Part shown: in pieces, positions 1 through 48,396 of the stretch
How the letters are laid out: each line of letters begins with the position of its first letter
How positions within the stretch are numbered: the first letter of the stretch is position 1
Source of the DNA: an uncultured Candidatus Bathyarchaeia archaeon
GTDB taxonomy: Archaea > Thermoproteota > Bathyarchaeia > Bathyarchaeales > Bathycorpusculaceae
Reading direction: 5' to 3'
DNA length: 48,396 nucleotides
Assembly (NCBI GenBank): GCA_964587975.1
Contig: CAZPND010000001.1
Location: 1-48,396 of the forward strand
Position numbers and translations under genes: made by a program
The notes under the pieces: model-generated
Database searches by the model: none
Told to the model about the DNA's origin: nothing
Seen by the model: the letters and a program-made list of their open reading frames with translations, nothing else

Positions 1-2
1 CT

Positions 3-1253
3 CCTGCAAGCACGCCATCAACTGTTCCTTCAAATGCTCTCTGGCAGACTCCAATCAAGAACTTTGCAACTGCCTTAACGGTTGACGATGGAAAAGTGTT
101 TACAACTGATGAGACAGGCGATGTATACTGTTTTGATAGCCAAAATGGCAAGTCTATTTGGAATAGCACGCCTGGACATTACCCTTCTGGCGGGGTATTA
201 GCCTCGGAAGGTCGAGTTTATGTTGGTCTTGGAGAAGGCAAAGTTGGTTGCTTAGATGAGAACAATGGGTTGCCACAATGGACTTTGGAACGAAGATATT
301 TCCAATATCCTGACGCTTCACCTCAAATCCGATTAAAAGACGGTCGGGTATATGCAATAGCCGACGGAATTGGTGCTTACGATGCAGTTACTGGGGCGCT
401 TCTATGGCAGGAAGCCTCAGGAAAAATAGCGAGTTCGGATGAAACTTGGTCGGTGAGTGGGAGTACCTTGAACGGTGACCCGGTTGACGCCAACTACGTT
501 TACGCATTAACAGGAAATTTTTCAAGCATGCCTTATTTCAAACTAAATACGGATGACGGAAGTATCCTTTGGCTTAGCGATGTTGTCTGGAACGGTACGG
601 TACTCACTTGGGGAGTGGACTATGGAGTTTGGGCACCACATGTTTTAGCAATTAGGCCGGGGCAGGTCATCGTAAAAACAGTTTTTAACGGTACGTCAGC
701 ATCATACATGCTTTTTGCTTTAGATTCTAATACAGGCAAAGAACTCTGGAGCATTGACCTCGGAGCAGATATTTACGATCCGATTGCTTACAGTAATTTA
801 TTACTTTTTTCAAAAGCTGACGGCTACGTCTATGCCTTAAATTTAGCAGACGGCGTCATAGCATGGAAAACCAAAGTGGACACCCAGAAACTATTCTCTA
901 TTCCAAACAATTATGCGTCTCCAATTCTCCAAGTTGATGCCCAAAATCAGCGTCTATTCTGGAGTTTTGGAGCGAAACAAGCCGAATCAGGCAAATACAC
1001 TGGAACGCTATGCAGCCTTGACTTAGCTAATGGCAACGTGATTTGGACAAAGCAAATAGAGACATCGGGCAACGGCTTAGTTGTTAGCAATGACAAAATC
1101 ATCTTAACTGGGACTGACGGTCTTTGGATTTTCAATGCATCGACAATTGATTTAATTCAACATCAAGAGTTTGACCATTACATTTTGCCGCCAATCACTA
1201 TGGACAACAAAACGTTTGTGGCTGCAGAGCTCTGGCTTTTCGCCTACGCATAG
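3..1253 (+). CDS. PQQ-like / BamB-like beta-propeller repeat protein (5' partial)
   Basis: The frame is open from nt 3 (PASTPSTVPSNALWQTPIKNF...), so the GTG at 96 is probably internal. Recurrent units match PQQ-like propeller blades: GDVYCFDSQNGKSIW, GRVYAIADGIGAYDAVTGALLW, DGYVYALNLADGVIAW, LCSLDLANGNVIW. TAG stop at 1251-1253. Confidence 0.7.
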   Translation, partial: PASTPSTVPSNALWQTPIKNFATALTVDDGKVFTTDETGDVYCFDSQNGKSIWNSTPGHYPSGGVLASEGRVYVGLGEGKVGCLDENNGLPQWTLERRYFQYPDASPQIRLKDGRVYAIADGIGAYDAVTGALLWQEASGKIASSDETWSVSGSTLNGDPVDANYVYALTGNFSSMPYFKLNTDDGSILWLSDVVWNGTVLTWGVDYGVWAPHVLAIRPGQVIVKTVFNGTSASYMLFALDSNTGKELWSIDLGADIYDPIAYSNLLLFSKADGYVYALNLADGVIAWKTKVDTQKLFSIPNNYASPILQVDAQNQRLFWSFGAKQAESGKYTGTLCSLDLANGNVIWTKQIETSGNGLVVSNDKIILTGTDGLWIFNASTIDLIQHQEFDHYILPPITMDNKTFVAAELWLFAYA

Positions 1254-1271
1254 TCAAGGACAGCACTGGTT

Positions 1272-2966
1272 TTATTCGGTCTTATATCTGCCTTTCTTCG
1301 CAAACTGTTTCTCAAAGATTTCTCTGACTCTTTCGATGGTGTCTGCGTCTTCTGGGCTTTTGTCGTCTCTTATGCGGGTTATGCGGGCGAACCGCAACGC
1401 CATCCTGCTTTTGTATTTGGGGCTTCGTTGAATCTCGTTGTATGCGACTTCAACCACTATTTTTGGAAGAACACCCACGCGGTTGCGCTCCTGCCGCACG
1501 GTTAGCTTCTTAAGCCTTCTGGTCATCTCGATGATTTCCGCGTCCGTCAACCCCTTAAACGTCTTCCCTATGTTCAGAAACTCGCCCGTTGCAGCGTCCC
1601 GCGCAGCCAGATAATAGTCTGAAAGCCAGCCGTGCCTCCGCCCGTACCCGTACTCTGCCGCCGTGATAACCAGGTCCAACGGGTCCAGAACAGGTTTTAT
1701 CTTGAACCAGCGCTTCCCCCGAGTGCCAGGCGTGTACGGGCTGTCCAGCTTCTTCGCCATCAACCCTTCATGCCCTGCGTCCATGGCTTTGTTCAGGAAC
1801 GTTTCCGCAAACGCCTCTTTGTCAGTGACTGTCTGCGTGGTCAAAGAGATTTCCCCCGAGTTTTCAGCCAAAACCTTCCTGCGCTGCACGTACGGAAGCG
1901 CGATTAGGCTTTCGCCGTCGAGAAAGAGAACATCAAACAGGTAGAGCCTCACGGGGATTTTTTCAGCCATGTCCTGCACTTCGTGGACGCGCTTGAATCG
2001 GCGCATCAGATGCTGGAAGGGAATCGGGTGTCCATTGTCGTCCACGGCTATGACTTCGCCCTCCACAATCGCCTCGTCCGCTCTGACGTTTGCTTTCACG
2101 GCTTCAACAACTTCGGGCAGGCTCCGCGTCACGTCCGTGAGCCTTCGGCTGAAAACCCGCACCTCACCGCCCCGCTTGTGGATTTGAACCCTAGCGCCGT
2201 CGTACTTGTACTCGAAGGCGGTTTTGCCGCCGTGCTCCGCCAACGCCTCACCCACACCGCTCGCCACCTTAGCCAACATCAACTTCACGGGTCTAAACAC
2301 TTGGAAACCGACCTGTGACAAACGCGCCGTGCCTTCGGTCTTGGCTAACGCAGCGACTTCGCCTATGTCACCCAACGCCATGCTTGCCTTCTGCACGGTC
2401 GCCAACGGAACATCAAAAGCCTTCGCCACCGCCTGCTCCATCAACCCCTCATACAAGCCCGTGCGCATCTCACCCACAAAAATCTTCACCACGTACTTCG
2501 CTTCCACAGGCGCCGCCTGACTCAAAAGCGCCGCTATCAAACGTTCCTTCTTTTCTCTTGAGCCTGAACCCACAGCGCCCGCTAACGCCTCCAGCAAACG
2601 CCTCACTTCCGTTATCGTCAACGGTTTCTCCATCAGCAACGCTTGCTTTTTCACCTTGGTTTTCTCAAAAACCGCCTTGGCAGCCGCACCTATATCGCCC
2701 GTGCTTGCGAAGGCTTCACGGAAAACGTCCCAGTCAACCCCAGCTGTTCGTTGCAGAATGCCGCTGAGAGTCGCCCAGCTCACGTCCAAGGTTTTCGGGC
2801 TCCACTTCGGGAAAGCTCGCCCCAGAATCATGGACACGGCAGGCTCCACTTCCTCCGCGTCTAAGCGCCTCAAAAAGTCGGCGGTCATGCCGATTATGTC
2901 CAGTCGTTTTTTGGTGGCTTCTACTTTTTCGAGGAGGTCCGCCAGAGACTTGAAGAGCGTGGGCAT
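1272..2966 (-). CDS. lig: ATP-dependent DNA ligase (archaeal/eukaryotic type)
   Basis: 564 aa. Adenylation motif I EYKYDGARVQIH (KxDG), LFDVLFLDGESL, HEGLMAKKLDSPYTPGTRGKRWFKIKP. Length and motif order match archaeal Lig. Confidence 0.95.
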   Translation of the reverse strand: MPTLFKSLADLLEKVEATKKRLDIIGMTADFLRRLDAEEVEPAVSMILGRAFPKWSPKTLDVSWATLSGILQRTAGVDWDVFREAFASTGDIGAAAKAVFEKTKVKKQALLMEKPLTITEVRRLLEALAGAVGSGSREKKERLIAALLSQAAPVEAKYVVKIFVGEMRTGLYEGLMEQAVAKAFDVPLATVQKASMALGDIGEVAALAKTEGTARLSQVGFQVFRPVKLMLAKVASGVGEALAEHGGKTAFEYKYDGARVQIHKRGGEVRVFSRRLTDVTRSLPEVVEAVKANVRADEAIVEGEVIAVDDNGHPIPFQHLMRRFKRVHEVQDMAEKIPVRLYLFDVLFLDGESLIALPYVQRRKVLAENSGEISLTTQTVTDKEAFAETFLNKAMDAGHEGLMAKKLDSPYTPGTRGKRWFKIKPVLDPLDLVITAAEYGYGRRHGWLSDYYLAARDAATGEFLNIGKTFKGLTDAEIIEMTRRLKKLTVRQERNRVGVLPKIVVEVAYNEIQRSPKYKSRMALRFARITRIRDDKSPEDADTIERVREIFEKQFAKKGRYKTE

Positions 2967-3074
2967 GGCTTTAACCCTTAAAACTCTGCTGCTAGAAAGG
3001 GTGCTTCAGCTTCTTATTTATTGATTCTTGCAAAAAAGAACGTAAAAGTGGTTGTTCCGAAAGGAAACGGAAGA

Positions 3075-3449
3075 TTAGAAGGCGCTTTCGAGTTTTTCTT
3101 TGACTTCCTTGATTTTCTTCGTCAGCTCTTCGACTTCTTTGGTGTTTCCTAAGGCTTTTTGGCAGTCTCTCGCGTAGTCCAGGGCGCTGACGCCGAAGCG
3201 GTCGAATCCTTTGTCAAAGGAAAGTTCTGCGGACTGCATGAACTGTTCAACGGCTTTCTCGTACTCTTTCAAGGCGAAGCTGCATTCGCCCGCCTTGTAA
3301 AGCATGGTTGTGGAGTCAAAGTAATTCTGTTTTTTCTTGTAAAGCTCGGCGGTTCTCAGGAAAAGCTCCCTTGCCTCCTCGAGTTTGCCGGCTTCCATAA
3401 GGGCGTTTGCGTCTTTATGCATTTTAATCGGGTCTTCTCTTTCAGTCAT
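3075..3449 (-). CDS. small all-helical TPR/SNAP-like protein, function unknown
   Basis: 124 aa. Helix-pair pattern (ANALMEAGKLEEARELFLRTAELYKK, YKAGECSFALKEYEKAVEQF). No catalytic motif recognised. Confidence 0.4.
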   Translation of the reverse strand: MTEREDPIKMHKDANALMEAGKLEEARELFLRTAELYKKKQNYFDSTTMLYKAGECSFALKEYEKAVEQFMQSAELSFDKGFDRFGVSALDYARDCQKALGNTKEVEELTKKIKEVKEKLESAF

Positions 3450-3564
3450 AACTGTGTCACTCTCAACTGGCTATATTCAAGCGGGGCACTCCCATTTAGA
3501 TTTTCCCCTTCCAAAGCAGCTGGTCTTCTAAAAGAGAGACCCCTCCCTTTTATAAAGGGTAAAA

Positions 3565-4164
3565 ATGGATAAGAATGATGCTTTTATATTGGACAGGCAA
3601 ATTAACTACGCGGAGTCAATGAAGCAAGAATACGGTAAGCTCGGAGTCACAGTTAAGTTAGCTCTGGCAGCAGTGTTCGCTGCGCTTGTGTTCATAGTCA
3701 CTTCACAGATTCCACCCATTCCCATACCTGCCACATCCGGCTACTTCAACGTTGGAGAAACAACCATTTACGTTGCAGCATTACTTTTTGGACCCTCAGT
3801 TGGCGCCCTTTCAGGAGGAATAGGCGCAATGCTTGGTGATATTTACTTAGGCTTCGGTGTGTTCGCGCCAGGAACACTAGTTATCAAAGGTGCAGAAGGC
3901 GCAATCGTCGGTTTCCTAAACCTGAAACTGAAAAAACACATCCGAAACGTCACCATACGCGCTGTTATCTCAGTCATAGTTGGAGGTTTAGAAATGGTAG
4001 CAGGCTATTTCCTCTATGAACAATTCGCGCTTGGCCTATCCTTCAACGTTGCTCTGGCAGAAGTCCCCATCAACACAATTCAGATGCTCGTCGGCCTAAT
4101 AATCGCCGTGCCAATCATGCATGCCGTGATGCGTGTTTTCCCACAACTTAAAAGCCAGAGTTAA
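3565..4164 (+). CDS. ECF-transporter S-component-like membrane protein
   Basis: 199 aa, about 5-6 hydrophobic helices. Gly-rich core GETTIYVAALLFGPSVGALSGGIGAMLGDIYLGF resembles ECF substrate-capture subunits. Substrate unknown. The start may be the internal ATG at 3619. Confidence 0.55.
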   Translation: MDKNDAFILDRQINYAESMKQEYGKLGVTVKLALAAVFAALVFIVTSQIPPIPIPATSGYFNVGETTIYVAALLFGPSVGALSGGIGAMLGDIYLGFGVFAPGTLVIKGAEGAIVGFLNLKLKKHIRNVTIRAVISVIVGGLEMVAGYFLYEQFALGLSFNVALAEVPINTIQMLVGLIIAVPIMHAVMRVFPQLKSQS

Positions 4165-4178
4165 CAGAAGATATAGTC

Positions 4179-5186
4179 ATGAAACTGCCGCCTGGAAAAA
4201 TCCCCGTTGACATCCTGAAAGAAGTTGTTTTCAAAAACTTAGGCGCCGAACGCAAAGAAGTCATTGTAGGCCCGTCAGCGGGAATCGACGGCGCAGTTTT
4301 AGACTTAGGCGACAAATCAATAGTCGTTTCCATGGATCCCATAACAGGCGCAGTGGAGCGGATTGGCTGGCTCGCCGTCAACGTTAACGCGAATGACGTT
4401 GCCACCTTCGGCGTTGAACCCGCCTTCCTGTTCTCATGCATGCTGCTTCCTGAAAACGCTGAGCGCACGCTCGTGGAAGCTATAAGCACTCAGATGAACG
4501 CGGCAGCAAAGGCGCTGGGCGTAGCCATCGTGGGCGGACACTGCGAATCCACGCTTGGCTTAGCTAACCCCATCGTCGTGTGCTGCATCATGGGCATGAC
4601 AGAAAAAAACCGTTACGTTACGGCTGGCGGCGCAAAACCCGGCGACAAACTCATCCTCACCAAGAGCGCAGGCATCGAAGGCACCGCAATCTTGGCAACT
4701 GACCGAGAGAAAGAACTCCGGCAAACCCTGAGCGCCGCGGTGTTGGAAAAAGCCAAGGGCTTCTGGAGCCAGATAAGCGTTGTGAAAGAAGCGTTAACCG
4801 CTTACCGAACAGGCGGCGTCCACGCTATGCACGACCCTACCGAAGGCGGCGTGGCTGGGGGGATTCACGAGATGGCGGACGCGTCAAACGTGGGCGTAAA
4901 AGTGTTTGAAGAAGCGATTCCTGTCCAGCGTGAAACCGCTGAAATCTGCAGGCACTTCCAAGTAGACCCGTTACAACTGATTGGGTCAGGCGCGCTGCTT
5001 GTTTCGGCGGAAGCAAAAAGCGCAAACAAGATTGTACGCGCGTTGAAGCTTGAGGGGATTCAGGCTTCGGTTATCGGCGAGTTCACGGAAAATAAGGCGC
5101 AGCGTGTTCTAACGCAAAAAGACGGCGGGGAAAAGGCGTTGCCGCGTCCACTATCTGATCATCTTTGGGCCGCGCTGAAGCGATGA
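4179..5186 (+). CDS. AIR synthase-related protein (PurM/HypE/ThiL superfamily)
   Basis: 335 aa. N-terminal GPSAGIDGAVLDLGDKSIVVSMDPITG and the GGHCEST pattern are typical of PurM-like ATP-utilising enzymes. It follows the S-component gene by 14 nt. Confidence 0.75.
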   Translation: MKLPPGKIPVDILKEVVFKNLGAERKEVIVGPSAGIDGAVLDLGDKSIVVSMDPITGAVERIGWLAVNVNANDVATFGVEPAFLFSCMLLPENAERTLVEAISTQMNAAAKALGVAIVGGHCESTLGLANPIVVCCIMGMTEKNRYVTAGGAKPGDKLILTKSAGIEGTAILATDREKELRQTLSAAVLEKAKGFWSQISVVKEALTAYRTGGVHAMHDPTEGGVAGGIHEMADASNVGVKVFEEAIPVQRETAEICRHFQVDPLQLIGSGALLVSAEAKSANKIVRALKLEGIQASVIGEFTENKAQRVLTQKDGGEKALPRPLSDHLWAALKR

Positions 5187-5930
5187 AAAGCCTTTGACGC
5201 CTTGAACGGCGAGCTGGATGAACCAGTGAAACATGAAAACTGGGTAGAAGAACATGTACTCGAACATATGAGAGTAAACGAGCCCGCACCTGAATTCTAC
5301 AATGGCTTGGGAAACGCCGTTCTGCAAACTCCAGTTTTCTGGTGCTTTAAAGTGTAAGCAGTAAACGTCGTCGCCGACAACTGTTCGGTAGCCTTTCTTT
5401 TTGATCCAGTTGATTATGTATGCATCTTCGTAAGCGTGCAGCTGTTCTGGAATTTTGATGTCTTCCACGGCTTCGCGTCGGATAAGCGTGTCGTGCATTC
5501 CGCCTCTGAGGCTGAAGCATTGTCTTGCGATAAGATTTTGCAGTTTGATAATGCGTTTGTCTTTCATGTTTGGGATGACATCGATGTTTACGCCCCAAAC
5601 GGCTCCGACATCGTTTTTCACGTTTTTTTGGGCTTTTCTAAGCCAGTCGCGGCTGAGTATAACGTCGCTGTCTACGAACATGAACCAGTCTGTGGTCACT
5701 TGCTCCATGCCTTTCTGCCGTGCTCGGGCTCTTGAACCGTCCACGTTCAGCACCGTGACGTTTCCGTGGGCTTCACGGGTTTTGTTTATGATTTTCAGGG
5801 TGCGGTCGGTTGAAAAACCGTCAACAATAATCAAGTTTTTAACGGGCACGTTTTCATAGACTGAGGTTAAGCACTTGTCAAGTAAGTGTTCGCTGTTTTT
5901 TGTAAGCACCACGACATCTATTGGCTGCAT
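5151..5930 (-). CDS. glycosyltransferase family 2 (GT-A fold)
   Basis: VVVLTKNSEHLLDKCL, IIVDGFSTDRT, FVDSDVIL (DxD). Start set at ATG 5930 (MQPIDVVVLT) rather than the ORF-track 5993. The 3' end overlaps the convergent 4179-5186 by 36 nt. Confidence 0.8.
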   Translation of the reverse strand: MQPIDVVVLTKNSEHLLDKCLTSVYENVPVKNLIIVDGFSTDRTLKIINKTREAHGNVTVLNVDGSRARARQKGMEQVTTDWFMFVDSDVILSRDWLRKAQKNVKNDVGAVWGVNIDVIPNMKDKRIIKLQNLIARQCFSLRGGMHDTLIRREAVEDIKIPEQLHAYEDAYIINWIKKKGYRTVVGDDVYCLHFKAPENWSLQNGVSQAIVEFRCGLVYSHMFEYMFFYPVFMFHWFIQLAVQGVKGFSSLQRGPKMIR

Positions 5931-6058
5931 TACCGCGCCCCTTTCAGTCTTGACAAAGCCATGCGCCTTGATAAAGGTTAATGTATGGAACATACTGGAA
6001 ATAAGAATTTATCCAATCCCAAAAGAGCCAGTGGATTTCTTCTGGGTAATCAACGGCG

Positions 6059-6811
6059 TTAAAACTGAGAAGCCTTGCCTTGTAAGTTGTTGGCGAAGAA
6101 TTGATAACACGAGTACGCCGTGTAAAAACCATAGGCAAAAGTTAATTTAGCAAACAGAATAAATCTGCCCGCTCTAATTGCGTCGGCGATTATGTTTAAG
6201 CTGCCTTGGATAGTCCAGACGCTTGCGGGTCTATAATGAATGCAATACGGGTCGTAGCAGGCAACCAGCTTGTATCCTTTCTCAGTTATCCAGTCTTTGA
6301 TGTAAGCATCCTCAAAAACATGCAGAATCTTGGGGATTTTTATGTCCTTAACCAAGTCTGTGCGGATAAGCGTGTCATGAGTTCCGCCTCGAAGATAAAA
6401 TATTTTCCGCGTTACCGTCAAGAACAGTTTAAGAATCGTCGGATTTTGGATTGTAGACCAAACTTCGATTCCCCAAACCGCGCCCACGTTGGGACCTAAG
6501 TGTTTCTCGGCTTTCTTGAACCAGTCATTACAAAGAACAGCGTCACTATCAACGAACAGGAACCATTCGGTTTTCACGTTGTCAATGCCCTTTTGCCTCG
6601 CCGTGGCGCGAGTCCCCTTATCCTGCAGCAACAAAACGTTTCCATGTTTCTCCTGAAAATCACCCACTATCTGCAATGTCTTATCGGTCGAATAACCGTC
6701 TACAACTATCAGGCGGTTGACCGGGACGTTGGCATAAACAGATTTGAGACATTCACTAAGCATGCGTTCACTGTTTCGAGTAATTATGACAACGTCTACG
6801 TCCATATTCAA
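6059..6811 (-). CDS. glycosyltransferase family 2, tandem paralog of 5151-5930
   Basis: Alignable by eye to the neighbouring GT2 over most of its length (VVIITRNSERMLSECLKSVYANVPVNRLIVVDGYSTDKT ... FVDSDAVL). Confidence 0.8.
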   Translation of the reverse strand: MNMDVDVVIITRNSERMLSECLKSVYANVPVNRLIVVDGYSTDKTLQIVGDFQEKHGNVLLLQDKGTRATARQKGIDNVKTEWFLFVDSDAVLCNDWFKKAEKHLGPNVGAVWGIEVWSTIQNPTILKLFLTVTRKIFYLRGGTHDTLIRTDLVKDIKIPKILHVFEDAYIKDWITEKGYKLVACYDPYCIHYRPASVWTIQGSLNIIADAIRAGRFILFAKLTFAYGFYTAYSCYQFFANNLQGKASQF

Positions 6812-6982
6812 TATTCAAATGCTATCGCTTAATTAATATTCTCAATCAACCGCCGAAGCTATTCCACAGAAGCAAAACATCAGTCTATATATTCTACGAT
6901 TCGGCTCGTTTTGCCTTATTACTTATATACGTGTGGAGTAGGTCTATAGAACAGCAAAATCGGCTTACGCGGTGCTTAACAT

Positions 6983-8026
6983 TTGACCATAAATCTACGA
7001 AAAGCCTCCAGAATAGCCATTAACGCGTTAACCCCTAACAGGCCTCATCATGCTCAGTGGCTTATCACGAGAAAATGCAATTACCGCTGCAGAGGCTGTA
7101 ACGTCTGGAAAGAACAAGACAAGAGAGAACTATCCACCGAAGAGGTAAAAAAAGGACTAGACATACTCAAAGACTTAGGCATCGTAGAAATCGTGTTATC
7201 CGGAGGAGACCCGCTTTTAAGAGAGGATGCGGCCGAAATAATTGAACACGCTTCAAAACTTTTCATAACCACAGTTTACGACAACGGCAGCATGGCCGCC
7301 AAAAAAATTGATGCGCTGCGAAACGTGGATTTTGTGGCTATTTCAATAGACAGCTTGGACGAAGCCAAAAACGACTACATTAAAGCTGTTCCAGGTGCAT
7401 GGAAAAAAGCCATGAAAGCCGTGGAGACGCTGCATAACGAAGGAATAAACGTGAGCGTAACACCCACCATCTCGCAGCAAAACCTTTACGAAATCGTGGA
7501 CATCACAAACTACTTCACGAAAAAAGGAATCCCAGTTTGGTACTGCTTGTATTCCTACGATCAAACCTGTGACGTAAACCAACTTTTTAGAATCGGCAAA
7601 GCTAATGACGAGTTCATCATAAGAGACAAGCAAGCTATGGTTAAGCTTTGCGATACTCTAATCGAAATGAAAAAGAAGAACGGCAAAATCCTCATGACAA
7701 ACAAACTCTTGAAAGTTCTTAGAACACTGTTTTCAGAGGGTAAAAGAACCTGGAAGTGCCAGGCGCTTCAGAACTTTTTAGTCATAGACCATCTGGGCAG
7801 AATCGCCGGGTGCCACAGCCATAATTTTGCGGGTTCCGTGTTTGATTTACCCAAATTATGGAAGAGCGAAAAATTCGATTCGCTGCGTCAAGCCTACAAT
7901 GAATGTGATCAATGCGCTTATTTGTGTTACATTTTTTATTCGCTTTACGGCAGCCCCTCTGGAAACCTCGCGTTAGCCAAGGAGCAATGGAAAAACGCCA
8001 AGCTTTTCTTGGATAAAAAGCATTAA
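6983..8026 (+). CDS. radical SAM protein with Cys-rich C-terminal (SPASM/twitch-like) region
   Basis: CNYRCRGC (CxxxCxxC, 7076-7099), SGGDPLL. C-terminal Cys motifs WKCQ, GCHSH, CDQCAYLC. TTG start. Confidence 0.8.
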   Translation: MTINLRKASRIAINALTPNRPHHAQWLITRKCNYRCRGCNVWKEQDKRELSTEEVKKGLDILKDLGIVEIVLSGGDPLLREDAAEIIEHASKLFITTVYDNGSMAAKKIDALRNVDFVAISIDSLDEAKNDYIKAVPGAWKKAMKAVETLHNEGINVSVTPTISQQNLYEIVDITNYFTKKGIPVWYCLYSYDQTCDVNQLFRIGKANDEFIIRDKQAMVKLCDTLIEMKKKNGKILMTNKLLKVLRTLFSEGKRTWKCQALQNFLVIDHLGRIAGCHSHNFAGSVFDLPKLWKSEKFDSLRQAYNECDQCAYLCYIFYSLYGSPSGNLALAKEQWKNAKLFLDKKH

Positions 8027-8274
8027 ATCTCCAAGCTCGGCAAAAACGAAATAACCTTCGCCATTGTTTGCACCAGCGAACTGTCAAATTTCTGTTCTTC
8101 TTCCATGTTCACAATGGGAAGATCATGCCCTACCTCTGAAATTCCAACTGTTATTCTCCGAGGACCTCCATCTTTGGGTTTTTTTAGCTCAATCAAGGCA
8201 GGTAAAAATGTGATGAGTATAAGCGTGGGTGCTGCGATGATTATTATGATAATCGCAATCAGATTCGAAATCAT
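8023..8274 (-). CDS. small membrane protein, unknown function
   Basis: 83 aa. N-terminal hydrophobic helix (IAIIIIIIAAPTLILITFLPALI), then a charged tail ending EEEQKFDSSLVQTMAKVISFLPSLEI. Last gene of the minus-strand GT2 operon. A C-terminal paralog lies at 11321-11428. Confidence 0.45.
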   Translation of the reverse strand: MISNLIAIIIIIIAAPTLILITFLPALIELKKPKDGGPRRITVGISEVGHDLPIVNMEEEQKFDSSLVQTMAKVISFLPSLEI

Positions 8275-8298
8275 TTACAATCTTTTGAGCATTATCAT

Positions 8299-9201
8299 TT
8301 AATTCTCAATATAACAGTTTCCATCGCCCACATGGTGAGTCTTCGCCCAATCGCTCTGGCTTCTTCTAAGAATTTTCGCGACGCAAAGGTCCAAAAACGC
8401 TTTTGTGCATATGAGGACGTTATACAAGTACGCGAAAAGCAAAAGAGGGATTAACCATTGAATTCTGGTTCTGCCGTCTAAGTAGGCGCCGATTCCAATC
8501 TCAAAAAACGGGGCAAAGTTGCCTATTATACTGTAGAAAGAAAGGGGCATAAAAAGCCAAAGCACGTTGATAAGCTGTGAGGAATGGGCAATGATTAGGG
8601 CAACGCCCGCAACAGACGCGACAAGAGTTAGAACGGGCATGAAATACACGTGTAGAAGCAGCAAGCCGTCAATTTTCTCTTTTGCATTAAGTTTTTTGCT
8701 TCTCAACACTCGGGGCGTGTGCTTGAAACACACTTGCATGTGTCCGCGTGCCCATCTGTGCCTCTGCCGCCAGTACGCTTTCCAATTATCCACGGCTTCT
8801 TCGTAGCATTCAGCGTCGCCTACGTAGCGAACTTTGAAGCCTGCGAGGTAAATTTGAAACGTCAAATCGGTGTCTTCGGTTAGCATGGACTCGTCAAAAC
8901 CGCCCAGATCTTCCAAAATGCTTCGCCTAAAGCCCCCGGTCGTGCCTCCAAATTGCGGTATGAGCCCCAGATTATCTCGGGCTTCTTGGTCAACTCTGTA
9001 GCCGCCTACTCGTTCCAGCCTCACCAAGCGTGTCACCGCGTTTTGTGCTTCATTCCACACGCCGGGTCGTCCCTGCACTGCGCCAACCGAGGGGTCAACG
9101 AATTCCCTTACAAGTTTCTCCACGATGTCTCGTTGCGGGTAGTAGTCCGCGTCGAAACACAGCACAATTTCGCCCGTTGCAAGCTTTAAGCCAGCGTTCA
9201 T
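8299..9201 (-). CDS. GT2 glycosyltransferase, C-terminal part of a gene split by an in-frame TAG
   Basis: Contains FDADYY (DxD), TEDTDL and RQRHRWARG (QxxRW-like) plus C-terminal TM helices. Same frame as 9238-9579. Alignable to the intact 428-aa GT2 at 38652-39938. Confidence 0.75.
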   Translation of the reverse strand: MNAGLKLATGEIVLCFDADYYPQRDIVEKLVREFVDPSVGAVQGRPGVWNEAQNAVTRLVRLERVGGYRVDQEARDNLGLIPQFGGTTGGFRRSILEDLGGFDESMLTEDTDLTFQIYLAGFKVRYVGDAECYEEAVDNWKAYWRQRHRWARGHMQVCFKHTPRVLRSKKLNAKEKIDGLLLLHVYFMPVLTLVASVAGVALIIAHSSQLINVLWLFMPLSFYSIIGNFAPFFEIGIGAYLDGRTRIQWLIPLLLFAYLYNVLICTKAFLDLCVAKILRRSQSDWAKTHHVGDGNCYIEN

Positions 9202-9237
9202 GGCTGCGGCTTTGCCTTTGCCGCCGGTTTTTTCGTC

Positions 9238-9579
9238 CTAGTGCAGCACTTCAATGAACGAGTGTCGTTTTGGAAACTCATCGGCGATGTTTCTTGTTGT
9301 GTCGGAGGAGGCATCGTCAATGGCTATAACCTGCAGTTTGTAGTGTGGATAGGTCAGCTCGGTCATGCGCTGTAACAATCGTTCAATCACTTTTTCTTCA
9401 TCCCGGGCGGGTAACAGGATGGAGACGGTTGGCTCATAATTCGCATCTGCGGCAACAGGATTTCTGTCTCTTTTATTTCTTCTTAGAACGGCTAATGTGA
9501 AAATGTAGTGTCTGATGAGATACGCTATCATCAGCGCGGTTGCAAACAGGAATACGGCTTCTAGCGTGGCGATAATCAC
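9238..9579 (-). CDS. GT2 glycosyltransferase, N-terminal part (ends at in-frame TAG 9238-9240)
   Basis: TM helix, then VSILLPARDEEKVIERLL...VIAIDDASSDTT. Stops at TAG just before the conserved GGKGKAAAMNAG segment, which continues in frame. The GTG start overlaps the upstream stop (GTGA). Confidence 0.75.
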   Translation of the reverse strand: MIIATLEAVFLFATALMIAYLIRHYIFTLAVLRRNKRDRNPVAADANYEPTVSILLPARDEEKVIERLLQRMTELTYPHYKLQVIAIDDASSDTTRNIADEFPKRHSFIEVLH

Positions 9580-9904
9580 GGTTTCACCTCTGTTTGCGCG
9601 CCTTTGGGCTTAGGAAGAAACGCGAGGCTCAGGGACCAGAAGGACACAATCCACATGAAATTTAAGAAAGGATACGCTATGGCGTAGAAAATGCTGAACG
9701 GCTCTCCGAAGAAGATGTTGCAGGCGATGGCGAATTGGTTTAGGACAAAGCTCCAGAAGAGACCGATGATGTTGCCTAGGGTTAGGATGCCTATTTTTTG
9801 TTGCGTGTCCCGTTTAAGTGGATGGTAAGGGAGAGGAAAAGCAGGTTGAAGACCAAGAGCGTAATGGTGGCTTCTATGGTGATGAAACGGAAGGCTATGA
9901 TCAC
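9576..9904 (-). pseudogene. small polytopic membrane protein, apparently frameshifted in an A6 run
   Basis: From GTG 9904 one frame gives a TM helix (VIIAFRFITIEATITLLVFNLLFLSLTIHLNGTRNKK) and hits TAG at 9791-9793. The ORF-track frame is only hydrophobic after that point (IGILTLGNIIGLFWSF...). The two frames join if the run at 9794-9799 had one more A. Confidence 0.4.
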
Positions 9905-10085
9905 GCACAGCGCGATTGCTTCAAGGAACAGCCTAGAACTAGGCGGCTGCTTTCCAATTTCATTTGCTCGCTTCCCTTCCTCGTCCAGAGCGCGGCTCTG
10001 CGGAGAATACCATATAAAGTTAAATTTCAGTTTTAAAACTTACGGTATCCAGTTATTGCATTTTCAAGGAAATTAAAAGAGTTCG

Positions 10086-10709
10086 CTAGCAACCCTCACT
10101 TTTAAGGACAACATTGTCCATTACCATGCAGAGAACTTGAAAAACATCTCCAGCGTTCAAGTTATCAGTATCCAAAACAAGATTGAACGGCTCGAAGTTT
10201 TCGCCTAACGTAAAACCGTAAAGCTTCTTGTAAATGGTCTTTGTTCCCGCTTCTTTTTCTTTCAAAACCCGGAAGGCTTCCTTCACGGGAATTCTGTCTC
10301 GCCTGGCAATTCGCTCTGCACGTTTCTCTATCGAAGCAACCAACCATATCTTGAAGCCTGTTTTAAGCAGCCAAGGCATAGTCCAACTGTCTAAAAGAAC
10401 ACGCCCTTCCTCCGCGTATTCAAGGAGTTTGTCGTCAACCTTCTTGTCAAAGTTAAGCTGTTTTTCTCTTTTCTTTAGAAAACGGAGTCCTTCTGGGCTT
10501 TCCCACCATCCGCGGCTGGATGAATCGTAGCCTTCTTCGGCTGCCAGAGCCTTGAGCGCGTCTCCGCCTGAATAATACCTCAGCCGGTATTTTTTGGCGA
10601 GTTTCTTGGCTAATGTGCTTTTTCCGGTTCCAGCCATTCCAGATATGCAGACTACAATTTTTTTCTTCGGAGCGCTTTTCACCTTTTCGTTTTTGGTCAT
10701 AGCGCTCAA
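10086..10709 (-). CDS. cmk: cytidylate kinase, archaeal type
   Basis: P-loop VVCISGMAGTGKSTLAKKLAKKY and the length fit the archaeal putative CMP kinase family. It lies directly downstream of a DUF106 gene, as in the conserved archaeal secY-adk-DUF106-cmk neighbourhood. Confidence 0.85.
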   Translation of the reverse strand: MSAMTKNEKVKSAPKKKIVVCISGMAGTGKSTLAKKLAKKYRLRYYSGGDALKALAAEEGYDSSSRGWWESPEGLRFLKKREKQLNFDKKVDDKLLEYAEEGRVLLDSWTMPWLLKTGFKIWLVASIEKRAERIARRDRIPVKEAFRVLKEKEAGTKTIYKKLYGFTLGENFEPFNLVLDTDNLNAGDVFQVLCMVMDNVVLKSEGC

Positions 10710-10718
10710 CCAGCGTTT

Positions 10719-11219
10719 TTACGCTATAGGTGTTACACCTATTATGCGTGAGGCGAGGGTTCCAAAGAAGAATGAGCAGAGCATGTACCAATATATCACA
10801 GGTAAACCATTTGCGATGGCAGTCAAGTTAAGCGCGAGCCCAGGGACAATCGCTACGGCGTCTCCTCCGAAGGTTGGGATTAGGAAGAACCACCAGATCA
10901 CTATGTAGCTCATGGAGATCGGGAACAGTATCATCTGGGGCTTCATCATCTTGTTTTGCATGTTTCTCATCTGTGATTCTTTCCTTTTCAGTTTCTCGAC
11001 GCGTTTTGTGTCGTTGGCGCGCATGGCTTTCATCAGCTGAGACTGGTATTCAGACGTTTCCTTTCGCATCACTTTGTATTCTTCCCATCCGCACATGCGA
11101 GTGATCAAAAGGCGGTTTATTCCCATGTTTAGAAATGAAACAGCAACCGCGACAGACATTATAACTAATGTCGCTAATGGAATGTCTGTGATGAGCATTA
11201 TTTTTGTTTCTCCTTGCAC
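10719..11219 (-). CDS. DUF106 (EMC3/TMCO1/YidC-like) membrane protein
   Basis: 166 aa. TM, then a coiled basic segment (KVMRKETSEYQSQLMKAMRANDTKRVEKLKRKESQMRNMQNKMMKPQ), then TM helices, the typical DUF106 layout. Synteny with cmk. Confidence 0.7.
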   Translation of the reverse strand: MQGETKIMLITDIPLATLVIMSVAVAVSFLNMGINRLLITRMCGWEEYKVMRKETSEYQSQLMKAMRANDTKRVEKLKRKESQMRNMQNKMMKPQMILFPISMSYIVIWWFFLIPTFGGDAVAIVPGLALNLTAIANGLPVIYWYMLCSFFFGTLASRIIGVTPIA

Positions 11220-11320
11220 TGCCTATTTGTTTTCTTGTTAATAACCATTTTCGCTATTTTAGCGAATGTTAAGTCATTAAGGAGATCCGTTTCAACTTAT
11301 TTAAGTTGGAAGGTTGGGAG

Positions 11321-11428
11321 TTAATCTTCTAAATTTGACAAAACTTCGATGATTTTAGCCAGCTGTTCCACTAAGGCAGCATCAAATTTTTGGTCATTTT
11401 CTAGGTTTGCAAGCGGAGGATTTCCCAT
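11321..11428 (-). CDS. 35-aa ORF homologous to the C-terminus of the 8023-8274 product (possible gene remnant)
   Basis: MGNPPLANLENDQKFDAALVEQLAKIIEVLSNLED versus DLPIVNMEEEQKFDSSLVQTMAKVISFLPSLEI: about 15/33 identities by eye, and both end at the stop codon. Upstream frames are interrupted by stops. Confidence 0.3.
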   Translation of the reverse strand: MGNPPLANLENDQKFDAALVEQLAKIIEVLSNLED

Positions 11429-11697
11429 ACTGAATTCAATATCTTATTACGGTTATAGCCGTTCTTGTTGTTCACTCTTCGAACTTCGAAGTGGCAGGGT
11501 GGGGCGTCCCGAACAATTTAGCATTTCCGTTTAATTTTTCGGCTGTTTCTGGATTGGAATTGCCGTTTTTGATGCATTATCCAATAAAATTTCCTTTCAG
11601 AGCCGTATAAACTCGCGTAAGCAAGTGGTCAAGGCGACTCGGCTGTTAGCAAAACATTTTTACTCAGAGTAACATTTCTGTTTATTGTGTTTCATAA

Positions 11698-12426
11698 ATG
11701 AGCCCAGTTTTAAATTTGAAAGAGATAATTGTCGAAGCGTTAACTGCTTTAGGCGGCTCTGGCTCCGTTTCTGAGGTAAAGCATTATCTTAAGTTGAAGT
11801 ATGGAAGGGAATGGAAGCACATTGAAACCGTCATGGCGGATCTCTCTGTAGAAAGCCAGTCATCTTTTTTCCTTCCAGAAGACAGAGTGCTGAGGAGAAT
11901 TGGACAGGGCAAGTACGCCTTGAAAACCCAAGGAGTTTCTGAGCCGCAAGAGGCAAAAGCGGACAGTTCAAGCACGGTGGCTTCAGACCTTGTTGGAGAA
12001 AGGAAGGTTTTCAGTTTTAAAGATGCGGAAGCGATACTGCAGAGGAAGGGGCAGCTTTCAACTATTCTAGAGGCTGCTTCCTTGACAGACTTGTCGTCAA
12101 AGGAAGATCATAAGCGGGTGCAGCATTTTCTGCATAAGAATCGGTGGGACATTGAAGTGTCGTTGTTTCCAGTGATAACCTACAAGCTTGACGCTTTCAA
12201 GGAGAAAACAGGGATCGAAATTGAACGGTCGTTAATTGATGCGGTTCACAGGTCGCTGTTCAGGTGCCTTTGGGCTCACGCTAAAAACCAGTTGGATGTG
12301 CTTGTTTTTATCGTTCCCACTTACAAGGAACCGAAGTTTGAGCAGGTGAAGCGGGACATACAGAAATTCGGGGAGATCATACCATACCCTGTTTACATTG
12401 TAGGCGCGACTCAGGCTCAGCCGTAA
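11698..12426 (+). CDS. hypothetical protein: N-terminal winged-helix (Mrr_N-like) plus possible BamHI/BglII-like nuclease core
   Basis: N-terminus IIVEALTALGGSGSVSEVKHYLKLKYG resembles restriction-system wHTH domains. C-terminus KLDAFKEKTGIEIERS gives a D-x(n)-E-x-E pattern. The functional call is weak. Confidence 0.45.
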   Translation: MSPVLNLKEIIVEALTALGGSGSVSEVKHYLKLKYGREWKHIETVMADLSVESQSSFFLPEDRVLRRIGQGKYALKTQGVSEPQEAKADSSSTVASDLVGERKVFSFKDAEAILQRKGQLSTILEAASLTDLSSKEDHKRVQHFLHKNRWDIEVSLFPVITYKLDAFKEKTGIEIERSLIDAVHRSLFRCLWAHAKNQLDVLVFIVPTYKEPKFEQVKRDIQKFGEIIPYPVYIVGATQAQP

Positions 12427-12900
12427 TCAAGTTCATATGTGGAGCGTTCGTAGGAAGTAGAGTGAGCGCTTTGAGTGAATCGTGTTTTTTGAAAGAAAAG
12501 AGGAGAGGGAAAGAGTGTACTTTGAAATTTGATGTGTATACTGGACATAACGTGTTGATAGCAAGGCACTCATTGCTATTTGCGTGAATTTGAACCCGTG
12601 TCGCTTAGCTTCGTTTTTAAGTAATTCCGTGTTGTTGAAGCTTTGCCATTGTTCGGGATAGATTTGACTCTTTCCCTCATCTAGTAATAGGATGCGAAAA
12701 TATTTAAGAATTATGCAGTCTGGGTACAGGCGTTTCGTTTTTTCGTGCGGTGCTGACTGTGCTGGGGAAGGTCTTCACGGATGTTTGAAGTGAAAGATAC
12801 TGCATGAGGTAGGGAATTATTACTAACATCGCATGTGCCGTAGAGAGAAAAATGAAAAATAGCAGTAGTGACATAGTTACTGTTTTGGGAGGATAAGATT

Positions 12901-13062
12901 GTGGTGGAGTATGTTAAGGGACCAGCACCTGACAGATGGCATTGGTGCAAGAACTGCACGCAGTATCCACTGAAAGTCTACGAGAGACGTTCGGGTAGAC
13001 CGAGTCATGACCTTTGTGACCAGTGCAAAGCAAAAGAAGCCAGAAAAGAGTGCACGATTTAA
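12901..13062 (+). CDS. small zinc-ribbon-like protein (53 aa)
   Basis: Not in the ORF track because it is under 60 aa. GGGAGGA at 12887-12893, then GTG at 12901. Product ...DRWHWCKNCTQYP...DLCDQCKAKE has two CxxC pairs. Confidence 0.4.
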   Translation: MVEYVKGPAPDRWHWCKNCTQYPLKVYERRSGRPSHDLCDQCKAKEARKECTI

Positions 13063-13140
13063 AGGCGCCGAAGCCCAGGCCTGTTATTTAGCGGCTGGAA
13101 GCCTTTGAGCCACTGTTGCAGGGGCGCCACAAGAAGGAAT

Positions 13141-13392
13141 TTATAGGGTGTTCCTTCTTTGCCGGAGTATTCTTAACGGTGTAGGTAGCCTTGATTTTAA
13201 AAGTTCGGCGATGCCCGCGGAAATCAACGCTATCACAAGCCAGAGTATTATGGTTTGGGCGTCGCCTTGTTCGAAGATTGCGTTGTAAATCGTTATGACT
13301 ATTACGATGTCGGAAAAGTAGTGTATGATTGCAGCGGATTCTCTTATGAACCCAGCCAGTTCGCGCATTGCATCTGAGGCGGACGTTGCCAT
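13141..13392 (-). CDS. small membrane protein, unknown function
   Basis: 83 aa with two hydrophobic helices (DIVIVITIYNAIF, TIILWLVIALISAGIAELL). No motif recognised. Confidence 0.35.
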   Translation of the reverse strand: MATSASDAMRELAGFIRESAAIIHYFSDIVIVITIYNAIFEQGDAQTIILWLVIALISAGIAELLKSRLPTPLRILRQRRNTL

Positions 13393-13482
13393 CTAAATCA
13401 AATCTCTATTTCTATTTGGTAGGATTTAAATAAGCAATTTTCCTGCAAAAAAGGTTTGGTTAAGGGTGCCCGCGAATCTTTT

Positions 13483-13932
13483 TTACGGTTCAGGGTTTTT
13501 TCGCTTACTCTCCACTAATCCGGAGCTGTCTTGGTATCGGCCGTTGTAGGGGTTGCTGGAAGGTTCCCCTGTCCTGTGGAAGACCACTTGGATTACGGGT
13601 TCGTTTTTGCCTATGCGCACGGTTGATTCGCCTGTGTTGAACAGGGACAGGGTTAGTTTTCCTCTGAATCCCGGGTCAATGACTGCGAAGCCGCCGATTA
13701 ATGCTTCTCGGCACAGGGAGGATTTAAGATAGATTGTTCCCAAAACGTCCGCGGGTACCTCAAGATGTTCGGCTGTGACTATCAACGTTTGCTGCTTAGG
13801 AGGTAAATCGCATGCGGCTCCAGCTGAGAAATCGTATCCTGCGGGGGTTAGCCTGTCTTTTGAGAATGGGTCTATAACCATTTGTTTATTGCTGATTAGG
13901 AAAAGAAGCTCGATGTCAGATAGTATGGTCAT
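13483..13932 (-). CDS. dCTP deaminase / dUTPase family protein
   Basis: LTPAGYDFSAG and VIDPGFRGKLTLSLFNTG are the signature strands of the Dcd/Dut trimeric fold. The short length (149 aa) fits an archaeal dUTPase-like enzyme. Confidence 0.8.
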   Translation of the reverse strand: MTILSDIELLFLISNKQMVIDPFSKDRLTPAGYDFSAGAACDLPPKQQTLIVTAEHLEVPADVLGTIYLKSSLCREALIGGFAVIDPGFRGKLTLSLFNTGESTVRIGKNEPVIQVVFHRTGEPSSNPYNGRYQDSSGLVESKRKNPEP

Positions 13933-14028
13933 TCAAATTCACCATTTACGCTAAATCCCATGTGCAAACTTGCTTTTGTTCTCTTTTTACTCTTGGGGTG
14001 CCAAAGGCTAATTACTTTTTCCGTAGCA

Positions 14029-15456
14029 TCACCTTTTACGTTTCCTAAAGTAGACTATGAAACCCACGCTCACAACAGCCACCAACGCTATAGGCGCAAC
14101 AACCCAAGTCGCAGGGAAAGGAACTTCCACGGTGAAGCTGACTGTTTCTGAGGCGCCCTCGTTGCCAAACATGTCTTTCGCGTAGACTGTGACGTTGTGC
14201 ACGCCGTTAGCTAACCCGCCTATGGTGGTGTTGCCCGCCACGGTCACGGTTTCCCCTCCGTCAAGGCTGTAGCCCGTCCAGTTAACCGGCTTATCCACAG
14301 CATAACTTAAAAGAACAGTGGAGTTATTGTACGTCTCGTTTGCCAGTGACAGAACACTAATTTTTGGCGGAGTGTTCTCCAGCACATAAGCCGGGTCGGG
14401 CGTACCATACCCAACAGGCGTATACCTTTCGTTTACTGCACTAGGTCCAAAAGTACCCACAAACCAGCTAGTGGCGATGCCTCCACCAACAACGTATACT
14501 ATATCATTCACCACCGCTGCACCAAAATTAATGCGGTCTGTAGGCACATTAACGCCAAACGTCCAACTATCATCTTGGGGACTATAAATTCGATTAGAGC
14601 CCTTCGGTTCATCCTGCTTAAGATTTCCCTGCTGGCCCAAAACGTAAATTCTCCTGAGAGCAAGCTCGCCAGTGGTTGCCGTTGCAGCCCCTTGACCAAC
14701 CGCGTTGCCAACGCTGTTAGGCGGAGATGAAGCATAAGTCCAATTGTCGGTGGAGGGGTCGTAGATCTGATGCAGTTGCGAATCGCAACTAGGTGAGAGC
14801 CCACCTATGAAGTGGATTTTGCCGTTGACTACTGCTGAGACGTGCCCTGCTGCACTCGGCGTCGGCGCTGTCGATTTTGTGCTCCAGGAATCCGCCGCTA
14901 TGTCGTACACGTAAACCTTGCCGCCCCAGTCTATCAAGTAGATTTTTCCGTTTATTGCGTTTGCCGGTATCAGCCATGTTGCCGTAGGCATTAGCGATTT
15001 GGTTTCCCACATGTCTGTTGCTAAGTCATAGACCTCATTCACTGCAGTGAGGGTTGGACCAGTGTAGATGTCATGGTTTGTAGCGCCGCCTATGCAGTAT
15101 ATTTTGTTTTCATAAGAGGCTATGGCAAAACCTGTCCTTGGGGTTAGCATTGGCGTTTTGAAAGTCCATGTGTTCGTTGCTGGGTCGTATTCTTCGTTGG
15201 TGCCAACTACTCCACCCGCCGTTGCTCCTGAAAACCCCATCGAGTAAGTCCAAGGTCCGCTCAGCGTGTCCCCGCCGATGGCGTATATTTTACCGTTCAC
15301 CGCTGTAACACCCAAGTTTTCCCTCGCTTTATGCATCGGGGCTGCAGAAACCCATGTGTTTTCGGCCGCATCAGCTGAGGAAAACGCTGGTTCAGCCATG
15401 ATTACGCATGACGCAGTCAAGAAGAAGGCAAGCAGCAACGCGAGGTTTTTTTTCAT
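14029..15456 (-). CDS. secreted Kelch-repeat protein with Ig-like C-terminal domain and TM anchor
   Basis: Signal peptide MKKNLALLLAFFLTASCVIMA (start taken at 15456). Kelch blades NGKIYAIGG, ENKIYCIGG, NGKIYLIDW, NGKIHFIGG, NDIVYVVGG. C-terminal WVVAPIALVAVVSVGFIVYFRKRKR anchor. Confidence 0.8.
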   Translation of the reverse strand: MKKNLALLLAFFLTASCVIMAEPAFSSADAAENTWVSAAPMHKARENLGVTAVNGKIYAIGGDTLSGPWTYSMGFSGATAGGVVGTNEEYDPATNTWTFKTPMLTPRTGFAIASYENKIYCIGGATNHDIYTGPTLTAVNEVYDLATDMWETKSLMPTATWLIPANAINGKIYLIDWGGKVYVYDIAADSWSTKSTAPTPSAAGHVSAVVNGKIHFIGGLSPSCDSQLHQIYDPSTDNWTYASSPPNSVGNAVGQGAATATTGELALRRIYVLGQQGNLKQDEPKGSNRIYSPQDDSWTFGVNVPTDRINFGAAVVNDIVYVVGGGIATSWFVGTFGPSAVNERYTPVGYGTPDPAYVLENTPPKISVLSLANETYNNSTVLLSYAVDKPVNWTGYSLDGGETVTVAGNTTIGGLANGVHNVTVYAKDMFGNEGASETVSFTVEVPFPATWVVAPIALVAVVSVGFIVYFRKRKR

Positions 15457-15720
15457 GCACATCCCTGATGTTATGCTAGGATGTTTCCGCAATTAAAGTG
15501 TTCTTGTCAAGATTTCTTGACCAACCGCCAGTTTCTTAGTCAAATTTTCTTGACCAGACCAGCATATTTGCCGCCTATTAGGATCCTAATAGCCAATCGT
15601 TGCAGAAACCTATAGAGGGGTAGGTCCTTATTGGGCGTTTTCTGCGCCAATAGCATGCGGAAAACGGCGCACGCACCTGCTTTAAATAAGGGGGGTATAG
15701 ACAAAAATTTGCACGTCAGT

Positions 15721-17613
15721 TCAGCGTTTCGTTATTTCGTAAAGTTTCTTGCCGTCCTTGCCCTTCTTCGGAATCGTCATCATGAACCTAACACCTTCAC
15801 CCTGCTTCCCGTTTTCCTGAATCGTCCACCCATACGCCGCACAAATCCTCTTAATCAAATACAACCCGTAACCAGTACCCTTCCCGAAACCCTCCCGAAA
15901 CAGGTTCTCCCGCACATCATCCGCCACGCCAACCCCATCATCCTCATAAACCAGCCGCAACACATCGCCTTCCTCACGGAAAAACACGCGAATCACGCTG
16001 ACTTTCTCACCGTACTTCAACGTGTTATCAACCAAATTATAAAACATCTGCCGCAACAAGGAATCCGCCATCACCGTCAAACCCCCACACTCATTAACCA
16101 ACCGCGCACTCCGCAAATCCGAAAAAAGCAAAACCGCCTCACCCACACACCGCTCAACATCAACCCCCTTCAACTCCTCAGAACCCACCTGCACATACAC
16201 CTTCTCAAACTCCATAATCCTCAACATCTGCCGAGAAACCAACTCAATCTCCCCCAATTGCGCCAAAGCACCCGCATCACCCGCACACCGCTTCTTAAGA
16301 AGAAAAGCCCGTCCATTCAACGCCGCCAACTTATTCCGCAAATCATGTCTAGTCAAACTCTCAACCACATGCAACTTCTCATTAAGCTTAGTCACTTTCG
16401 CAACCGCCTCATCAAAAACCCCCAACATCCACTTCTGCTCACTAATATCTGTCGAAACACCCACCGCACCAACAACCCCCACATCCTCACCAAAAATCGG
16501 CGAACCCGTCAAAATAGCCGGAAAAACCTCCCCATCAGAACGCCGAACATAAAACTCACCCGACCAAACCTCACCCGCAAAAACCCTCTCAAAAACCTCA
16601 CACGCCTCAGCCCTACGAGACTCAACAACAACCAAATCAACCATGCTACGACCCAAAACCTCAGCCTCACTCCAACCATACAACCGCTCCGCGGCACGAT
16701 TCCAATACATAACCTTTCCCTCACCATCCACAGCCACAACCGCCTGCCCCAACGAATCCAACAAACGCGACTGAAAACCCACCCTCTCAGAAAGCCTCAC
16801 ACTCTCCGAAACATCACGAGAAGAAAACACCCCACCAACAACCCCGTCATCACCACCCTTCAAAACCTTCCCAAAAACCTCACAAACCCTATAACCACCA
16901 TCCGCGCACCTAACACGAACCACCATCCGCTCACCATCAGAACCACCCGCAAACGCCTTCTCAACCGCCTCAACCGCTCTCCCCACATCACCCGGATGAA
17001 CAAAATCATAAACACACTTCCCCACCATCTCACCAGGCTCAAACCTTAAAATCCACCTGTGCGAATCACTCGCATAAGTACAAACCAAATCCGCATCCAC
17101 CAACAAAAGCATATCCTGCATATTCTCAGTAATCAAACGAAGACGACCCTCAGCCTCACGCAAACGCCGCTCCGCCCTCCACCCCCGCACCGCCTCACAA
17201 ATACTATGCCTCAACTCACCATAAGTCACCTCAGCATCACCCTCCTTCTCCACATAACGATACACCCCAGAATTCAAAGCCTCAACAACAATCTCCGCCT
17301 TCCCCTTACAAGTAAACAAAATAAACGGAACATCCTTCCCCAACCGCCGCAACTCCCTCAAAAACTCCAACCCATTCAACCCCGACATCTGATAATCAGA
17401 AACCACAACGTCATAATCCACACCCCTCAACCTCTCAAGACCCTCCTCAGCCGACAACGCCGTATCAACCCGCAACGACCCCTCAGCCTCCAAACACTCC
17501 TTCGCCACACCCAAAAAACCCGCATCATCGTCCACATGCAAAACCCTAATAGGCTTATCCAAACAAACATCAACACACACATCCACCGCCGAATCAACTC
17601 CGACTTCACTCAT
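15721..17613 (-). CDS. hybrid sensor: receiver (REC) + 2 PAS + histidine kinase
   Basis: REC: IRVLHVDDDAGFL...VVVSDYQMSGLNGLEFL. PAS: LLDSLGQAVVAVDGEGKVMYWNRAAERLYGW. H-box region LTRHDLRNKLAAL. HATPase: NLVDNTLKYGE, YEDDGVGV, GTGYGLYLIKRI. Start set at ATG 17613 to leave room for divergent promoters. Confidence 0.85.
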   Translation of the reverse strand: MSEVGVDSAVDVCVDVCLDKPIRVLHVDDDAGFLGVAKECLEAEGSLRVDTALSAEEGLERLRGVDYDVVVSDYQMSGLNGLEFLRELRRLGKDVPFILFTCKGKAEIVVEALNSGVYRYVEKEGDAEVTYGELRHSICEAVRGWRAERRLREAEGRLRLITENMQDMLLLVDADLVCTYASDSHRWILRFEPGEMVGKCVYDFVHPGDVGRAVEAVEKAFAGGSDGERMVVRVRCADGGYRVCEVFGKVLKGGDDGVVGGVFSSRDVSESVRLSERVGFQSRLLDSLGQAVVAVDGEGKVMYWNRAAERLYGWSEAEVLGRSMVDLVVVESRRAEACEVFERVFAGEVWSGEFYVRRSDGEVFPAILTGSPIFGEDVGVVGAVGVSTDISEQKWMLGVFDEAVAKVTKLNEKLHVVESLTRHDLRNKLAALNGRAFLLKKRCAGDAGALAQLGEIELVSRQMLRIMEFEKVYVQVGSEELKGVDVERCVGEAVLLFSDLRSARLVNECGGLTVMADSLLRQMFYNLVDNTLKYGEKVSVIRVFFREEGDVLRLVYEDDGVGVADDVRENLFREGFGKGTGYGLYLIKRICAAYGWTIQENGKQGEGVRFMMTIPKKGKDGKKLYEITKR

Positions 17614-17751
17614 CCTGACCACACGCCTCCGTAACTGCACAACCACAACATGTTCACAGAAAAGATTAAATTAATTATGAATCAACCATATGAATTCCAA
17701 CGCACAACAGTGCTCAAACAAACCACAAAAACCAAACACGGTGAAACCACA

Positions 17752-18294
17752 ATGAACGAAACAAAACGCCGTATTCTCTCCTACGAGTTAGCAGGAACCA
17801 TCTTCATAATCACCCTCGGCACCATCCTGCACTTCACCTTCGAATGGTCCGGCAACCAACCCATCGTCGGCATATTCTCAGCGGTCAACGAAAGCGTATG
17901 GGAACACCTCAAACTAGGATTCTGGCCAGCCACAACATTCGCACTCATAGAATACCGCTACCTTAAGTCAAACAGCAACTTCCTAACCGCAAAAACCACA
18001 GGAATCTACCTAATCCCCATCACAATCACCGCAGTATTCTATTCGTACACAGCCATCCTGCACGAAACCATACTAGCCATAGACATACTAACATTCATCA
18101 TAGCCGTCATCGCCAGCCAACTAGCAAGCTACAAACTACTAACTTGGAAAACGCTGCCACCCAACCTAAACAAAATCGCGTTAACCGCTTTAATCCTGCT
18201 AGGTCTCGCATTCGTGCTTTTCACCTTCTACCCACCCCACATAGGACCATTTCAAGACCCCATAACCGACGCTTACGGAATCCCCAGCCAATAA
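17752..18294 (+). CDS. DUF6512-like integral membrane protein
   Basis: LHFTFEWSGNQPIVGIFSAVNESVWEHLKLGFWP matches my recollection of the DUF6512 signature (HF.YEWSG...NES.WEH.KL). About 5 TM helices. Start at ATG 17752. Confidence 0.55.
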   Translation: MNETKRRILSYELAGTIFIITLGTILHFTFEWSGNQPIVGIFSAVNESVWEHLKLGFWPATTFALIEYRYLKSNSNFLTAKTTGIYLIPITITAVFYSYTAILHETILAIDILTFIIAVIASQLASYKLLTWKTLPPNLNKIALTALILLGLAFVLFTFYPPHIGPFQDPITDAYGIPSQ

Positions 18295-18432
18295 CCAGAC
18301 GTATATGCGGTGTGCAGAAACCCTCTGCTGGGCGAACACGCTGAATCAATAGAAAGAAAAAGAAGCCTGCAAGAACTCGTCAACAAACGCGCAAAACGCA
18401 CGCAAGAAATCAGCTTAAAAAAATAAAATGAA

Positions 18433-19911
18433 CTAAACAGGTCTGAATGTGCTTATGATGTTAATTAAGAATGATGGCCACAGGAAAAAGATTATAACAA
18501 TCACCGCCAGCACAAGCATCGCGAGCTTCATTAAGAACGGAACTTCTTTCACCTTTTCAAGCTTTCTAGAACCGAAAAAGATGTGGCCAAGGTATCTCAA
18601 GATGTATGCAAGTAACAAAACAACGGTTATAAGCATTAAAGCCGTGGGCACAAAGTAGAAGCCGTCACTTTTAATGGTTTGAAAAGCTCCTATGAATATT
18701 AAAAGTTCGCTTATGAAACATGCGAATGGTGGTATTCCTGCGATGCTTAATGCGCCTGTGGTTGAACAAACTGCTGTTATCGGCATCTGCCCTGCCAAGC
18801 CGCCTATTTTGCTTATATCTCGGGTTTTAACTTGTTTCGTGACTGCCCCCGCTGAAAAGAAGAGCAAACCTTTGCTCACGGCGTGGTTCACGAGATGAAG
18901 TACAACGCCAACTATGGCTACTGGAGAAGAGAACAGGGAAAGTCCGAACAGCACATAGCCCATGTGGGATATGCTTGAGTAGGCCAGTATTCTCTTCATA
19001 TCTTTCTGATGCAGAGCAAGCAAAGAACCGAACAAGGCGGACATCACCCCGAAAACCGCCAAAGCATGCAGAAAACCAACGCCGAAATCAGTTGCCATAA
19101 CAGCGGGAAACACCACTCCCAGCGACACTCTAAGCATCGCGTAAGCGCCAGCGGCGGTGATTACTCCGCTTAAAAGAGCAGACATCGGTGCGGGTGCCTC
19201 AGCGTACGCGTCAGGTAGCCACATGTGAACCGGAACCACGGCCATCTTCACCGCGAAGCCTGCCGTTAGGGACAGCAGTATCCACCGCACGATGTCAGGG
19301 CTAACTGTCAGCAACGTTGCTTGAGCTTGGAACATGTCTGTGGTGCCTGTAACCATGTAAATCGCGCCTATGCCTAACAGCACGAAAACGGCGCCTGCAT
19401 GCGTGAAGATGAAGAATTTGAACGCGGCGCGATACGACTCCTTAGATCCCCATTCGCCTATTATGAAGTACGCGGGGACGAGCATTAGTTCCCAACAGAA
19501 ATAAAAGAATAGTAGACTTGAAGTGATGAAAACGCCGACGAGACCTATCGAGAGGATCACTAGAAGCGTGTAATAGAGCGATAGATTCTTCTTTCCCTGC
19601 ATGTAATTTACTGAAAAAAGCGCAGCCGTAAAAATAAGCACTAACGTTATCAACGCCATGGAAAAACTGACGCCGTCCACAAAAAGTGTAAGCGAAGAAT
19701 GGAGAATTGGAATCCAAGAATAAGACTCAACGTACCTGTGGTCTATAGATCCAAGAATTGCGGGAATAGTTGTGGAAAGCATTGCGATTTCAGCGAGAGC
19801 CATTAGGGCAATCACAGCTGCCGCTGCTTTAGTGCTCTTTTTCCCAATTAGGTAAACGAACGGAACCGCCAGCCCAGGCAGCAATAACATCAACAAAAGC
19901 GCGTCTTGCAT
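18433..19911 (-). CDS. NuoM / MnhD-type antiporter-like subunit
   Basis: 492 aa, about 14 TM helices, proton-conducting membrane transporter pattern (WLPDAYAEAPAPMSALLSG, ILAYSSISHMGY). Confidence 0.85.
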   Translation of the reverse strand: MQDALLLMLLLPGLAVPFVYLIGKKSTKAAAAVIALMALAEIAMLSTTIPAILGSIDHRYVESYSWIPILHSSLTLFVDGVSFSMALITLVLIFTAALFSVNYMQGKKNLSLYYTLLVILSIGLVGVFITSSLLFFYFCWELMLVPAYFIIGEWGSKESYRAAFKFFIFTHAGAVFVLLGIGAIYMVTGTTDMFQAQATLLTVSPDIVRWILLSLTAGFAVKMAVVPVHMWLPDAYAEAPAPMSALLSGVITAAGAYAMLRVSLGVVFPAVMATDFGVGFLHALAVFGVMSALFGSLLALHQKDMKRILAYSSISHMGYVLFGLSLFSSPVAIVGVVLHLVNHAVSKGLLFFSAGAVTKQVKTRDISKIGGLAGQMPITAVCSTTGALSIAGIPPFACFISELLIFIGAFQTIKSDGFYFVPTALMLITVVLLLAYILRYLGHIFFGSRKLEKVKEVPFLMKLAMLVLAVIVIIFFLWPSFLINIISTFRPV

Positions 19912-19920
19912 GATTTATCT

Positions 19921-21867
19921 TCACCCCAAAATTGTGGCTATAACTATTATAACGATTATCAGAAACCCTATAAGTGCCGCTGCTATGCTACGTTGCAACG
20001 TTTCGTCGTTTACTTTTCGAGCCTTTGCGGATTGTGCCATCGTCTTTTTCACCACGATATACAGCGTTTTGTCGATAAGTACGTCGAGATATTTGCGAGT
20101 GCCGTGAGCGAGTTTTGTTACGCCATTTGCTACGAAATAGGGCAAACGAGCAAACAAGGCTGACTCAACGTACGCGAGACCTCTGGTAACTTTTATGATT
20201 CCTCCTGCCACAACTTTTTCATAGAAATCGTCGAAGAAAAACCCGTGTTCAAAGATTGTGTTTAACGGAGCCAACTTTCTTGTAACCGTTTTCATCCGCT
20301 CAGGTCGATAATAAAGAAGGTAAATTGGCACGCCTCCGATGAGCAGGAAAAGCAGGAAAACCAGTGTTAATGGACTGAACACCTCGCTTATTCCGATTTC
20401 CACGTTGGCATGCAGGAACGCGGCGATCGAATTGGCAAGGAAACCCCAAACAAAGCAGAGAACGGCTAATATGCCTGCGGAATAAAGCATTGTCTTTGGC
20501 GGCTCATGTACATGGCTTTGCTTGATGAACTCTGATGGTTTGCGCAGGAAGACAAGTATTGTGAATCGTAGGGTGTAAGCAAAAGTGACAGCGAGAGCAG
20601 CATAAATCGTGAAGACAAGTAGTACGTCACCTGTTGACCATAGACTGTTTATGATAAGGCCTTTACTGAAAAAACTTGAAAATGGCGGAACACCAGTGCG
20701 AGCGAATAGCACAACAAGACTCAATGCAAAGGTGATTGGCATTAGTTTTCGCAGTCCACCCATCAATCGCATGTCACGAGTTCCAAGCGCGTGAATTATT
20801 CCACCGATGGCAAGGAATCCCAGGCCTTGGAAGAAAGCGTGGCTTATCAAGTGGAACAGGCTCGCGAACCAGCCTTGCGAGGACGCAGATGTGGCAGCGC
20901 CCAATGCCGCCACCATGAATCCTATTTGGCTGATGGTGGAGTAAGCTGGCACTCCTTTTATGTCGGGCGTGTGCAACGCGAGAGCTGCACCAATCAAAGC
21001 TGTGATTGCCCCAATCCAAGCCAAGGTAGGCAACCAGAAGGGAATCAGGGTTATCAGTGGTCCAACTAACGTGAAAAATCTTGCGATAAGGTAGACTCCC
21101 GCCTTCACCATGGTTGCGCCGTGCAGAAGAGCGCTAACCGAAGTAGGAGCCTCCATGGCCGTGTAAAGCCACGTGTGAAGAGGCAGCTGAGCCGATTTGG
21201 CGATTGCTCCAACAAGAATTAGGTAGGCAACGGCTGTTAGAGTTGAGGTTTGCAAGGAGCCTATGTGGTCGATAATGTATGAAAAGGAAAATGAGCCCAA
21301 GTTGATGTATAAAAGCACAATGGCTGCTAGAAAGCAAACGTCACCTACACGTGTCGTTAGGAAAACTTTGATGCCTGCCCGAACGGCTTCTGGACGTTTG
21401 TACCAAAAAGAAACCAGTGAATATGAGCAAAGACCTATTATTTCCCAGAAAATGAACATTTGAAGAAAGTTGTCAGCCATGACCAGTCCTATCATTGAGC
21501 CCATGAAAAGAAGCATGAAGAAATAATATCTGGTTAAGCCTTCTTCCCCAGCCATGTAACCCAGAGAATACACAATTACCACGAAGCTGAAGAAGGCAAT
21601 CAGACTCGCGAAAAAAATGCTGAGCGGGTCTACGCGTACTCCTAAATTGATGCCTAGCCAAGGAATCCATGACACGCTTGACTCCGGGCTGCTTACCGTG
21701 TTAAAGTAGATGTCTGGAATCATAGACAGGGCGAGCACTGTAGTGACTAAGCTGACTGCCACTACAAAGTAATTTCTCGCCTTTCCGCCTAAGCGCTGGG
21801 TGAGTGGAACAAAGAGGCTTGAAACAATCGGGGTTATCCATACAAGCCACGGCGCGTACGGCAGCAA
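19921..21867 (-). CDS. NuoL / MnhA-type antiporter-like subunit with C-terminal lateral-helix extension
   Basis: 648 aa. WLYTAMEAPTSVSALLHGATMVKAGVY, AYSTISQIGFM. Long amphipathic C-terminal segment followed by a final TM. TTG start. 9 nt upstream of the NuoM-like gene. Confidence 0.85.
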   Translation of the reverse strand: MLPYAPWLVWITPIVSSLFVPLTQRLGGKARNYFVVAVSLVTTVLALSMIPDIYFNTVSSPESSVSWIPWLGINLGVRVDPLSIFFASLIAFFSFVVIVYSLGYMAGEEGLTRYYFFMLLFMGSMIGLVMADNFLQMFIFWEIIGLCSYSLVSFWYKRPEAVRAGIKVFLTTRVGDVCFLAAIVLLYINLGSFSFSYIIDHIGSLQTSTLTAVAYLILVGAIAKSAQLPLHTWLYTAMEAPTSVSALLHGATMVKAGVYLIARFFTLVGPLITLIPFWLPTLAWIGAITALIGAALALHTPDIKGVPAYSTISQIGFMVAALGAATSASSQGWFASLFHLISHAFFQGLGFLAIGGIIHALGTRDMRLMGGLRKLMPITFALSLVVLFARTGVPPFSSFFSKGLIINSLWSTGDVLLVFTIYAALAVTFAYTLRFTILVFLRKPSEFIKQSHVHEPPKTMLYSAGILAVLCFVWGFLANSIAAFLHANVEIGISEVFSPLTLVFLLFLLIGGVPIYLLYYRPERMKTVTRKLAPLNTIFEHGFFFDDFYEKVVAGGIIKVTRGLAYVESALFARLPYFVANGVTKLAHGTRKYLDVLIDKTLYIVVKKTMAQSAKARKVNDETLQRSIAAALIGFLIIVIIVIATILG

Positions 21868-22277
21868 CTAGCCGTCATCCCGATTTGTTTCGCCATTCGT
21901 TTTTTTCTTTATTTGTTGCGCTCTTCAATCACCTGTCTCTTTAGAGAGACGTCTATACCTTCACTTAAGGGCTTTCTCGCTCCTTATAACCCGCTTATCT
22001 TGTCAATAATGTCTTTTAAATTTACTGTTCACCCTGAAGAAAAAGGGATTGAGAATAACAAACATGTTGTACCGCCCACTTCAAAGAAAACCAAAAAATT
22101 CTTCGGGGGCAAATACCATCCTTCAAAAATATCTTAAATAAGACTTGAATCGTGCTGCAACAACCAGCACAAACGAAACAAACAAATTTTGCAAAAACAC
22201 TTAGCAACCCCAAAACAAATCCCGCGAAGTAGAAGTGCTAAGAAAACCTCCACAACTAAACAAAAAACATCAATACC

Positions 22278-22303
22278 AAAAGCTGGGGATGGGAATTGAA
22301 CCC
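22278..22303. repeat. attL: orphan copy of the tRNA-Cys 3' end (26-nt direct repeat)
   Basis: aaaagctggggatgggaattgaaccc is identical to 34498-34523. Confidence 0.8.
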
Positions 22304-22444
22304 TCAAAAATTGGATACTTTTTAGCTCGGGTTGAGCCTCCAATTTGTGGCGATGTATCATCGCAGAAGAGTTTCTTCGCAGCTTTTTCCCCTTTTTTTC
22401 TTTTTTCCAACCCTTTGTTTCCCAAGCGAGGCTGATTACAAAGC

Positions 22445-22987
22445 TTGAGCGAGAGAGTGTCTGTTCCTGTTACTCAGCCCAAAAACTTGATTTGTAATTT
22501 TCGTGCTCCTAATCTGGAGCAGTACCAGCGTTGGAAGGCTTATGTTCAATGGGCTAAAGACAACGGCATGGATGTTTGCCACTTAACGCTTAGTTTGACT
22601 GATTCGTTCATGAGGGGCATTGAAGGCGCCGCTCAAGTGCGTAATGGGAATCAAGTTGTAAATATCCAACAGAACAACATTTTCCAGTATCAAGTTTCCA
22701 AACCTCGTCGAGAACCTTACGACTTGAGTTGTGTAAGAAGAGAGTTTCAGAAAACAATTAGCAGTGGTCTTTTTGAAGCCTATGTTCTTAACAAGGCGAG
22801 AGATTTAACGCGGGAATTTAGTTATCGAGACTTTTTAGAGTTAAAACATGACGCTTTTCGCAGAATCATATTGCGTTTGAGGCGTAAGGGCAAAATTGTG
22901 GCTAATCCTCAGCGCACCGTGCCCAGATTTTACTTTTTGGCTGAACGAATCAGCGAATACGCCTGTGATGGGAGAACAACACAGTAA
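22445..22987 (+). CDS. hypothetical protein, possible RHH-like N-terminus and wHTH-like C-terminus
   Basis: 180 aa, first gene inside attL. NLICNFRAPNLEQYQRWKAYVQWAKDNG fits a beta-strand plus helices. The basic C-terminus is AFRRIILRLRRKGKIV. TTG start. Function unknown. Confidence 0.45.
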   Translation: MSERVSVPVTQPKNLICNFRAPNLEQYQRWKAYVQWAKDNGMDVCHLTLSLTDSFMRGIEGAAQVRNGNQVVNIQQNNIFQYQVSKPRREPYDLSCVRREFQKTISSGLFEAYVLNKARDLTREFSYRDFLELKHDAFRRIILRLRRKGKIVANPQRTVPRFYFLAERISEYACDGRTTQ

Positions 22988-23164
22988 AACAATTGTTTAC
23001 AAAATATGACGATGAAAAGGGATAAGTTGGTTCCATAAGGTTGAAAATATGCATAGATTTTTTGATTATATGAGACGGAAAATACGGTTTATGGTGGACC
23101 CCTTGTCCAAGCTTAAAGGTGCTTACTAGGCTTTTCAGTCCCGCTATTAGCGCTCGCTCGCTGG

Positions 23165-23188
23165 CTTACTAACTAACTTACTAACTAA
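23165..23188 (+). promoter_or_regulatory. perfect tandem 12-nt repeat (cttactaactaa x2) upstream of abiEi, candidate operator
   Basis: Seen directly. It is followed by the palindrome aaaaattttt and a T/A-rich TATA-like tract (about 23198-23208). Confidence 0.35.
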
Positions 23189-23213
23189 TTGCAAAAATTT
23201 TTATTTTTGTAGT

Positions 23214-24047
23214 TTGTTAGTAAATAGCGTGAAATGGACAAGCTCGACATTAGACCTTCTTAAGGTCGCGTTTGGAAAGGAGCCTTTTTCTTTGAAACAA
23301 GCAGCTGTTGCCCTAAAGAAGGAAATGGGATATTCGTATAACGCAGCGCGTCAAGTTCTTCATGAACTCGTTAAAGCGGGTTCCTTAACCAAGTTGGGTC
23401 GCGGTCTATACAGAGTAGCTGAAAAGAAAGCAGTTCAAACAGAGGCACTTACGATCTCAGATAAACTCGTTGTTACGTTAACTTCTGGTTTTCTGATTCG
23501 GGCAGAGGAGGTTTTGAAAGAGAAAGGCGTTGAATTCATGGTTACGGGACCTTCAGCGTTGTCGCAGTTCGTTCATCTTTTGCCGAGAAGGCTCATACAT
23601 CTCATTTATGTTGTCGATGGGGCAGGCGAGTTTGCCACTGCAATTCTCAGAGAAGAGAACTTTCGGGTTTTCTTGAATCCTAAAGGGAACGAAGTTGAGA
23701 TGGCGCTTCAAGCTTTTGAAGACAGAGACATTTTTGTTATTCGGGAGTATGCAAAATTGGAGGGCAACGTTGAGGGAAGAGCCGTTCTAGAAAGGGCTCT
23801 TGTTGATACGTATTTTGAGGCAACGCGGCGGCGGATTCCGTTTTCAGAGGTGGAGGTAGGGCGAATCATGGCGAATGTGTTTAGGACGGAGAAGATTGAC
23901 ATTGCGAGGTTGTTGAGTCTTGCAGGGCGTCGAGGGGTGAAGGGTGAAATGCAATCGATTGTTAAGGCATTGATTCCTGATGTTCCTTTGTCTGCTGGCG
24001 TGACAAACGAAAAGGTTGAGCAGGTTCTTAAGGGAATTAGAGCGTGA
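23214..24047 (+). CDS. abiEi: AbiEi-family antitoxin / transcriptional regulator (type IV TA)
   Basis: N-terminal wHTH FSLKQAAVALKKEMGYSYNAARQVLHELVKAGSLTKLGRGLYRV is the typical AbiEi N-domain pattern. Its stop is 4 nt before the AbiEii start. An alternative, possibly leaderless, GTG start lies at 23229. Confidence 0.7.
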   Translation: MLVNSVKWTSSTLDLLKVAFGKEPFSLKQAAVALKKEMGYSYNAARQVLHELVKAGSLTKLGRGLYRVAEKKAVQTEALTISDKLVVTLTSGFLIRAEEVLKEKGVEFMVTGPSALSQFVHLLPRRLIHLIYVVDGAGEFATAILREENFRVFLNPKGNEVEMALQAFEDRDIFVIREYAKLEGNVEGRAVLERALVDTYFEATRRRIPFSEVEVGRIMANVFRTEKIDIARLLSLAGRRGVKGEMQSIVKALIPDVPLSAGVTNEKVEQVLKGIRA

Positions 24048-24051
24048 AAGA

Positions 24052-25206
24052 ATGGCGTTTATTCATGATGAGGCTTACTTCTCGGAGCGTAGTATTCGTG
24101 AAAGGGCTAACCGATACGGTTTTTCGGACCCATTGGCAGTAGAGATGTTTCTGTGGGACTGTGAAATCGCTGCCCAATTACAGAGTGAATCTGAAAAGTT
24201 CGTTTTGAAGGGCGGAGCTGCCGTGCAGTTTCACTTGCCAGTCGAGATGCAGAGAGGAAGTGTAGACGTAGACATTATTTGCCCCTACACAAAAAAGGAG
24301 ATAGCTGAAGCTTTATCTCGTATTCATAAACGGATTCCAACAGTGGAATTCGAGAAATACACGCCCAAGCGCCCGAAGAAAGAGATTAACATGGTGACAT
24401 ATCTTGCTAGAATGCCCGCGGTGCTTCCTTCAGAGAGCGGGAGACCCCGTGAGGTTAAAATTGATTTATTGCTTGAAGACCTCACGTTGCCCACTCAGAT
24501 CGTTACGGATGCGGAAACTTTCGCTGTGAAAGTCAAGAGGCTCAGGTGTTACTCGGCTATTTCGCTTATTGGAGATAAGCTTCTGACGCTGGCTGAGAAC
24601 ACCATAGGTATAACGGACTCAGCGGATATTCCAAAGCAAATTTATGATGTGGCCGTTCTAAGCGAAAGGCACAACCCAACGCCTGAGCAGTTTCCAGAGA
24701 TCGTCAAAATTATAGAAGCGGTGGCGCAACTTGAAATTGGATACAGAAGTTTAAAGATGACTGTGGTTGATGTACTTGCTGATGTCGAACGGACAATGGA
24801 AAAATATGGGCTTTTAGACACAGCAGGCGCGGATCCTGAGGTCAAAAGGAACATCACTAGTTTCCAGCAATTTTACGTTAGTGCATCTCAGAAGCGCCCT
24901 TTGTACGAATGGTGCGCGCGAGCGTTGAGAATTCGATTTCTTTCTGAACTACTTAGAGCTATTATTGAGGGCAAAGCCACTGCCGAAGAGGCTGGCAACG
25001 AGTATGGTTTAGCCGTTAAAATAACGCAATGGTTGAAAGTTCTTAGTGGCGAAAGAATCAAGGAGGTAAACAAGCAACTTATGGCCTCTGCGGATCAACA
25101 AATACCTCATTTTAAGAATCTTAAAGGCAAGCCTTTGCATCGCGTATTCTGGCAAGTAGTCAGTCGAAACAACTTGACCAAAATCCATGATTTGGTTAAA
25201 ACTTAA
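24052..25206 (+). CDS. abiEii: AbiEii/AbiGii-family nucleotidyltransferase toxin
   Basis: NTase signature FVLKGGAAVQFHLPVEMQRGSVDVDIICP (GG-x15-DxD). Genetic pairing with AbiEi. Start moved to ATG 24052. Confidence 0.75.
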   Translation: MAFIHDEAYFSERSIRERANRYGFSDPLAVEMFLWDCEIAAQLQSESEKFVLKGGAAVQFHLPVEMQRGSVDVDIICPYTKKEIAEALSRIHKRIPTVEFEKYTPKRPKKEINMVTYLARMPAVLPSESGRPREVKIDLLLEDLTLPTQIVTDAETFAVKVKRLRCYSAISLIGDKLLTLAENTIGITDSADIPKQIYDVAVLSERHNPTPEQFPEIVKIIEAVAQLEIGYRSLKMTVVDVLADVERTMEKYGLLDTAGADPEVKRNITSFQQFYVSASQKRPLYEWCARALRIRFLSELLRAIIEGKATAEEAGNEYGLAVKITQWLKVLSGERIKEVNKQLMASADQQIPHFKNLKGKPLHRVFWQVVSRNNLTKIHDLVKT

Positions 25207-25257
25207 GTGATCAAGCATTTCAGGGTCAGGCAGAAAGGTGTGTAGGGCTGTAGCACT

Positions 25258-25334
25258 CCTTAGCATGTAATGCTGAGGCAGAAAACAGATTAGAAGTAGT
25301 AGTCTAGCCAAAATCACAGCGGACTACTACTTCT
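25258..25334. other. two consecutive stable hairpins in the 363-nt spacer (terminator or structured RNA)
   Basis: Hairpin 1: ccttagcat/gta/atgctgagg (9 bp with one G-U, 25258-25278). Hairpin 2: agaagtagtagtc / 17-nt loop / gactactacttct (13 perfect bp, 25292-25334). Confidence 0.4.
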
Positions 25335-25569
25335 CGGCATGCAGGAACACTCCAACTTTACAAATGAAAAGGTTCGAAAGACAGGAAAATTATTTTTTCT
25401 CGCATTCAACCTATCAGTTTCCGATTGGCAGTTAATGGTTGGTGTGCGATTTGTTGTTTGTTGTTTTTTTGTTTTTGGGGCAATTCCTTTAAGCTGAGAT
25501 GGACTCTACATAACTACAATTTCATGGTTAGTTCCGGGTTAGGCATTTGGTTGATGGGGGTGCGGTTGG

Positions 25570-28500
25570 TTGATTGATGAAGATTTTGATTCGGTATTTG
25601 CTGGTGGAGATGAGGGTTCTGGTGGTTTACCTGTGTTGTCTGCGTCGGGGATTGCGGAGTATATCCGTTTTAATTGTTGTCCGCGGTTCTTTAAGTTGAA
25701 GTTTGGGGCTGTTGAGATACGGAATCGCAAGTGGATTGAGGCTTTTACGCCAATTAGCCCTCTGCTTTATGGTGCGGGGAAGGCTCTTGAGGAGAATAAA
25801 ATTTCCGAGTTGAAAGAGAAAGCAGCCAGATATTTTGACCTTAGTGATAACGATCCGCGAATTGTGGGGTGGGAAACTGCTTGGAAAAGTTCTCTGAGTA
25901 CCTTGCGCGAGGTGATTGAGAATAAGTTTTCTGATGAGGCGGGGGTTGGTTGTAAGCCTGTTTTGATTTATCAGGTTCCTATGAAAGGTCATATCGGTGT
26001 TTGGGATGTGAGAGGGGTTGCTGATTTGATTGGTGTTTGGCCTTCCGAGGATGGTAAGGTGAAGGTGAGGATTTTTGAGCTTAAGGCGTCTTGGAAAGAG
26101 CAAACCGCTCATCGCATACAGGTTGCGATTTATGTGTTGTTGCTTTCTCAAGAATTAGGAGATCTCTTTTCTAGGGTTGAGTTTGAGGGCGGAGTGATAA
26201 ACAAGGAGACTGATTTAGAGAATCTTGATCCTGATTGTCTTCCCCAGTTCAAGCTTGGTCCTCTTGTCATGGATGTGGAACGTCTGCTATCTGCTGATGG
26301 TGAGTTGCATAGGATTCATCAGACGCCTTTGCCGAAGGTTGAGTATCAGCTTTGTTGGAGGTGCGACAATTGTGGGTTTAATGAGTGCTGTGTTGTCAGT
26401 GCTGTTGAGAGCGAGAGTGTGGCGTTGCTTAATTTGACTAGGGGTGAGCAGAACGTGCTTCGCGGTTATGGTATTGAAAAGCTTGAGGACCTGGCTAGGT
26501 TGAAAGTTTTGCCGGATGCGGACAGGTTACGTCCTTATGATTTCAAGGGGCTTGCTGCGAGGGATGTTGAAAAGGTGAGTTTGTTGTCCACAGATCCTGT
26601 TGTTGGCGCTAGGCTGGATTGGCTTGTTCAGCGTGCGCAGTTCATGTTAGGTGGGATTCGACCTGGCAGCCCTTTTGCTAGTAGGAGTAGGCGCATGCCT
26701 TGGTTGACTGGAACGGGTTACGGTAGTCTTCCTGAGGATAGCGCGTTTGCTGGGGCGGATTCGGCGCTTTTGTTTAACACTGATGGCATGATTCGGGTCT
26801 ATCTCTTTGTTGAATGGGACTATATGCTAGATGTTATTTCGATGATTAGTGCTAGGGTGAGTTGCACAAGATATAGGGGGCAGTCTTTGGATGTGTCGCG
26901 AGTTATCGGGAGCCTTCCTGATGGGCGTGAGGACTGCTTGGATGAAGAAAAGAAGCTTTTGGAAAACTTTTTCCTTGAGGTTACCCAAGCGATAAGCAAG
27001 ATAGCTGCTGAGGTGGGGAGTCCCGATGAGGCTCCGATTCATCTTTATTTTTTTAGTCAGCGGGAACGGGATGTGTTGATGGATGCTGTTCGTCGTCAAC
27101 CTTCGTTGATGAGTGCTCGCGCTGTTCGTGACCTGCTTGGTCTAAGACAGGCTATTGATCAGCCGATGTTTTCGATTGTTCAAGATGAGGTTGTGCATAG
27201 AAAAGCTCTGAGGTTTCACAGTTCGGGTCTTTTGCCTATTCTTGATCAATCTGGTTTTTTTGACAATAAAGAATGGATGGTGAAGCGACGCGATGGTTCT
27301 TTGGTTGATTTGCGTTTTGTTTTTCGTGACGGATTTTTTAATTATGTTCTTCCTTATCGTAGGAATTCTGAGGGGGCAATTTCTTTTATTCTTGGGTTCG
27401 ATAGAGTCGGTCGTAAAGAGGGATATTATCCTGCTCGTGCTCGTTTTGGGGATCAAATTCCGATTGAATATGTGTGGGCTGCGAAGGGGCGATTGGATAA
27501 TCGTGAAGAGAAGGGCTTGGCTAAGATTTTTTTGGAGAAGCGAATGTGGTGTGATTATCCTCAGAAAACTAGAAGGATTACTGATGAAGAGCTTGCTCTT
27601 ATGGGTTTGAAGCTTTGTTTGGCTCTTGAGCACATTGAACGGTCGTTGTCGATTCGTAACAGGAGATTAGGTAAGAAGCCTATTGCTGTTCCTAAGATTT
27701 CGGAGTTTTCGTTGGGTCCTGTTACGTTGGAGCGAAGTTGTAGAGAGTTTTTGGATTTAGAGTATTTTGCGAAGCGCCAAGAGATGTATCAGCATTATGC
27801 TATGCTTCCGTATCAGCGGGTTGATTCGGGTAGATCGTTGATTTTTGAGTGTACAGGTGTGGAGGAGACGGAGAGGGGGTTTGTGGTTCAGGGCAGGCTC
27901 GTCTATGAGGGCCTCGGTGTTCCTAAGGCTGATTGTATCGCTAATGCTTGCAGGGTTAAGGGTTCAGAAGGCTCCAGCTCGGGCGATTGGATGGTTGTGA
28001 CTGAGCTAAGGCGTAACGAGGAAGGCCATTTTGAGGAGGTGCAGGGGCGTTCGCCTTCTGAGGTTGAAAGATCAGCTCGTGCTATTGTTGATAAGGTTAA
28101 TTCTCGCAAGCTAGAGCTTACCCTTAAAGTGGTTAACTGGCCAAGTGGCAGAAAACGGAAGTACAGTGCCTGGCATAATCTTCCTACTATTGATCCGGAG
28201 AAGGCGAAGAGCAAGTATATGCAGCTTTTTGAAGTTGGGCGATGGTACATTTTGGATGAGTTGGCTGATGACATCATTTCTGACAGGGCTGCAAAGTGCC
28301 TAGACTACGCTAGCAGTAATGTGCTTTATTGTCTGTTGGAGACCTTCTTAGCTGGCAAATCAATGGCTTCACGTGTAGCTTTACCTCAGGCTGCTGCTAC
28401 TTCCTTCTTGAAATGGGTTGAAGGCAGTAGTCTTCCTCCTAATGAGGAGCAAAAGCGCTTTGTTGATCGTGTTTTTGGGGAGGAGGCGATTGTTATGCTT

Positions 28501-29916
28501 CAGGGTCCTCCGGGAACTGGGAAAACTGAGACGTTGCAGTTAGCAGTCTTGGCTCATGTTGCGGCGCATAAGGCTGGTTCAAGGTGCAGGGTGTTGATGG
28601 TCGCGCCCACTCATAAGGCGATTCATGAGTTTGTGAGCAAGCTAGCTGGTTGTTGGCGGGATTACTGTGGTGGCGGCGGTAAGGATCTTGAGGATTTGAG
28701 GATTTACCGGGTTTTGAGTAGTGATGTTTCTTCGGTTAAACCGTTGGAGGGTGTTAAGTACGTTAATTATCATGAGGATTTGGAGGCGGTTGGTGAGCTT
28801 AGTGGTTGTTTGATGGGGCAGTCGACGTTGGTTTCTGTTGGTTCAGGTTTTCCTTTGGTTTTGTGTGCTACTCCTCCTGGTTTGTATGGTCTTATGAAGA
28901 AGATTGGTGGGTCTGAGCCGCCTTGGGGTGAGGGTTTTTTTGATTTGCTTGTTGTTGATGAGGCTAGTATGATGCGTTTGCCTGAGTTGATTCTTTCAGG
29001 TTCTTTTTTGTGTAAGAGTAGCCAGATTCTTGTGGCGGGGGATCATCGTCAGTTGCCTCCGATTCAGGCTCATAATTGGGAGAAGGAGGATCGGCGGACT
29101 TTGGAGGAGTTGGCTTCTTTCTTGTCGGCTATGGATTTTCTGCGTTTGCTGCGCATGGAGGATTTGGGGATTGACAGGATTAAGCGTGCTCAAGGAGCAG
29201 ATATTCCTACTGAGCGTTTGTGTGAGAGTCACAGGTGTCATACTGTTGTTGCGGAGTTTTTGAAAGAGTGGGTGTATGAGAAGGATAAAATTGATTTTCG
29301 TTCTGAGAGGCGGGAGACGTTGGATGTTTCTGAGCCTAATACGGATGGGTTGCGTGTTGCTCTTGAGCCGGGCAACGTGTTTGTTTTGATTGTTCATGAT
29401 GAGGCTGAGAGTTTTCAGTCGAATTTGGTTGAGGCATCGATCGTGGAGGTTTTGGTTCGTAATGTTCGGTCTAATAATGTGGGTGTGATTACGCCGCATA
29501 ATGCGCAAAAGGGCTTGCTGAAAAATATGCTGTCTGAGGGGTGCGAAAACGTGAGAGTTGACACGGTTGAGAAGTATCAGGGTGGGTCGGCGGATTTCGT
29601 TATTATTTCTTCTACGGTGAGTGACCCTGACTATGTTCGGTGCGAGAGTGATTTTCTGCTTAATTTGAACAGAATAAACGTGGCTATTTCCCGTATGAAA
29701 AAGAAGCTGGTTGTTGTTGCGAGTAAGTCGATTTTTGATTTCATGCCTCAGGATGCTAAGGACTATGATAAGGCTTTGTTGTGGCGCGGGATTTCTCATG
29801 CTGTTGGATTTACAGCTAAGTCAAAGCCGCGGTGGATGGGCACTCTGTCTGAGTTTCTTGGACAACAGGCTTCACCAATTAAGATTGAAGTTTACGTCAA
29901 GAGTGAGAAAGATTAA
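25570..29916 (+). CDS. 1448-aa fusion: Cas4/RecB-like PD-(D/E)XK nuclease (Cys cluster) + RNase-H-like middle domain + SF1B (Upf1/Dna2-like) helicase
   Basis: N-terminus: SASGIAEYIRFNCCPRFF, ADL...IFELK (ELK at 26077-26085), HRIQVAIY, CWRCDNCGFNECC (26353-26391). Middle: VYLFVEWDY, EEKKLLENFF, PIHLYFFSQRERDVL. Helicase: GPPGTGKT (28504-28527), VVDEASM, AGDHRQLPPI, ITPHNAQ, VEKYQGGSADFVIIS, NVAISRMKKKL. TTG start. Confidence 0.85.
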   Translation: MIDEDFDSVFAGGDEGSGGLPVLSASGIAEYIRFNCCPRFFKLKFGAVEIRNRKWIEAFTPISPLLYGAGKALEENKISELKEKAARYFDLSDNDPRIVGWETAWKSSLSTLREVIENKFSDEAGVGCKPVLIYQVPMKGHIGVWDVRGVADLIGVWPSEDGKVKVRIFELKASWKEQTAHRIQVAIYVLLLSQELGDLFSRVEFEGGVINKETDLENLDPDCLPQFKLGPLVMDVERLLSADGELHRIHQTPLPKVEYQLCWRCDNCGFNECCVVSAVESESVALLNLTRGEQNVLRGYGIEKLEDLARLKVLPDADRLRPYDFKGLAARDVEKVSLLSTDPVVGARLDWLVQRAQFMLGGIRPGSPFASRSRRMPWLTGTGYGSLPEDSAFAGADSALLFNTDGMIRVYLFVEWDYMLDVISMISARVSCTRYRGQSLDVSRVIGSLPDGREDCLDEEKKLLENFFLEVTQAISKIAAEVGSPDEAPIHLYFFSQRERDVLMDAVRRQPSLMSARAVRDLLGLRQAIDQPMFSIVQDEVVHRKALRFHSSGLLPILDQSGFFDNKEWMVKRRDGSLVDLRFVFRDGFFNYVLPYRRNSEGAISFILGFDRVGRKEGYYPARARFGDQIPIEYVWAAKGRLDNREEKGLAKIFLEKRMWCDYPQKTRRITDEELALMGLKLCLALEHIERSLSIRNRRLGKKPIAVPKISEFSLGPVTLERSCREFLDLEYFAKRQEMYQHYAMLPYQRVDSGRSLIFECTGVEETERGFVVQGRLVYEGLGVPKADCIANACRVKGSEGSSSGDWMVVTELRRNEEGHFEEVQGRSPSEVERSARAIVDKVNSRKLELTLKVVNWPSGRKRKYSAWHNLPTIDPEKAKSKYMQLFEVGRWYILDELADDIISDRAAKCLDYASSNVLYCLLETFLAGKSMASRVALPQAAATSFLKWVEGSSLPPNEEQKRFVDRVFGEEAIVMLQGPPGTGKTETLQLAVLAHVAAHKAGSRCRVLMVAPTHKAIHEFVSKLAGCWRDYCGGGGKDLEDLRIYRVLSSDVSSVKPLEGVKYVNYHEDLEAVGELSGCLMGQSTLVSVGSGFPLVLCATPPGLYGLMKKIGGSEPPWGEGFFDLLVVDEASMMRLPELILSGSFLCKSSQILVAGDHRQLPPIQAHNWEKEDRRTLEELASFLSAMDFLRLLRMEDLGIDRIKRAQGADIPTERLCESHRCHTVVAEFLKEWVYEKDKIDFRSERRETLDVSEPNTDGLRVALEPGNVFVLIVHDEAESFQSNLVEASIVEVLVRNVRSNNVGVITPHNAQKGLLKNMLSEGCENVRVDTVEKYQGGSADFVIISSTVSDPDYVRCESDFLLNLNRINVAISRMKKKLVVVASKSIFDFMPQDAKDYDKALLWRGISHAVGFTAKSKPRWMGTLSEFLGQQASPIKIEVYVKSEKD

Positions 29917-30068
29917 AAACAGCTTAACATTTTCAGGTGACATTTTCCATAATGCCAAGTCTCTTTTTAAGTACATTCTTTACCATCAAAATGAGAACGT
30001 CTATCAAGCAGCGACTTTTGATTTATTTTATTATATGTCGGTAAGTTTTGTCTTTTTTAGGTTCTTAG

Positions 30069-30755
30069 CTATTCTTCTAATAATCCCAATTTCTTGAGTC
30101 TTGATACTATAGCGCCTATTCCTCTCTGATGCTTAAATGCTAGCTGACGAGCGCTTGCTCCACCCTTGAATCCATTCACGAGATCTTCAATCTCGGCTGA
30201 TGTCCAAGGTTCATATGCTCGAGGCAAGGTTTTCCGAATTTCTTCAATGTTGTAAGGAAGATAGGGGCCACGAATTCGTTTTGTAATCGCTGTATCATCG
30301 CCGACAGGGTTGAAATTTGCTTTTCCAGTAATGAATGATACATATACTATGAACTTTTCTTCTGCCTCAAGATTCTTCAGTTTCTCCAAAGCGCTTTTAC
30401 TGGTAATGAAATTTAATTCGCTTGTTTTGGCGCGTACTTCAAACGCAGCAACAATCTTTTCGTCCGACATCCAAACTACATCTACAAAACTTGACTTCTC
30501 GGGATAGTTGATTTTCGGGTTTTCATAATCGAGCACAACTTTGTAACCGTTGTCGCTGCCGAGTTTACGTAATCTCAGTTTGGCTCTTTTTGCGAGTGGG
30601 GCGGGGTTCTCAATAGTTCCGAATGATTTGGATAATTCAGTTGGGTCTAATTTCGGCGAAGGTAGAGTTGTTGCCTCTTTCTCTAATTGAAAAGCGCAAT
30701 TTGGGCAAAATTTAAAGCTTTCTTGAGTATTGGTGTGACAATTGGGGCACTCCAA
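30069..30755 (-). CDS. Zn-ribbon + possible PD-(D/E)XK-like core + C-terminal HTH protein
   Basis: MECPNCHTNTQESFKFCPNCAF (two CxxC pairs). FVDVVWMSDEKIVAAFEVRAK (D...E-x-R/K pattern). C-terminus RAYEPWTSAEIEDLVNGFKGGASARQLAFKHQRGIGAIVSRLKKLGLL is a Myb/sigma-r4-like HTH. TTG start preceded by GGAGAG. Confidence 0.55.
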   Translation of the reverse strand: MECPNCHTNTQESFKFCPNCAFQLEKEATTLPSPKLDPTELSKSFGTIENPAPLAKRAKLRLRKLGSDNGYKVVLDYENPKINYPEKSSFVDVVWMSDEKIVAAFEVRAKTSELNFITSKSALEKLKNLEAEEKFIVYVSFITGKANFNPVGDDTAITKRIRGPYLPYNIEEIRKTLPRAYEPWTSAEIEDLVNGFKGGASARQLAFKHQRGIGAIVSRLKKLGLLEE

Positions 30756-30775
30756 AAATCGCCACTCTCCGAGTT

Positions 30776-30997
30776 CTATTCTGATGGTTTTTCGCGGTCG
30801 GGGAGTTGGCTATAGTTGCCTTCAAGTGAGCGGTAAACCGCTAATTTTGCATCTGTTACCCAATTATCGTTGACTAGTCGGGTGATTTGCACGGAGATTA
30901 CTTCTGCTAAGGGGTCGTTTCGTGTTGCAAATACTGCGAGGGAGAGGTTGCTTCCGTCGGGGAGGGGTATGCGAAAAGACTGTTTTGGTCTTCCCAT
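30776..30997 (-). CDS. 73-aa hypothetical protein, upstream partner of 30069-30755
   Basis: ATG start. Its stop is 20 nt before the SD and TTG of the next gene. Beta-rich sequence, no recognised motif. Confidence 0.45.
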   Translation of the reverse strand: MGRPKQSFRIPLPDGSNLSLAVFATRNDPLAEVISVQITRLVNDNWVTDAKLAVYRSLEGNYSQLPDREKPSE

Positions 30998-31185
30998 TTT
31001 TTATCGTTTCGATATGTATTTTTGCTGGGCTGTTTAAGTTTTATGTATTTTAAGTATCAAAAAGAATTTAATGTCTCGGATATTGCATTTGCACTTATGA
31101 TTGGTGTTTAACGAGTTTTATATACGCATGGAAATATAGACGTGGCTATGTCAATTCCCATCTCCTCGTCGCTTCATCTGTTTCC

Positions 31186-32457
31186 ATGAAGACACAAAAA
31201 GCTGGAATGCTAAAAATGTGCTTGGAGAAACTTGGATTGAAGCGAAATTCAACTGAAAAGGGAAACCTATCCGAACTGGAGCAGGATTTACGGAAATTAG
31301 AGACATGCTACAGAAAGCTCAGAATATCAAGGATCCTCAGAATTCTGCTTATTGGTTTTCTGTGGGAGAAAGATGTTGAAAAGCGAATAAAAGAGCTGAC
31401 TGAGAAGATTCAGAATCGAATTAGCGGCAATTTTTGTGAAATCAGCAAAATCGTTGGGGAAATAGAAAGAAGCGGCACCTATCTTATCTACCCTGCAAAG
31501 GCGAATTATATTTCTATGATAGAACGAGCTGAGGCTGATGTAGCTGCGTTTGAAAGAAACCAGATTTTTAAACCTGATTTCTTTGGCAACATGAAAAGAA
31601 AGCTTAACGACATCAAAATGTTTGTAATTAACTATAATGACGAGTTTGTGAATCAGAGGAAAAATGAGTATAGGCATCTATGGTCGAAAGGCTCGATTTC
31701 TCTGGACGATGAGCAACAAACGGCTATTGTTACGGATGACAAGCACAATCTTGTGGTTGCAGCCGCAGGCTCGGGCAAAACTGAAGTGCTCATAACCAGA
31801 ATTGCCTACTTGATAAAGCGGAAACCCGATGGTGTGGAGCCTAATCGGACTCTGGCAATAGCATATCAGAGAAAGGCAAAGGAACAAATCGAACAGCGCC
31901 TAAAGGACCGATACGGAATTGAAGACGTGTGGGTCAGAACGTTTCACAAACTTGGGAAAGACATTCTTGAACGTTCCGGCAGAATAATAGAGAGAACAGA
32001 CATTGTTGATGAAAACAAAAAGTTTGGTTTTGTAAAGAGTTTTTTTGAGGAAGAGTTAGTCACTAATCGAGATTTTTATCGGTTGTTTATTCGTTACATA
32101 AAAACTGTTCGTGACGGTGATGATGAGCCGAATGATGCAGATAAGAGAGAGGTTGCTGCTCACGCCAGAGAACGTAGTTACATTTCAATTAATGGTACGA
32201 AGGTAAATAGCAAGGCTGAAAAAGAAATTATGGATTGCCTGCTGACTCATAAAATCAATGGAAAGCCCATTTTTGTTGATTACGAACCGGACATTGGCGG
32301 TTTCAGACCTGACTTTTGTCTTCCCCAATTTGACATTTTTATTGAGCATTGGGGCCTTCGCAAAGATGGTCAAGTGCCAGGATGGTTCAGTCAATCTACC
32401 GACTCATTCTGGAAAGTCAATACAAGAATCTCAGCCAACTCGTCAGAACAGCCATAA
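31186..32457 (+). pseudogene. 3'-truncated helicase IV / UvrD-like gene (motifs I-Ia and the embedded nuclease-like insert only)
   Basis: DDEQQTAIVTDDKHNLVVAAAGSGKTEVLITRIAYL, TLAIAYQRKAKEQIEQRL, VRTFHKLG. Then the insert pattern KAEKEIMDCLLTHKING...FRPDFCLPQFDIFIEHWGLRKDG. No DExx or later helicase motifs. The last ~22 codons are an RHH gene read out of frame. Confidence 0.7.
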
Positions 32458-32489
32458 CTGAACTTCTCAAAAAACACGAGGAGAACTAA
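32382..32489 (+). pseudogene. ribbon-helix-helix (CopG/Arc-like) gene fragment, N-terminal strand missing
   Basis: Frame 0 gives MVQSIYRLILESQYKNLSQLVRTAITELLKKHEEN. NLSQLVRTAITELL is a typical RHH helix 2. It overlaps the end of the truncated helicase ORF, and its stop is 4 nt before the next gene. Confidence 0.35.
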
Positions 32490-32493
32490 AACA

Positions 32494-32874
32494 GTGCTTA
32501 ACAAGCAAGCCGATTTTCTTGTTAAGCTCCGTGACGCGGGTCAGATGATTGCCGACGCAGCAAACGAGCTCCTCGCATCTATGGCTCCACCTGAGCACGA
32601 AGTTAGAAAAGAGCACGCTGCCGTTGGCGAGATAACATTTACGATACTGAAATGGGACGCTCAAACGTGCTCCAAACTAGGCGATTTCGAGGTAGCATAC
32701 AAGTCCAGCAACATAGAAGATAAGTGGCAGCATGCATTCAACATCCTCAGAAACTCAAACGCCACCATCAAAGAACGATACTATGGAGCAGGCTACGGCT
32801 TTTCGTACTGGATTTACGCTCAAGATAAAATCTACCGACAAAAACTCAAACCAAAAGCTGACTCTGGAGGTTAA
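32494..32874 (+). CDS. hypothetical protein (126 aa)
   Basis: GTG start 4 nt after the RHH fragment stop. No motif recognised. Confidence 0.45.
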   Translation: MLNKQADFLVKLRDAGQMIADAANELLASMAPPEHEVRKEHAAVGEITFTILKWDAQTCSKLGDFEVAYKSSNIEDKWQHAFNILRNSNATIKERYYGAGYGFSYWIYAQDKIYRQKLKPKADSGG

Positions 32875-32879
32875 CTTTC

Positions 32880-33203
32880 TTGAACAAATACGCAACATGG
32901 GCGAAGCTAAATCTTGAAGGAAAACGAGCTTGGGGCACCATCTTCCCAAACGGCGTGGTCCCTGTTCAAAGCATCGCAACGCAGCACGTAAAACTGGAAG
33001 ACATAAAGGGCGTTGAGTCCGTGTTCACAGTAGACTGGAAAGAACTAACCCAAAAACAGCAACAAGCTATACTTGAAAACTTAAGCGAGCGAACAGGCTC
33101 CACGAAAGAAACGATATTGAAGGAAATTTTGAAAGTGGGTCTACCTCTTCGCCGAAGATACACAGGCGGTTGCGGCACAAGCCGAATGGAGCTTTTCACC
33201 TAA
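32880..33203 (+). CDS. hypothetical protein (107 aa)
   Basis: TTG start. Ends 14 nt before the integrase ATG. No motif recognised. Confidence 0.4.
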   Translation: MNKYATWAKLNLEGKRAWGTIFPNGVVPVQSIATQHVKLEDIKGVESVFTVDWKELTQKQQQAILENLSERTGSTKETILKEILKVGLPLRRRYTGGCGTSRMELFT

Positions 33204-33217
33204 AGAAGGCTCAGCTC

Positions 33218-34411
33218 ATGGATGACCTGCCAAAAGAAATCTCTGCTCCCATAAGCTTGTCTTGCCCGCGCTGCAGATCCAGAAGGCTTTGGCGGGCTGG
33301 CGTAAGACACTCAACTTTTGGCGATCAAATCCAACGCTGGTTCTGTCGAGACTGTCGATTTCGATTTTCTGACCCTGCAGATGTTGAGAAGGCTTGGAGC
33401 GCGATAGAACGGTTCGAAAGGCAGTCATTAAAAAGCGGAGACGACATAGTGTCTAACAGCCAAATATGCGTCACGGAGACGAAAAACTTGGCAGCGGAAC
33501 AACAGAAAACTGAAGTTCTGCGAAGAAACGACCTATCCACAGCTAAAGGAAAAATCGTCGAATACGAATTCTGGATGATGAAACAAGGATACGCAAAAAC
33601 AACAATCGAAGCACGCGGCAGAATCATGAACCGCTTGGTAAGACTCGGCGCCAACCTCTACGACCCAGAGCAAATCAAAGAAATCATCGCCAAACAACCT
33701 TGGAGTGAAGGAAGAAAAGAAGTCGTCACCGAAACCTACAGCAACTACCTCGTCATGGCAGGAGGAAAATGGAACCCGCCAAGATACCACAGAATCGAGA
33801 AAATACCCTTCATCCCCACCGAACAAGAAATCGACCAACTAATCGCCGGATGCGGAGAGAAAACCACGGCTCTGCTTCAAGCACTCAAGGAAACAGGCAT
33901 GCGAGTAGGAGAAGCCTGGAAACTTAAATGGACCGACATCGACTACGTAAACGCAACAATCAGTATAACACCAGAGAAAGGCAGCCACGCCCGCATGTTC
34001 AAAGTCAGCAATAAACTGCTCGCTATGCTCAACACCCTACCCAAAAAATCAGACAAAATATTCGGCACCTACGAACTCCGCGGATACCGAAGCTCCTTCA
34101 CCCGACAACGCAAAAGAACAGCAATCAAACTCCAGAACCCAAGAATTAACCAAATAACCTTCCACACCTTCCGCCACTGGAAAGCCACCATGGAATACCA
34201 CCGAACCAAAGACATCCTCTACGTCATGCGCCTACTCGGCCACAAGAACATCAAAAACACCCTGATCTACACGCAACTCGTAACCTTCGAGAACGATGAC
34301 TTCGTCTGCAAAGTAGCCACCAACACCAAAGAAGCCAAAGAGCTCATCGAAGCGGGATTCGACTTTGTCTGCAAAATAGAGAATGAAAGCTTGTTCAGAA
34401 AGAGGAAGTAA
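33218..34411 (+). CDS. tyrosine recombinase / integrase with N-terminal Zn-ribbon
   Basis: CPRCRSRRLW...FCRDCRFRF. Catalytic region ITFHTFRHWKATMEY...LLGHKNIKNTLIYTQL (R, HxxR, H, Y). Reads toward attR and the tRNA. Start set at ATG 33218. Confidence 0.9.
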   Translation: MDDLPKEISAPISLSCPRCRSRRLWRAGVRHSTFGDQIQRWFCRDCRFRFSDPADVEKAWSAIERFERQSLKSGDDIVSNSQICVTETKNLAAEQQKTEVLRRNDLSTAKGKIVEYEFWMMKQGYAKTTIEARGRIMNRLVRLGANLYDPEQIKEIIAKQPWSEGRKEVVTETYSNYLVMAGGKWNPPRYHRIEKIPFIPTEQEIDQLIAGCGEKTTALLQALKETGMRVGEAWKLKWTDIDYVNATISITPEKGSHARMFKVSNKLLAMLNTLPKKSDKIFGTYELRGYRSSFTRQRKRTAIKLQNPRINQITFHTFRHWKATMEYHRTKDILYVMRLLGHKNIKNTLIYTQLVTFENDDFVCKVATNTKEAKELIEAGFDFVCKIENESLFRKRK

Positions 34412-34497
34412 CCTCATGAAAAGGATAGCTAAAACCGAAAAAATCCTCAGCCTGAAAAACAGAGAAAGCATCTCCCAAAAGCTGGGGGTTTATGCCA

Positions 34498-34523
34498 AAA
34501 AGCTGGGGATGGGAATTGAACCC
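34498..34523. repeat. attR: 26-nt direct repeat overlapping the 3' end of tRNA-Cys
   Basis: Identical to 22278-22303. Confidence 0.8.
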
Positions 34524-34573
34524 ATATAGAGCAGCTCTGCAGGCTACCGCCTGAACCGTTCGGCCACCCCAGC
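34501..34573 (-). tRNA. tRNA-Cys (anticodon GCA), no encoded CCA
   Basis: Hand-folded 73-nt cloverleaf. Acceptor GCTGGGG/CCCCAGC. D stem GCC/GGC. Anticodon stem GTAGC/GCTGC with loop CTGCAGA. 5-nt variable loop. T arm ATGGG-TTCAATT-CCCAT. Discriminator U73, the Cys identity element. Confidence 0.9.
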
Positions 34574-34596
34574 AAAGTGACTCTAGGTGGGGACTG

Positions 34597-34604
34597 AAAT
34601 AAAA
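34597..34604 (-). promoter_or_regulatory. TATA-like box about 24-31 nt upstream of the tRNA-Cys 5' end
   Basis: The minus strand reads ttttattt. The spacing fits an archaeal TATA box at about -27. Confidence 0.35.
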
Positions 34605-34693
34605 GTATTGTTGGTTAATTTTGGGTCTGTAGTGTGGTTTTTGTCTATACCCCCTTTTATATAGAGTAAGTGGTGTGTGAGAAACGTTGGCAG

Positions 34694-35824
34694 TTATGTT
34701 GTGATTGTTTCGTTCCAGAAGATGAGTTGGCTGTAGCCGTAGGTGTTGTTTGGTTCTAGTCCATCATCGTATATTATGTCAAGGTTATACTCGTATTTTT
34801 CGATTAGGGTGCCTAGGTTCTGGCAGAGTTGGTCGGAAAAGTTGTCGGCTTCCCAGAAACCCCAAATCTTGTCGTCTGGTCCTCGGAAGCCGTACGCGTA
34901 GTCTTTTGGAAGAACGTATGCGACCCTGTCGCTGAGTGGAACGCTGCTTCTGGGGTTGTTTTGCACGTAATGCCAGAATACTCTTAATGCTTCCAGCTGC
35001 TCTTTTCCTAAGGTTCCGTGGGTGTAATCTTCGTTTGAGTCAAAAATTATGATGTATTTTGCTCCGTTTTCGTACGCCAACATCAGGTCCTTGAAAAGTT
35101 CTAAGCGTGGTTCGATGTACGGTGGATTGGTGTACGTCCATGTAACTATGGCTCCCCAATCTTTTCCCTGCATGGTAGCTGCACCCCTGCACAGCGCAAA
35201 ATTCAACTGCCTGCTGTAATTCCAACCCAACTGCGCGAAAACCGTGTCGTATCCACCTTTGTAGTCGAACCAATAAAGGGCGTAGTCAGAAGTGAACAAA
35301 GGATACCTTGTAGAGTTGGTATAAGACCACTTGTACCAATCCAAAACCCAATTCATTTCATCGACGAACTGGTTTGCAGCATCGGTGTAATTCTCGGCTT
35401 CCGAAACCACTCTATGTCCTTGAAAGTCCAGTTGCCAACCGCCCGCCTCATCATAAGCGTAGAATCCCAAAAATCGGTCTCCCCATTTTGCTTTCGCCTC
35501 TTCAAGCCACTCTGTTGGAGGCGCATAATGTTCCCTGTAAACCATGAAGTACATGCCTTTGTCGTAGATGTACTGGCACATCTCATCAAGTCTCGTATCG
35601 TTATGAGTTATTCCCGTGCATCCTAGAATGAAGAGATTGGTGTATGAGCTTACCTCGTCAATCGTCTGCTTGGTTTCTTCCATGTTTTCGTACGCCGCGT
35701 CAATACCAACAAACAGGTCTGATGGTTCTTTTCGTGCGACGTTATTGGCGGGAACTCCGATACGTAAGAATAACATCATTATCAGCAAAGAAACAAGCAT
35801 GACGACAGGATATATTGGTTTCAT
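34694..35824 (-). CDS. signal-anchored extracytoplasmic protein, unknown function (possibly glycan-active, weak)
   Basis: N-terminal MKPIYPVVMLVSLLIMMLFL. Aromatic-rich soluble part with alternating beta/alpha character (FLGFYAYDEAGGWQLD, GAKYIIIFDSNEDY). Confidence 0.5.
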   Translation of the reverse strand: MKPIYPVVMLVSLLIMMLFLRIGVPANNVARKEPSDLFVGIDAAYENMEETKQTIDEVSSYTNLFILGCTGITHNDTRLDEMCQYIYDKGMYFMVYREHYAPPTEWLEEAKAKWGDRFLGFYAYDEAGGWQLDFQGHRVVSEAENYTDAANQFVDEMNWVLDWYKWSYTNSTRYPLFTSDYALYWFDYKGGYDTVFAQLGWNYSRQLNFALCRGAATMQGKDWGAIVTWTYTNPPYIEPRLELFKDLMLAYENGAKYIIIFDSNEDYTHGTLGKEQLEALRVFWHYVQNNPRSSVPLSDRVAYVLPKDYAYGFRGPDDKIWGFWEADNFSDQLCQNLGTLIEKYEYNLDIIYDDGLEPNNTYGYSQLIFWNETITT

Positions 35825-36054
35825 TGCTACTGTAATCTAGCCATTATCTTCGAATTAAAAGTTACTCAAATCGGGTTCAAACGCTTAAAAAACGCCGAAA
35901 TGCTGATTGCGGCTCGCTTTTCCTTCAGCGCCCAATTGTTTTTTCTGCTTCTCTTCATGAGGGCGCACATTTTTGCCAAGACATTTTTTTTAACCATGCT
36001 CTTTTATAGCTAAGTAAGGTGCTGAATCTTCAACGTTTGCATCAGACTTTGAAG

Positions 36055-37077
36055 TCACGAGCCTTCTTCTTCTTTCATGCTGACTGTTTCTTTACGAATG
36101 ACGACGTAGGGTTCTTGTTTCTTCCTTCTAATGTATACGATGAAAGCGATTAACGCTGCGAGCGTGACGATGAAAATGAACATCACGACTCTGTCGGTGC
36201 TCACTGTTTCTTCTGATGTGTTGAATCTTTTTTGCAGGCTGTTGAGGTCATCCTGCAACTTAAAGTAAGTATCGTTTAGCGCGTCGTAAACAGTGTTGAG
36301 CGTGTTGTAGCTTGCTTGCAGATCGTAGCGAGTAGCGTTCACTTCATTGTAATCGGATTGCAAAGCGCTGTAATCGTTAATCTTCGACCTGTAGTTAGCG
36401 TTTAGGCTGTCATAATCATCTGAGAGCTTGTTGTATTGGGTTAGCAACGATTGATAGGTTGAAACTTGGCTGTTGTAGTTGTTTGTCAACTGGTTGTGTT
36501 CGCTGAGAAGCGCCGTGTAATTAGCGAAGAGGCTGCTATAGTTAACCAGTAACTCATTATACTCGTTCAGTTTCGATTGATAATCTGCTTGAAGCGAAGT
36601 GTAGTCTTCCCAAAGCGCATAATACATACTTTGTATTTGACTGAAGGTTGGGTCACTAACGAGCGTAGTGTAGATGGTTGTTGATAAGTCATCTATGCTG
36701 CTTGTGTTAACAAAAATGAAGCATTGTAGTATCCCATTCGCCTCTTGAGGCAACGATACTGTGAGATTATACTGTTGCGGGAGTTCTGGAGGTATCCCGT
36801 ATACGTTCATCCCATTTAAAATCTCTTGCCAACTTGAGTTTACAAGAGCTTTGATAACCACCGTGAAATTCTTTAATGTAACAGTAGTGCTTGAAGTTAT
36901 CGTTACGTAATGCGTTATGTTTGTATTGGGATACGCTTCTTTGGGATATGTTAAGCCTATAGTGACACCGCCACCACGAAACGAAACTGTTGCGTCAGAA
37001 GAAGCATTAACACTGCGCATTAATCCCGATAACAAGAGTAGCACTGTGAAGAAGCAAACTACTTTTTTAACTCGCAT
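36055..37077 (-). CDS. secreted, C-terminally anchored protein with ~17 consecutive x-Y-x-x-L-x-x heptads and many N-glycosylation sequons
   Basis: Signal peptide MRVKKVVCFFTVLLLLSGLMRSVNA (start 37077). Heptad array DYTSLQA DYQSKLN EYNELLV NYSSLFA ... at 36226-36606. TM VVMFIFIVTLAALIAFIVYIRRKK. Confidence 0.7.
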   Translation of the reverse strand: MRVKKVVCFFTVLLLLSGLMRSVNASSDATVSFRGGGVTIGLTYPKEAYPNTNITHYVTITSSTTVTLKNFTVVIKALVNSSWQEILNGMNVYGIPPELPQQYNLTVSLPQEANGILQCFIFVNTSSIDDLSTTIYTTLVSDPTFSQIQSMYYALWEDYTSLQADYQSKLNEYNELLVNYSSLFANYTALLSEHNQLTNNYNSQVSTYQSLLTQYNKLSDDYDSLNANYRSKINDYSALQSDYNEVNATRYDLQASYNTLNTVYDALNDTYFKLQDDLNSLQKRFNTSEETVSTDRVVMFIFIVTLAALIAFIVYIRRKKQEPYVVIRKETVSMKEEEGS

Positions 37078-37256
37078 GAAGTTTCCACTCCAAAGTATTC
37101 GCAAAGAGTATTTATCGTTAACTAATCATGATCAGAATTCTGAGTAGAACTACACCTCCCCTGCCGATTTTGCTCGCCATTTTTCCCTTTTCGAAGCGAC
37201 ACCGTCAGCGGATACGTTTTTAAATGTTGAATTGGAAACCGTTTTGGTTGAAACTC

Positions 37257-37871
37257 ATGTTTTTCAAGCAGGTCCAGCAGCACGGCGACAACTTCTCATA
37301 CATCATAGCAGACGACACCACGCGCGAGGCAGCTGTGGTAGATTCCAGCTACAACGCAGGCGAAATAACCCGCATAATAAAAGCGGAAAACCTGAAACTC
37401 AAATACATCATCAACACGCACGACCACTCGGACCACACAGCAGGCAACCAAGAATTACGCTCAATCTCCACCGCAAAAATCGTCGCCCACACCCTATCAA
37501 GAATCAACCCAGACATCAAAGTCAACGACGGAGACACCCTCAACATAGGCACCATCCCCCTGAAAGTCATCCACACCCCAGGACACACACCCGACGGCAT
37601 ATGCCTCCTAGTAAACAACCAAAAACTGCTAACAGGAGACGCCCTCTTCATAGGCGAATGCGGCAGAACAGACATGCCCGGCGGAAACTCCAAAAGCATG
37701 TACAACAGTCTCTTCCACAAAATCCTAAAACTCAACGACAACATAGAAGTGTATCCAGGACACGACTACGGATCGAAACCCTCATCCACCATAGGCGAAG
37801 AAAGACGATCAAACTACACTTTAGAACCGAGAACCCTCGCGGAATTCATCGAATTCATGAACCAGCCTTAA
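37257..37871 (+). CDS. MBL-fold metallo-hydrolase (glyoxalase II-like)
   Basis: HTHDHSDH (HxHxDH), TPGHTPDG, GDALF, PGHDY. Start set at ATG 37257, about 30 nt after the tttttaaa box. Confidence 0.85.
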   Translation: MFFKQVQQHGDNFSYIIADDTTREAAVVDSSYNAGEITRIIKAENLKLKYIINTHDHSDHTAGNQELRSISTAKIVAHTLSRINPDIKVNDGDTLNIGTIPLKVIHTPGHTPDGICLLVNNQKLLTGDALFIGECGRTDMPGGNSKSMYNSLFHKILKLNDNIEVYPGHDYGSKPSSTIGEERRSNYTLEPRTLAEFIEFMNQP

Positions 37872-38225
37872 CATCCCTCTTTTAACAGTAACTTCAGCGA
37901 CATACACCACTTTTTTCACTCACTGGTATATTTAAAAAATAACCAAATTTACCATGCCCATCAAAACAAAACAACGATTCTGAAGCAAACTTATCCAATT
38001 AAGCTGCCTAATCCACGCCTAAACACAACTGCCATTTTCAAAAATAATGTTTATTTATCCACAAAAACTGCTATGCCACCTGCCTTTTGTTGGAGTCATA
38101 TATTTACAATATGTATTTAAGAATCAGAAAATTTTTTATTGTACTTGGTTGAAGATTAAAGGTCTATTAACATATAGATATAAAATAAGAATTAAGAAAC
38201 AAGAGTTGAGAAGGTCTTAACAATT

Positions 38226-38621
38226 ATGCCTCAGACTGCATCACGTCAAGCCACTTTCTGTTTCCTTAGCAAAGCACAGCTGATGAAGCTAAAATTAAAA
38301 GCTGTGCGTGCCGGCGTGTGGTTCAGAGCGTTACCAAGGATAGATAGAGCACTTGTCGATTTAACGATAAAAGTTGCAAGCAGCGTCCGCAGCGCCACTT
38401 TAGCCAAAAACATCTTAACAATCATAAGGAAAATAGAAGGACTTCTAGAAAGCAGTCTCTTACGGGCCTTTCGAGGCATCGCAATTAAACTCGCCCAGAA
38501 AATCAGCTCCATAGCTCAAAAATGGGGCAACACCTCCGCTAAAAACTGGGCGTCCGATGTATCCTTTATACAGTTCTTAGCTGTAATGCATATTAACGCA
38601 CCTAAAGCCTTTAAAACTTGA
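38226..38621 (+). CDS. hypothetical helical protein (131 aa)
   Basis: ORF only. Precedes the GT2 gene by 30 nt. No motif recognised. Confidence 0.35.
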   Translation: MPQTASRQATFCFLSKAQLMKLKLKAVRAGVWFRALPRIDRALVDLTIKVASSVRSATLAKNILTIIRKIEGLLESSLLRAFRGIAIKLAQKISSIAQKWGNTSAKNWASDVSFIQFLAVMHINAPKAFKT

Positions 38622-38651
38622 TTTGCAATTACACGTTAGGGAGTACATCGT

Positions 38652-39938
38652 ATGATAACAGACGTAATCGGTATCGTATTGATCGGTGTACTCATAACTG
38701 TATGCTCCTGGGCACTTTACAACCTGCCCATTCTAGCTAGCGGCGTTAAAGACTTCTGCAAAAAACACCAAAAACATCAGAAAAAAAATGTTCCAGAAGA
38801 GCTTTTACCCTCCTTCTCAATCATCGTTCCCGTTAAAAACGAGGAGCGCGTCATAGACAGAATACTTAATTCACTATCAAACTTAAAATATCCTTCACAC
38901 AAAACAGAAATCATCATAGTCGAAGACGGCTCAACAGACAAAACCAACAACATATGCATAAACTACGCCAAAGAACACGACAACGTGAAAATTCTAAATA
39001 AAAACCTTTCCAACGGCAAACCCTCAGCCCTGAACTACGGACTCGCCCACGCAAAAGGAGACATCGTCGCCATATTCGACGCAGACAACGTCCCCGCAAA
39101 CGACGCGTTATCCGCAGTCGTTGAGTACTTTGAAGACCCAAAGGTTGCAGCCGTACAAGGACGCACCGCCTCAATCAACCCCCAAGAAAACATGCTAACC
39201 CAATTCATATCCTACGAAGAAGCCGTGTGGTGCGAAGCGTACCTCCGAGGCAAAGACGTGCTAAACCTGTTCGTCCACTTGAAAGGAAGCTGCCAGTTCA
39301 TACGCCGCGACGTTCTACAACAACTGCAAGGATTCGACGAAGGCGTCTTATCCGAGGACATGGAAATTTCCGCAAGGCTTGTTGAAAACGACTACAAAAT
39401 CCGCTACGCTTCCAACGTGGTCGCCCTGCAGGAAAGCCCTTCAAACCTGAAGACATTATTCAACCAGCGCACAAGATGGTTCAGAGGCACGATGGAAGTA
39501 GCCTTCAAATACGGTCGATTAATGACCAAGCTGAACAAGATAAACTTCGACGCAGAAACCACCCTTTTTGCGCCGTTCATTCTGATCGCCTCGCTCGCGC
39601 CTTATTTCGCAGCGTTCTTTGTCTTCTCCACCTTCTGGTCCCTTAACGTGATGTGGTCTCTTGTCATGCAGTTCGGCATGCTGACAACCACTTTAACCAT
39701 GCTCGTCTGCGGATTAGCATTAATCTACGTCTCCAAACCACGCAAAGTACGAAGCCTACTCTGGCTTCCCTTTGTCTACTGCTACTGGAGCTTCCAAGCA
39801 TTCATCGCCCTGTACGCCATGATACTCATCGTTCTGCGCAGACCAAAAAAATGGACAAAAACCGACAAACAAGGCTCGTTTTTCCCTTCCACAACTGTCA
39901 GCACACCACAGTTTGTCACCGAATCCGACACCTATTGA
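38652..39938 (+). CDS. membrane-bound GT2 glycosyltransferase (processive-synthase-like layout)
   Basis: N-terminal TM, FSIIVPVKNEERVI, IIVEDGSTDKT, FDADN, SEDMEI, NQRTRWFRG (QxxRW), C-terminal TM helices. Confidence 0.85.
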   Translation: MITDVIGIVLIGVLITVCSWALYNLPILASGVKDFCKKHQKHQKKNVPEELLPSFSIIVPVKNEERVIDRILNSLSNLKYPSHKTEIIIVEDGSTDKTNNICINYAKEHDNVKILNKNLSNGKPSALNYGLAHAKGDIVAIFDADNVPANDALSAVVEYFEDPKVAAVQGRTASINPQENMLTQFISYEEAVWCEAYLRGKDVLNLFVHLKGSCQFIRRDVLQQLQGFDEGVLSEDMEISARLVENDYKIRYASNVVALQESPSNLKTLFNQRTRWFRGTMEVAFKYGRLMTKLNKINFDAETTLFAPFILIASLAPYFAAFFVFSTFWSLNVMWSLVMQFGMLTTTLTMLVCGLALIYVSKPRKVRSLLWLPFVYCYWSFQAFIALYAMILIVLRRPKKWTKTDKQGSFFPSTTVSTPQFVTESDTY

Positions 39939-40087
39939 ACTCACGATCAGATTTTTCAAAGGAAGTTCTCCTATGGATATCTTAACATTAAAAGCCAATA
40001 ACCGGCCATCGTATTCTGAACAAAACATAAAATTTTTAATTTGTTTCATTCTCTGTCGGTTCAACAAATCGCGACCATTAAGAAGGA

Positions 40088-41743
40088 TTGAACGCCTTAC
40101 TTAACAAATTAAAACTGAATTCAAAGTCGAAGTTTACAACGCACTCATTTATGTTTAAGGCTAACTTATCACGCTTTTTCAGCGGAATCAACTTAACAGA
40201 CCGCAAAGCTTTACTCGCCTGCCTATCCATCGGCTTCCTCATCAGACTGGTACCTGAACTCTTGGCGTTCCCACTCCCCATAGGCTTCGACACAATCTAT
40301 TATGCGTTTGCGATGAAAAACGGTGTGATATTGGCTCATTGGAGCAACTTTTTCACTTCTTCTTGGCTGCTGTACGCACTTATTGTGCCGTTATACAGCC
40401 TCTTGCAGGCTAATCCATTTCTGCTGTTGAAAATCGTCGCGCCGTTGCTATTCGGTTTGAATGTGGCTGGCGTCTACTGGTTTTCAAGGAAAATGTTAGG
40501 CTGGAGTCTACGAGTGGGCATGTTGACCGGACTTTTCTTTGCGTTGCAACTAGCTTCCTTGAGGATAAGCTGGGACCTATTACGGAACACGCTGGGATTA
40601 GGCATCTTGTTATTCGCCCTGTCATACGTTAAGGAAGTAAACTCTAAACGTGGCTTTGCACTATTCGCTTCACTCGCATGGCTAAGTGTTTTCGCTCATG
40701 AATATGCTGCAGTGACTTTGCTGGTGGTAGTTTTGGGCTTGCTGGTTTGGCGTCTCGTTAAAAGGCAAATGGATTCTGGATCTATTCGGTTGGGATTGGC
40801 AACTCTTCCAGCCTTAACAGTTTTCTTAGTGGGCATGGGCCTGAGGTTTTTCCCCGTTAGCTACGCAACTGAAACAAACGTTATTAACGCCGCTGGCGAT
40901 GCTGTGCCCGCTAAAGTTGGCGGCTTACCATTCGTTGTTGATTATCTGCATATTCAATCTACTGTCGACTCTTATGCAAGTTACTTTAATCTGGCTTTGA
41001 GCGTGGGCCTTCTCTTTGCAGTTTTGTTTCTGCCCTATATTTTCTTGGTTGTGAACGGCTTCTTCAGGAACGGCGTTTTGAACTTATGGACGGGCTTGTT
41101 GTTGATTGGCGCTTTCGGCTGCCTGATCGTTCCTTTCGCTGCTTTACAGTATTGGCACAGATGGATGTTCATGCTTGTTTACCCTTTCACCTTTTACGCG
41201 GTTAATGGGTTTGGAAGATTGTTAAGCAAATTTCGTGAAAAAACCACGCGTTTTTCCTCATGGTTCTTCGACAGAAAAGCTGCAGTCGCGGTCTTAGTAA
41301 CGTTCTCTTTGGGCATTGCATATTTGGCTACGCCCTTGTTGATGGTATATACGTCTGCGAGCGTACCAGTTGCCACAGGGACTTACCTGTACTTTTCAGA
41401 TAGCCCCACTGTTCCTTATGAGGATGTAAACAGCGTTGTGGCGGCTATGGGTTGGCTCAATGACCATTTGGATAAGGGCTCGTGTGTGGCTTTGCAGCAT
41501 GCGTTTTTGCGTTGGGGCGAATTGTATTTAGATAAGTCACATGAGATTGTGCATTTTGAGATCGAAGTCAATGCAGCCTTAAATACTGGTTTTAAGAATG
41601 GCTTTAACAGTGTGTTCCTTGTTTGGTGGAATGAACCGATTGGCTGGTATGGCTTTTCAGTGCCCACAAGTTTTGTTAGGATACAAGATTTCGGTCGCAT
41701 ATCAGTTTACGTGTATGAAGGTATACCTTTTGTTGGAAGTTGA
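40088..41743 (+). CDS. polytopic membrane protein, possible GT-C-type glycosyltransferase or polymerase
   Basis: More than 10 hydrophobic helices. Asp in the first predicted loop (PLPIGFDTIYY). Soluble C-terminal ~100 aa. Sits inside a glycosyltransferase cluster. The start could be ATG 40151. Confidence 0.5.
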   Translation: MNALLNKLKLNSKSKFTTHSFMFKANLSRFFSGINLTDRKALLACLSIGFLIRLVPELLAFPLPIGFDTIYYAFAMKNGVILAHWSNFFTSSWLLYALIVPLYSLLQANPFLLLKIVAPLLFGLNVAGVYWFSRKMLGWSLRVGMLTGLFFALQLASLRISWDLLRNTLGLGILLFALSYVKEVNSKRGFALFASLAWLSVFAHEYAAVTLLVVVLGLLVWRLVKRQMDSGSIRLGLATLPALTVFLVGMGLRFFPVSYATETNVINAAGDAVPAKVGGLPFVVDYLHIQSTVDSYASYFNLALSVGLLFAVLFLPYIFLVVNGFFRNGVLNLWTGLLLIGAFGCLIVPFAALQYWHRWMFMLVYPFTFYAVNGFGRLLSKFREKTTRFSSWFFDRKAAVAVLVTFSLGIAYLATPLLMVYTSASVPVATGTYLYFSDSPTVPYEDVNSVVAAMGWLNDHLDKGSCVALQHAFLRWGELYLDKSHEIVHFEIEVNAALNTGFKNGFNSVFLVWWNEPIGWYGFSVPTSFVRIQDFGRISVYVYEGIPFVGS

Positions 41744-42698
41744 AGAAACTGAGGATGCCAAGGTAATCTTGGACGAGGTCTCGGTTGCTGGAACTAAACC
41801 GTTTGTTGTAGTTGGCATTCCAGCGTTTAACGAGTCAAGTATGATTGCGCGGGTTGTTCTAAATGCTCAGAAATACGCGGATGCGGTCGTGGTTTGCGAC
41901 GACGGTTCAAGCGATATGACCGGAACAATTGCTAAACATTTAGGTGCATACGTTGTTCGTCATAGGCGGAATTTGGGTTATGGTGCTTCCATTAAGAGTC
42001 TTTTCAAACGTGCTCGTGAGTTGAATGCTGACGTGTTAGTAACCCTAGACGCCGATGGCCAGCATAATCCTGACGAAATACCCAATGTTTTGAAGCCTAT
42101 CGTAAAGGACACCGCAGATTTGGTAATCGGCAGCCGTTTTATTGATTCGGATGGAACTAAAGAAATGCCTTTATATAGACGATTAGGAGCCCAACTAATA
42201 ACAAAACTGGTTAATGGTTCATCAAAGAGTGTCATTAGCGATGCCCAGAGCGGTTTTAGAGCGTACAATCGTTATGCATTAAAGCAGCTAACCCCTTTTG
42301 AGAACGGGATGGGAGCAAGCGTCGAGATACTGCTTAAAGCCAGCAAGCATGATCTGAAGATCTGTGAAGTGCCTAGCTCATGCAAGTACCACAATGGTGA
42401 CGTAGCGACATCCACAAAACACCCTATTACTCATGGCGTTGGCTTGATAGTGTCTATCGTCAGATTTATTGTAGAAGAAAAACCGTTGACGCTATTAGGA
42501 ATTCCAGGACTGCTCTGTTTGATTGTGGGTATAGGTTTTGGAGTTTGGATGTTGCAAATATATGCAATCGGGCATTATATAGTGACGAATATTGCATTGG
42601 CATCTGTGGCATTTCTTCTCATTGGTTTTTTCATGCTGTCAACGGCCATAACGCTTTACGCCATAACACGGCTAACTAAAAAAATTAATGGCAAATAA
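41715..42698 (+). CDS. GT2, dolichyl-phosphate sugar synthase-like (DPM1/AglD-like) with C-terminal TM helices
   Basis: VVGIPAFNESSMIARVV, VVCDDGSSDMT, LDADGQHNPDEI, GSRF, SGFRAY, then two TM helices. Start set at ATG 41715, overlapping the upstream gene. Confidence 0.8.
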   Translation: MKVYLLLEVEETEDAKVILDEVSVAGTKPFVVVGIPAFNESSMIARVVLNAQKYADAVVVCDDGSSDMTGTIAKHLGAYVVRHRRNLGYGASIKSLFKRARELNADVLVTLDADGQHNPDEIPNVLKPIVKDTADLVIGSRFIDSDGTKEMPLYRRLGAQLITKLVNGSSKSVISDAQSGFRAYNRYALKQLTPFENGMGASVEILLKASKHDLKICEVPSSCKYHNGDVATSTKHPITHGVGLIVSIVRFIVEEKPLTLLGIPGLLCLIVGIGFGVWMLQIYAIGHYIVTNIALASVAFLLIGFFMLSTAITLYAITRLTKKINGK

Positions 42699-42970
42699 AC
42701 AAGATGTTTCTATATAAAATATATCTATCTGGCATATTTGTCACTTACTTAGGCCAAAGAGACCTTGATTTTGGAGAAATGAAATTGGCAACAGATATGG
42801 TTCACTCTGTTCTTTCTTAAATGTGGCCCTTTAAAATTGTTTTGAGGTCCAAATTGCAATTTTAATGGTCAAAAGATGCGCTAAAAAGATCAGACCAGTA
42901 GAAGCGCGGATCACTTGGGAAACAATTGTTCGCGAGACTCTGCTTTCGAAATAATATGGATTGTTACTAA

Positions 42971-44173
42971 ATGAACATATGCTTTATCGGTACAGATATA
43001 GGTCCTTCAATGAGCGGCACGTTTGTACGAGGTCATGTCAGCAATATTGTCAGATTATCTAAAGTGCTCACGAAAATGGGTCATAATGTACAAATAATTA
43101 CAAACAAGCCTAGTTTTACTAATTCTGCACTATATGAAAAATGGATGAACTATGCAAAGGTTAGCTATTTTCCAACGATGTTTCCTTCGCTAAAAGAAAA
43201 TGGTCCCGAATTTGCCATCAAAGCGTTGAGTAAAATAATTTCAGATAGGCAAAAACCTTTCGACGTTGTTAACGTGCATTCAGGTTTTCCAGCACTTGCT
43301 ATATTATCCGCTTTGAGCAAGAAATTTACAAATTTCAAGACCGTACATACTCTGTATAGTCCATTCGATTATGCGATAAATAATTCACTCTTGGACCGGC
43401 TGGTTCTGGATAGCATTACCCGTTCATCTTTTTCATCGTTAGATAAAGTTGTCGCAGTAAGCGAGAACGTTAGGCGATCGCTTATATCACGCCACTTAGA
43501 CGAGGATAAGATTGAAATGATACCTCCCGCCATAAGCGAAGAATTTTTGCGTCCTCGTCTCAAATCTCAAAACATGCGATTGATTTTAGAAATTGACGAA
43601 AACGCACCAGTGATTACTTATATGGGTGGATTTGAAAAAAGTAAGGGTCTCACAATGCTGGTGCAAATAATTGAAACAGTTGTTCCAAAAATACCTGAAG
43701 CAGTTTTTGTTATCGCTCTGAACAGACATAGTAATGACCAAGCGTTAAGAATATTTGAAATGACCCAGAAGAAGCACGGCTTTTCGAAGAATGTACGTGT
43801 CATAGGAATAACTGATAGAATTGCCGATATATTGTCGATAGGCGATGTTTTTGTTGCTCCTTACTTACATACTATGGGTGTGGCGGATAATCCGCTAGCA
43901 ATATTTGAGGCAATGGCTGTTGGTAAAGTTGTAGTCGCATTTGATGTGGGCGGAATTTCTGAGATGTTAGCTGGAGGAAGAGGAATTGCAATCAGGCCTA
44001 GAGATACTGCATTGTTCGTCGAAAACATCGTTAGAGTAATTAAAAACAAGGCAAGTTTCACAAAAATGAGTAAAGCAGCGTCACGATATGTTGTTCAAAA
44101 TTTTTCCCCAGAAATTGTCGCGACAAAAACGGTTGAATTATTCACCGATATAGTGGAGAACAAGACTGAATGA
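42971..44173 (+). CDS. GT4 (GT-B fold) glycosyltransferase
   Basis: N-terminus MNICFIGTD...GHNVQIIT. C-terminal nucleotide-sugar motif ADNPLAIFEAMAVGKVVVAFDVGGISEML. Confidence 0.8.
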   Translation: MNICFIGTDIGPSMSGTFVRGHVSNIVRLSKVLTKMGHNVQIITNKPSFTNSALYEKWMNYAKVSYFPTMFPSLKENGPEFAIKALSKIISDRQKPFDVVNVHSGFPALAILSALSKKFTNFKTVHTLYSPFDYAINNSLLDRLVLDSITRSSFSSLDKVVAVSENVRRSLISRHLDEDKIEMIPPAISEEFLRPRLKSQNMRLILEIDENAPVITYMGGFEKSKGLTMLVQIIETVVPKIPEAVFVIALNRHSNDQALRIFEMTQKKHGFSKNVRVIGITDRIADILSIGDVFVAPYLHTMGVADNPLAIFEAMAVGKVVVAFDVGGISEMLAGGRGIAIRPRDTALFVENIVRVIKNKASFTKMSKAASRYVVQNFSPEIVATKTVELFTDIVENKTE

Positions 44174-44880
44174 GTGAAGAACGGCAAACCGTAGATTTCT
44201 ATGAAAGGGATTCGAAAGTATACGACAGGTCACGATTTCAGGATGGCAAAGGCATGCAAATTAATAGTGTTCAGCAGGCTATTGTCAAAGAATTATGTGG
44301 CAACGTTAAATCCAAGAAAGTGTTGGAACTGGCTGTTGGGACTGGCAGATTCACTAAAACTATGGTTATTGGAGAGGCTGATTTAGTTGGCTTGGATTCC
44401 TCTATCTCTATGTTACAAATCACTCGGAAAAAATGCTCTGCAGCTAGGGTCGCTAAAATGCCTTCTTTGATACGCGCAGATGCTACTCAACTTCCTTTCA
44501 GATCAGATGCTTTCGATTATGTCTTATGCATAAACGCCCTAAATCATATGCCAAAATATACTGGTGCAATTCAGGAGTCCTCTAGGGTTTTGAAATCAAG
44601 TGGCTCGTTTGTTTTTAACTTTCCTAATACGGCTAGTATTCTTTTACCCCTCGCTTTGTTTGTGAATGCAAGATCTAAAAGTGTAGAGAGGCCTGTATTT
44701 TCGAAGTGGTATTCTCCAAAACAGATACTCCTTACGCTTTTCAGAAACAGATTGCGAGTTGAGACTGCAGAAGGTCATATACCTGTTGGTTTCGCCCAAC
44801 CCGTAATTGATAAGCTTGTTAGAAAGTCACCTATTCGCTTCTTTTCCGGCGTGTTATTTATCAAAGCAAAGAAGTCATAA
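44170..44880 (+). CDS. class I SAM-dependent methyltransferase
   Basis: Motif I VLELAVGTGRFT, then ADATQLPF and FDYVLCINALNHM. 4-nt overlap with the upstream GT4 (ATGA). Confidence 0.8.
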   Translation: MSEERQTVDFYERDSKVYDRSRFQDGKGMQINSVQQAIVKELCGNVKSKKVLELAVGTGRFTKTMVIGEADLVGLDSSISMLQITRKKCSAARVAKMPSLIRADATQLPFRSDAFDYVLCINALNHMPKYTGAIQESSRVLKSSGSFVFNFPNTASILLPLALFVNARSKSVERPVFSKWYSPKQILLTLFRNRLRVETAEGHIPVGFAQPVIDKLVRKSPIRFFSGVLFIKAKKS

Positions 44881-44986
44881 CCTTCTCTAAAGCGGGGACA
44901 GTTTAGCAAAGCAAAACTTTGCGGATAATGGTCGTGAGAGCCTGCACATTCTGTTTGTTTCGGCTTATTGGCATTACCCCGAGGTA

Positions 44987-46057
44987 ATGCTTGAGTTTGT
45001 AGACAAAGTGCGTAAGAGAAGACACAAGGTGAGCGTTTTCTTGGGCGCTTTTCAAAGAGGGTTTAATTATCAGTATCTCGACGGTGATGTTAATTTTTAT
45101 TTTCCTCCCACGTGGGATGCGCTTTCTAAAATTACTGGAACGCCTTATCCTGTTTTTAAAGGTGTGAAGAACCGTCTTAGGCAGCTGGCACCCGATGTTG
45201 TTCATATTAATTCCCATTTGTTTTTGAGTAATTATCAGGTTGCGAGGGCGGCGTGGTCTTTAAGAATTCCTTTTGTCGTAACCGTTCATGGGTTCGCGGT
45301 TAGGCGGAGTTTAGTTATAGATATGCTGCAACAGGTTTACCTGCAGACTGTGGCACGATCCCTATTCAATATGGCGTCACGAGTGATATGCCTAACTGGG
45401 ACTGAAGCAGAAAGCGTAGCAGAGGTCATGGGTGGATATGGCAAAATCTCTGTTATTCCAAACGGTGTGGATGTTGATTTTTTTAGGCCTTCAGATGAGA
45501 AAGACTCAAATTTAGTTGCATGGGTTGGGCGCATGGTTCCTGAAAAGGGATTAGTTTATCTCTTAGAAGCTATGCGCGAAGTTGTTAAACAGCATGCTAA
45601 TGTTAAACTGGTCTTAGGCGGAGATGGGCCTCTAAGACAATACTTACAAAATTTTGCAAGACAGCTTGGTTTGCAGAAAAACATTTTTTTTCTTGGAGCT
45701 ATAAATCATGAAAAAGTTGCAGACATATTGTCTAAATCAAGCATCTTCGTTTTTCCTTCCTTAAAAGAAGGTATGCCTCGTGCACTTTTAGAGACAATGG
45801 CTTGCGGGAACGCTGTAGTCGGTTCAAACGTATCTGGAATTAAGGGCATCGTTAGAAACGAGAGTAATGGCCTTCTTGTACCCCCGAAAGACCCCGAGGC
45901 TCTTTCGAAAGCTATTTTGACTTTGCTTGAGGAAGGGAAGTTGCGTCGCTTTTTAGGTCAAAATGCCCGAGAATTGATGGTTGAAAAATACGATTGGGCA
46001 AAAGTTACTGCCAAGTTAGATGCAGTTTATGATGCTGCTTTATTGGAAGCGAGGTAG
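44987..46057 (+). CDS. GT4 glycosyltransferase with disrupted or non-canonical 5' end
   Basis: RMVPEKGLVYLLEAM, LGGDGPL, EGMPRALLETMACGNAVVGSNVSGI. The conserved first strand SLHILFVSAYWHYPE lies in frame upstream of the first ATG. See findings. Confidence 0.75.
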   Translation: MLEFVDKVRKRRHKVSVFLGAFQRGFNYQYLDGDVNFYFPPTWDALSKITGTPYPVFKGVKNRLRQLAPDVVHINSHLFLSNYQVARAAWSLRIPFVVTVHGFAVRRSLVIDMLQQVYLQTVARSLFNMASRVICLTGTEAESVAEVMGGYGKISVIPNGVDVDFFRPSDEKDSNLVAWVGRMVPEKGLVYLLEAMREVVKQHANVKLVLGGDGPLRQYLQNFARQLGLQKNIFFLGAINHEKVADILSKSSIFVFPSLKEGMPRALLETMACGNAVVGSNVSGIKGIVRNESNGLLVPPKDPEALSKAILTLLEEGKLRRFLGQNARELMVEKYDWAKVTAKLDAVYDAALLEAR

Positions 46058-46060
46058 AGT

Positions 46061-47245
46061 ATGGTCGTGTTTTCTAAAAGAATTGTTGTTTTAGTTATTT
46101 TAGAACCTGCACGTACTGAAATGGGTTACGTTAGCAAGTATATTCCTTTAATGAAGAAGCACCTTGACTCTAACTTTTTTGAAATCCATGTGGTAGGCAG
46201 TTATTTGGGGGTCAAGGCTTTGAAAGAAAATTTTAGTGATGTTCATTCAGTTATGTTTTGTCCAATGGCGCCTCGGGGTATAGGTCTTTACATTGGTTAC
46301 ATATCATATCTTTTTTTTGTTTTCTTCAAGGGTATACGTTTTACAGCTAAAACTGGCGCTCACGTTTTGGTTAGCTTAGGTGGGCATGTTTATTCCGGAC
46401 TTGTTGTGGCTTTAATATCCAAACTTTTGAATAGGAAATCCATAATTAGAATTTCTGAGCCAACGAGATACATTGTTCGGTCAAGATACTTTTTAGGTCC
46501 TCTGATCTCCTCGTTTATTAAGGTGTTTGAACGGTTTGCATTTTCTATGTCAACTGTTGTGATTTCAAATCGTGATATGCGTTGGTATTCACATAAAATT
46601 GGCAGAAAGCAGGTTGTGCTCAGTCAAGGGGTTGATCTTTCTAAATTCAATCTTGGGTTAGAACAGGTTTTTAGTTCTACGGCGTTTCCGAGATTGATAA
46701 CAGTTTCTAGGCTTGACAAGCAAAAGAACATTGATAGCGTTATTGAAGCTGTTGGCTTGCTTAAAAATAAATATCCTGAGATTTTGTACTATATTATAGG
46801 TTCAGGTCCGGATGAAGCTTATTTGCGCGATAAAGTAGCGAATTTGTCACTGGACAAGCATGTATGTTTCTATGGTCAGGCATCTCCTGAAGATATTCCT
46901 AACTTGCTGAGGTCGTGTAACTTGTTTGTCTTATCGAGTTTTATAGAGGGGTTGTCGTCGGCTGTTTTAGAGGCTATGGCTTGCGGTTTGCCGGTTATTA
47001 TTGGATCGACTAGGTTCGGTTGGAAAGAGTGGTTTGTTGATGGCGAAAATGCTCTTGTTGTTCGTGGTGATTCGCAAGGTATAGCTGAAGCGATTGTTCG
47101 GGTGACTTCTGATGATGAGTTAAGAGGGCAACTTGTTGAAAATGGTGAAATGTATGTGAGAAAATATCACAATAGTTCACGGACTAAAGAGCAATTTACT
47201 GCGATAGTTGAACAATTGCTGAAGAATGATGATGGAAAGAAGTGA
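46061..47245 (+). CDS. GT4 glycosyltransferase
   Basis: VSRLDKQKNIDSVIEA, IIGSGPDE, IEGLSSAVLEAMACGLPVIIG. Confidence 0.8.
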   Translation: MVVFSKRIVVLVILEPARTEMGYVSKYIPLMKKHLDSNFFEIHVVGSYLGVKALKENFSDVHSVMFCPMAPRGIGLYIGYISYLFFVFFKGIRFTAKTGAHVLVSLGGHVYSGLVVALISKLLNRKSIIRISEPTRYIVRSRYFLGPLISSFIKVFERFAFSMSTVVISNRDMRWYSHKIGRKQVVLSQGVDLSKFNLGLEQVFSSTAFPRLITVSRLDKQKNIDSVIEAVGLLKNKYPEILYYIIGSGPDEAYLRDKVANLSLDKHVCFYGQASPEDIPNLLRSCNLFVLSSFIEGLSSAVLEAMACGLPVIIGSTRFGWKEWFVDGENALVVRGDSQGIAEAIVRVTSDDELRGQLVENGEMYVRKYHNSSRTKEQFTAIVEQLLKNDDGKK

Positions 47246-47332
47246 TTTTTGTAATTGAGCTGCGTTATCTTTTCAAGCAGGTTCGGCGCGCATGCTATAA
47301 ATAGGCAGAAAATTTGCCGTTAAGGTGTTTTT

Positions 47333-48396
47333 TTGAAGACTGTTGTTGTGTTGTATGGGCAGCTTGTTGGAGCTGGAGGTGCCGAGAGGGTGGCTATTGA
47401 GGAAGCGAAGTATTTTCGGGGAGTGTCAAAGACGCGATTGCTGACGTTTCGGGTGAAGGAGGAAGCGTTGTTTGGTCATAAGGGGTTGCCTGAGTTAGAA
47501 GTGATAGCTTGGAAGGGTGAAAAAAAGAGCAACGCTAACTATAGGGCGTTTTTTTCGTCGTTGTCTAGGGTGATTGCGTTAGGGGTGCGACTGCGTCAAC
47601 TTTCGCCGTCTCTTGTTATTGGTTGTTGTTGGGCTGGTTGGATTGAGCTTTATTTGGCGACTCTTTTCACTTCTATTCCCTACGTGTTGCATCTGCATGG
47701 TTCTTTGTTTTGGCTCGATAAAAACCTCATGAAATATGCTTTGATTCATAGGTCTGTGTTTGATGAAATTAGAGAATCTGTTGTGGGGCACAAAGAATTC
47801 GTGGCGGGCAAGCCTAAGTTAAGTGTATTTCAGCGGTTAAGCCTAAACCTTCTTGCGTTGCTGGATTATTTTGCGGTTAGGCGTGCCAAAGCGGTTTTTG
47901 TTTTGTCAAATCAGATGCGGTGGGAGGTCAATAAGTTGTACAAGAGAGATGCTGTTGTTTTACCGATAGGACCTATTTCGTCGCAGCTGATGCGTTACAC
48001 TCCTAAGAAGAATGTTAAGGAAATGCTTAGGTTGCAAGAAAAGAAGGTTATACTTAGCATAAGCAGGCTGGACCATAGAAAAAGAATAGGTTTGCTTATA
48101 GAGGCTTTCGCAGTGTTGTCTAAGGATAATCCGAATGCGGTCTTAGTCATAGGCGGAAAGGGGCCAGAGGAGACGCGATTGAAGAGGTTAGCGAGAGATT
48201 TGGGTGTTCAAGATCGTGTGAAGTTTGTTGGTTTTGTTGACGAGAAAGATTTATGGGATTACTATGTCTTTTGTGATGTGTTTGCTTATCCTGGTTGGGG
48301 GGATTATGCGATTACTGTGTATGAAGCGTTGGCGATGCAAAAAAAGGTAGTTTGTTCTAGCGAGATGGAGATAGAACCGCGCCTGTTAGCAACTGG
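47333..48396 (+). CDS. GT4 glycosyltransferase (3' partial, runs off the window)
   Basis: Absent from the ORF track because no stop is reached. TTG at 47333 after AAGGTG. ISRLDHRKRIGLLIEAF, IGGKGPEE, ITVYEALAMQKKVVC. The frame is open to nt 48396. Confidence 0.7.
   Translation, partial: MKTVVVLYGQLVGAGGAERVAIEEAKYFRGVSKTRLLTFRVKEEALFGHKGLPELEVIAWKGEKKSNANYRAFFSSLSRVIALGVRLRQLSPSLVIGCCWAGWIELYLATLFTSIPYVLHLHGSLFWLDKNLMKYALIHRSVFDEIRESVVGHKEFVAGKPKLSVFQRLSLNLLALLDYFAVRRAKAVFVLSNQMRWEVNKLYKRDAVVLPIGPISSQLMRYTPKKNVKEMLRLQEKKVILSISRLDHRKRIGLLIEAFAVLSKDNPNAVLVIGGKGPEETRLKRLARDLGVQDRVKFVGFVDEKDLWDYYVFCDVFAYPGWGDYAITVYEALAMQKKVVCSSEMEIEPRLLAT

Follow-up and report, generated by a model that had tools for sequence, protein, structure and literature searches.

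Our analysis supports the model that a segment of the genome of an uncultured Candidatus Bathyarchaeia archaeon is a mobile element that was, very probably, inserted into a tRNA-Cys gene by its own integrase and that now lacks virus and replication genes. The window examined here, the whole 48,396-nucleotide stretch of DNA, contains the element between two att sites. The island is real but belongs to an ordinary kind of archaeal genome island. As to how it acquired its present form, we favor, with moderate confidence, a history in which it is either a deletion derivative or a composite.

The att sites and the tRNA gene

The sequence-only reading from which this work began had described an exact 26-nt direct repeat, and we confirmed both copies of AAAAGCTGGGGATGGGAATTGAACCC on the + strand, attL at 22278-22303 and attR at 34498-34523, with a repeat-to-repeat spacing of 12,220 bp. 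Within the window there are no further copies at up to three mismatches, and none of 100 shuffles produced any match. Across the whole 2.15-Mb assembly these two copies are the only ones at up to two mismatches, so the suspicion that the 26-mer might be a dispersed repeat fails. A search for degenerate att or tRNA copies elsewhere in the window found none.

The attR copy makes up the functional 3' end of an intact tRNA-Cys(GCA) gene on the - strand (34501-34573; ARAGORN, and Rfam RF00005 at 55.7 bits). This gene does not encode CCA, and tRNA-Cys of three congeners is 99% identical to it. The repeat consists of the last 23 nt of the gene and 3 flanking nt; at attL (+ strand) the same 23 nt, together with AAA, form an orphan tRNA-Cys 3' end. 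The earlier assignment of the second copy to the end of an intact tRNA-Cys(GCA) was right, but its description as the 3' half of the T-arm was too narrow, since the 23 nt take in, besides U73 and the 3' strands of both the acceptor stem and the T-stem, the entire T-loop and 3 nt from the 5' strand of the T-stem. On the element side of attR lies a direct copy, 20 nt upstream, of the left part of the core, CCAAAAGCTGGGG (34476-34488, + strand). This arm repeat is a candidate binding site for the integrase, and an identical 40-nt arm adjoins several tRNA-Cys alleles in metagenomes.

The integrase and its family

Just inside the tRNA-proximal end, where it had been placed from the sequence alone, a tyrosine recombinase gene (33218-34411, + strand) encodes a 397-aa integrase that matches PF00589 (E 1e-19) and begins with a four-cysteine Zn-ribbon. 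Its start agrees with independent gene calls of 397 aa, and relatives match the protein over residues 1-413 or 25-413. In alignments to the XerA structures 5hxy and 4a8e the catalytic R, K, HxxR, H and Y are all conserved, in the motifs GMRVGE, KGSHAR, HTFRH, LGH and IYT. The ribbon gave weak matches to InsA, IS1595 and DUF7838-type ribbons. Taken together, the repeat, the intact tRNA and the integrase uphold the proposal of an attL/attR arrangement that regenerates the tRNA.

Archaeal integrases of type II ("pNOB8-type") remain whole after integration, with attP outside the ORF, and those of the SSV1 type split their own genes. The island integrase resembles type II: unlike SSV1-type genes its ORF is whole in the integrated state, it is also called whole on independent contigs, and attP lies outside it, 86 nt downstream of the stop codon, the gene ending at that distance from attR. 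It differs from type II in its N-terminal four-cysteine ribbon.

Bathyarchaeia genomes hold 327 relatives of this integrase. In 59 of the best 80 loci, a tRNA gene begins 26-164 nt beyond the integrase gene. The closest relatives (at least 59% identity) sit 28-164 nt before a convergent tRNA-Cys in 16 of 20 cases, and more distant ones are found at Ala, Leu, Arg, Pro, Ile, His or Ser tRNAs. Judged by this siting, the enzyme belongs to a large Bathyarchaeia family of evidently tRNA-targeting integrases, the close members of which appear to be specific for tRNA-Cys.

Comparison with related genomes

The 118 nt to the left of attL (22160-22277) are homologous to DNA of a congener, G002, that directly abuts an intact tRNA-Cys gene; compared with this DNA, which ends in the intact tRNA, window positions 22160-22306 are 72% identical (E 5e-20). 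In a second genome, G010, the homologue of the conserved gene that neighbors the site on the left (17650-18294) ends 354 bp from tRNA-Cys, as against 16.2 kb in the window. Unoccupied sites in related genomes were found at genus level only, in these two; no empty site of the same species or strain was found, including among public metagenome contigs. Both attL and attR carry AAA at the place where tRNA-Cys genes in unoccupied sites of the genus have an encoded CCA (TGG on the + strand), and approximately 13 nt of the G002 flank are absent from attL. A simple one-step attB x attP model can thus hold only if the site had changed beforehand or the event was imprecise.

The sequence-only reading had predicted an empty site in which a NuoL-like gene abuts tRNA-Cys. 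None of the relatives searched shows this arrangement, because nuoL and nuoM here are themselves an extra copy of the pair, partial and not conserved. The DNA to the left of attL, where this pair lies, is rearranged relative to kin, as is the DNA to the right of the tRNA, and no relative therefore yields a clean before-and-after pair. The same reading had preferred insertion to ancestral synteny, a preference that holds: no relative searched shares the gene order, and the large nuclease-helicase gene of the island occurs in one of 60 relatives, at another locus with other neighbors. In 12 relatives, the tRNA-Cys loci encode no homologue of any island protein outside the integrase module.

The same island structure is present at 99.7-100% identity in independent assemblies from four JGI samples and three Logan runs. 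The exact 397-aa integrase product is called in five metagenome contigs, and the contigs with the exact integrase are all integrated, at the same site. An attP junction, joining the 34497-side arm to the 22304-side arm, is absent from 45 JGI metagenome contigs that hold the 26-mer, assembled contigs being a weak test of excision.

A conserved integration module and a deletion junction

In related elements the integrase is the last gene of a conserved module that also comprises a ribbon-helix-helix (RHH) gene, a 126-aa gene and a 107-aa gene. The 126-aa protein (32494-32874, + strand) has homologues in nine integrase loci, among them those of the G012 and G065 regions described below, and the 107-aa protein (32880-33203, + strand) in L037, L040, L112, L163 and others; the AF2 model of the former (pLDDT 79) had no fold match in the PDB, and that of the latter (pLDDT 68) likewise gave no fold match. 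The first gene is represented here by a remnant (32403-32489, + strand) that corresponds to the 3' half of a 50-aa gene, the intact ORF of which is seen by alignment in L163, L037 and L193. Its product is a putative RHH protein by sequence pattern, with no Pfam match.

Similarity to related elements begins exactly at 32403, the left edge of the module. Six loci (L151, L163, L167, L172, L193 and L037) are 92-96% identical in nucleotide sequence to the window from precisely this position to the tRNA and differ upstream, and no module-carrying relative has a counterpart of the cargo to the left of this position. Two of the six, L163 and L167, share 99.8% identity across 4.2 kb and adjoin tRNA-Cys bodies that differ at several positions. 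The occurrence of a near-identical module, at 95-99.8% identity, with different cargo and different tRNA-Cys alleles points to recent mobility of the family.

Reading into the RHH remnant with its last 55 nt is a UvrD/helicase-IV-like gene (31186-32457, + strand) of which the N-terminal part alone is present: it covers profile positions 1-181 of 271 in PF00580 and lacks the C-terminal helicase domain. From these alignments, position 32403 is an internal deletion junction that joins the truncated UvrD-like gene to what is left of the RHH gene, its 3' half, and the element is accordingly not pristine.

Relationship to proviruses and cryptic integrated elements

Homologous integrases lie in att-bounded regions of approximately 35-42 kb that contain capsid and terminase genes. 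One such island, of 35.6 kb in G012, includes an integrase, a homologue of the 126-aa protein, a large terminase and an HK97-type capsid, with defence genes adjoining the integration module (GmrSD, an Eco57I/MmeI-type enzyme, and SNF2 and PLD domains). Another region, G065:C3, is a tandem array at tRNA-Cys with three att copies, two integrases and genes for terminase, capsid and tail tube. Both tRNA-Cys regions contain homologues of the integrase and of the 126-aa gene of our island. In addition, IMG/VR viral contigs of 39-44 kb end in integrases that are 42-51% identical. Searches that do recover the capsid and terminase genes of G012 and G065 found no Pfam or PHROG family for an HK97-fold major capsid, large terminase, portal or tail in any ORF of the island. 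Profile searches likewise detected no Rep, primase, MCM, S3H, partition, packaging or transfer genes; five ORFs have no match of any kind, and the island's helicases are limited to the truncated UvrD-like gene and the SF1 nuclease-helicase. In L193, the closest relative with an intact RHH gene, the 5.2 kb available hold no virus genes.

These searches bear out the earlier description of conflict cargo without capsid, terminase, Rep or primase genes. The contrast that it drew, a defence island and not a recognizable provirus, stands for this copy: capsid and terminase genes are indeed missing here, but the integrase family occurs in capsid- and terminase-bearing regions and the island is probably related to proviruses. 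It is the shared integrase module that ties the island to these regions and that points to a provirus as its probable ancestor. The head-tailed proviruses described from the same host class (the BATPV series, PMC11705971, and the 46.8-kb Bathy-6 provirus, PMC11697101) are likewise bounded by an integrase, a tRNA and a direct repeat. The island differs from them in having no capsid, terminase, portal or tail genes and in its size, 12.2 kb as against approximately 35-47 kb.

Archaeal cryptic integrated elements (CIE), defined for Thaumarchaeota by Krupovic et al. 2019 (PMC6563490), have an integrase and att sites and are devoid of virus, conjugative-element, casposon and IS hallmark genes. The island matches this definition on both counts, and it shares with CIE an integration site in the 3' part of a tRNA gene, a size below 20 kb, the lack of virus, plasmid and conjugation hallmark genes, defence-type cargo and a site whose re-use gives tandem arrays (PMC6563490). 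It differs in its host class, Bathyarchaeia, in a module that in relatives is tied to tailed-virus regions, and in its visible deletion junction, and the last two features make its likely origin less cryptic than that of most CIE. Since genes for virions, packaging and replication are missing and 32403 marks a deletion, the island is best read as a cryptic integrated element.

Model for integration and alternative histories

We envision a scenario in which the tyrosine recombinase inserted the 12,220-bp element (one att copy counted) by site-specific recombination into the 3' part of tRNA-Cys(GCA). The block of identity would run from the T-stem to 3 nt past the end of the tRNA, with the crossover probably in the T-loop. 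The element's own copy of the last 23 nt would have regenerated the gene at attR, now without an encoded CCA, and the original 3' end, once displaced, would have stayed behind as attL. The element itself may be a cut-down derivative of a provirus-type element or two tandem elements that became fused. It may still be able to excise.

That there was no insertion, and that an ancestral gene order happens to be flanked by a chance or dispersed repeat, we regard as almost certainly wrong. A same-species empty site was not recovered, as this explanation would have it, but it is contradicted by a repeat that is unique to two places in 2.15 Mb, with none expected by chance, and that coincides exactly with the end of the tRNA beside an integrase whose relatives use the same tRNA in dozens of genomes, and by congeners without the island, including G002, in which the attL flank abuts the tRNA. 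A greater, though still rather low, likelihood attaches to an intact, autonomous small element, a plasmid-like cryptic element or tailed-virus satellite with its native gene set that can still excise and move. Perfect direct repeats and an integrase with all of its catalytic residues are what such an element would have, the spread of the near-identical module over different cargo and tRNA-Cys alleles implies recent mobility of the family, L193 has no virus genes within 5.2 kb of its tRNA, and archaea commonly carry cryptic integrated elements of this size (PMC6563490). However, the RHH gene, in relatives the first of the module, is here halved and fused to a truncated helicase gene, replication, partition, packaging and transfer genes were not detected, no circular junction appeared among metagenome contigs, and every contig with the exact integrase has it integrated at the same site.

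Insertion followed by loss of sequence, the history that we favor, could have taken the form of a composite, a version that we put forward only tentatively. Two tandem tRNA-Cys elements would have been fused by a deletion that removed the older integrase, the middle att and the distal part of the newer element, such that attL and the defence cargo derive from the older element and the half-RHH gene, the 126-aa and 107-aa genes, the integrase and attR from the newer. Tandem arrays at tRNA-Cys are known in the group, as in G065:C3, G005, G007 and G002 contain additional, degenerate pieces of tRNA, both genes at the 32403 junction are truncated, and the cargo to its left is foreign to all module-carrying relatives. 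Against this, the island retains no remnant of a middle att or second integrase, and one internal deletion in a single element accounts for the junction equally well. A further idea, which we consider improbable, is that the island is an active minimal defence-carrying element that uses the tailed-virus module of Bathyarchaeia (RHH-126-107-integrase) and is mobilized by those viruses. If true, it would be an archaeal counterpart of phage-inducible chromosomal islands or satellites, and AbiE and the nuclease-helicase would spread between species via the conserved tRNA-Cys site.

Cargo genes

The present role of the island for its host would be mainly that of a small defence island, carried by an AbiEi/AbiEii pair and a nuclease-helicase; the defence function of the cargo is inferred. 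The AbiEi-like antitoxin or transcriptional regulator (23229-24047, + strand), for which an independent contig has a gene call of 272 aa, matches PF13338 AbiEi_4 (29.6 bits, cut-off 25), DUF6577 and the PADLOC AbiEi model (E 3e-15). The AbiEii-like nucleotidyltransferase toxin (24052-25206, + strand), called as a 384-aa gene, matches PF08843 (61.2 bits, cut-off 22.5; E 2e-16) and PADLOC AbiEii (E 2e-26). An AbiEi gene (wHTH antitoxin) is thus found next to an AbiEii gene (nucleotidyltransferase toxin), and the pair is predicted to resemble AbiE type IV toxin-antitoxin or abortive-infection systems; it differs from known AbiE systems in its archaeal host and in the additional match of AbiEi to DUF6577.

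The nuclease-helicase (25570-29916, + strand; 1448 aa) fuses a PD-(D/E)XK nuclease to an SF1 (AAA_11/AAA_12, Upf1-like) helicase, with Pfam matches to PDDEXK_1 at residues 77-274, AAA_11 at 958-1055 and AAA_12 at 1212-1386. Its helicase part matches MkoA, DpdJ and PLuB-type models, and the protein is a candidate single-gene defence protein.

At the attL-proximal end, a listed ORF of 180 aa (22445-22987, + strand) has no match in Pfam, NCBIfam, PADLOC or PHROG and no homologue in related loci except in the identical contig L152. A 228-aa protein encoded on the - strand (30069-30755) has an N-terminal Zn-ribbon, with weak matches below cut-off to Zn_Ribbon_1 and DZR, and a wHTH-like region at the C terminus; residues 170-227 have PHROG matches, one of them "transcriptional regulator, D5-like". 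Beside it, also on the - strand, is an ORF of 73 aa (30776-30997), and the segment of approximately 296 bp around this ORF is 80% identical to G000:C7:30724-31018.

Results

The 26-mer AAAAGCTGGGGATGGGAATTGAACCC occurs exactly at 22278-22303 (attL) and 34498-34523 (attR), only twice in the window, and delimits an island of 12,220 bp counting one att. No third copy was present in the window at up to three mismatches (0 expected, from 100 shuffles), and these two are the only copies, at up to two mismatches, in the whole 2.15-Mb, 198-contig assembly, of which the window is the entire contig C1. An intact tRNA-Cys(GCA) lies at 34501-34573 on the minus strand (ARAGORN and Rfam agree) and therefore the right-hand repeat consists of the last 23 nt of this tRNA and three flanking A's. 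Starting inside the T-arm, the tRNA-derived part takes in 3 nt of the T-stem's 5' strand, then the T-loop and the 3' strand of that stem, and ends with the 3' strand of the acceptor stem and U73. Both the exact 26-nt repeat and its identity with the 3' end of an intact tRNA-Cys plus 3 nt, as proposed by a sequence-only reading of this DNA, are borne out. Local alignment revealed no degenerate extra copies of the attR region or of the whole tRNA in the rest of the window; an older att near 18.3 kb, which would extend the island over the nuoL/nuoM pair to its left, was sought in the same way and not found.

The att site is not identical to its unoccupied counterparts. Where the genus has an unoccupied tRNA-Cys gene, the gene encodes CCA (on the plus strand, TGG ahead of AGCT); at this position both attR and attL of the window read AAA, and approximately 13 nt of the flank seen in the related genome G002 are missing from attL. 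Either the site was altered beforehand, for example by an earlier element, or integration itself was less than fully conservative. A second copy of CCAAAAGCTGGGG lies in the element-side arm, 20 nt before the core, and is a candidate integrase-binding repeat.

The tyrosine recombinase gene (33218-34411) lies just inside the tRNA-proximal end of the island, where the earlier reading had placed it, with its stop codon 86 nt from attR. Alignment to the XerA structures 5hxy and 4a8e accounts for the catalytic Arg, Lys, His-x-x-Arg, His and Tyr, and the protein also has an N-terminal four-cysteine ribbon. Among archaeal and bacterial genomes sampled at one per species we identified 327 relatives, nearly all from Bathyarchaeia. 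A tRNA gene starts 26-164 nt past the integrase stop, nearly always convergently, in 59 of the best 80 of these 327 loci. At 59% identity or more, 16 of 20 loci are at tRNA-Cys(GCA); of the other four, two have flanks that are too short to tell, another is a tandem array's inner copy and the last lies about 6 kb from tRNA-Cys. More distant relatives are found at tRNA-Ala, Leu, Arg, Pro, Ile, His or Ser. Thus, this is a tRNA-targeting integrase family with clade-specific targets, and the target of this clade is tRNA-Cys. The same 2.1-Mb genome holds at least nine further full or partial paralogues of the family (30-57% identity; contigs C7, C10, C26, C57, C78, C94, C119, C136 and C146), which suggests many integrated elements there; a search for att repeats at these paralogues, whose contigs are short, gave nothing informative.

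Comparison with related genomes places the island as an insertion. In G002, G005, G007, G009 and G010, the left neighbours of tRNA-Cys are homologues of the window genes at 15721-18294, which encode a PAS histidine kinase and a protein of 214 aa. The distance from the neighbour gene to tRNA-Cys is 354 bp in G010, 2.9 kb in G009, 6.4-7.6 kb in G005, G007 and G002, and 16.2 kb in the window, and none of these five tRNA-Cys loci has homologues of the island cargo proteins. The 118 nt adjoining attL (22160-22277) have their homologue in G002 DNA that lies immediately against an intact tRNA-Cys (72% identity across 167 alignment columns, core included; E 5e-20), a match that we take as the signature of an empty site at the level of the genus. 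The form anticipated from sequence alone, with the region at the NuoL-like gene beside tRNA-Cys, was not seen in the relatives searched, and no attB of the same strain was found. The earlier reading would have yielded to ancestral synteny had the repeat been dispersed and generic, or had relatives shared the gene order without repeats. Neither is the case, since the 26-mer occurs only twice in 2.15 Mb and none of the relatives searched shares the gene order: the nuclease-helicase of the island is present in just one of 60 relatives, at 67% identity and among unrelated neighbours.

The gene content of the island, read from attL, was established from the ORF list and from matches to Pfam, NCBIfam, PADLOC and PHROG. 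A 180-aa ORF without a match of any kind is followed by an AbiEi/AbiEii pair that scores above Pfam cut-offs and matches PADLOC models, and then by a protein of 1448 aa in which a PD-(D/E)XK nuclease at the N terminus is combined with an SF1 AAA_11/AAA_12 helicase at the C terminus, the latter matching MkoA-, DpdJ- and PLuB-type models. The opposite strand encodes a protein of 228 aa, with a zinc ribbon and a region resembling a wHTH, and beside it a 73-aa ORF. A 423-aa UvrD/helicase-IV-like ORF, whose match stops two thirds of the way through the N-terminal helicase domain, is separated from the integrase by ORFs of 126 and 107 aa. These two conserved small proteins have no Pfam, NCBIfam, PHROG or PADLOC match, and their AF2 models (pLDDT 79 and 68, respectively) have no PDB match at E <= 0.001. 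No island ORF matched capsid, terminase, portal, tail, Rep, primase or conjugation families. The profile searches thus agree with the cargo as first described, both in supporting the AbiE pair and the nuclease-helicase and in the absence of virus, Rep and primase families. A segment of approximately 296 bp containing the 73-aa ORF (30775-31069) is 80% identical to positions 30724-31018 of contig C7, which also has a paralogous integrase adjoining tRNA-Arg(TCG). The islands of this genome thus seem to share small genes.

Six loci, on five metagenome contigs (L151, L163, L167, L172 and L193) and one MAG contig (L037), are 92-96% nucleotide-identical to the window from exactly 32403 through the integrase into the tRNA, and in all of them the DNA upstream of this point is unrelated. 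The element parts of L163 and L167 match at 99.8% over 4.2 kb, yet the tRNA-Cys bodies that adjoin them differ at several positions outside the shared core, and one and the same 40-nt element arm occurs next to at least three tRNA-Cys alleles. The presence of a near-identical element at differing tRNA-Cys alleles therefore implies that the module entered different host species recently. L037 (G020:C90, 2547 bp), a contig binned into a MAG of another genus, has this module next to tRNA-Cys and an integrase of 96% identity, and reflects either a very recent inter-genus transfer or a mis-binned contig.

Only integrated copies of the window element were recovered. Exact-protein look-ups of the NuoL-like and NuoM-like flank genes gave no match, and those of the integrase and right-flank gene returned integrated copies only. 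The exact 397-aa integrase or the exact right-flank protein is present on contigs from four JGI samples and three Logan runs, which have the window's integrated arrangement wherever flanks suffice, at 99.7-100% identity. The strain is represented in JGI samples 3300031653, 3300032062, 3300031379 and 3300031364 and in SRA runs SRR9709000, SRR8556600, SRR8556772 and SRR9694931. Among 45 JGI metagenome contigs with the 26-mer, neither attB nor the excised-circle junction (34497 joined to 22304) that had been suggested as a check was found, a weak test on assembled contigs. Logan contig ends at 30785 and 34530 were considered as cargo variants or excision and rejected as k-mer graph artefacts, the former because the 31-mer at 30784 is common to contig C7 and the latter because the last 30-mer lies wholly within the conserved tRNA.

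Discussion

Altogether, the finding is real and the interpretation of the locus as an integrative island is supported as a whole; among described classes, it matches the cryptic integrated elements of archaea (PMC6563490). Islands that a tyrosine recombinase targets to a tRNA, with cargo of the AbiE type, are well-known biology. This locus is a cleanly delimited example of how accessory defence genes travel in Bathyarchaeia, which are abundant, uncultivated sediment archaea. A 2.1-kb integration module, 95-99.8% identical across hosts, brings interchangeable cargo into one hotspot, a tRNA gene that in relatives bears tandem arrays and att-bounded regions with virus genes. We know of no genetic system for Bathyarchaeia, and the integrase and its 26-nt site might one day become an integration tool for them.

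How the cargo became joined to the module is suggested by its left edge. In L163, L037 and L193 a 50-aa ORF directly precedes the 126-aa gene; it has no Pfam match, and its pattern fits a ribbon-helix-helix (RHH) protein. Of the 95%-identical relative in which this gene is intact, 5.2 kb are available (ENA ERZ27275805 k141_2642270). The window keeps only the 3' half of this ORF (32403-32489), and the truncated UvrD-like ORF runs into the remnant for its last 55 nt. Two truncated genes therefore meet precisely where the conserved module begins on its left, and position 32403 is a deletion or illegitimate-recombination junction. Such a junction fits a single larger element that lost its middle. 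It equally fits a pair of elements integrated in tandem and joined when a deletion took out one integrase and the att site between them. A small autonomous element with the shared module is less likely, as its RHH gene is halved and no replication gene was detected.

Larger elements with related integration genes are present in relatives. At tRNA-Cys in G012, homologues of the integrase (69% amino acid identity) and of the 126-aa gene belong to a provirus-like island of 35.6 kb (G012:C38:139935-175674; L030-L032) that has a degenerate tRNA 3' end copy as its boundary. Genes for a large terminase and for HK97-type capsid, cement and minor-capsid proteins are present in this segment, and between its integration module and morphogenesis genes lies a block of defence genes with GmrSD, an Eco57I/MmeI-type enzyme, SNF2 and PLD domains. 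In G065 (G065:C3:295263-350009; L134-L136), an intact tRNA-Cys is followed by two further att copies, 42 kb from the tRNA and then 12.5 kb further, in a tandem array with two homologous integrases; the first segment has terminase, capsid and tail-tube genes together with a thermosome subunit, HerA/NurA and other cell-type genes. The large gene adjoining the integrase in G012 (899 aa) and G065 (595 aa) has no usable family match. IMG/VR viral contigs of 39-44 kb end in integrases that are 42-51% identical. Tailed proviruses of Bathyarchaeia bounded by an integrase, a tRNA and a direct repeat have already been published (PMC11705971, PMC11697101). Through its integrase module, the island is thus tied to Bathyarchaeia regions that carry tailed-virus genes.

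The surroundings of the island are themselves rearranged. Across the family a DNA-ligase block flanks the 5' side of tRNA-Cys within 1-3 kb; in the window this block is at 1272-8026, 26 kb left of the tRNA, and other genes lie past the tRNA (34574-48396). The backbone genes that separate kinase gene and tRNA in congeners are absent from the window locus, and an orthologue of one of them (240 aa) is on contig C129. These differences indicate a rearrangement with the tRNA-Cys hotspot as breakpoint. Directly left of attL is an orphan pair of nuoL-like (648 aa) and nuoM-like (492 aa) genes (18433-21867). The pair is closest (68-73%) to G044, a genome of another family, with congeners at only about 60%; the genome's own full nuoL/nuoM copy on C20 is also at about 60%. 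In other genomes these genes form an L-M-N triple. The pair resembles a partial duplicate, acquired horizontally, in a variable zone beside tRNA-Cys.

To the right of the tRNA, a 376-aa protein (34694-35824, minus strand) was suspected to be a transposase because it is multicopy, with 13 matches in the genome. We rejected this assignment: the protein has an N-terminal hydrophobic anchor, is membrane-anchored or secreted, and belongs to a large Bathyarchaeota-only paralogous family whose copies are 34-51% identical, with up to 10 matches in relatives; matches in this genome and in relatives span 34-79% identity. Searches of Pfam, NCBIfam, PHROG and PADLOC gave no match, and a protein atlas gave only a weak glycosyl-hydrolase-like lead.

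The distal att arms of related elements share a further feature. In these arms a copy of the tRNA 3' end is followed by 6-9 nt and then by a short palindrome (for example, GGAGATATCTCC or GTCGATATCGCC), as at L023:8815-8860, L023:9577-9620, L024:9316-9360, L032:5630-5674 and L036:5169-5215 and in several metagenome loci (L139-L141, L149, L153-L155, L168 and L180). The palindrome occupies the place of the anticodon arm, giving the att site a tRNA-like extension, and in the window a similar palindrome (GCGATGTATCATCGC) lies approximately 55 nt inside attL.

Follow-up and report, generated by a model that had tools for sequence, protein, structure and literature searches.

The analysed window, a 48,396-nt stretch from a Bathyarchaeia archaeon, carries a gene encoding a 1448-aa protein in which a Cas4/RecB-type nuclease, an exonuclease-like domain and an SF1B helicase are combined in a single chain. 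In Bathyarchaeia this is best read as a housekeeping gene, inherited vertically and almost always present in a single copy, and we favour, with some reserve, the view that its product is a Dna2/AddB-like genome-maintenance enzyme processing DNA ends or flaps, with the copy in the window being captured or relocated cargo of an integrated island rather than part of a defence system.

Domain architecture of the nuclease-helicase

The open reading frame (25570-29916, forward strand, stop codon included) starts with TTG, and the public gene call is an identical 1448-aa protein (P0001). From the N-terminus, it comprises a PD-(D/E)XK nuclease, a helix-hairpin-helix (HhH), an RNase H/DEDD-like domain (~300 aa), stalk and barrel elements that are probably of Upf1 type, and an SF1B helicase. 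The first-pass annotation had located this frame correctly, as well as the ELK motif (aa 170-172, 26077-26085) and a Cys cluster (aa 262-274, 26353-26391); its three-part anatomy is supported by Pfam, by residue conservation and by a fold-level match for the middle part, and its Dna2-like layout by the order of the domains, with the predicted Fe-S nuclease N-terminal to the SF1B helicase. Residue conservation was assessed in a 43-sequence alignment including members down to 28% identity.

The Cas4/RecB-type nuclease proposed earlier (aa ~20-280, 25627-26409, forward strand) was confirmed by a Pfam PDDEXK_1 match over aa 77-274 (24.5 bits, cut-off 22) and by the invariant residues D152, K172, Q184 and Y188, the last two forming a QxxxY motif, while position 170 is D or E throughout the alignment (E170-x-K172 in the window protein). 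Among the cysteines formerly assigned to an Fe-S cluster, C37, C265, C268 and C274 are conserved in 31-34 of the 43 sequences in a C...CX2CX5C arrangement and are the predicted 4Fe-4S ligands, whereas C36, C262 and C273 show no conservation in the same alignment. The HhH (aa ~283-312, LLNLTRGEQNVLRGYGIEKLEDLARL; 26416-26505, forward strand) appears as three short helices in AlphaFold model 1, and a weak TIGR03491 match covers aa 246-312 (score 21.5, cut-off 97.45).

In the middle region, an RNase H-like or DEDD-exonuclease-like core is predicted from fold and motifs at aa ~405-560 (26782-27249, forward strand), and AlphaFold models (pLDDT 86-88) display a b1-b2-b3-aA-b4-aB core. The earlier RNase-H-like assignment holds at the level of the fold, the top Foldseek matches all being DEDD exonuclease or RNase H folds, but none of these reaches E<=1e-3, and no Pfam family was matched in 24/24 members tested. 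D417, E460 and H491 are invariant; the D-x-E position of motif I is degenerate (F413/E415 in the window protein, N-x-Q in most members), and the catalytic D-x-E is missing from 43/43 members examined. Judging from these residues, the domain is probably catalytically inactive. It is followed by an alpha/beta extension (aa ~561-719, 27250-27726, forward strand), defined by the alignment, the AlphaFold model and Pfam, with invariant P631 and Y634 and no recognisable Pfam family, and by long stalk helices flanking a beta-barrel (aa ~720-930, 27727-28359, forward strand), delimited by the secondary structure of AlphaFold model 1, where R750 and G754 are invariant. In the model, the barrel probably corresponds to a Upf1/Sen1-type domain 1B; Foldseek matches to Setx, Sen1 and Upf1 have probabilities of 0.82-0.98 over ~190 columns, but E values of just 0.015-0.08, and the search output gives no query range for them.

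The C-terminal part (aa ~950-1400, 28417-29769, forward strand) is the complete SF1B, Upf1/Dna2-type helicase core recognised at first pass, with matches to Pfam AAA_11 and AAA_12 (E 4e-17 and 3e-20, respectively), PDB profile matches to Upf1/NAM7, IGHMBP2, DNA2 and Sen1, and the motifs GPPGTGKT, VVDEASM, GDHRQLPP, TPHNAQ, QGG and ISRMKKKL; the SF1B motifs are all invariant in the 43-sequence alignment. Since this motor is, by sequence, equally close to RNA helicases (Upf1, IGHMBP2, Sen1) and to Dna2, it does not in itself demonstrate a DNA substrate.

The tRNA-Cys island

The gene is located between the two att copies of a 12.2-kb island at tRNA-Cys (GCA; 34501-34573, reverse strand), the integration target. 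The distal copy, an exact 26-nt duplicate of the tRNA-Cys 3' end, marks the left boundary (22278-22303, forward strand), and the proximal copy, within that 3' end, the right one (34498-34523, forward strand); 0 such exact direct repeats are expected by chance. A tyrosine integrase (33170-34411, forward strand; Pfam Phage_integrase, E 1e-19) has a 60% identical counterpart adjoining tRNA-Cys in locus L085. The repeat and the integrase bear out and sharpen the tRNA-integrated island of the first-pass annotation, which had also rightly placed the gene after an AbiE module, had rightly reported no Rep, primase or capsid genes nearby, and described a long structured 5' spacer and a compositional signature of the gene's own. 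Directly upstream are an AbiEi-like antitoxin/regulator (23214-24047, forward strand; Pfam AbiEi_4 and DUF6577) and an AbiEii nucleotidyltransferase toxin (24016-25206, forward strand; Pfam AbiEii, E 2e-16). The island further contains a 180-aa ORF of no family (22445-22987, forward strand), a 228-aa zinc-ribbon protein (30069-30755, reverse strand), and a 423-aa protein with the N-terminal half only of a UvrD-type ATPase (31186-32457, forward strand; matching positions 1-181 of the 271 in the Pfam UvrD-helicase profile). As for the 5' spacer, its 363 nt show no significant folding (z = -1.87) and no Rfam match; it contains one perfect 13-bp hairpin. The G/T-rich coding-strand skew of the gene is real but not unique, a stronger one being present at 16-18 kb.

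The closest relative of the protein (90% identical) is encoded at L085, where tRNA-Cys and a related integrase lie ~4 kb downstream of the gene with other genes in between, and this copy is probably also within a tRNA-Cys integrated island. At the nucleotide level, the nuclease-helicase genes of the window and L085 are 88% identical and the integrases 67%, and the rest of the element displays no similarity.

Bathyarchaeia orthologs and the wider family

Full-length orthologs (64-82% identity) were found at 79 species-level Bathyarchaeia loci, a count based on a locus search by exact peptide words, with just one MAG carrying the gene twice. In the 78 other species-level genomes the orthologs are chromosomal and show clade-specific synteny: at about 30-35 loci the gene lies between LysW-X-Y-Z-J-K and AspK-HSDH-ThrC, and other clades have other fixed arrangements. 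The element genes of the window recur in 0/78 other loci, and AbiE adjoins the ortholog only in this contig. Scoring of homolog neighbourhoods, as suggested at first pass, showed that defence genes are not enriched among the 147 immediate neighbours of Bathyarchaeia orthologs; PADLOC matches there were scattered, several of them on generic folds, and none of the 25 commonest Pfam families is an integrase, Rep or primase. Median pairwise identity was 77% for the gene vs. 80-88% for the adjacent Lys/Thr enzymes, compared over identical genome pairs; the gene is nearly as slow to diverge as these biosynthetic enzymes, at a housekeeping-like rate. Furthermore, the gene tree follows the synteny of the chromosome, pointing to vertical inheritance.

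In a search with aa 1-940, matches were obtained to 472 representative clusters, 179 of them at E<=1e-30, and among the 150 matches listed the full-length entries are mostly 1400-1650 aa, covering aa ~20-930; the architecture is thus that of a real family, best read as widespread, uncharacterised archaeal single-chain nuclease-helicases of ~1400-1600 aa. We found no solved structure of or paper on the family, and no members in IMG/VR or GenBank phages. The three-domain version, unrecognised at first pass, is not new to databases, some members being listed in RefSeq as 'bifunctional RecB family nuclease/DEAD/DEAH box helicase'. Four distant acidic (halophile-type) members share the synteny RadA-(RNR)-PCNA-...-gene-TopoVI B/A or PriS, and a 560-kb Salinibaculum replicon carries ThyA-DHFR-gene-...-PolB. 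Plasmid paralogs are patchy, with nine on haloarchaeal megaplasmids and one on a Chloroflexota plasmid, and several adjoin a Piwi protein (pAgo), restriction endonucleases, a Dpd-like cluster, or RNase H-like and DEAD helicase pairs; haloarchaeal plasmid neighbourhoods include a Piwi protein with a Mre11/Rad50-like pair, a Dpd-like cluster of three DpdA-like genes and a PLD protein, and YprB/YprA-like pairs.

Related systems and candidate functions

Dna2, either eukaryotic or of the PF08696-bearing archaeal type, shares with our protein a PD-(D/E)XK nuclease that has a C...CX2CX5C Fe-S cluster and precedes an Upf1/Dna2-clade SF1B helicase, a probable barrel/stalk between both, and a chromosomal gene amid replication and repair genes. 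Orthology to Dna2 was rejected, as PF08696 is not matched and the similarity to Dna2 is restricted to the helicase, the sequence match to Dna2 structures being confined to domain 2A; haloarchaeal Dna2-type proteins (~890 aa) constitute a separate family (E ~1e-24 to 1e-26), and our family has an extra ~400-aa HhH and exonuclease-like module. The homologs are conserved and chromosomal, largely as in the counter-case raised by the first-pass annotation, but they are not the Dna2 orthologs that it named. TM0106-type RecB-like nucleases with RNase_H_2 (PF13482), including SF1-helicase fusions of ~1100-1250 aa (alignment A5), have an identical domain order (Cas4-like 4-Cys nuclease, HhH, RNase H-fold domain, SF1 helicase), and their helix/strand pattern E...LLE.F ... 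H.Y.Y..E aligns with our family; however, TIGR03491 scores far below its cut-off (21.5 vs. 97.45), hhalign gives E 0.042 only, PF13482 is undetected in any member, D-x-E is absent in 43/43, and the helicase sequence motifs differ. AddAB and RecBCD likewise join a RecB-family nuclease (Fe-S in AddB) to SF1 motors for DNA-end processing, but they consist of several subunits, their motors being UvrD/Rep-type SF1A and their nucleases C-terminal, whereas the window protein has its nuclease at the N-terminus and an SF1B motor in the same, single chain. In these systems one machine serves both repair and defence, a precedent in keeping with the mixed contexts of the nuclease-helicase family.

The defence or element-maintenance machine first proposed is unsupported for this subfamily, given its fixed chromosomal synteny in 78 other species, its neighbourhoods and its rate of divergence. 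A defence nuclease-helicase, Nhi/Hna-like or RecBCD/AddAB-like against linear invader DNA, would break down DNA ends of viruses or plasmids, and the island with AbiE would be a small defence island. Its position in the tRNA island directly after AbiEi/AbiEii, and the Piwi, restriction endonuclease, Dpd-like or YprB/YprA-like neighbours of haloarchaeal plasmid paralogs, would agree with such a role, as would the best PADLOC matches, the defence-system helicases MkoA (E 5e-44 over aa 1123-1390), DpdJ and MkoC; Nhi, Hna and Mokosh MkoA/MkoC are also single polypeptides with nuclease and helicase, and the Upf1-like core resembles MkoA. These matches are nonetheless limited to the helicase core and include no Nhi or Hna model, the protein has no PLD domain or partner as in Mokosh, its orthologs lie outside defence islands, AbiE adjacency is peculiar to this contig, and halophile-type members are found among RadA, PCNA, TopoVI and PriS. 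We consider this explanation unlikely, and the defence link survives only for the distant plasmid-borne haloarchaeal paralogs.

A role in RNA or R-loop surveillance appears improbable. Such an enzyme would clear RNA or RNA:DNA hybrids with its Upf1/Sen1-like motor, the hybrid being recognised through the RNase H-like domain and cut by the nuclease. The best solved-structure and profile matches of the motor are Upf1/NAM7, IGHMBP2 and Sen1 (E 1e-28 to 1e-30), Foldseek ties the similar-looking stalk and barrel to Sen1/Setx, and an RNase H-like fold is present; these eukaryotic RNA/DNA helicases, however, have no fused Fe-S nuclease or exonuclease-like domain, Cas4/AddB/Dna2-type Fe-S nucleases are DNA nucleases (Cas4 review, PMC5704561), the HhH is a DNA-binding motif, halophile-type neighbours are DNA replication and recombination genes, and the RNase H-like domain is devoid of the metal-binding D-x-E. 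More improbable still is an enzyme of the integrated element itself, for its replication, excision or copy control: the gene is inside the att-bounded element, which has no other recognisable replication gene, and L085 combines the same gene with a related integrase/tRNA-Cys arrangement, but orthologs at the 78 other loci are unlinked to element genes or an integrase-bearing context, viral contigs and phage records hold no family member, the gene tree points to vertical inheritance, and a comparison with L085 shows much stronger conservation of the gene than of the integrase or the remaining element.

Counting against a genome-maintenance enzyme are the location of the gene between att copies of an integrase-bearing island, the similar arrangement at L085, and the defence-adjacent plasmid paralogs. 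As such an enzyme, the nuclease-helicase would act at ends, flaps or stalled forks of chromosomal DNA, as Dna2 or AddB do: its Upf1/Dna2-type SF1B motor would translocate 5'->3' along single-stranded DNA, the N-terminal Fe-S nuclease would cut the strand delivered by the motor, and the HhH and the exonuclease-like domain, with its D-x-E lost, may be scaffolds that bind DNA or guide the strand, and not a second nuclease. The window copy would then be captured or relocated cargo of the tRNA-Cys island, beside an unrelated AbiE module.

Domain anatomy of the nuclease-helicase

The ORF listing places a single 1448-aa reading frame at 25570-29916 (+), and a public gene call (P0001) corresponds to the same protein with 100% identity and coverage; thus, the giant ORF proposed in the first-pass annotation is real, and the motif coordinates assigned to it were correct. 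Pfam recognized PDDEXK_1 on aa 77-274 (24.5 bits vs a cut-off of 22) and AAA_11/AAA_12 on aa 958-1386 (E 4e-17 and 3e-20). In an alignment of 43 family sequences with identities down to 28% (alignment A1), the nuclease residues D152, K172, Q184 and Y188 are invariant and position 170 is D or E, while the helicase motifs are all invariant and the middle region contributes the invariant residues D417, E460, H491, P631, Y634, R750 and G754. Regarding the proposed Fe-S cluster ligands, C37, C265, C268 and C274 are conserved in 31-34 of the 43 sequences and reproduce the C...CX2CX5C pattern of Cas4, AddB and Dna2; the remaining cysteines listed in the annotation are not conserved in this alignment. 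These results bear out both the claimed anatomy and the Dna2-like layout.

No Pfam family was detected in the middle ~600 residues of the window protein or of 24 diverse members, aa 1-940 displayed no sequence match among all PDB chains, and a full-length profile matched PDB entries through the helicase alone. AlphaFold models were built on family alignments for aa 280-945 (666 residues, pLDDT 87.9) and aa 395-720 (326 residues, pLDDT 86.3). These predict an HhH at aa ~283-312; a b1-b2-b3-aA-b4-aB core at aa ~405-560, where D417 ends b1 while aA and b4 bear E460 and H491, respectively; an alpha/beta extension between this core and the stalk/barrel; and long helices flanking a beta-barrel at aa ~720-930. 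In Foldseek searches against PDB and BFVD, the fold classes obtained with both models were consistent, with no match at E<=1e-3. All top matches of the 326-residue domain model were DEDD-exonuclease or RNase H folds (prob up to 0.99, best E 2e-3 to 5e-3), including the ASFV PolB exonuclease domain, Orn/REXO2, ERI2, 3'hExo, the ESRP1 RNase H-type domain, PIWI and phage exonucleases. The 666-residue model weakly matched Setx/Sen1/Upf1 (prob 0.82-0.98, ~190 columns, E 0.015-0.08), which probably reflects the modelled stalk and 1B barrel, the aligned query range being absent from the Foldseek output. According to a mapping derived from a weak alignment, the catalytic D-x-E (Exo I) motif falls on positions 413/415, where the window protein has F/E and most family members have N/Q; on this same mapping the motif occurs in 0 of the 43 members. 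Since these positions are degenerate in 43 of 43 sequences, we infer that the middle domain is a putative RNase H-fold pseudo-exonuclease.

This region had been likened to the domain fused to TM0106-type RecB nucleases; nevertheless, the TM0106 family model TIGR03491 scores 21.5 bits vs a cut-off of 97.45, on aa 246-312 only, and PF13482 (RNase_H_2) was not found in the giant protein or in 24 family members. A related architecture is displayed by proteins of ~1100-1250 aa that carry a 4-Cys Cas4-like nuclease, an HhH, a bona fide PF13482 domain (motifs FFDFEGDP ... HIYHYAxYE ... YNRxD) and an SF1 helicase. The profile-profile comparison (hhalign) with these PF13482-bearing nuclease-helicases was marginal (E 0.042, probability 1.3%) and was used for motif mapping only; it superposes E460/LLExF and H491-x-Y on their PF13482-family equivalents.

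The tRNA-Cys island and its surroundings

A tyrosine integrase (33170-34411, Pfam) adjoins a tRNA-Cys gene (34501-34573, -). A 26-nt segment from the 3' end of this tRNA occurs twice in direct orientation without a mismatch, at 22278-22303 and at 34498-34523, where chance predicts 0 such matches; this agrees with the earlier description of a tRNA-integrated island that includes an AbiE module. A third or degenerate att copy between the giant gene and the integrase, which would leave the gene outside, was not found at up to 3 mismatches; the gene thus lies within the island as conventionally delimited. The 12.2-kb content comprises a 180-aa ORF, AbiEi, AbiEii, the giant gene, a zinc-ribbon protein, a half-UvrD protein, two small ORFs and the integrase. 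A metagenome scan for the left junction or an empty site recovered the occupied form only (locus L170).

The 363-nt spacer 5' of the giant gene, described in the first-pass annotation as long and structured, has no Rfam match, and 6 of 100 shuffled versions folded at least as well (z = -1.87); its fold is thus not significant. A perfect 13-bp hairpin (AGAAGTAGTAGTC / GACTACTACTTCT, 17-nt loop) is located at 25292-25334, 86 nt past the abiEii stop codon, and is a candidate terminator or recognition site. Further into the island, a 423-aa protein matches the N-terminal half of the UvrD ATPase profile only, and the family-less small ORFs 32494-32874 and 32880-33203 come next on this strand; the interval 31186-33203 (+) may therefore represent a disrupted UvrD-like helicase gene. 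The gene of the zinc-ribbon protein (30069-30755, -) converges on the giant gene; near the C-terminus of this protein, the stretch FVDVVW ... AAFEVRAK might be read as a PD-(D/E)XK motif.

Outside the island, a PAS/response-regulator/histidine-kinase gene (15721-17646, -) displays extreme strand composition in 16001-18000 (+ strand GC skew -0.63 and -0.55, AT skew +0.37 and +0.33), which accounts for the antisense 472-aa ORF open at 15631-17049; a 25-nt tandem repeat (2.3 copies, 16893-16947) is found within the same gene. A 242-aa ORF at 11698-12426 (+) shows a sub-threshold BglII match (23.3 bits vs a cut-off of 26).

Comparative context in Bathyarchaeia and beyond

Protein searches recovered more than 120 clusters of full-length homologs at 67-90% identity, all named ones from Bathyarchaeia and many on Mb-size contigs, and scanning one genome per GTDB species yielded 79 loci at 64-82% identity. 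The sole MAG with two loci is MFD05942.bin.2.268, where one copy is found in the usual synteny of its clade (67% to the window) and a 78%-identical copy on a 5.2-kb contig (L053 and L077); the second copy could be real or a binning artefact, as several Bathyarchaeia bins come from the same sample. The flanking ORFs of all loci were clustered in order to compare neighborhoods. In about 30-35 loci, the ortholog is preceded by AsnC and LysW-X-Y-Z-J-K and/or followed by AspK-HSDH-ThrC; a second fixed arrangement corresponds to one monophyletic clade, and two smaller arrangements exist besides. The topology of an NJ tree of 70 orthologs follows the synteny types, and therefore indicates vertical inheritance. 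Median identity in the same genome pairs is 77% for the giant gene and 80-88% for the adjacent LysX/Y/J/K, HSDH and ThrC; the gene diverges at a housekeeping-like rate.

None of the island genes of the window was found in any other species locus. Among 147 immediate neighbors, the commonest Pfam families are beta-propeller, TrkA, TFB, CCA-adding enzyme and response regulators, with no integrase, Rep or primase in the 25 most frequent families. PADLOC matches to these neighbors (E<=1e-5) are few among those listed, with <=3 members per family and several on generic folds; most of the matches listed belong to one Dcm-type methylase, and three 'Cyclase' matches are taken to be the three CCA-adding enzymes recognized by Pfam. 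This context hence does not support a defence reading: the 78 other species display fixed chromosomal synteny, no island genes and few defence matches.

A 376-aa protein encoded just outside the island (34694-35824, -) belongs to cluster 10 of the flanking ORFs, which is fast-evolving (median 37% identity) and is the immediate upstream neighbor of the giant gene throughout another clade (type-B loci, e.g., L044, 8684-9871). This protein and Mrp genes flank the island and are also found near giant-gene orthologs elsewhere, which might be read as a sign that the gene is native at this position. That reading is weak, as cluster 10 evolves fast and has several copies in some loci, and as Mrp subunits are paralogs of one another; moreover, the 20 loci scanned, cluster-10 loci included, contained no tRNA, nor is there one between cluster 10 and the giant gene. 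The proximity may be a coincidence or a remnant of ancestral linkage.

The window and its closest relative with available context, L085 (90% aa and 88% nt identity over the giant gene), form an ordinary branch that is sister to L051, a locus with ribosomal-protein context. In L085 (6786-12000), a 60%-identical integrase and a tRNA-Cys follow the giant gene at a distance of about 4 kb; the intervening genes (nitroreductase, SfsA and unknowns) are wholly different, as is the upstream gene, and no second att copy is present within the 2.4 kb available upstream. In this lineage, the tRNA-Cys may be a hot spot at which integration recurs. Conservation is much higher in the giant gene than elsewhere in the island, which fits a selected host function captured by, or moved into, an island whose cargo turns over rapidly.

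Beyond this class, a search of aa 1-940 against 1.84 billion representatives matched 472 clusters, 179 of them at E<=1e-30; of the 150 entries listed, most of those that are full-length have 1400-1650 aa and cover aa ~20-930. Distant members, from cluster look-ups and profile search, are metagenome proteins only, and IMG/VR contigs and GenBank phages contained no family members, with matches restricted to the helicase core. Most sequences in the 43-member alignment are strongly acidic, and strong protein acidity is a halophile signature. Four uncultured loci with acidic proteomes (L167, L169, L180 and L181; contigs of 80-130 kb) share the order RadA-(RNR)-PCNA-coiled-coil-...-(ThyA-DHFR)-DUF7123-gene-TopoVI B/A or PriS, where RNR contains an intein once.

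Ten plasmid members were recovered from PLSDB by tblastn, nine on haloarchaeal megaplasmids and one on a Chloroflexota plasmid, named in RefSeq as 'AAA domain-containing protein' or 'bifunctional RecB family nuclease/DEAD/DEAH box helicase'. A 'restriction endonuclease' gene lies immediately 3' of the homolog in Halalkalicoccus and Haladaptatus pallidirubidus, pairs of RNase H-like protein and DEAD helicase are found in Salinirubellus and Haloglomus, a 1091-aa PD-(D/E)XK nuclease and a DEAD helicase in Halobaculum, and ThyA-DHFR upstream with PolB downstream in Salinibaculum. On the Salinigranum rubrum plasmid NZ_CP026313.1 (L173, 3541-14485), an adjoining upstream Piwi-domain protein, the homolog, and a downstream metallophosphoesterase and DSB-repair-type AAA ATPase are encoded on one strand; this block could represent a pAgo operon that encodes dedicated enzymes for end processing. 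In Haladaptatus sp. YSMS36 (NZ_CP119784.1, L178), the homolog is found among three DpdA-like tRNA-guanine transglycosylase genes, an ATP-binding protein, DUF6884, a PLD-like protein and a very large DEAD/DEAH helicase, a setting that looks like a Dpd-like 7-deazaguanine DNA-modification cluster and fits the PADLOC match of the helicase core to DpdJ. Because these plasmid contexts are mixed and exist beside the chromosomal synteny, the family has two lifestyles, one core and one accessory and defence-adjacent, the latter recalling the dual use of RecBCD/AddAB.

Relation to known systems and proposed role

The giant protein shares with Dna2 a PD-(D/E)XK nuclease with C...CX2CX5C, N-terminal to the helicase, and an SF1B core with all motifs, its PDB profile matches including DNA2 5eaw/5ean (E 4e-25). 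However, the Dna2-specific PF08696 has no match in the giant protein at E<=1, Dna2 structures match family profile positions 1251-1382 only, and the PF08696-bearing archaeal Dna2-type proteins P0315 and P0318 match it only at about 1e-24 to 1e-26. Since PF08696 has no match and the canonical Dna2-type proteins of archaea belong to another family, the giant protein is not a Dna2 ortholog, although its Bathyarchaeia orthologs are conserved chromosomal genes.

The resemblance to Nhi and Hna was not supported by PADLOC profiles either: neither is among the 23 families matched at E<=1, which presupposes that both models are in PADLOC-DB 2.0.0. The patchiness and defence-island setting of Nhi/Hna-type systems are absent in the 78 other Bathyarchaeia species, whose synteny is fixed, and a comparable patchy, defence-adjacent setting was seen for the distant haloarchaeal plasmid paralogs only. 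Mokosh models were matched over the helicase core only, the MkoA match being limited to aa 1123-1390 (profile positions 791-1080 of 1112), and the Mokosh PLD domain is absent from the giant protein and its neighbors. Scores for Cas4 fall below both cut-offs (PF01930, 17.1 vs 22.7; TIGR00372, 11.8 vs 65), with no repeat array within the window and no cas genes among the neighbors. No description of the family was found in the literature on TM0106, PF13482, archaeal Cas4 and Upf1-like fusions, or Bathyarchaeota Dna2; the family is uncharacterized, with neither a solved structure nor a Pfam model for its ~600-aa middle region.

With the integration of these findings, we lean towards a role in the processing of chromosomal DNA ends, flaps or forks, in which a 5'->3' SF1B motor would be coupled to the Fe-S RecB-type nuclease, with the fossil exonuclease domain acting as a scaffold. 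A defence role, to which the island and the AbiE neighbor initially pointed, is unlikely: the reading of the gene as a defence machine on an island was overturned by fixed synteny, a housekeeping-like rate and the lack of recurring island genes, making this a cautionary case in which comparative context reversed an interpretation drawn from location. A function in RNA or R-loop surveillance appears improbable, and maintenance of the integrated element very improbable.

A broader reading, which we put forward as a tentative possibility, is that the family would constitute an undescribed single-chain archaeal counterpart of RecBCD/AddAB/Dna2, a DNA-end hub with a fossil exonuclease domain that would be core in Bathyarchaeia and in a halophilic lineage (between RadA/PCNA and TopoVI/PriS), repeatedly recruited by pAgo, Dpd-like and restriction modules on haloarchaeal megaplasmids, and captured here by an integrative element. 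If this is true, one enzyme serves both genome maintenance and immunity.

End resection and flap processing in archaea are usually credited to Mre11-Rad50-HerA-NurA, Fen1 and, in some lineages, Dna2. This family, which comprises hundreds of 50%-identity clusters and is conserved at a housekeeping-like rate, would be a new component of genome maintenance in archaea. It would also offer a natural test case of a repair nuclease-helicase co-opted by pAgo, Dpd or restriction modules, a question made experimentally approachable by the cultured haloarchaea that carry paralogs.
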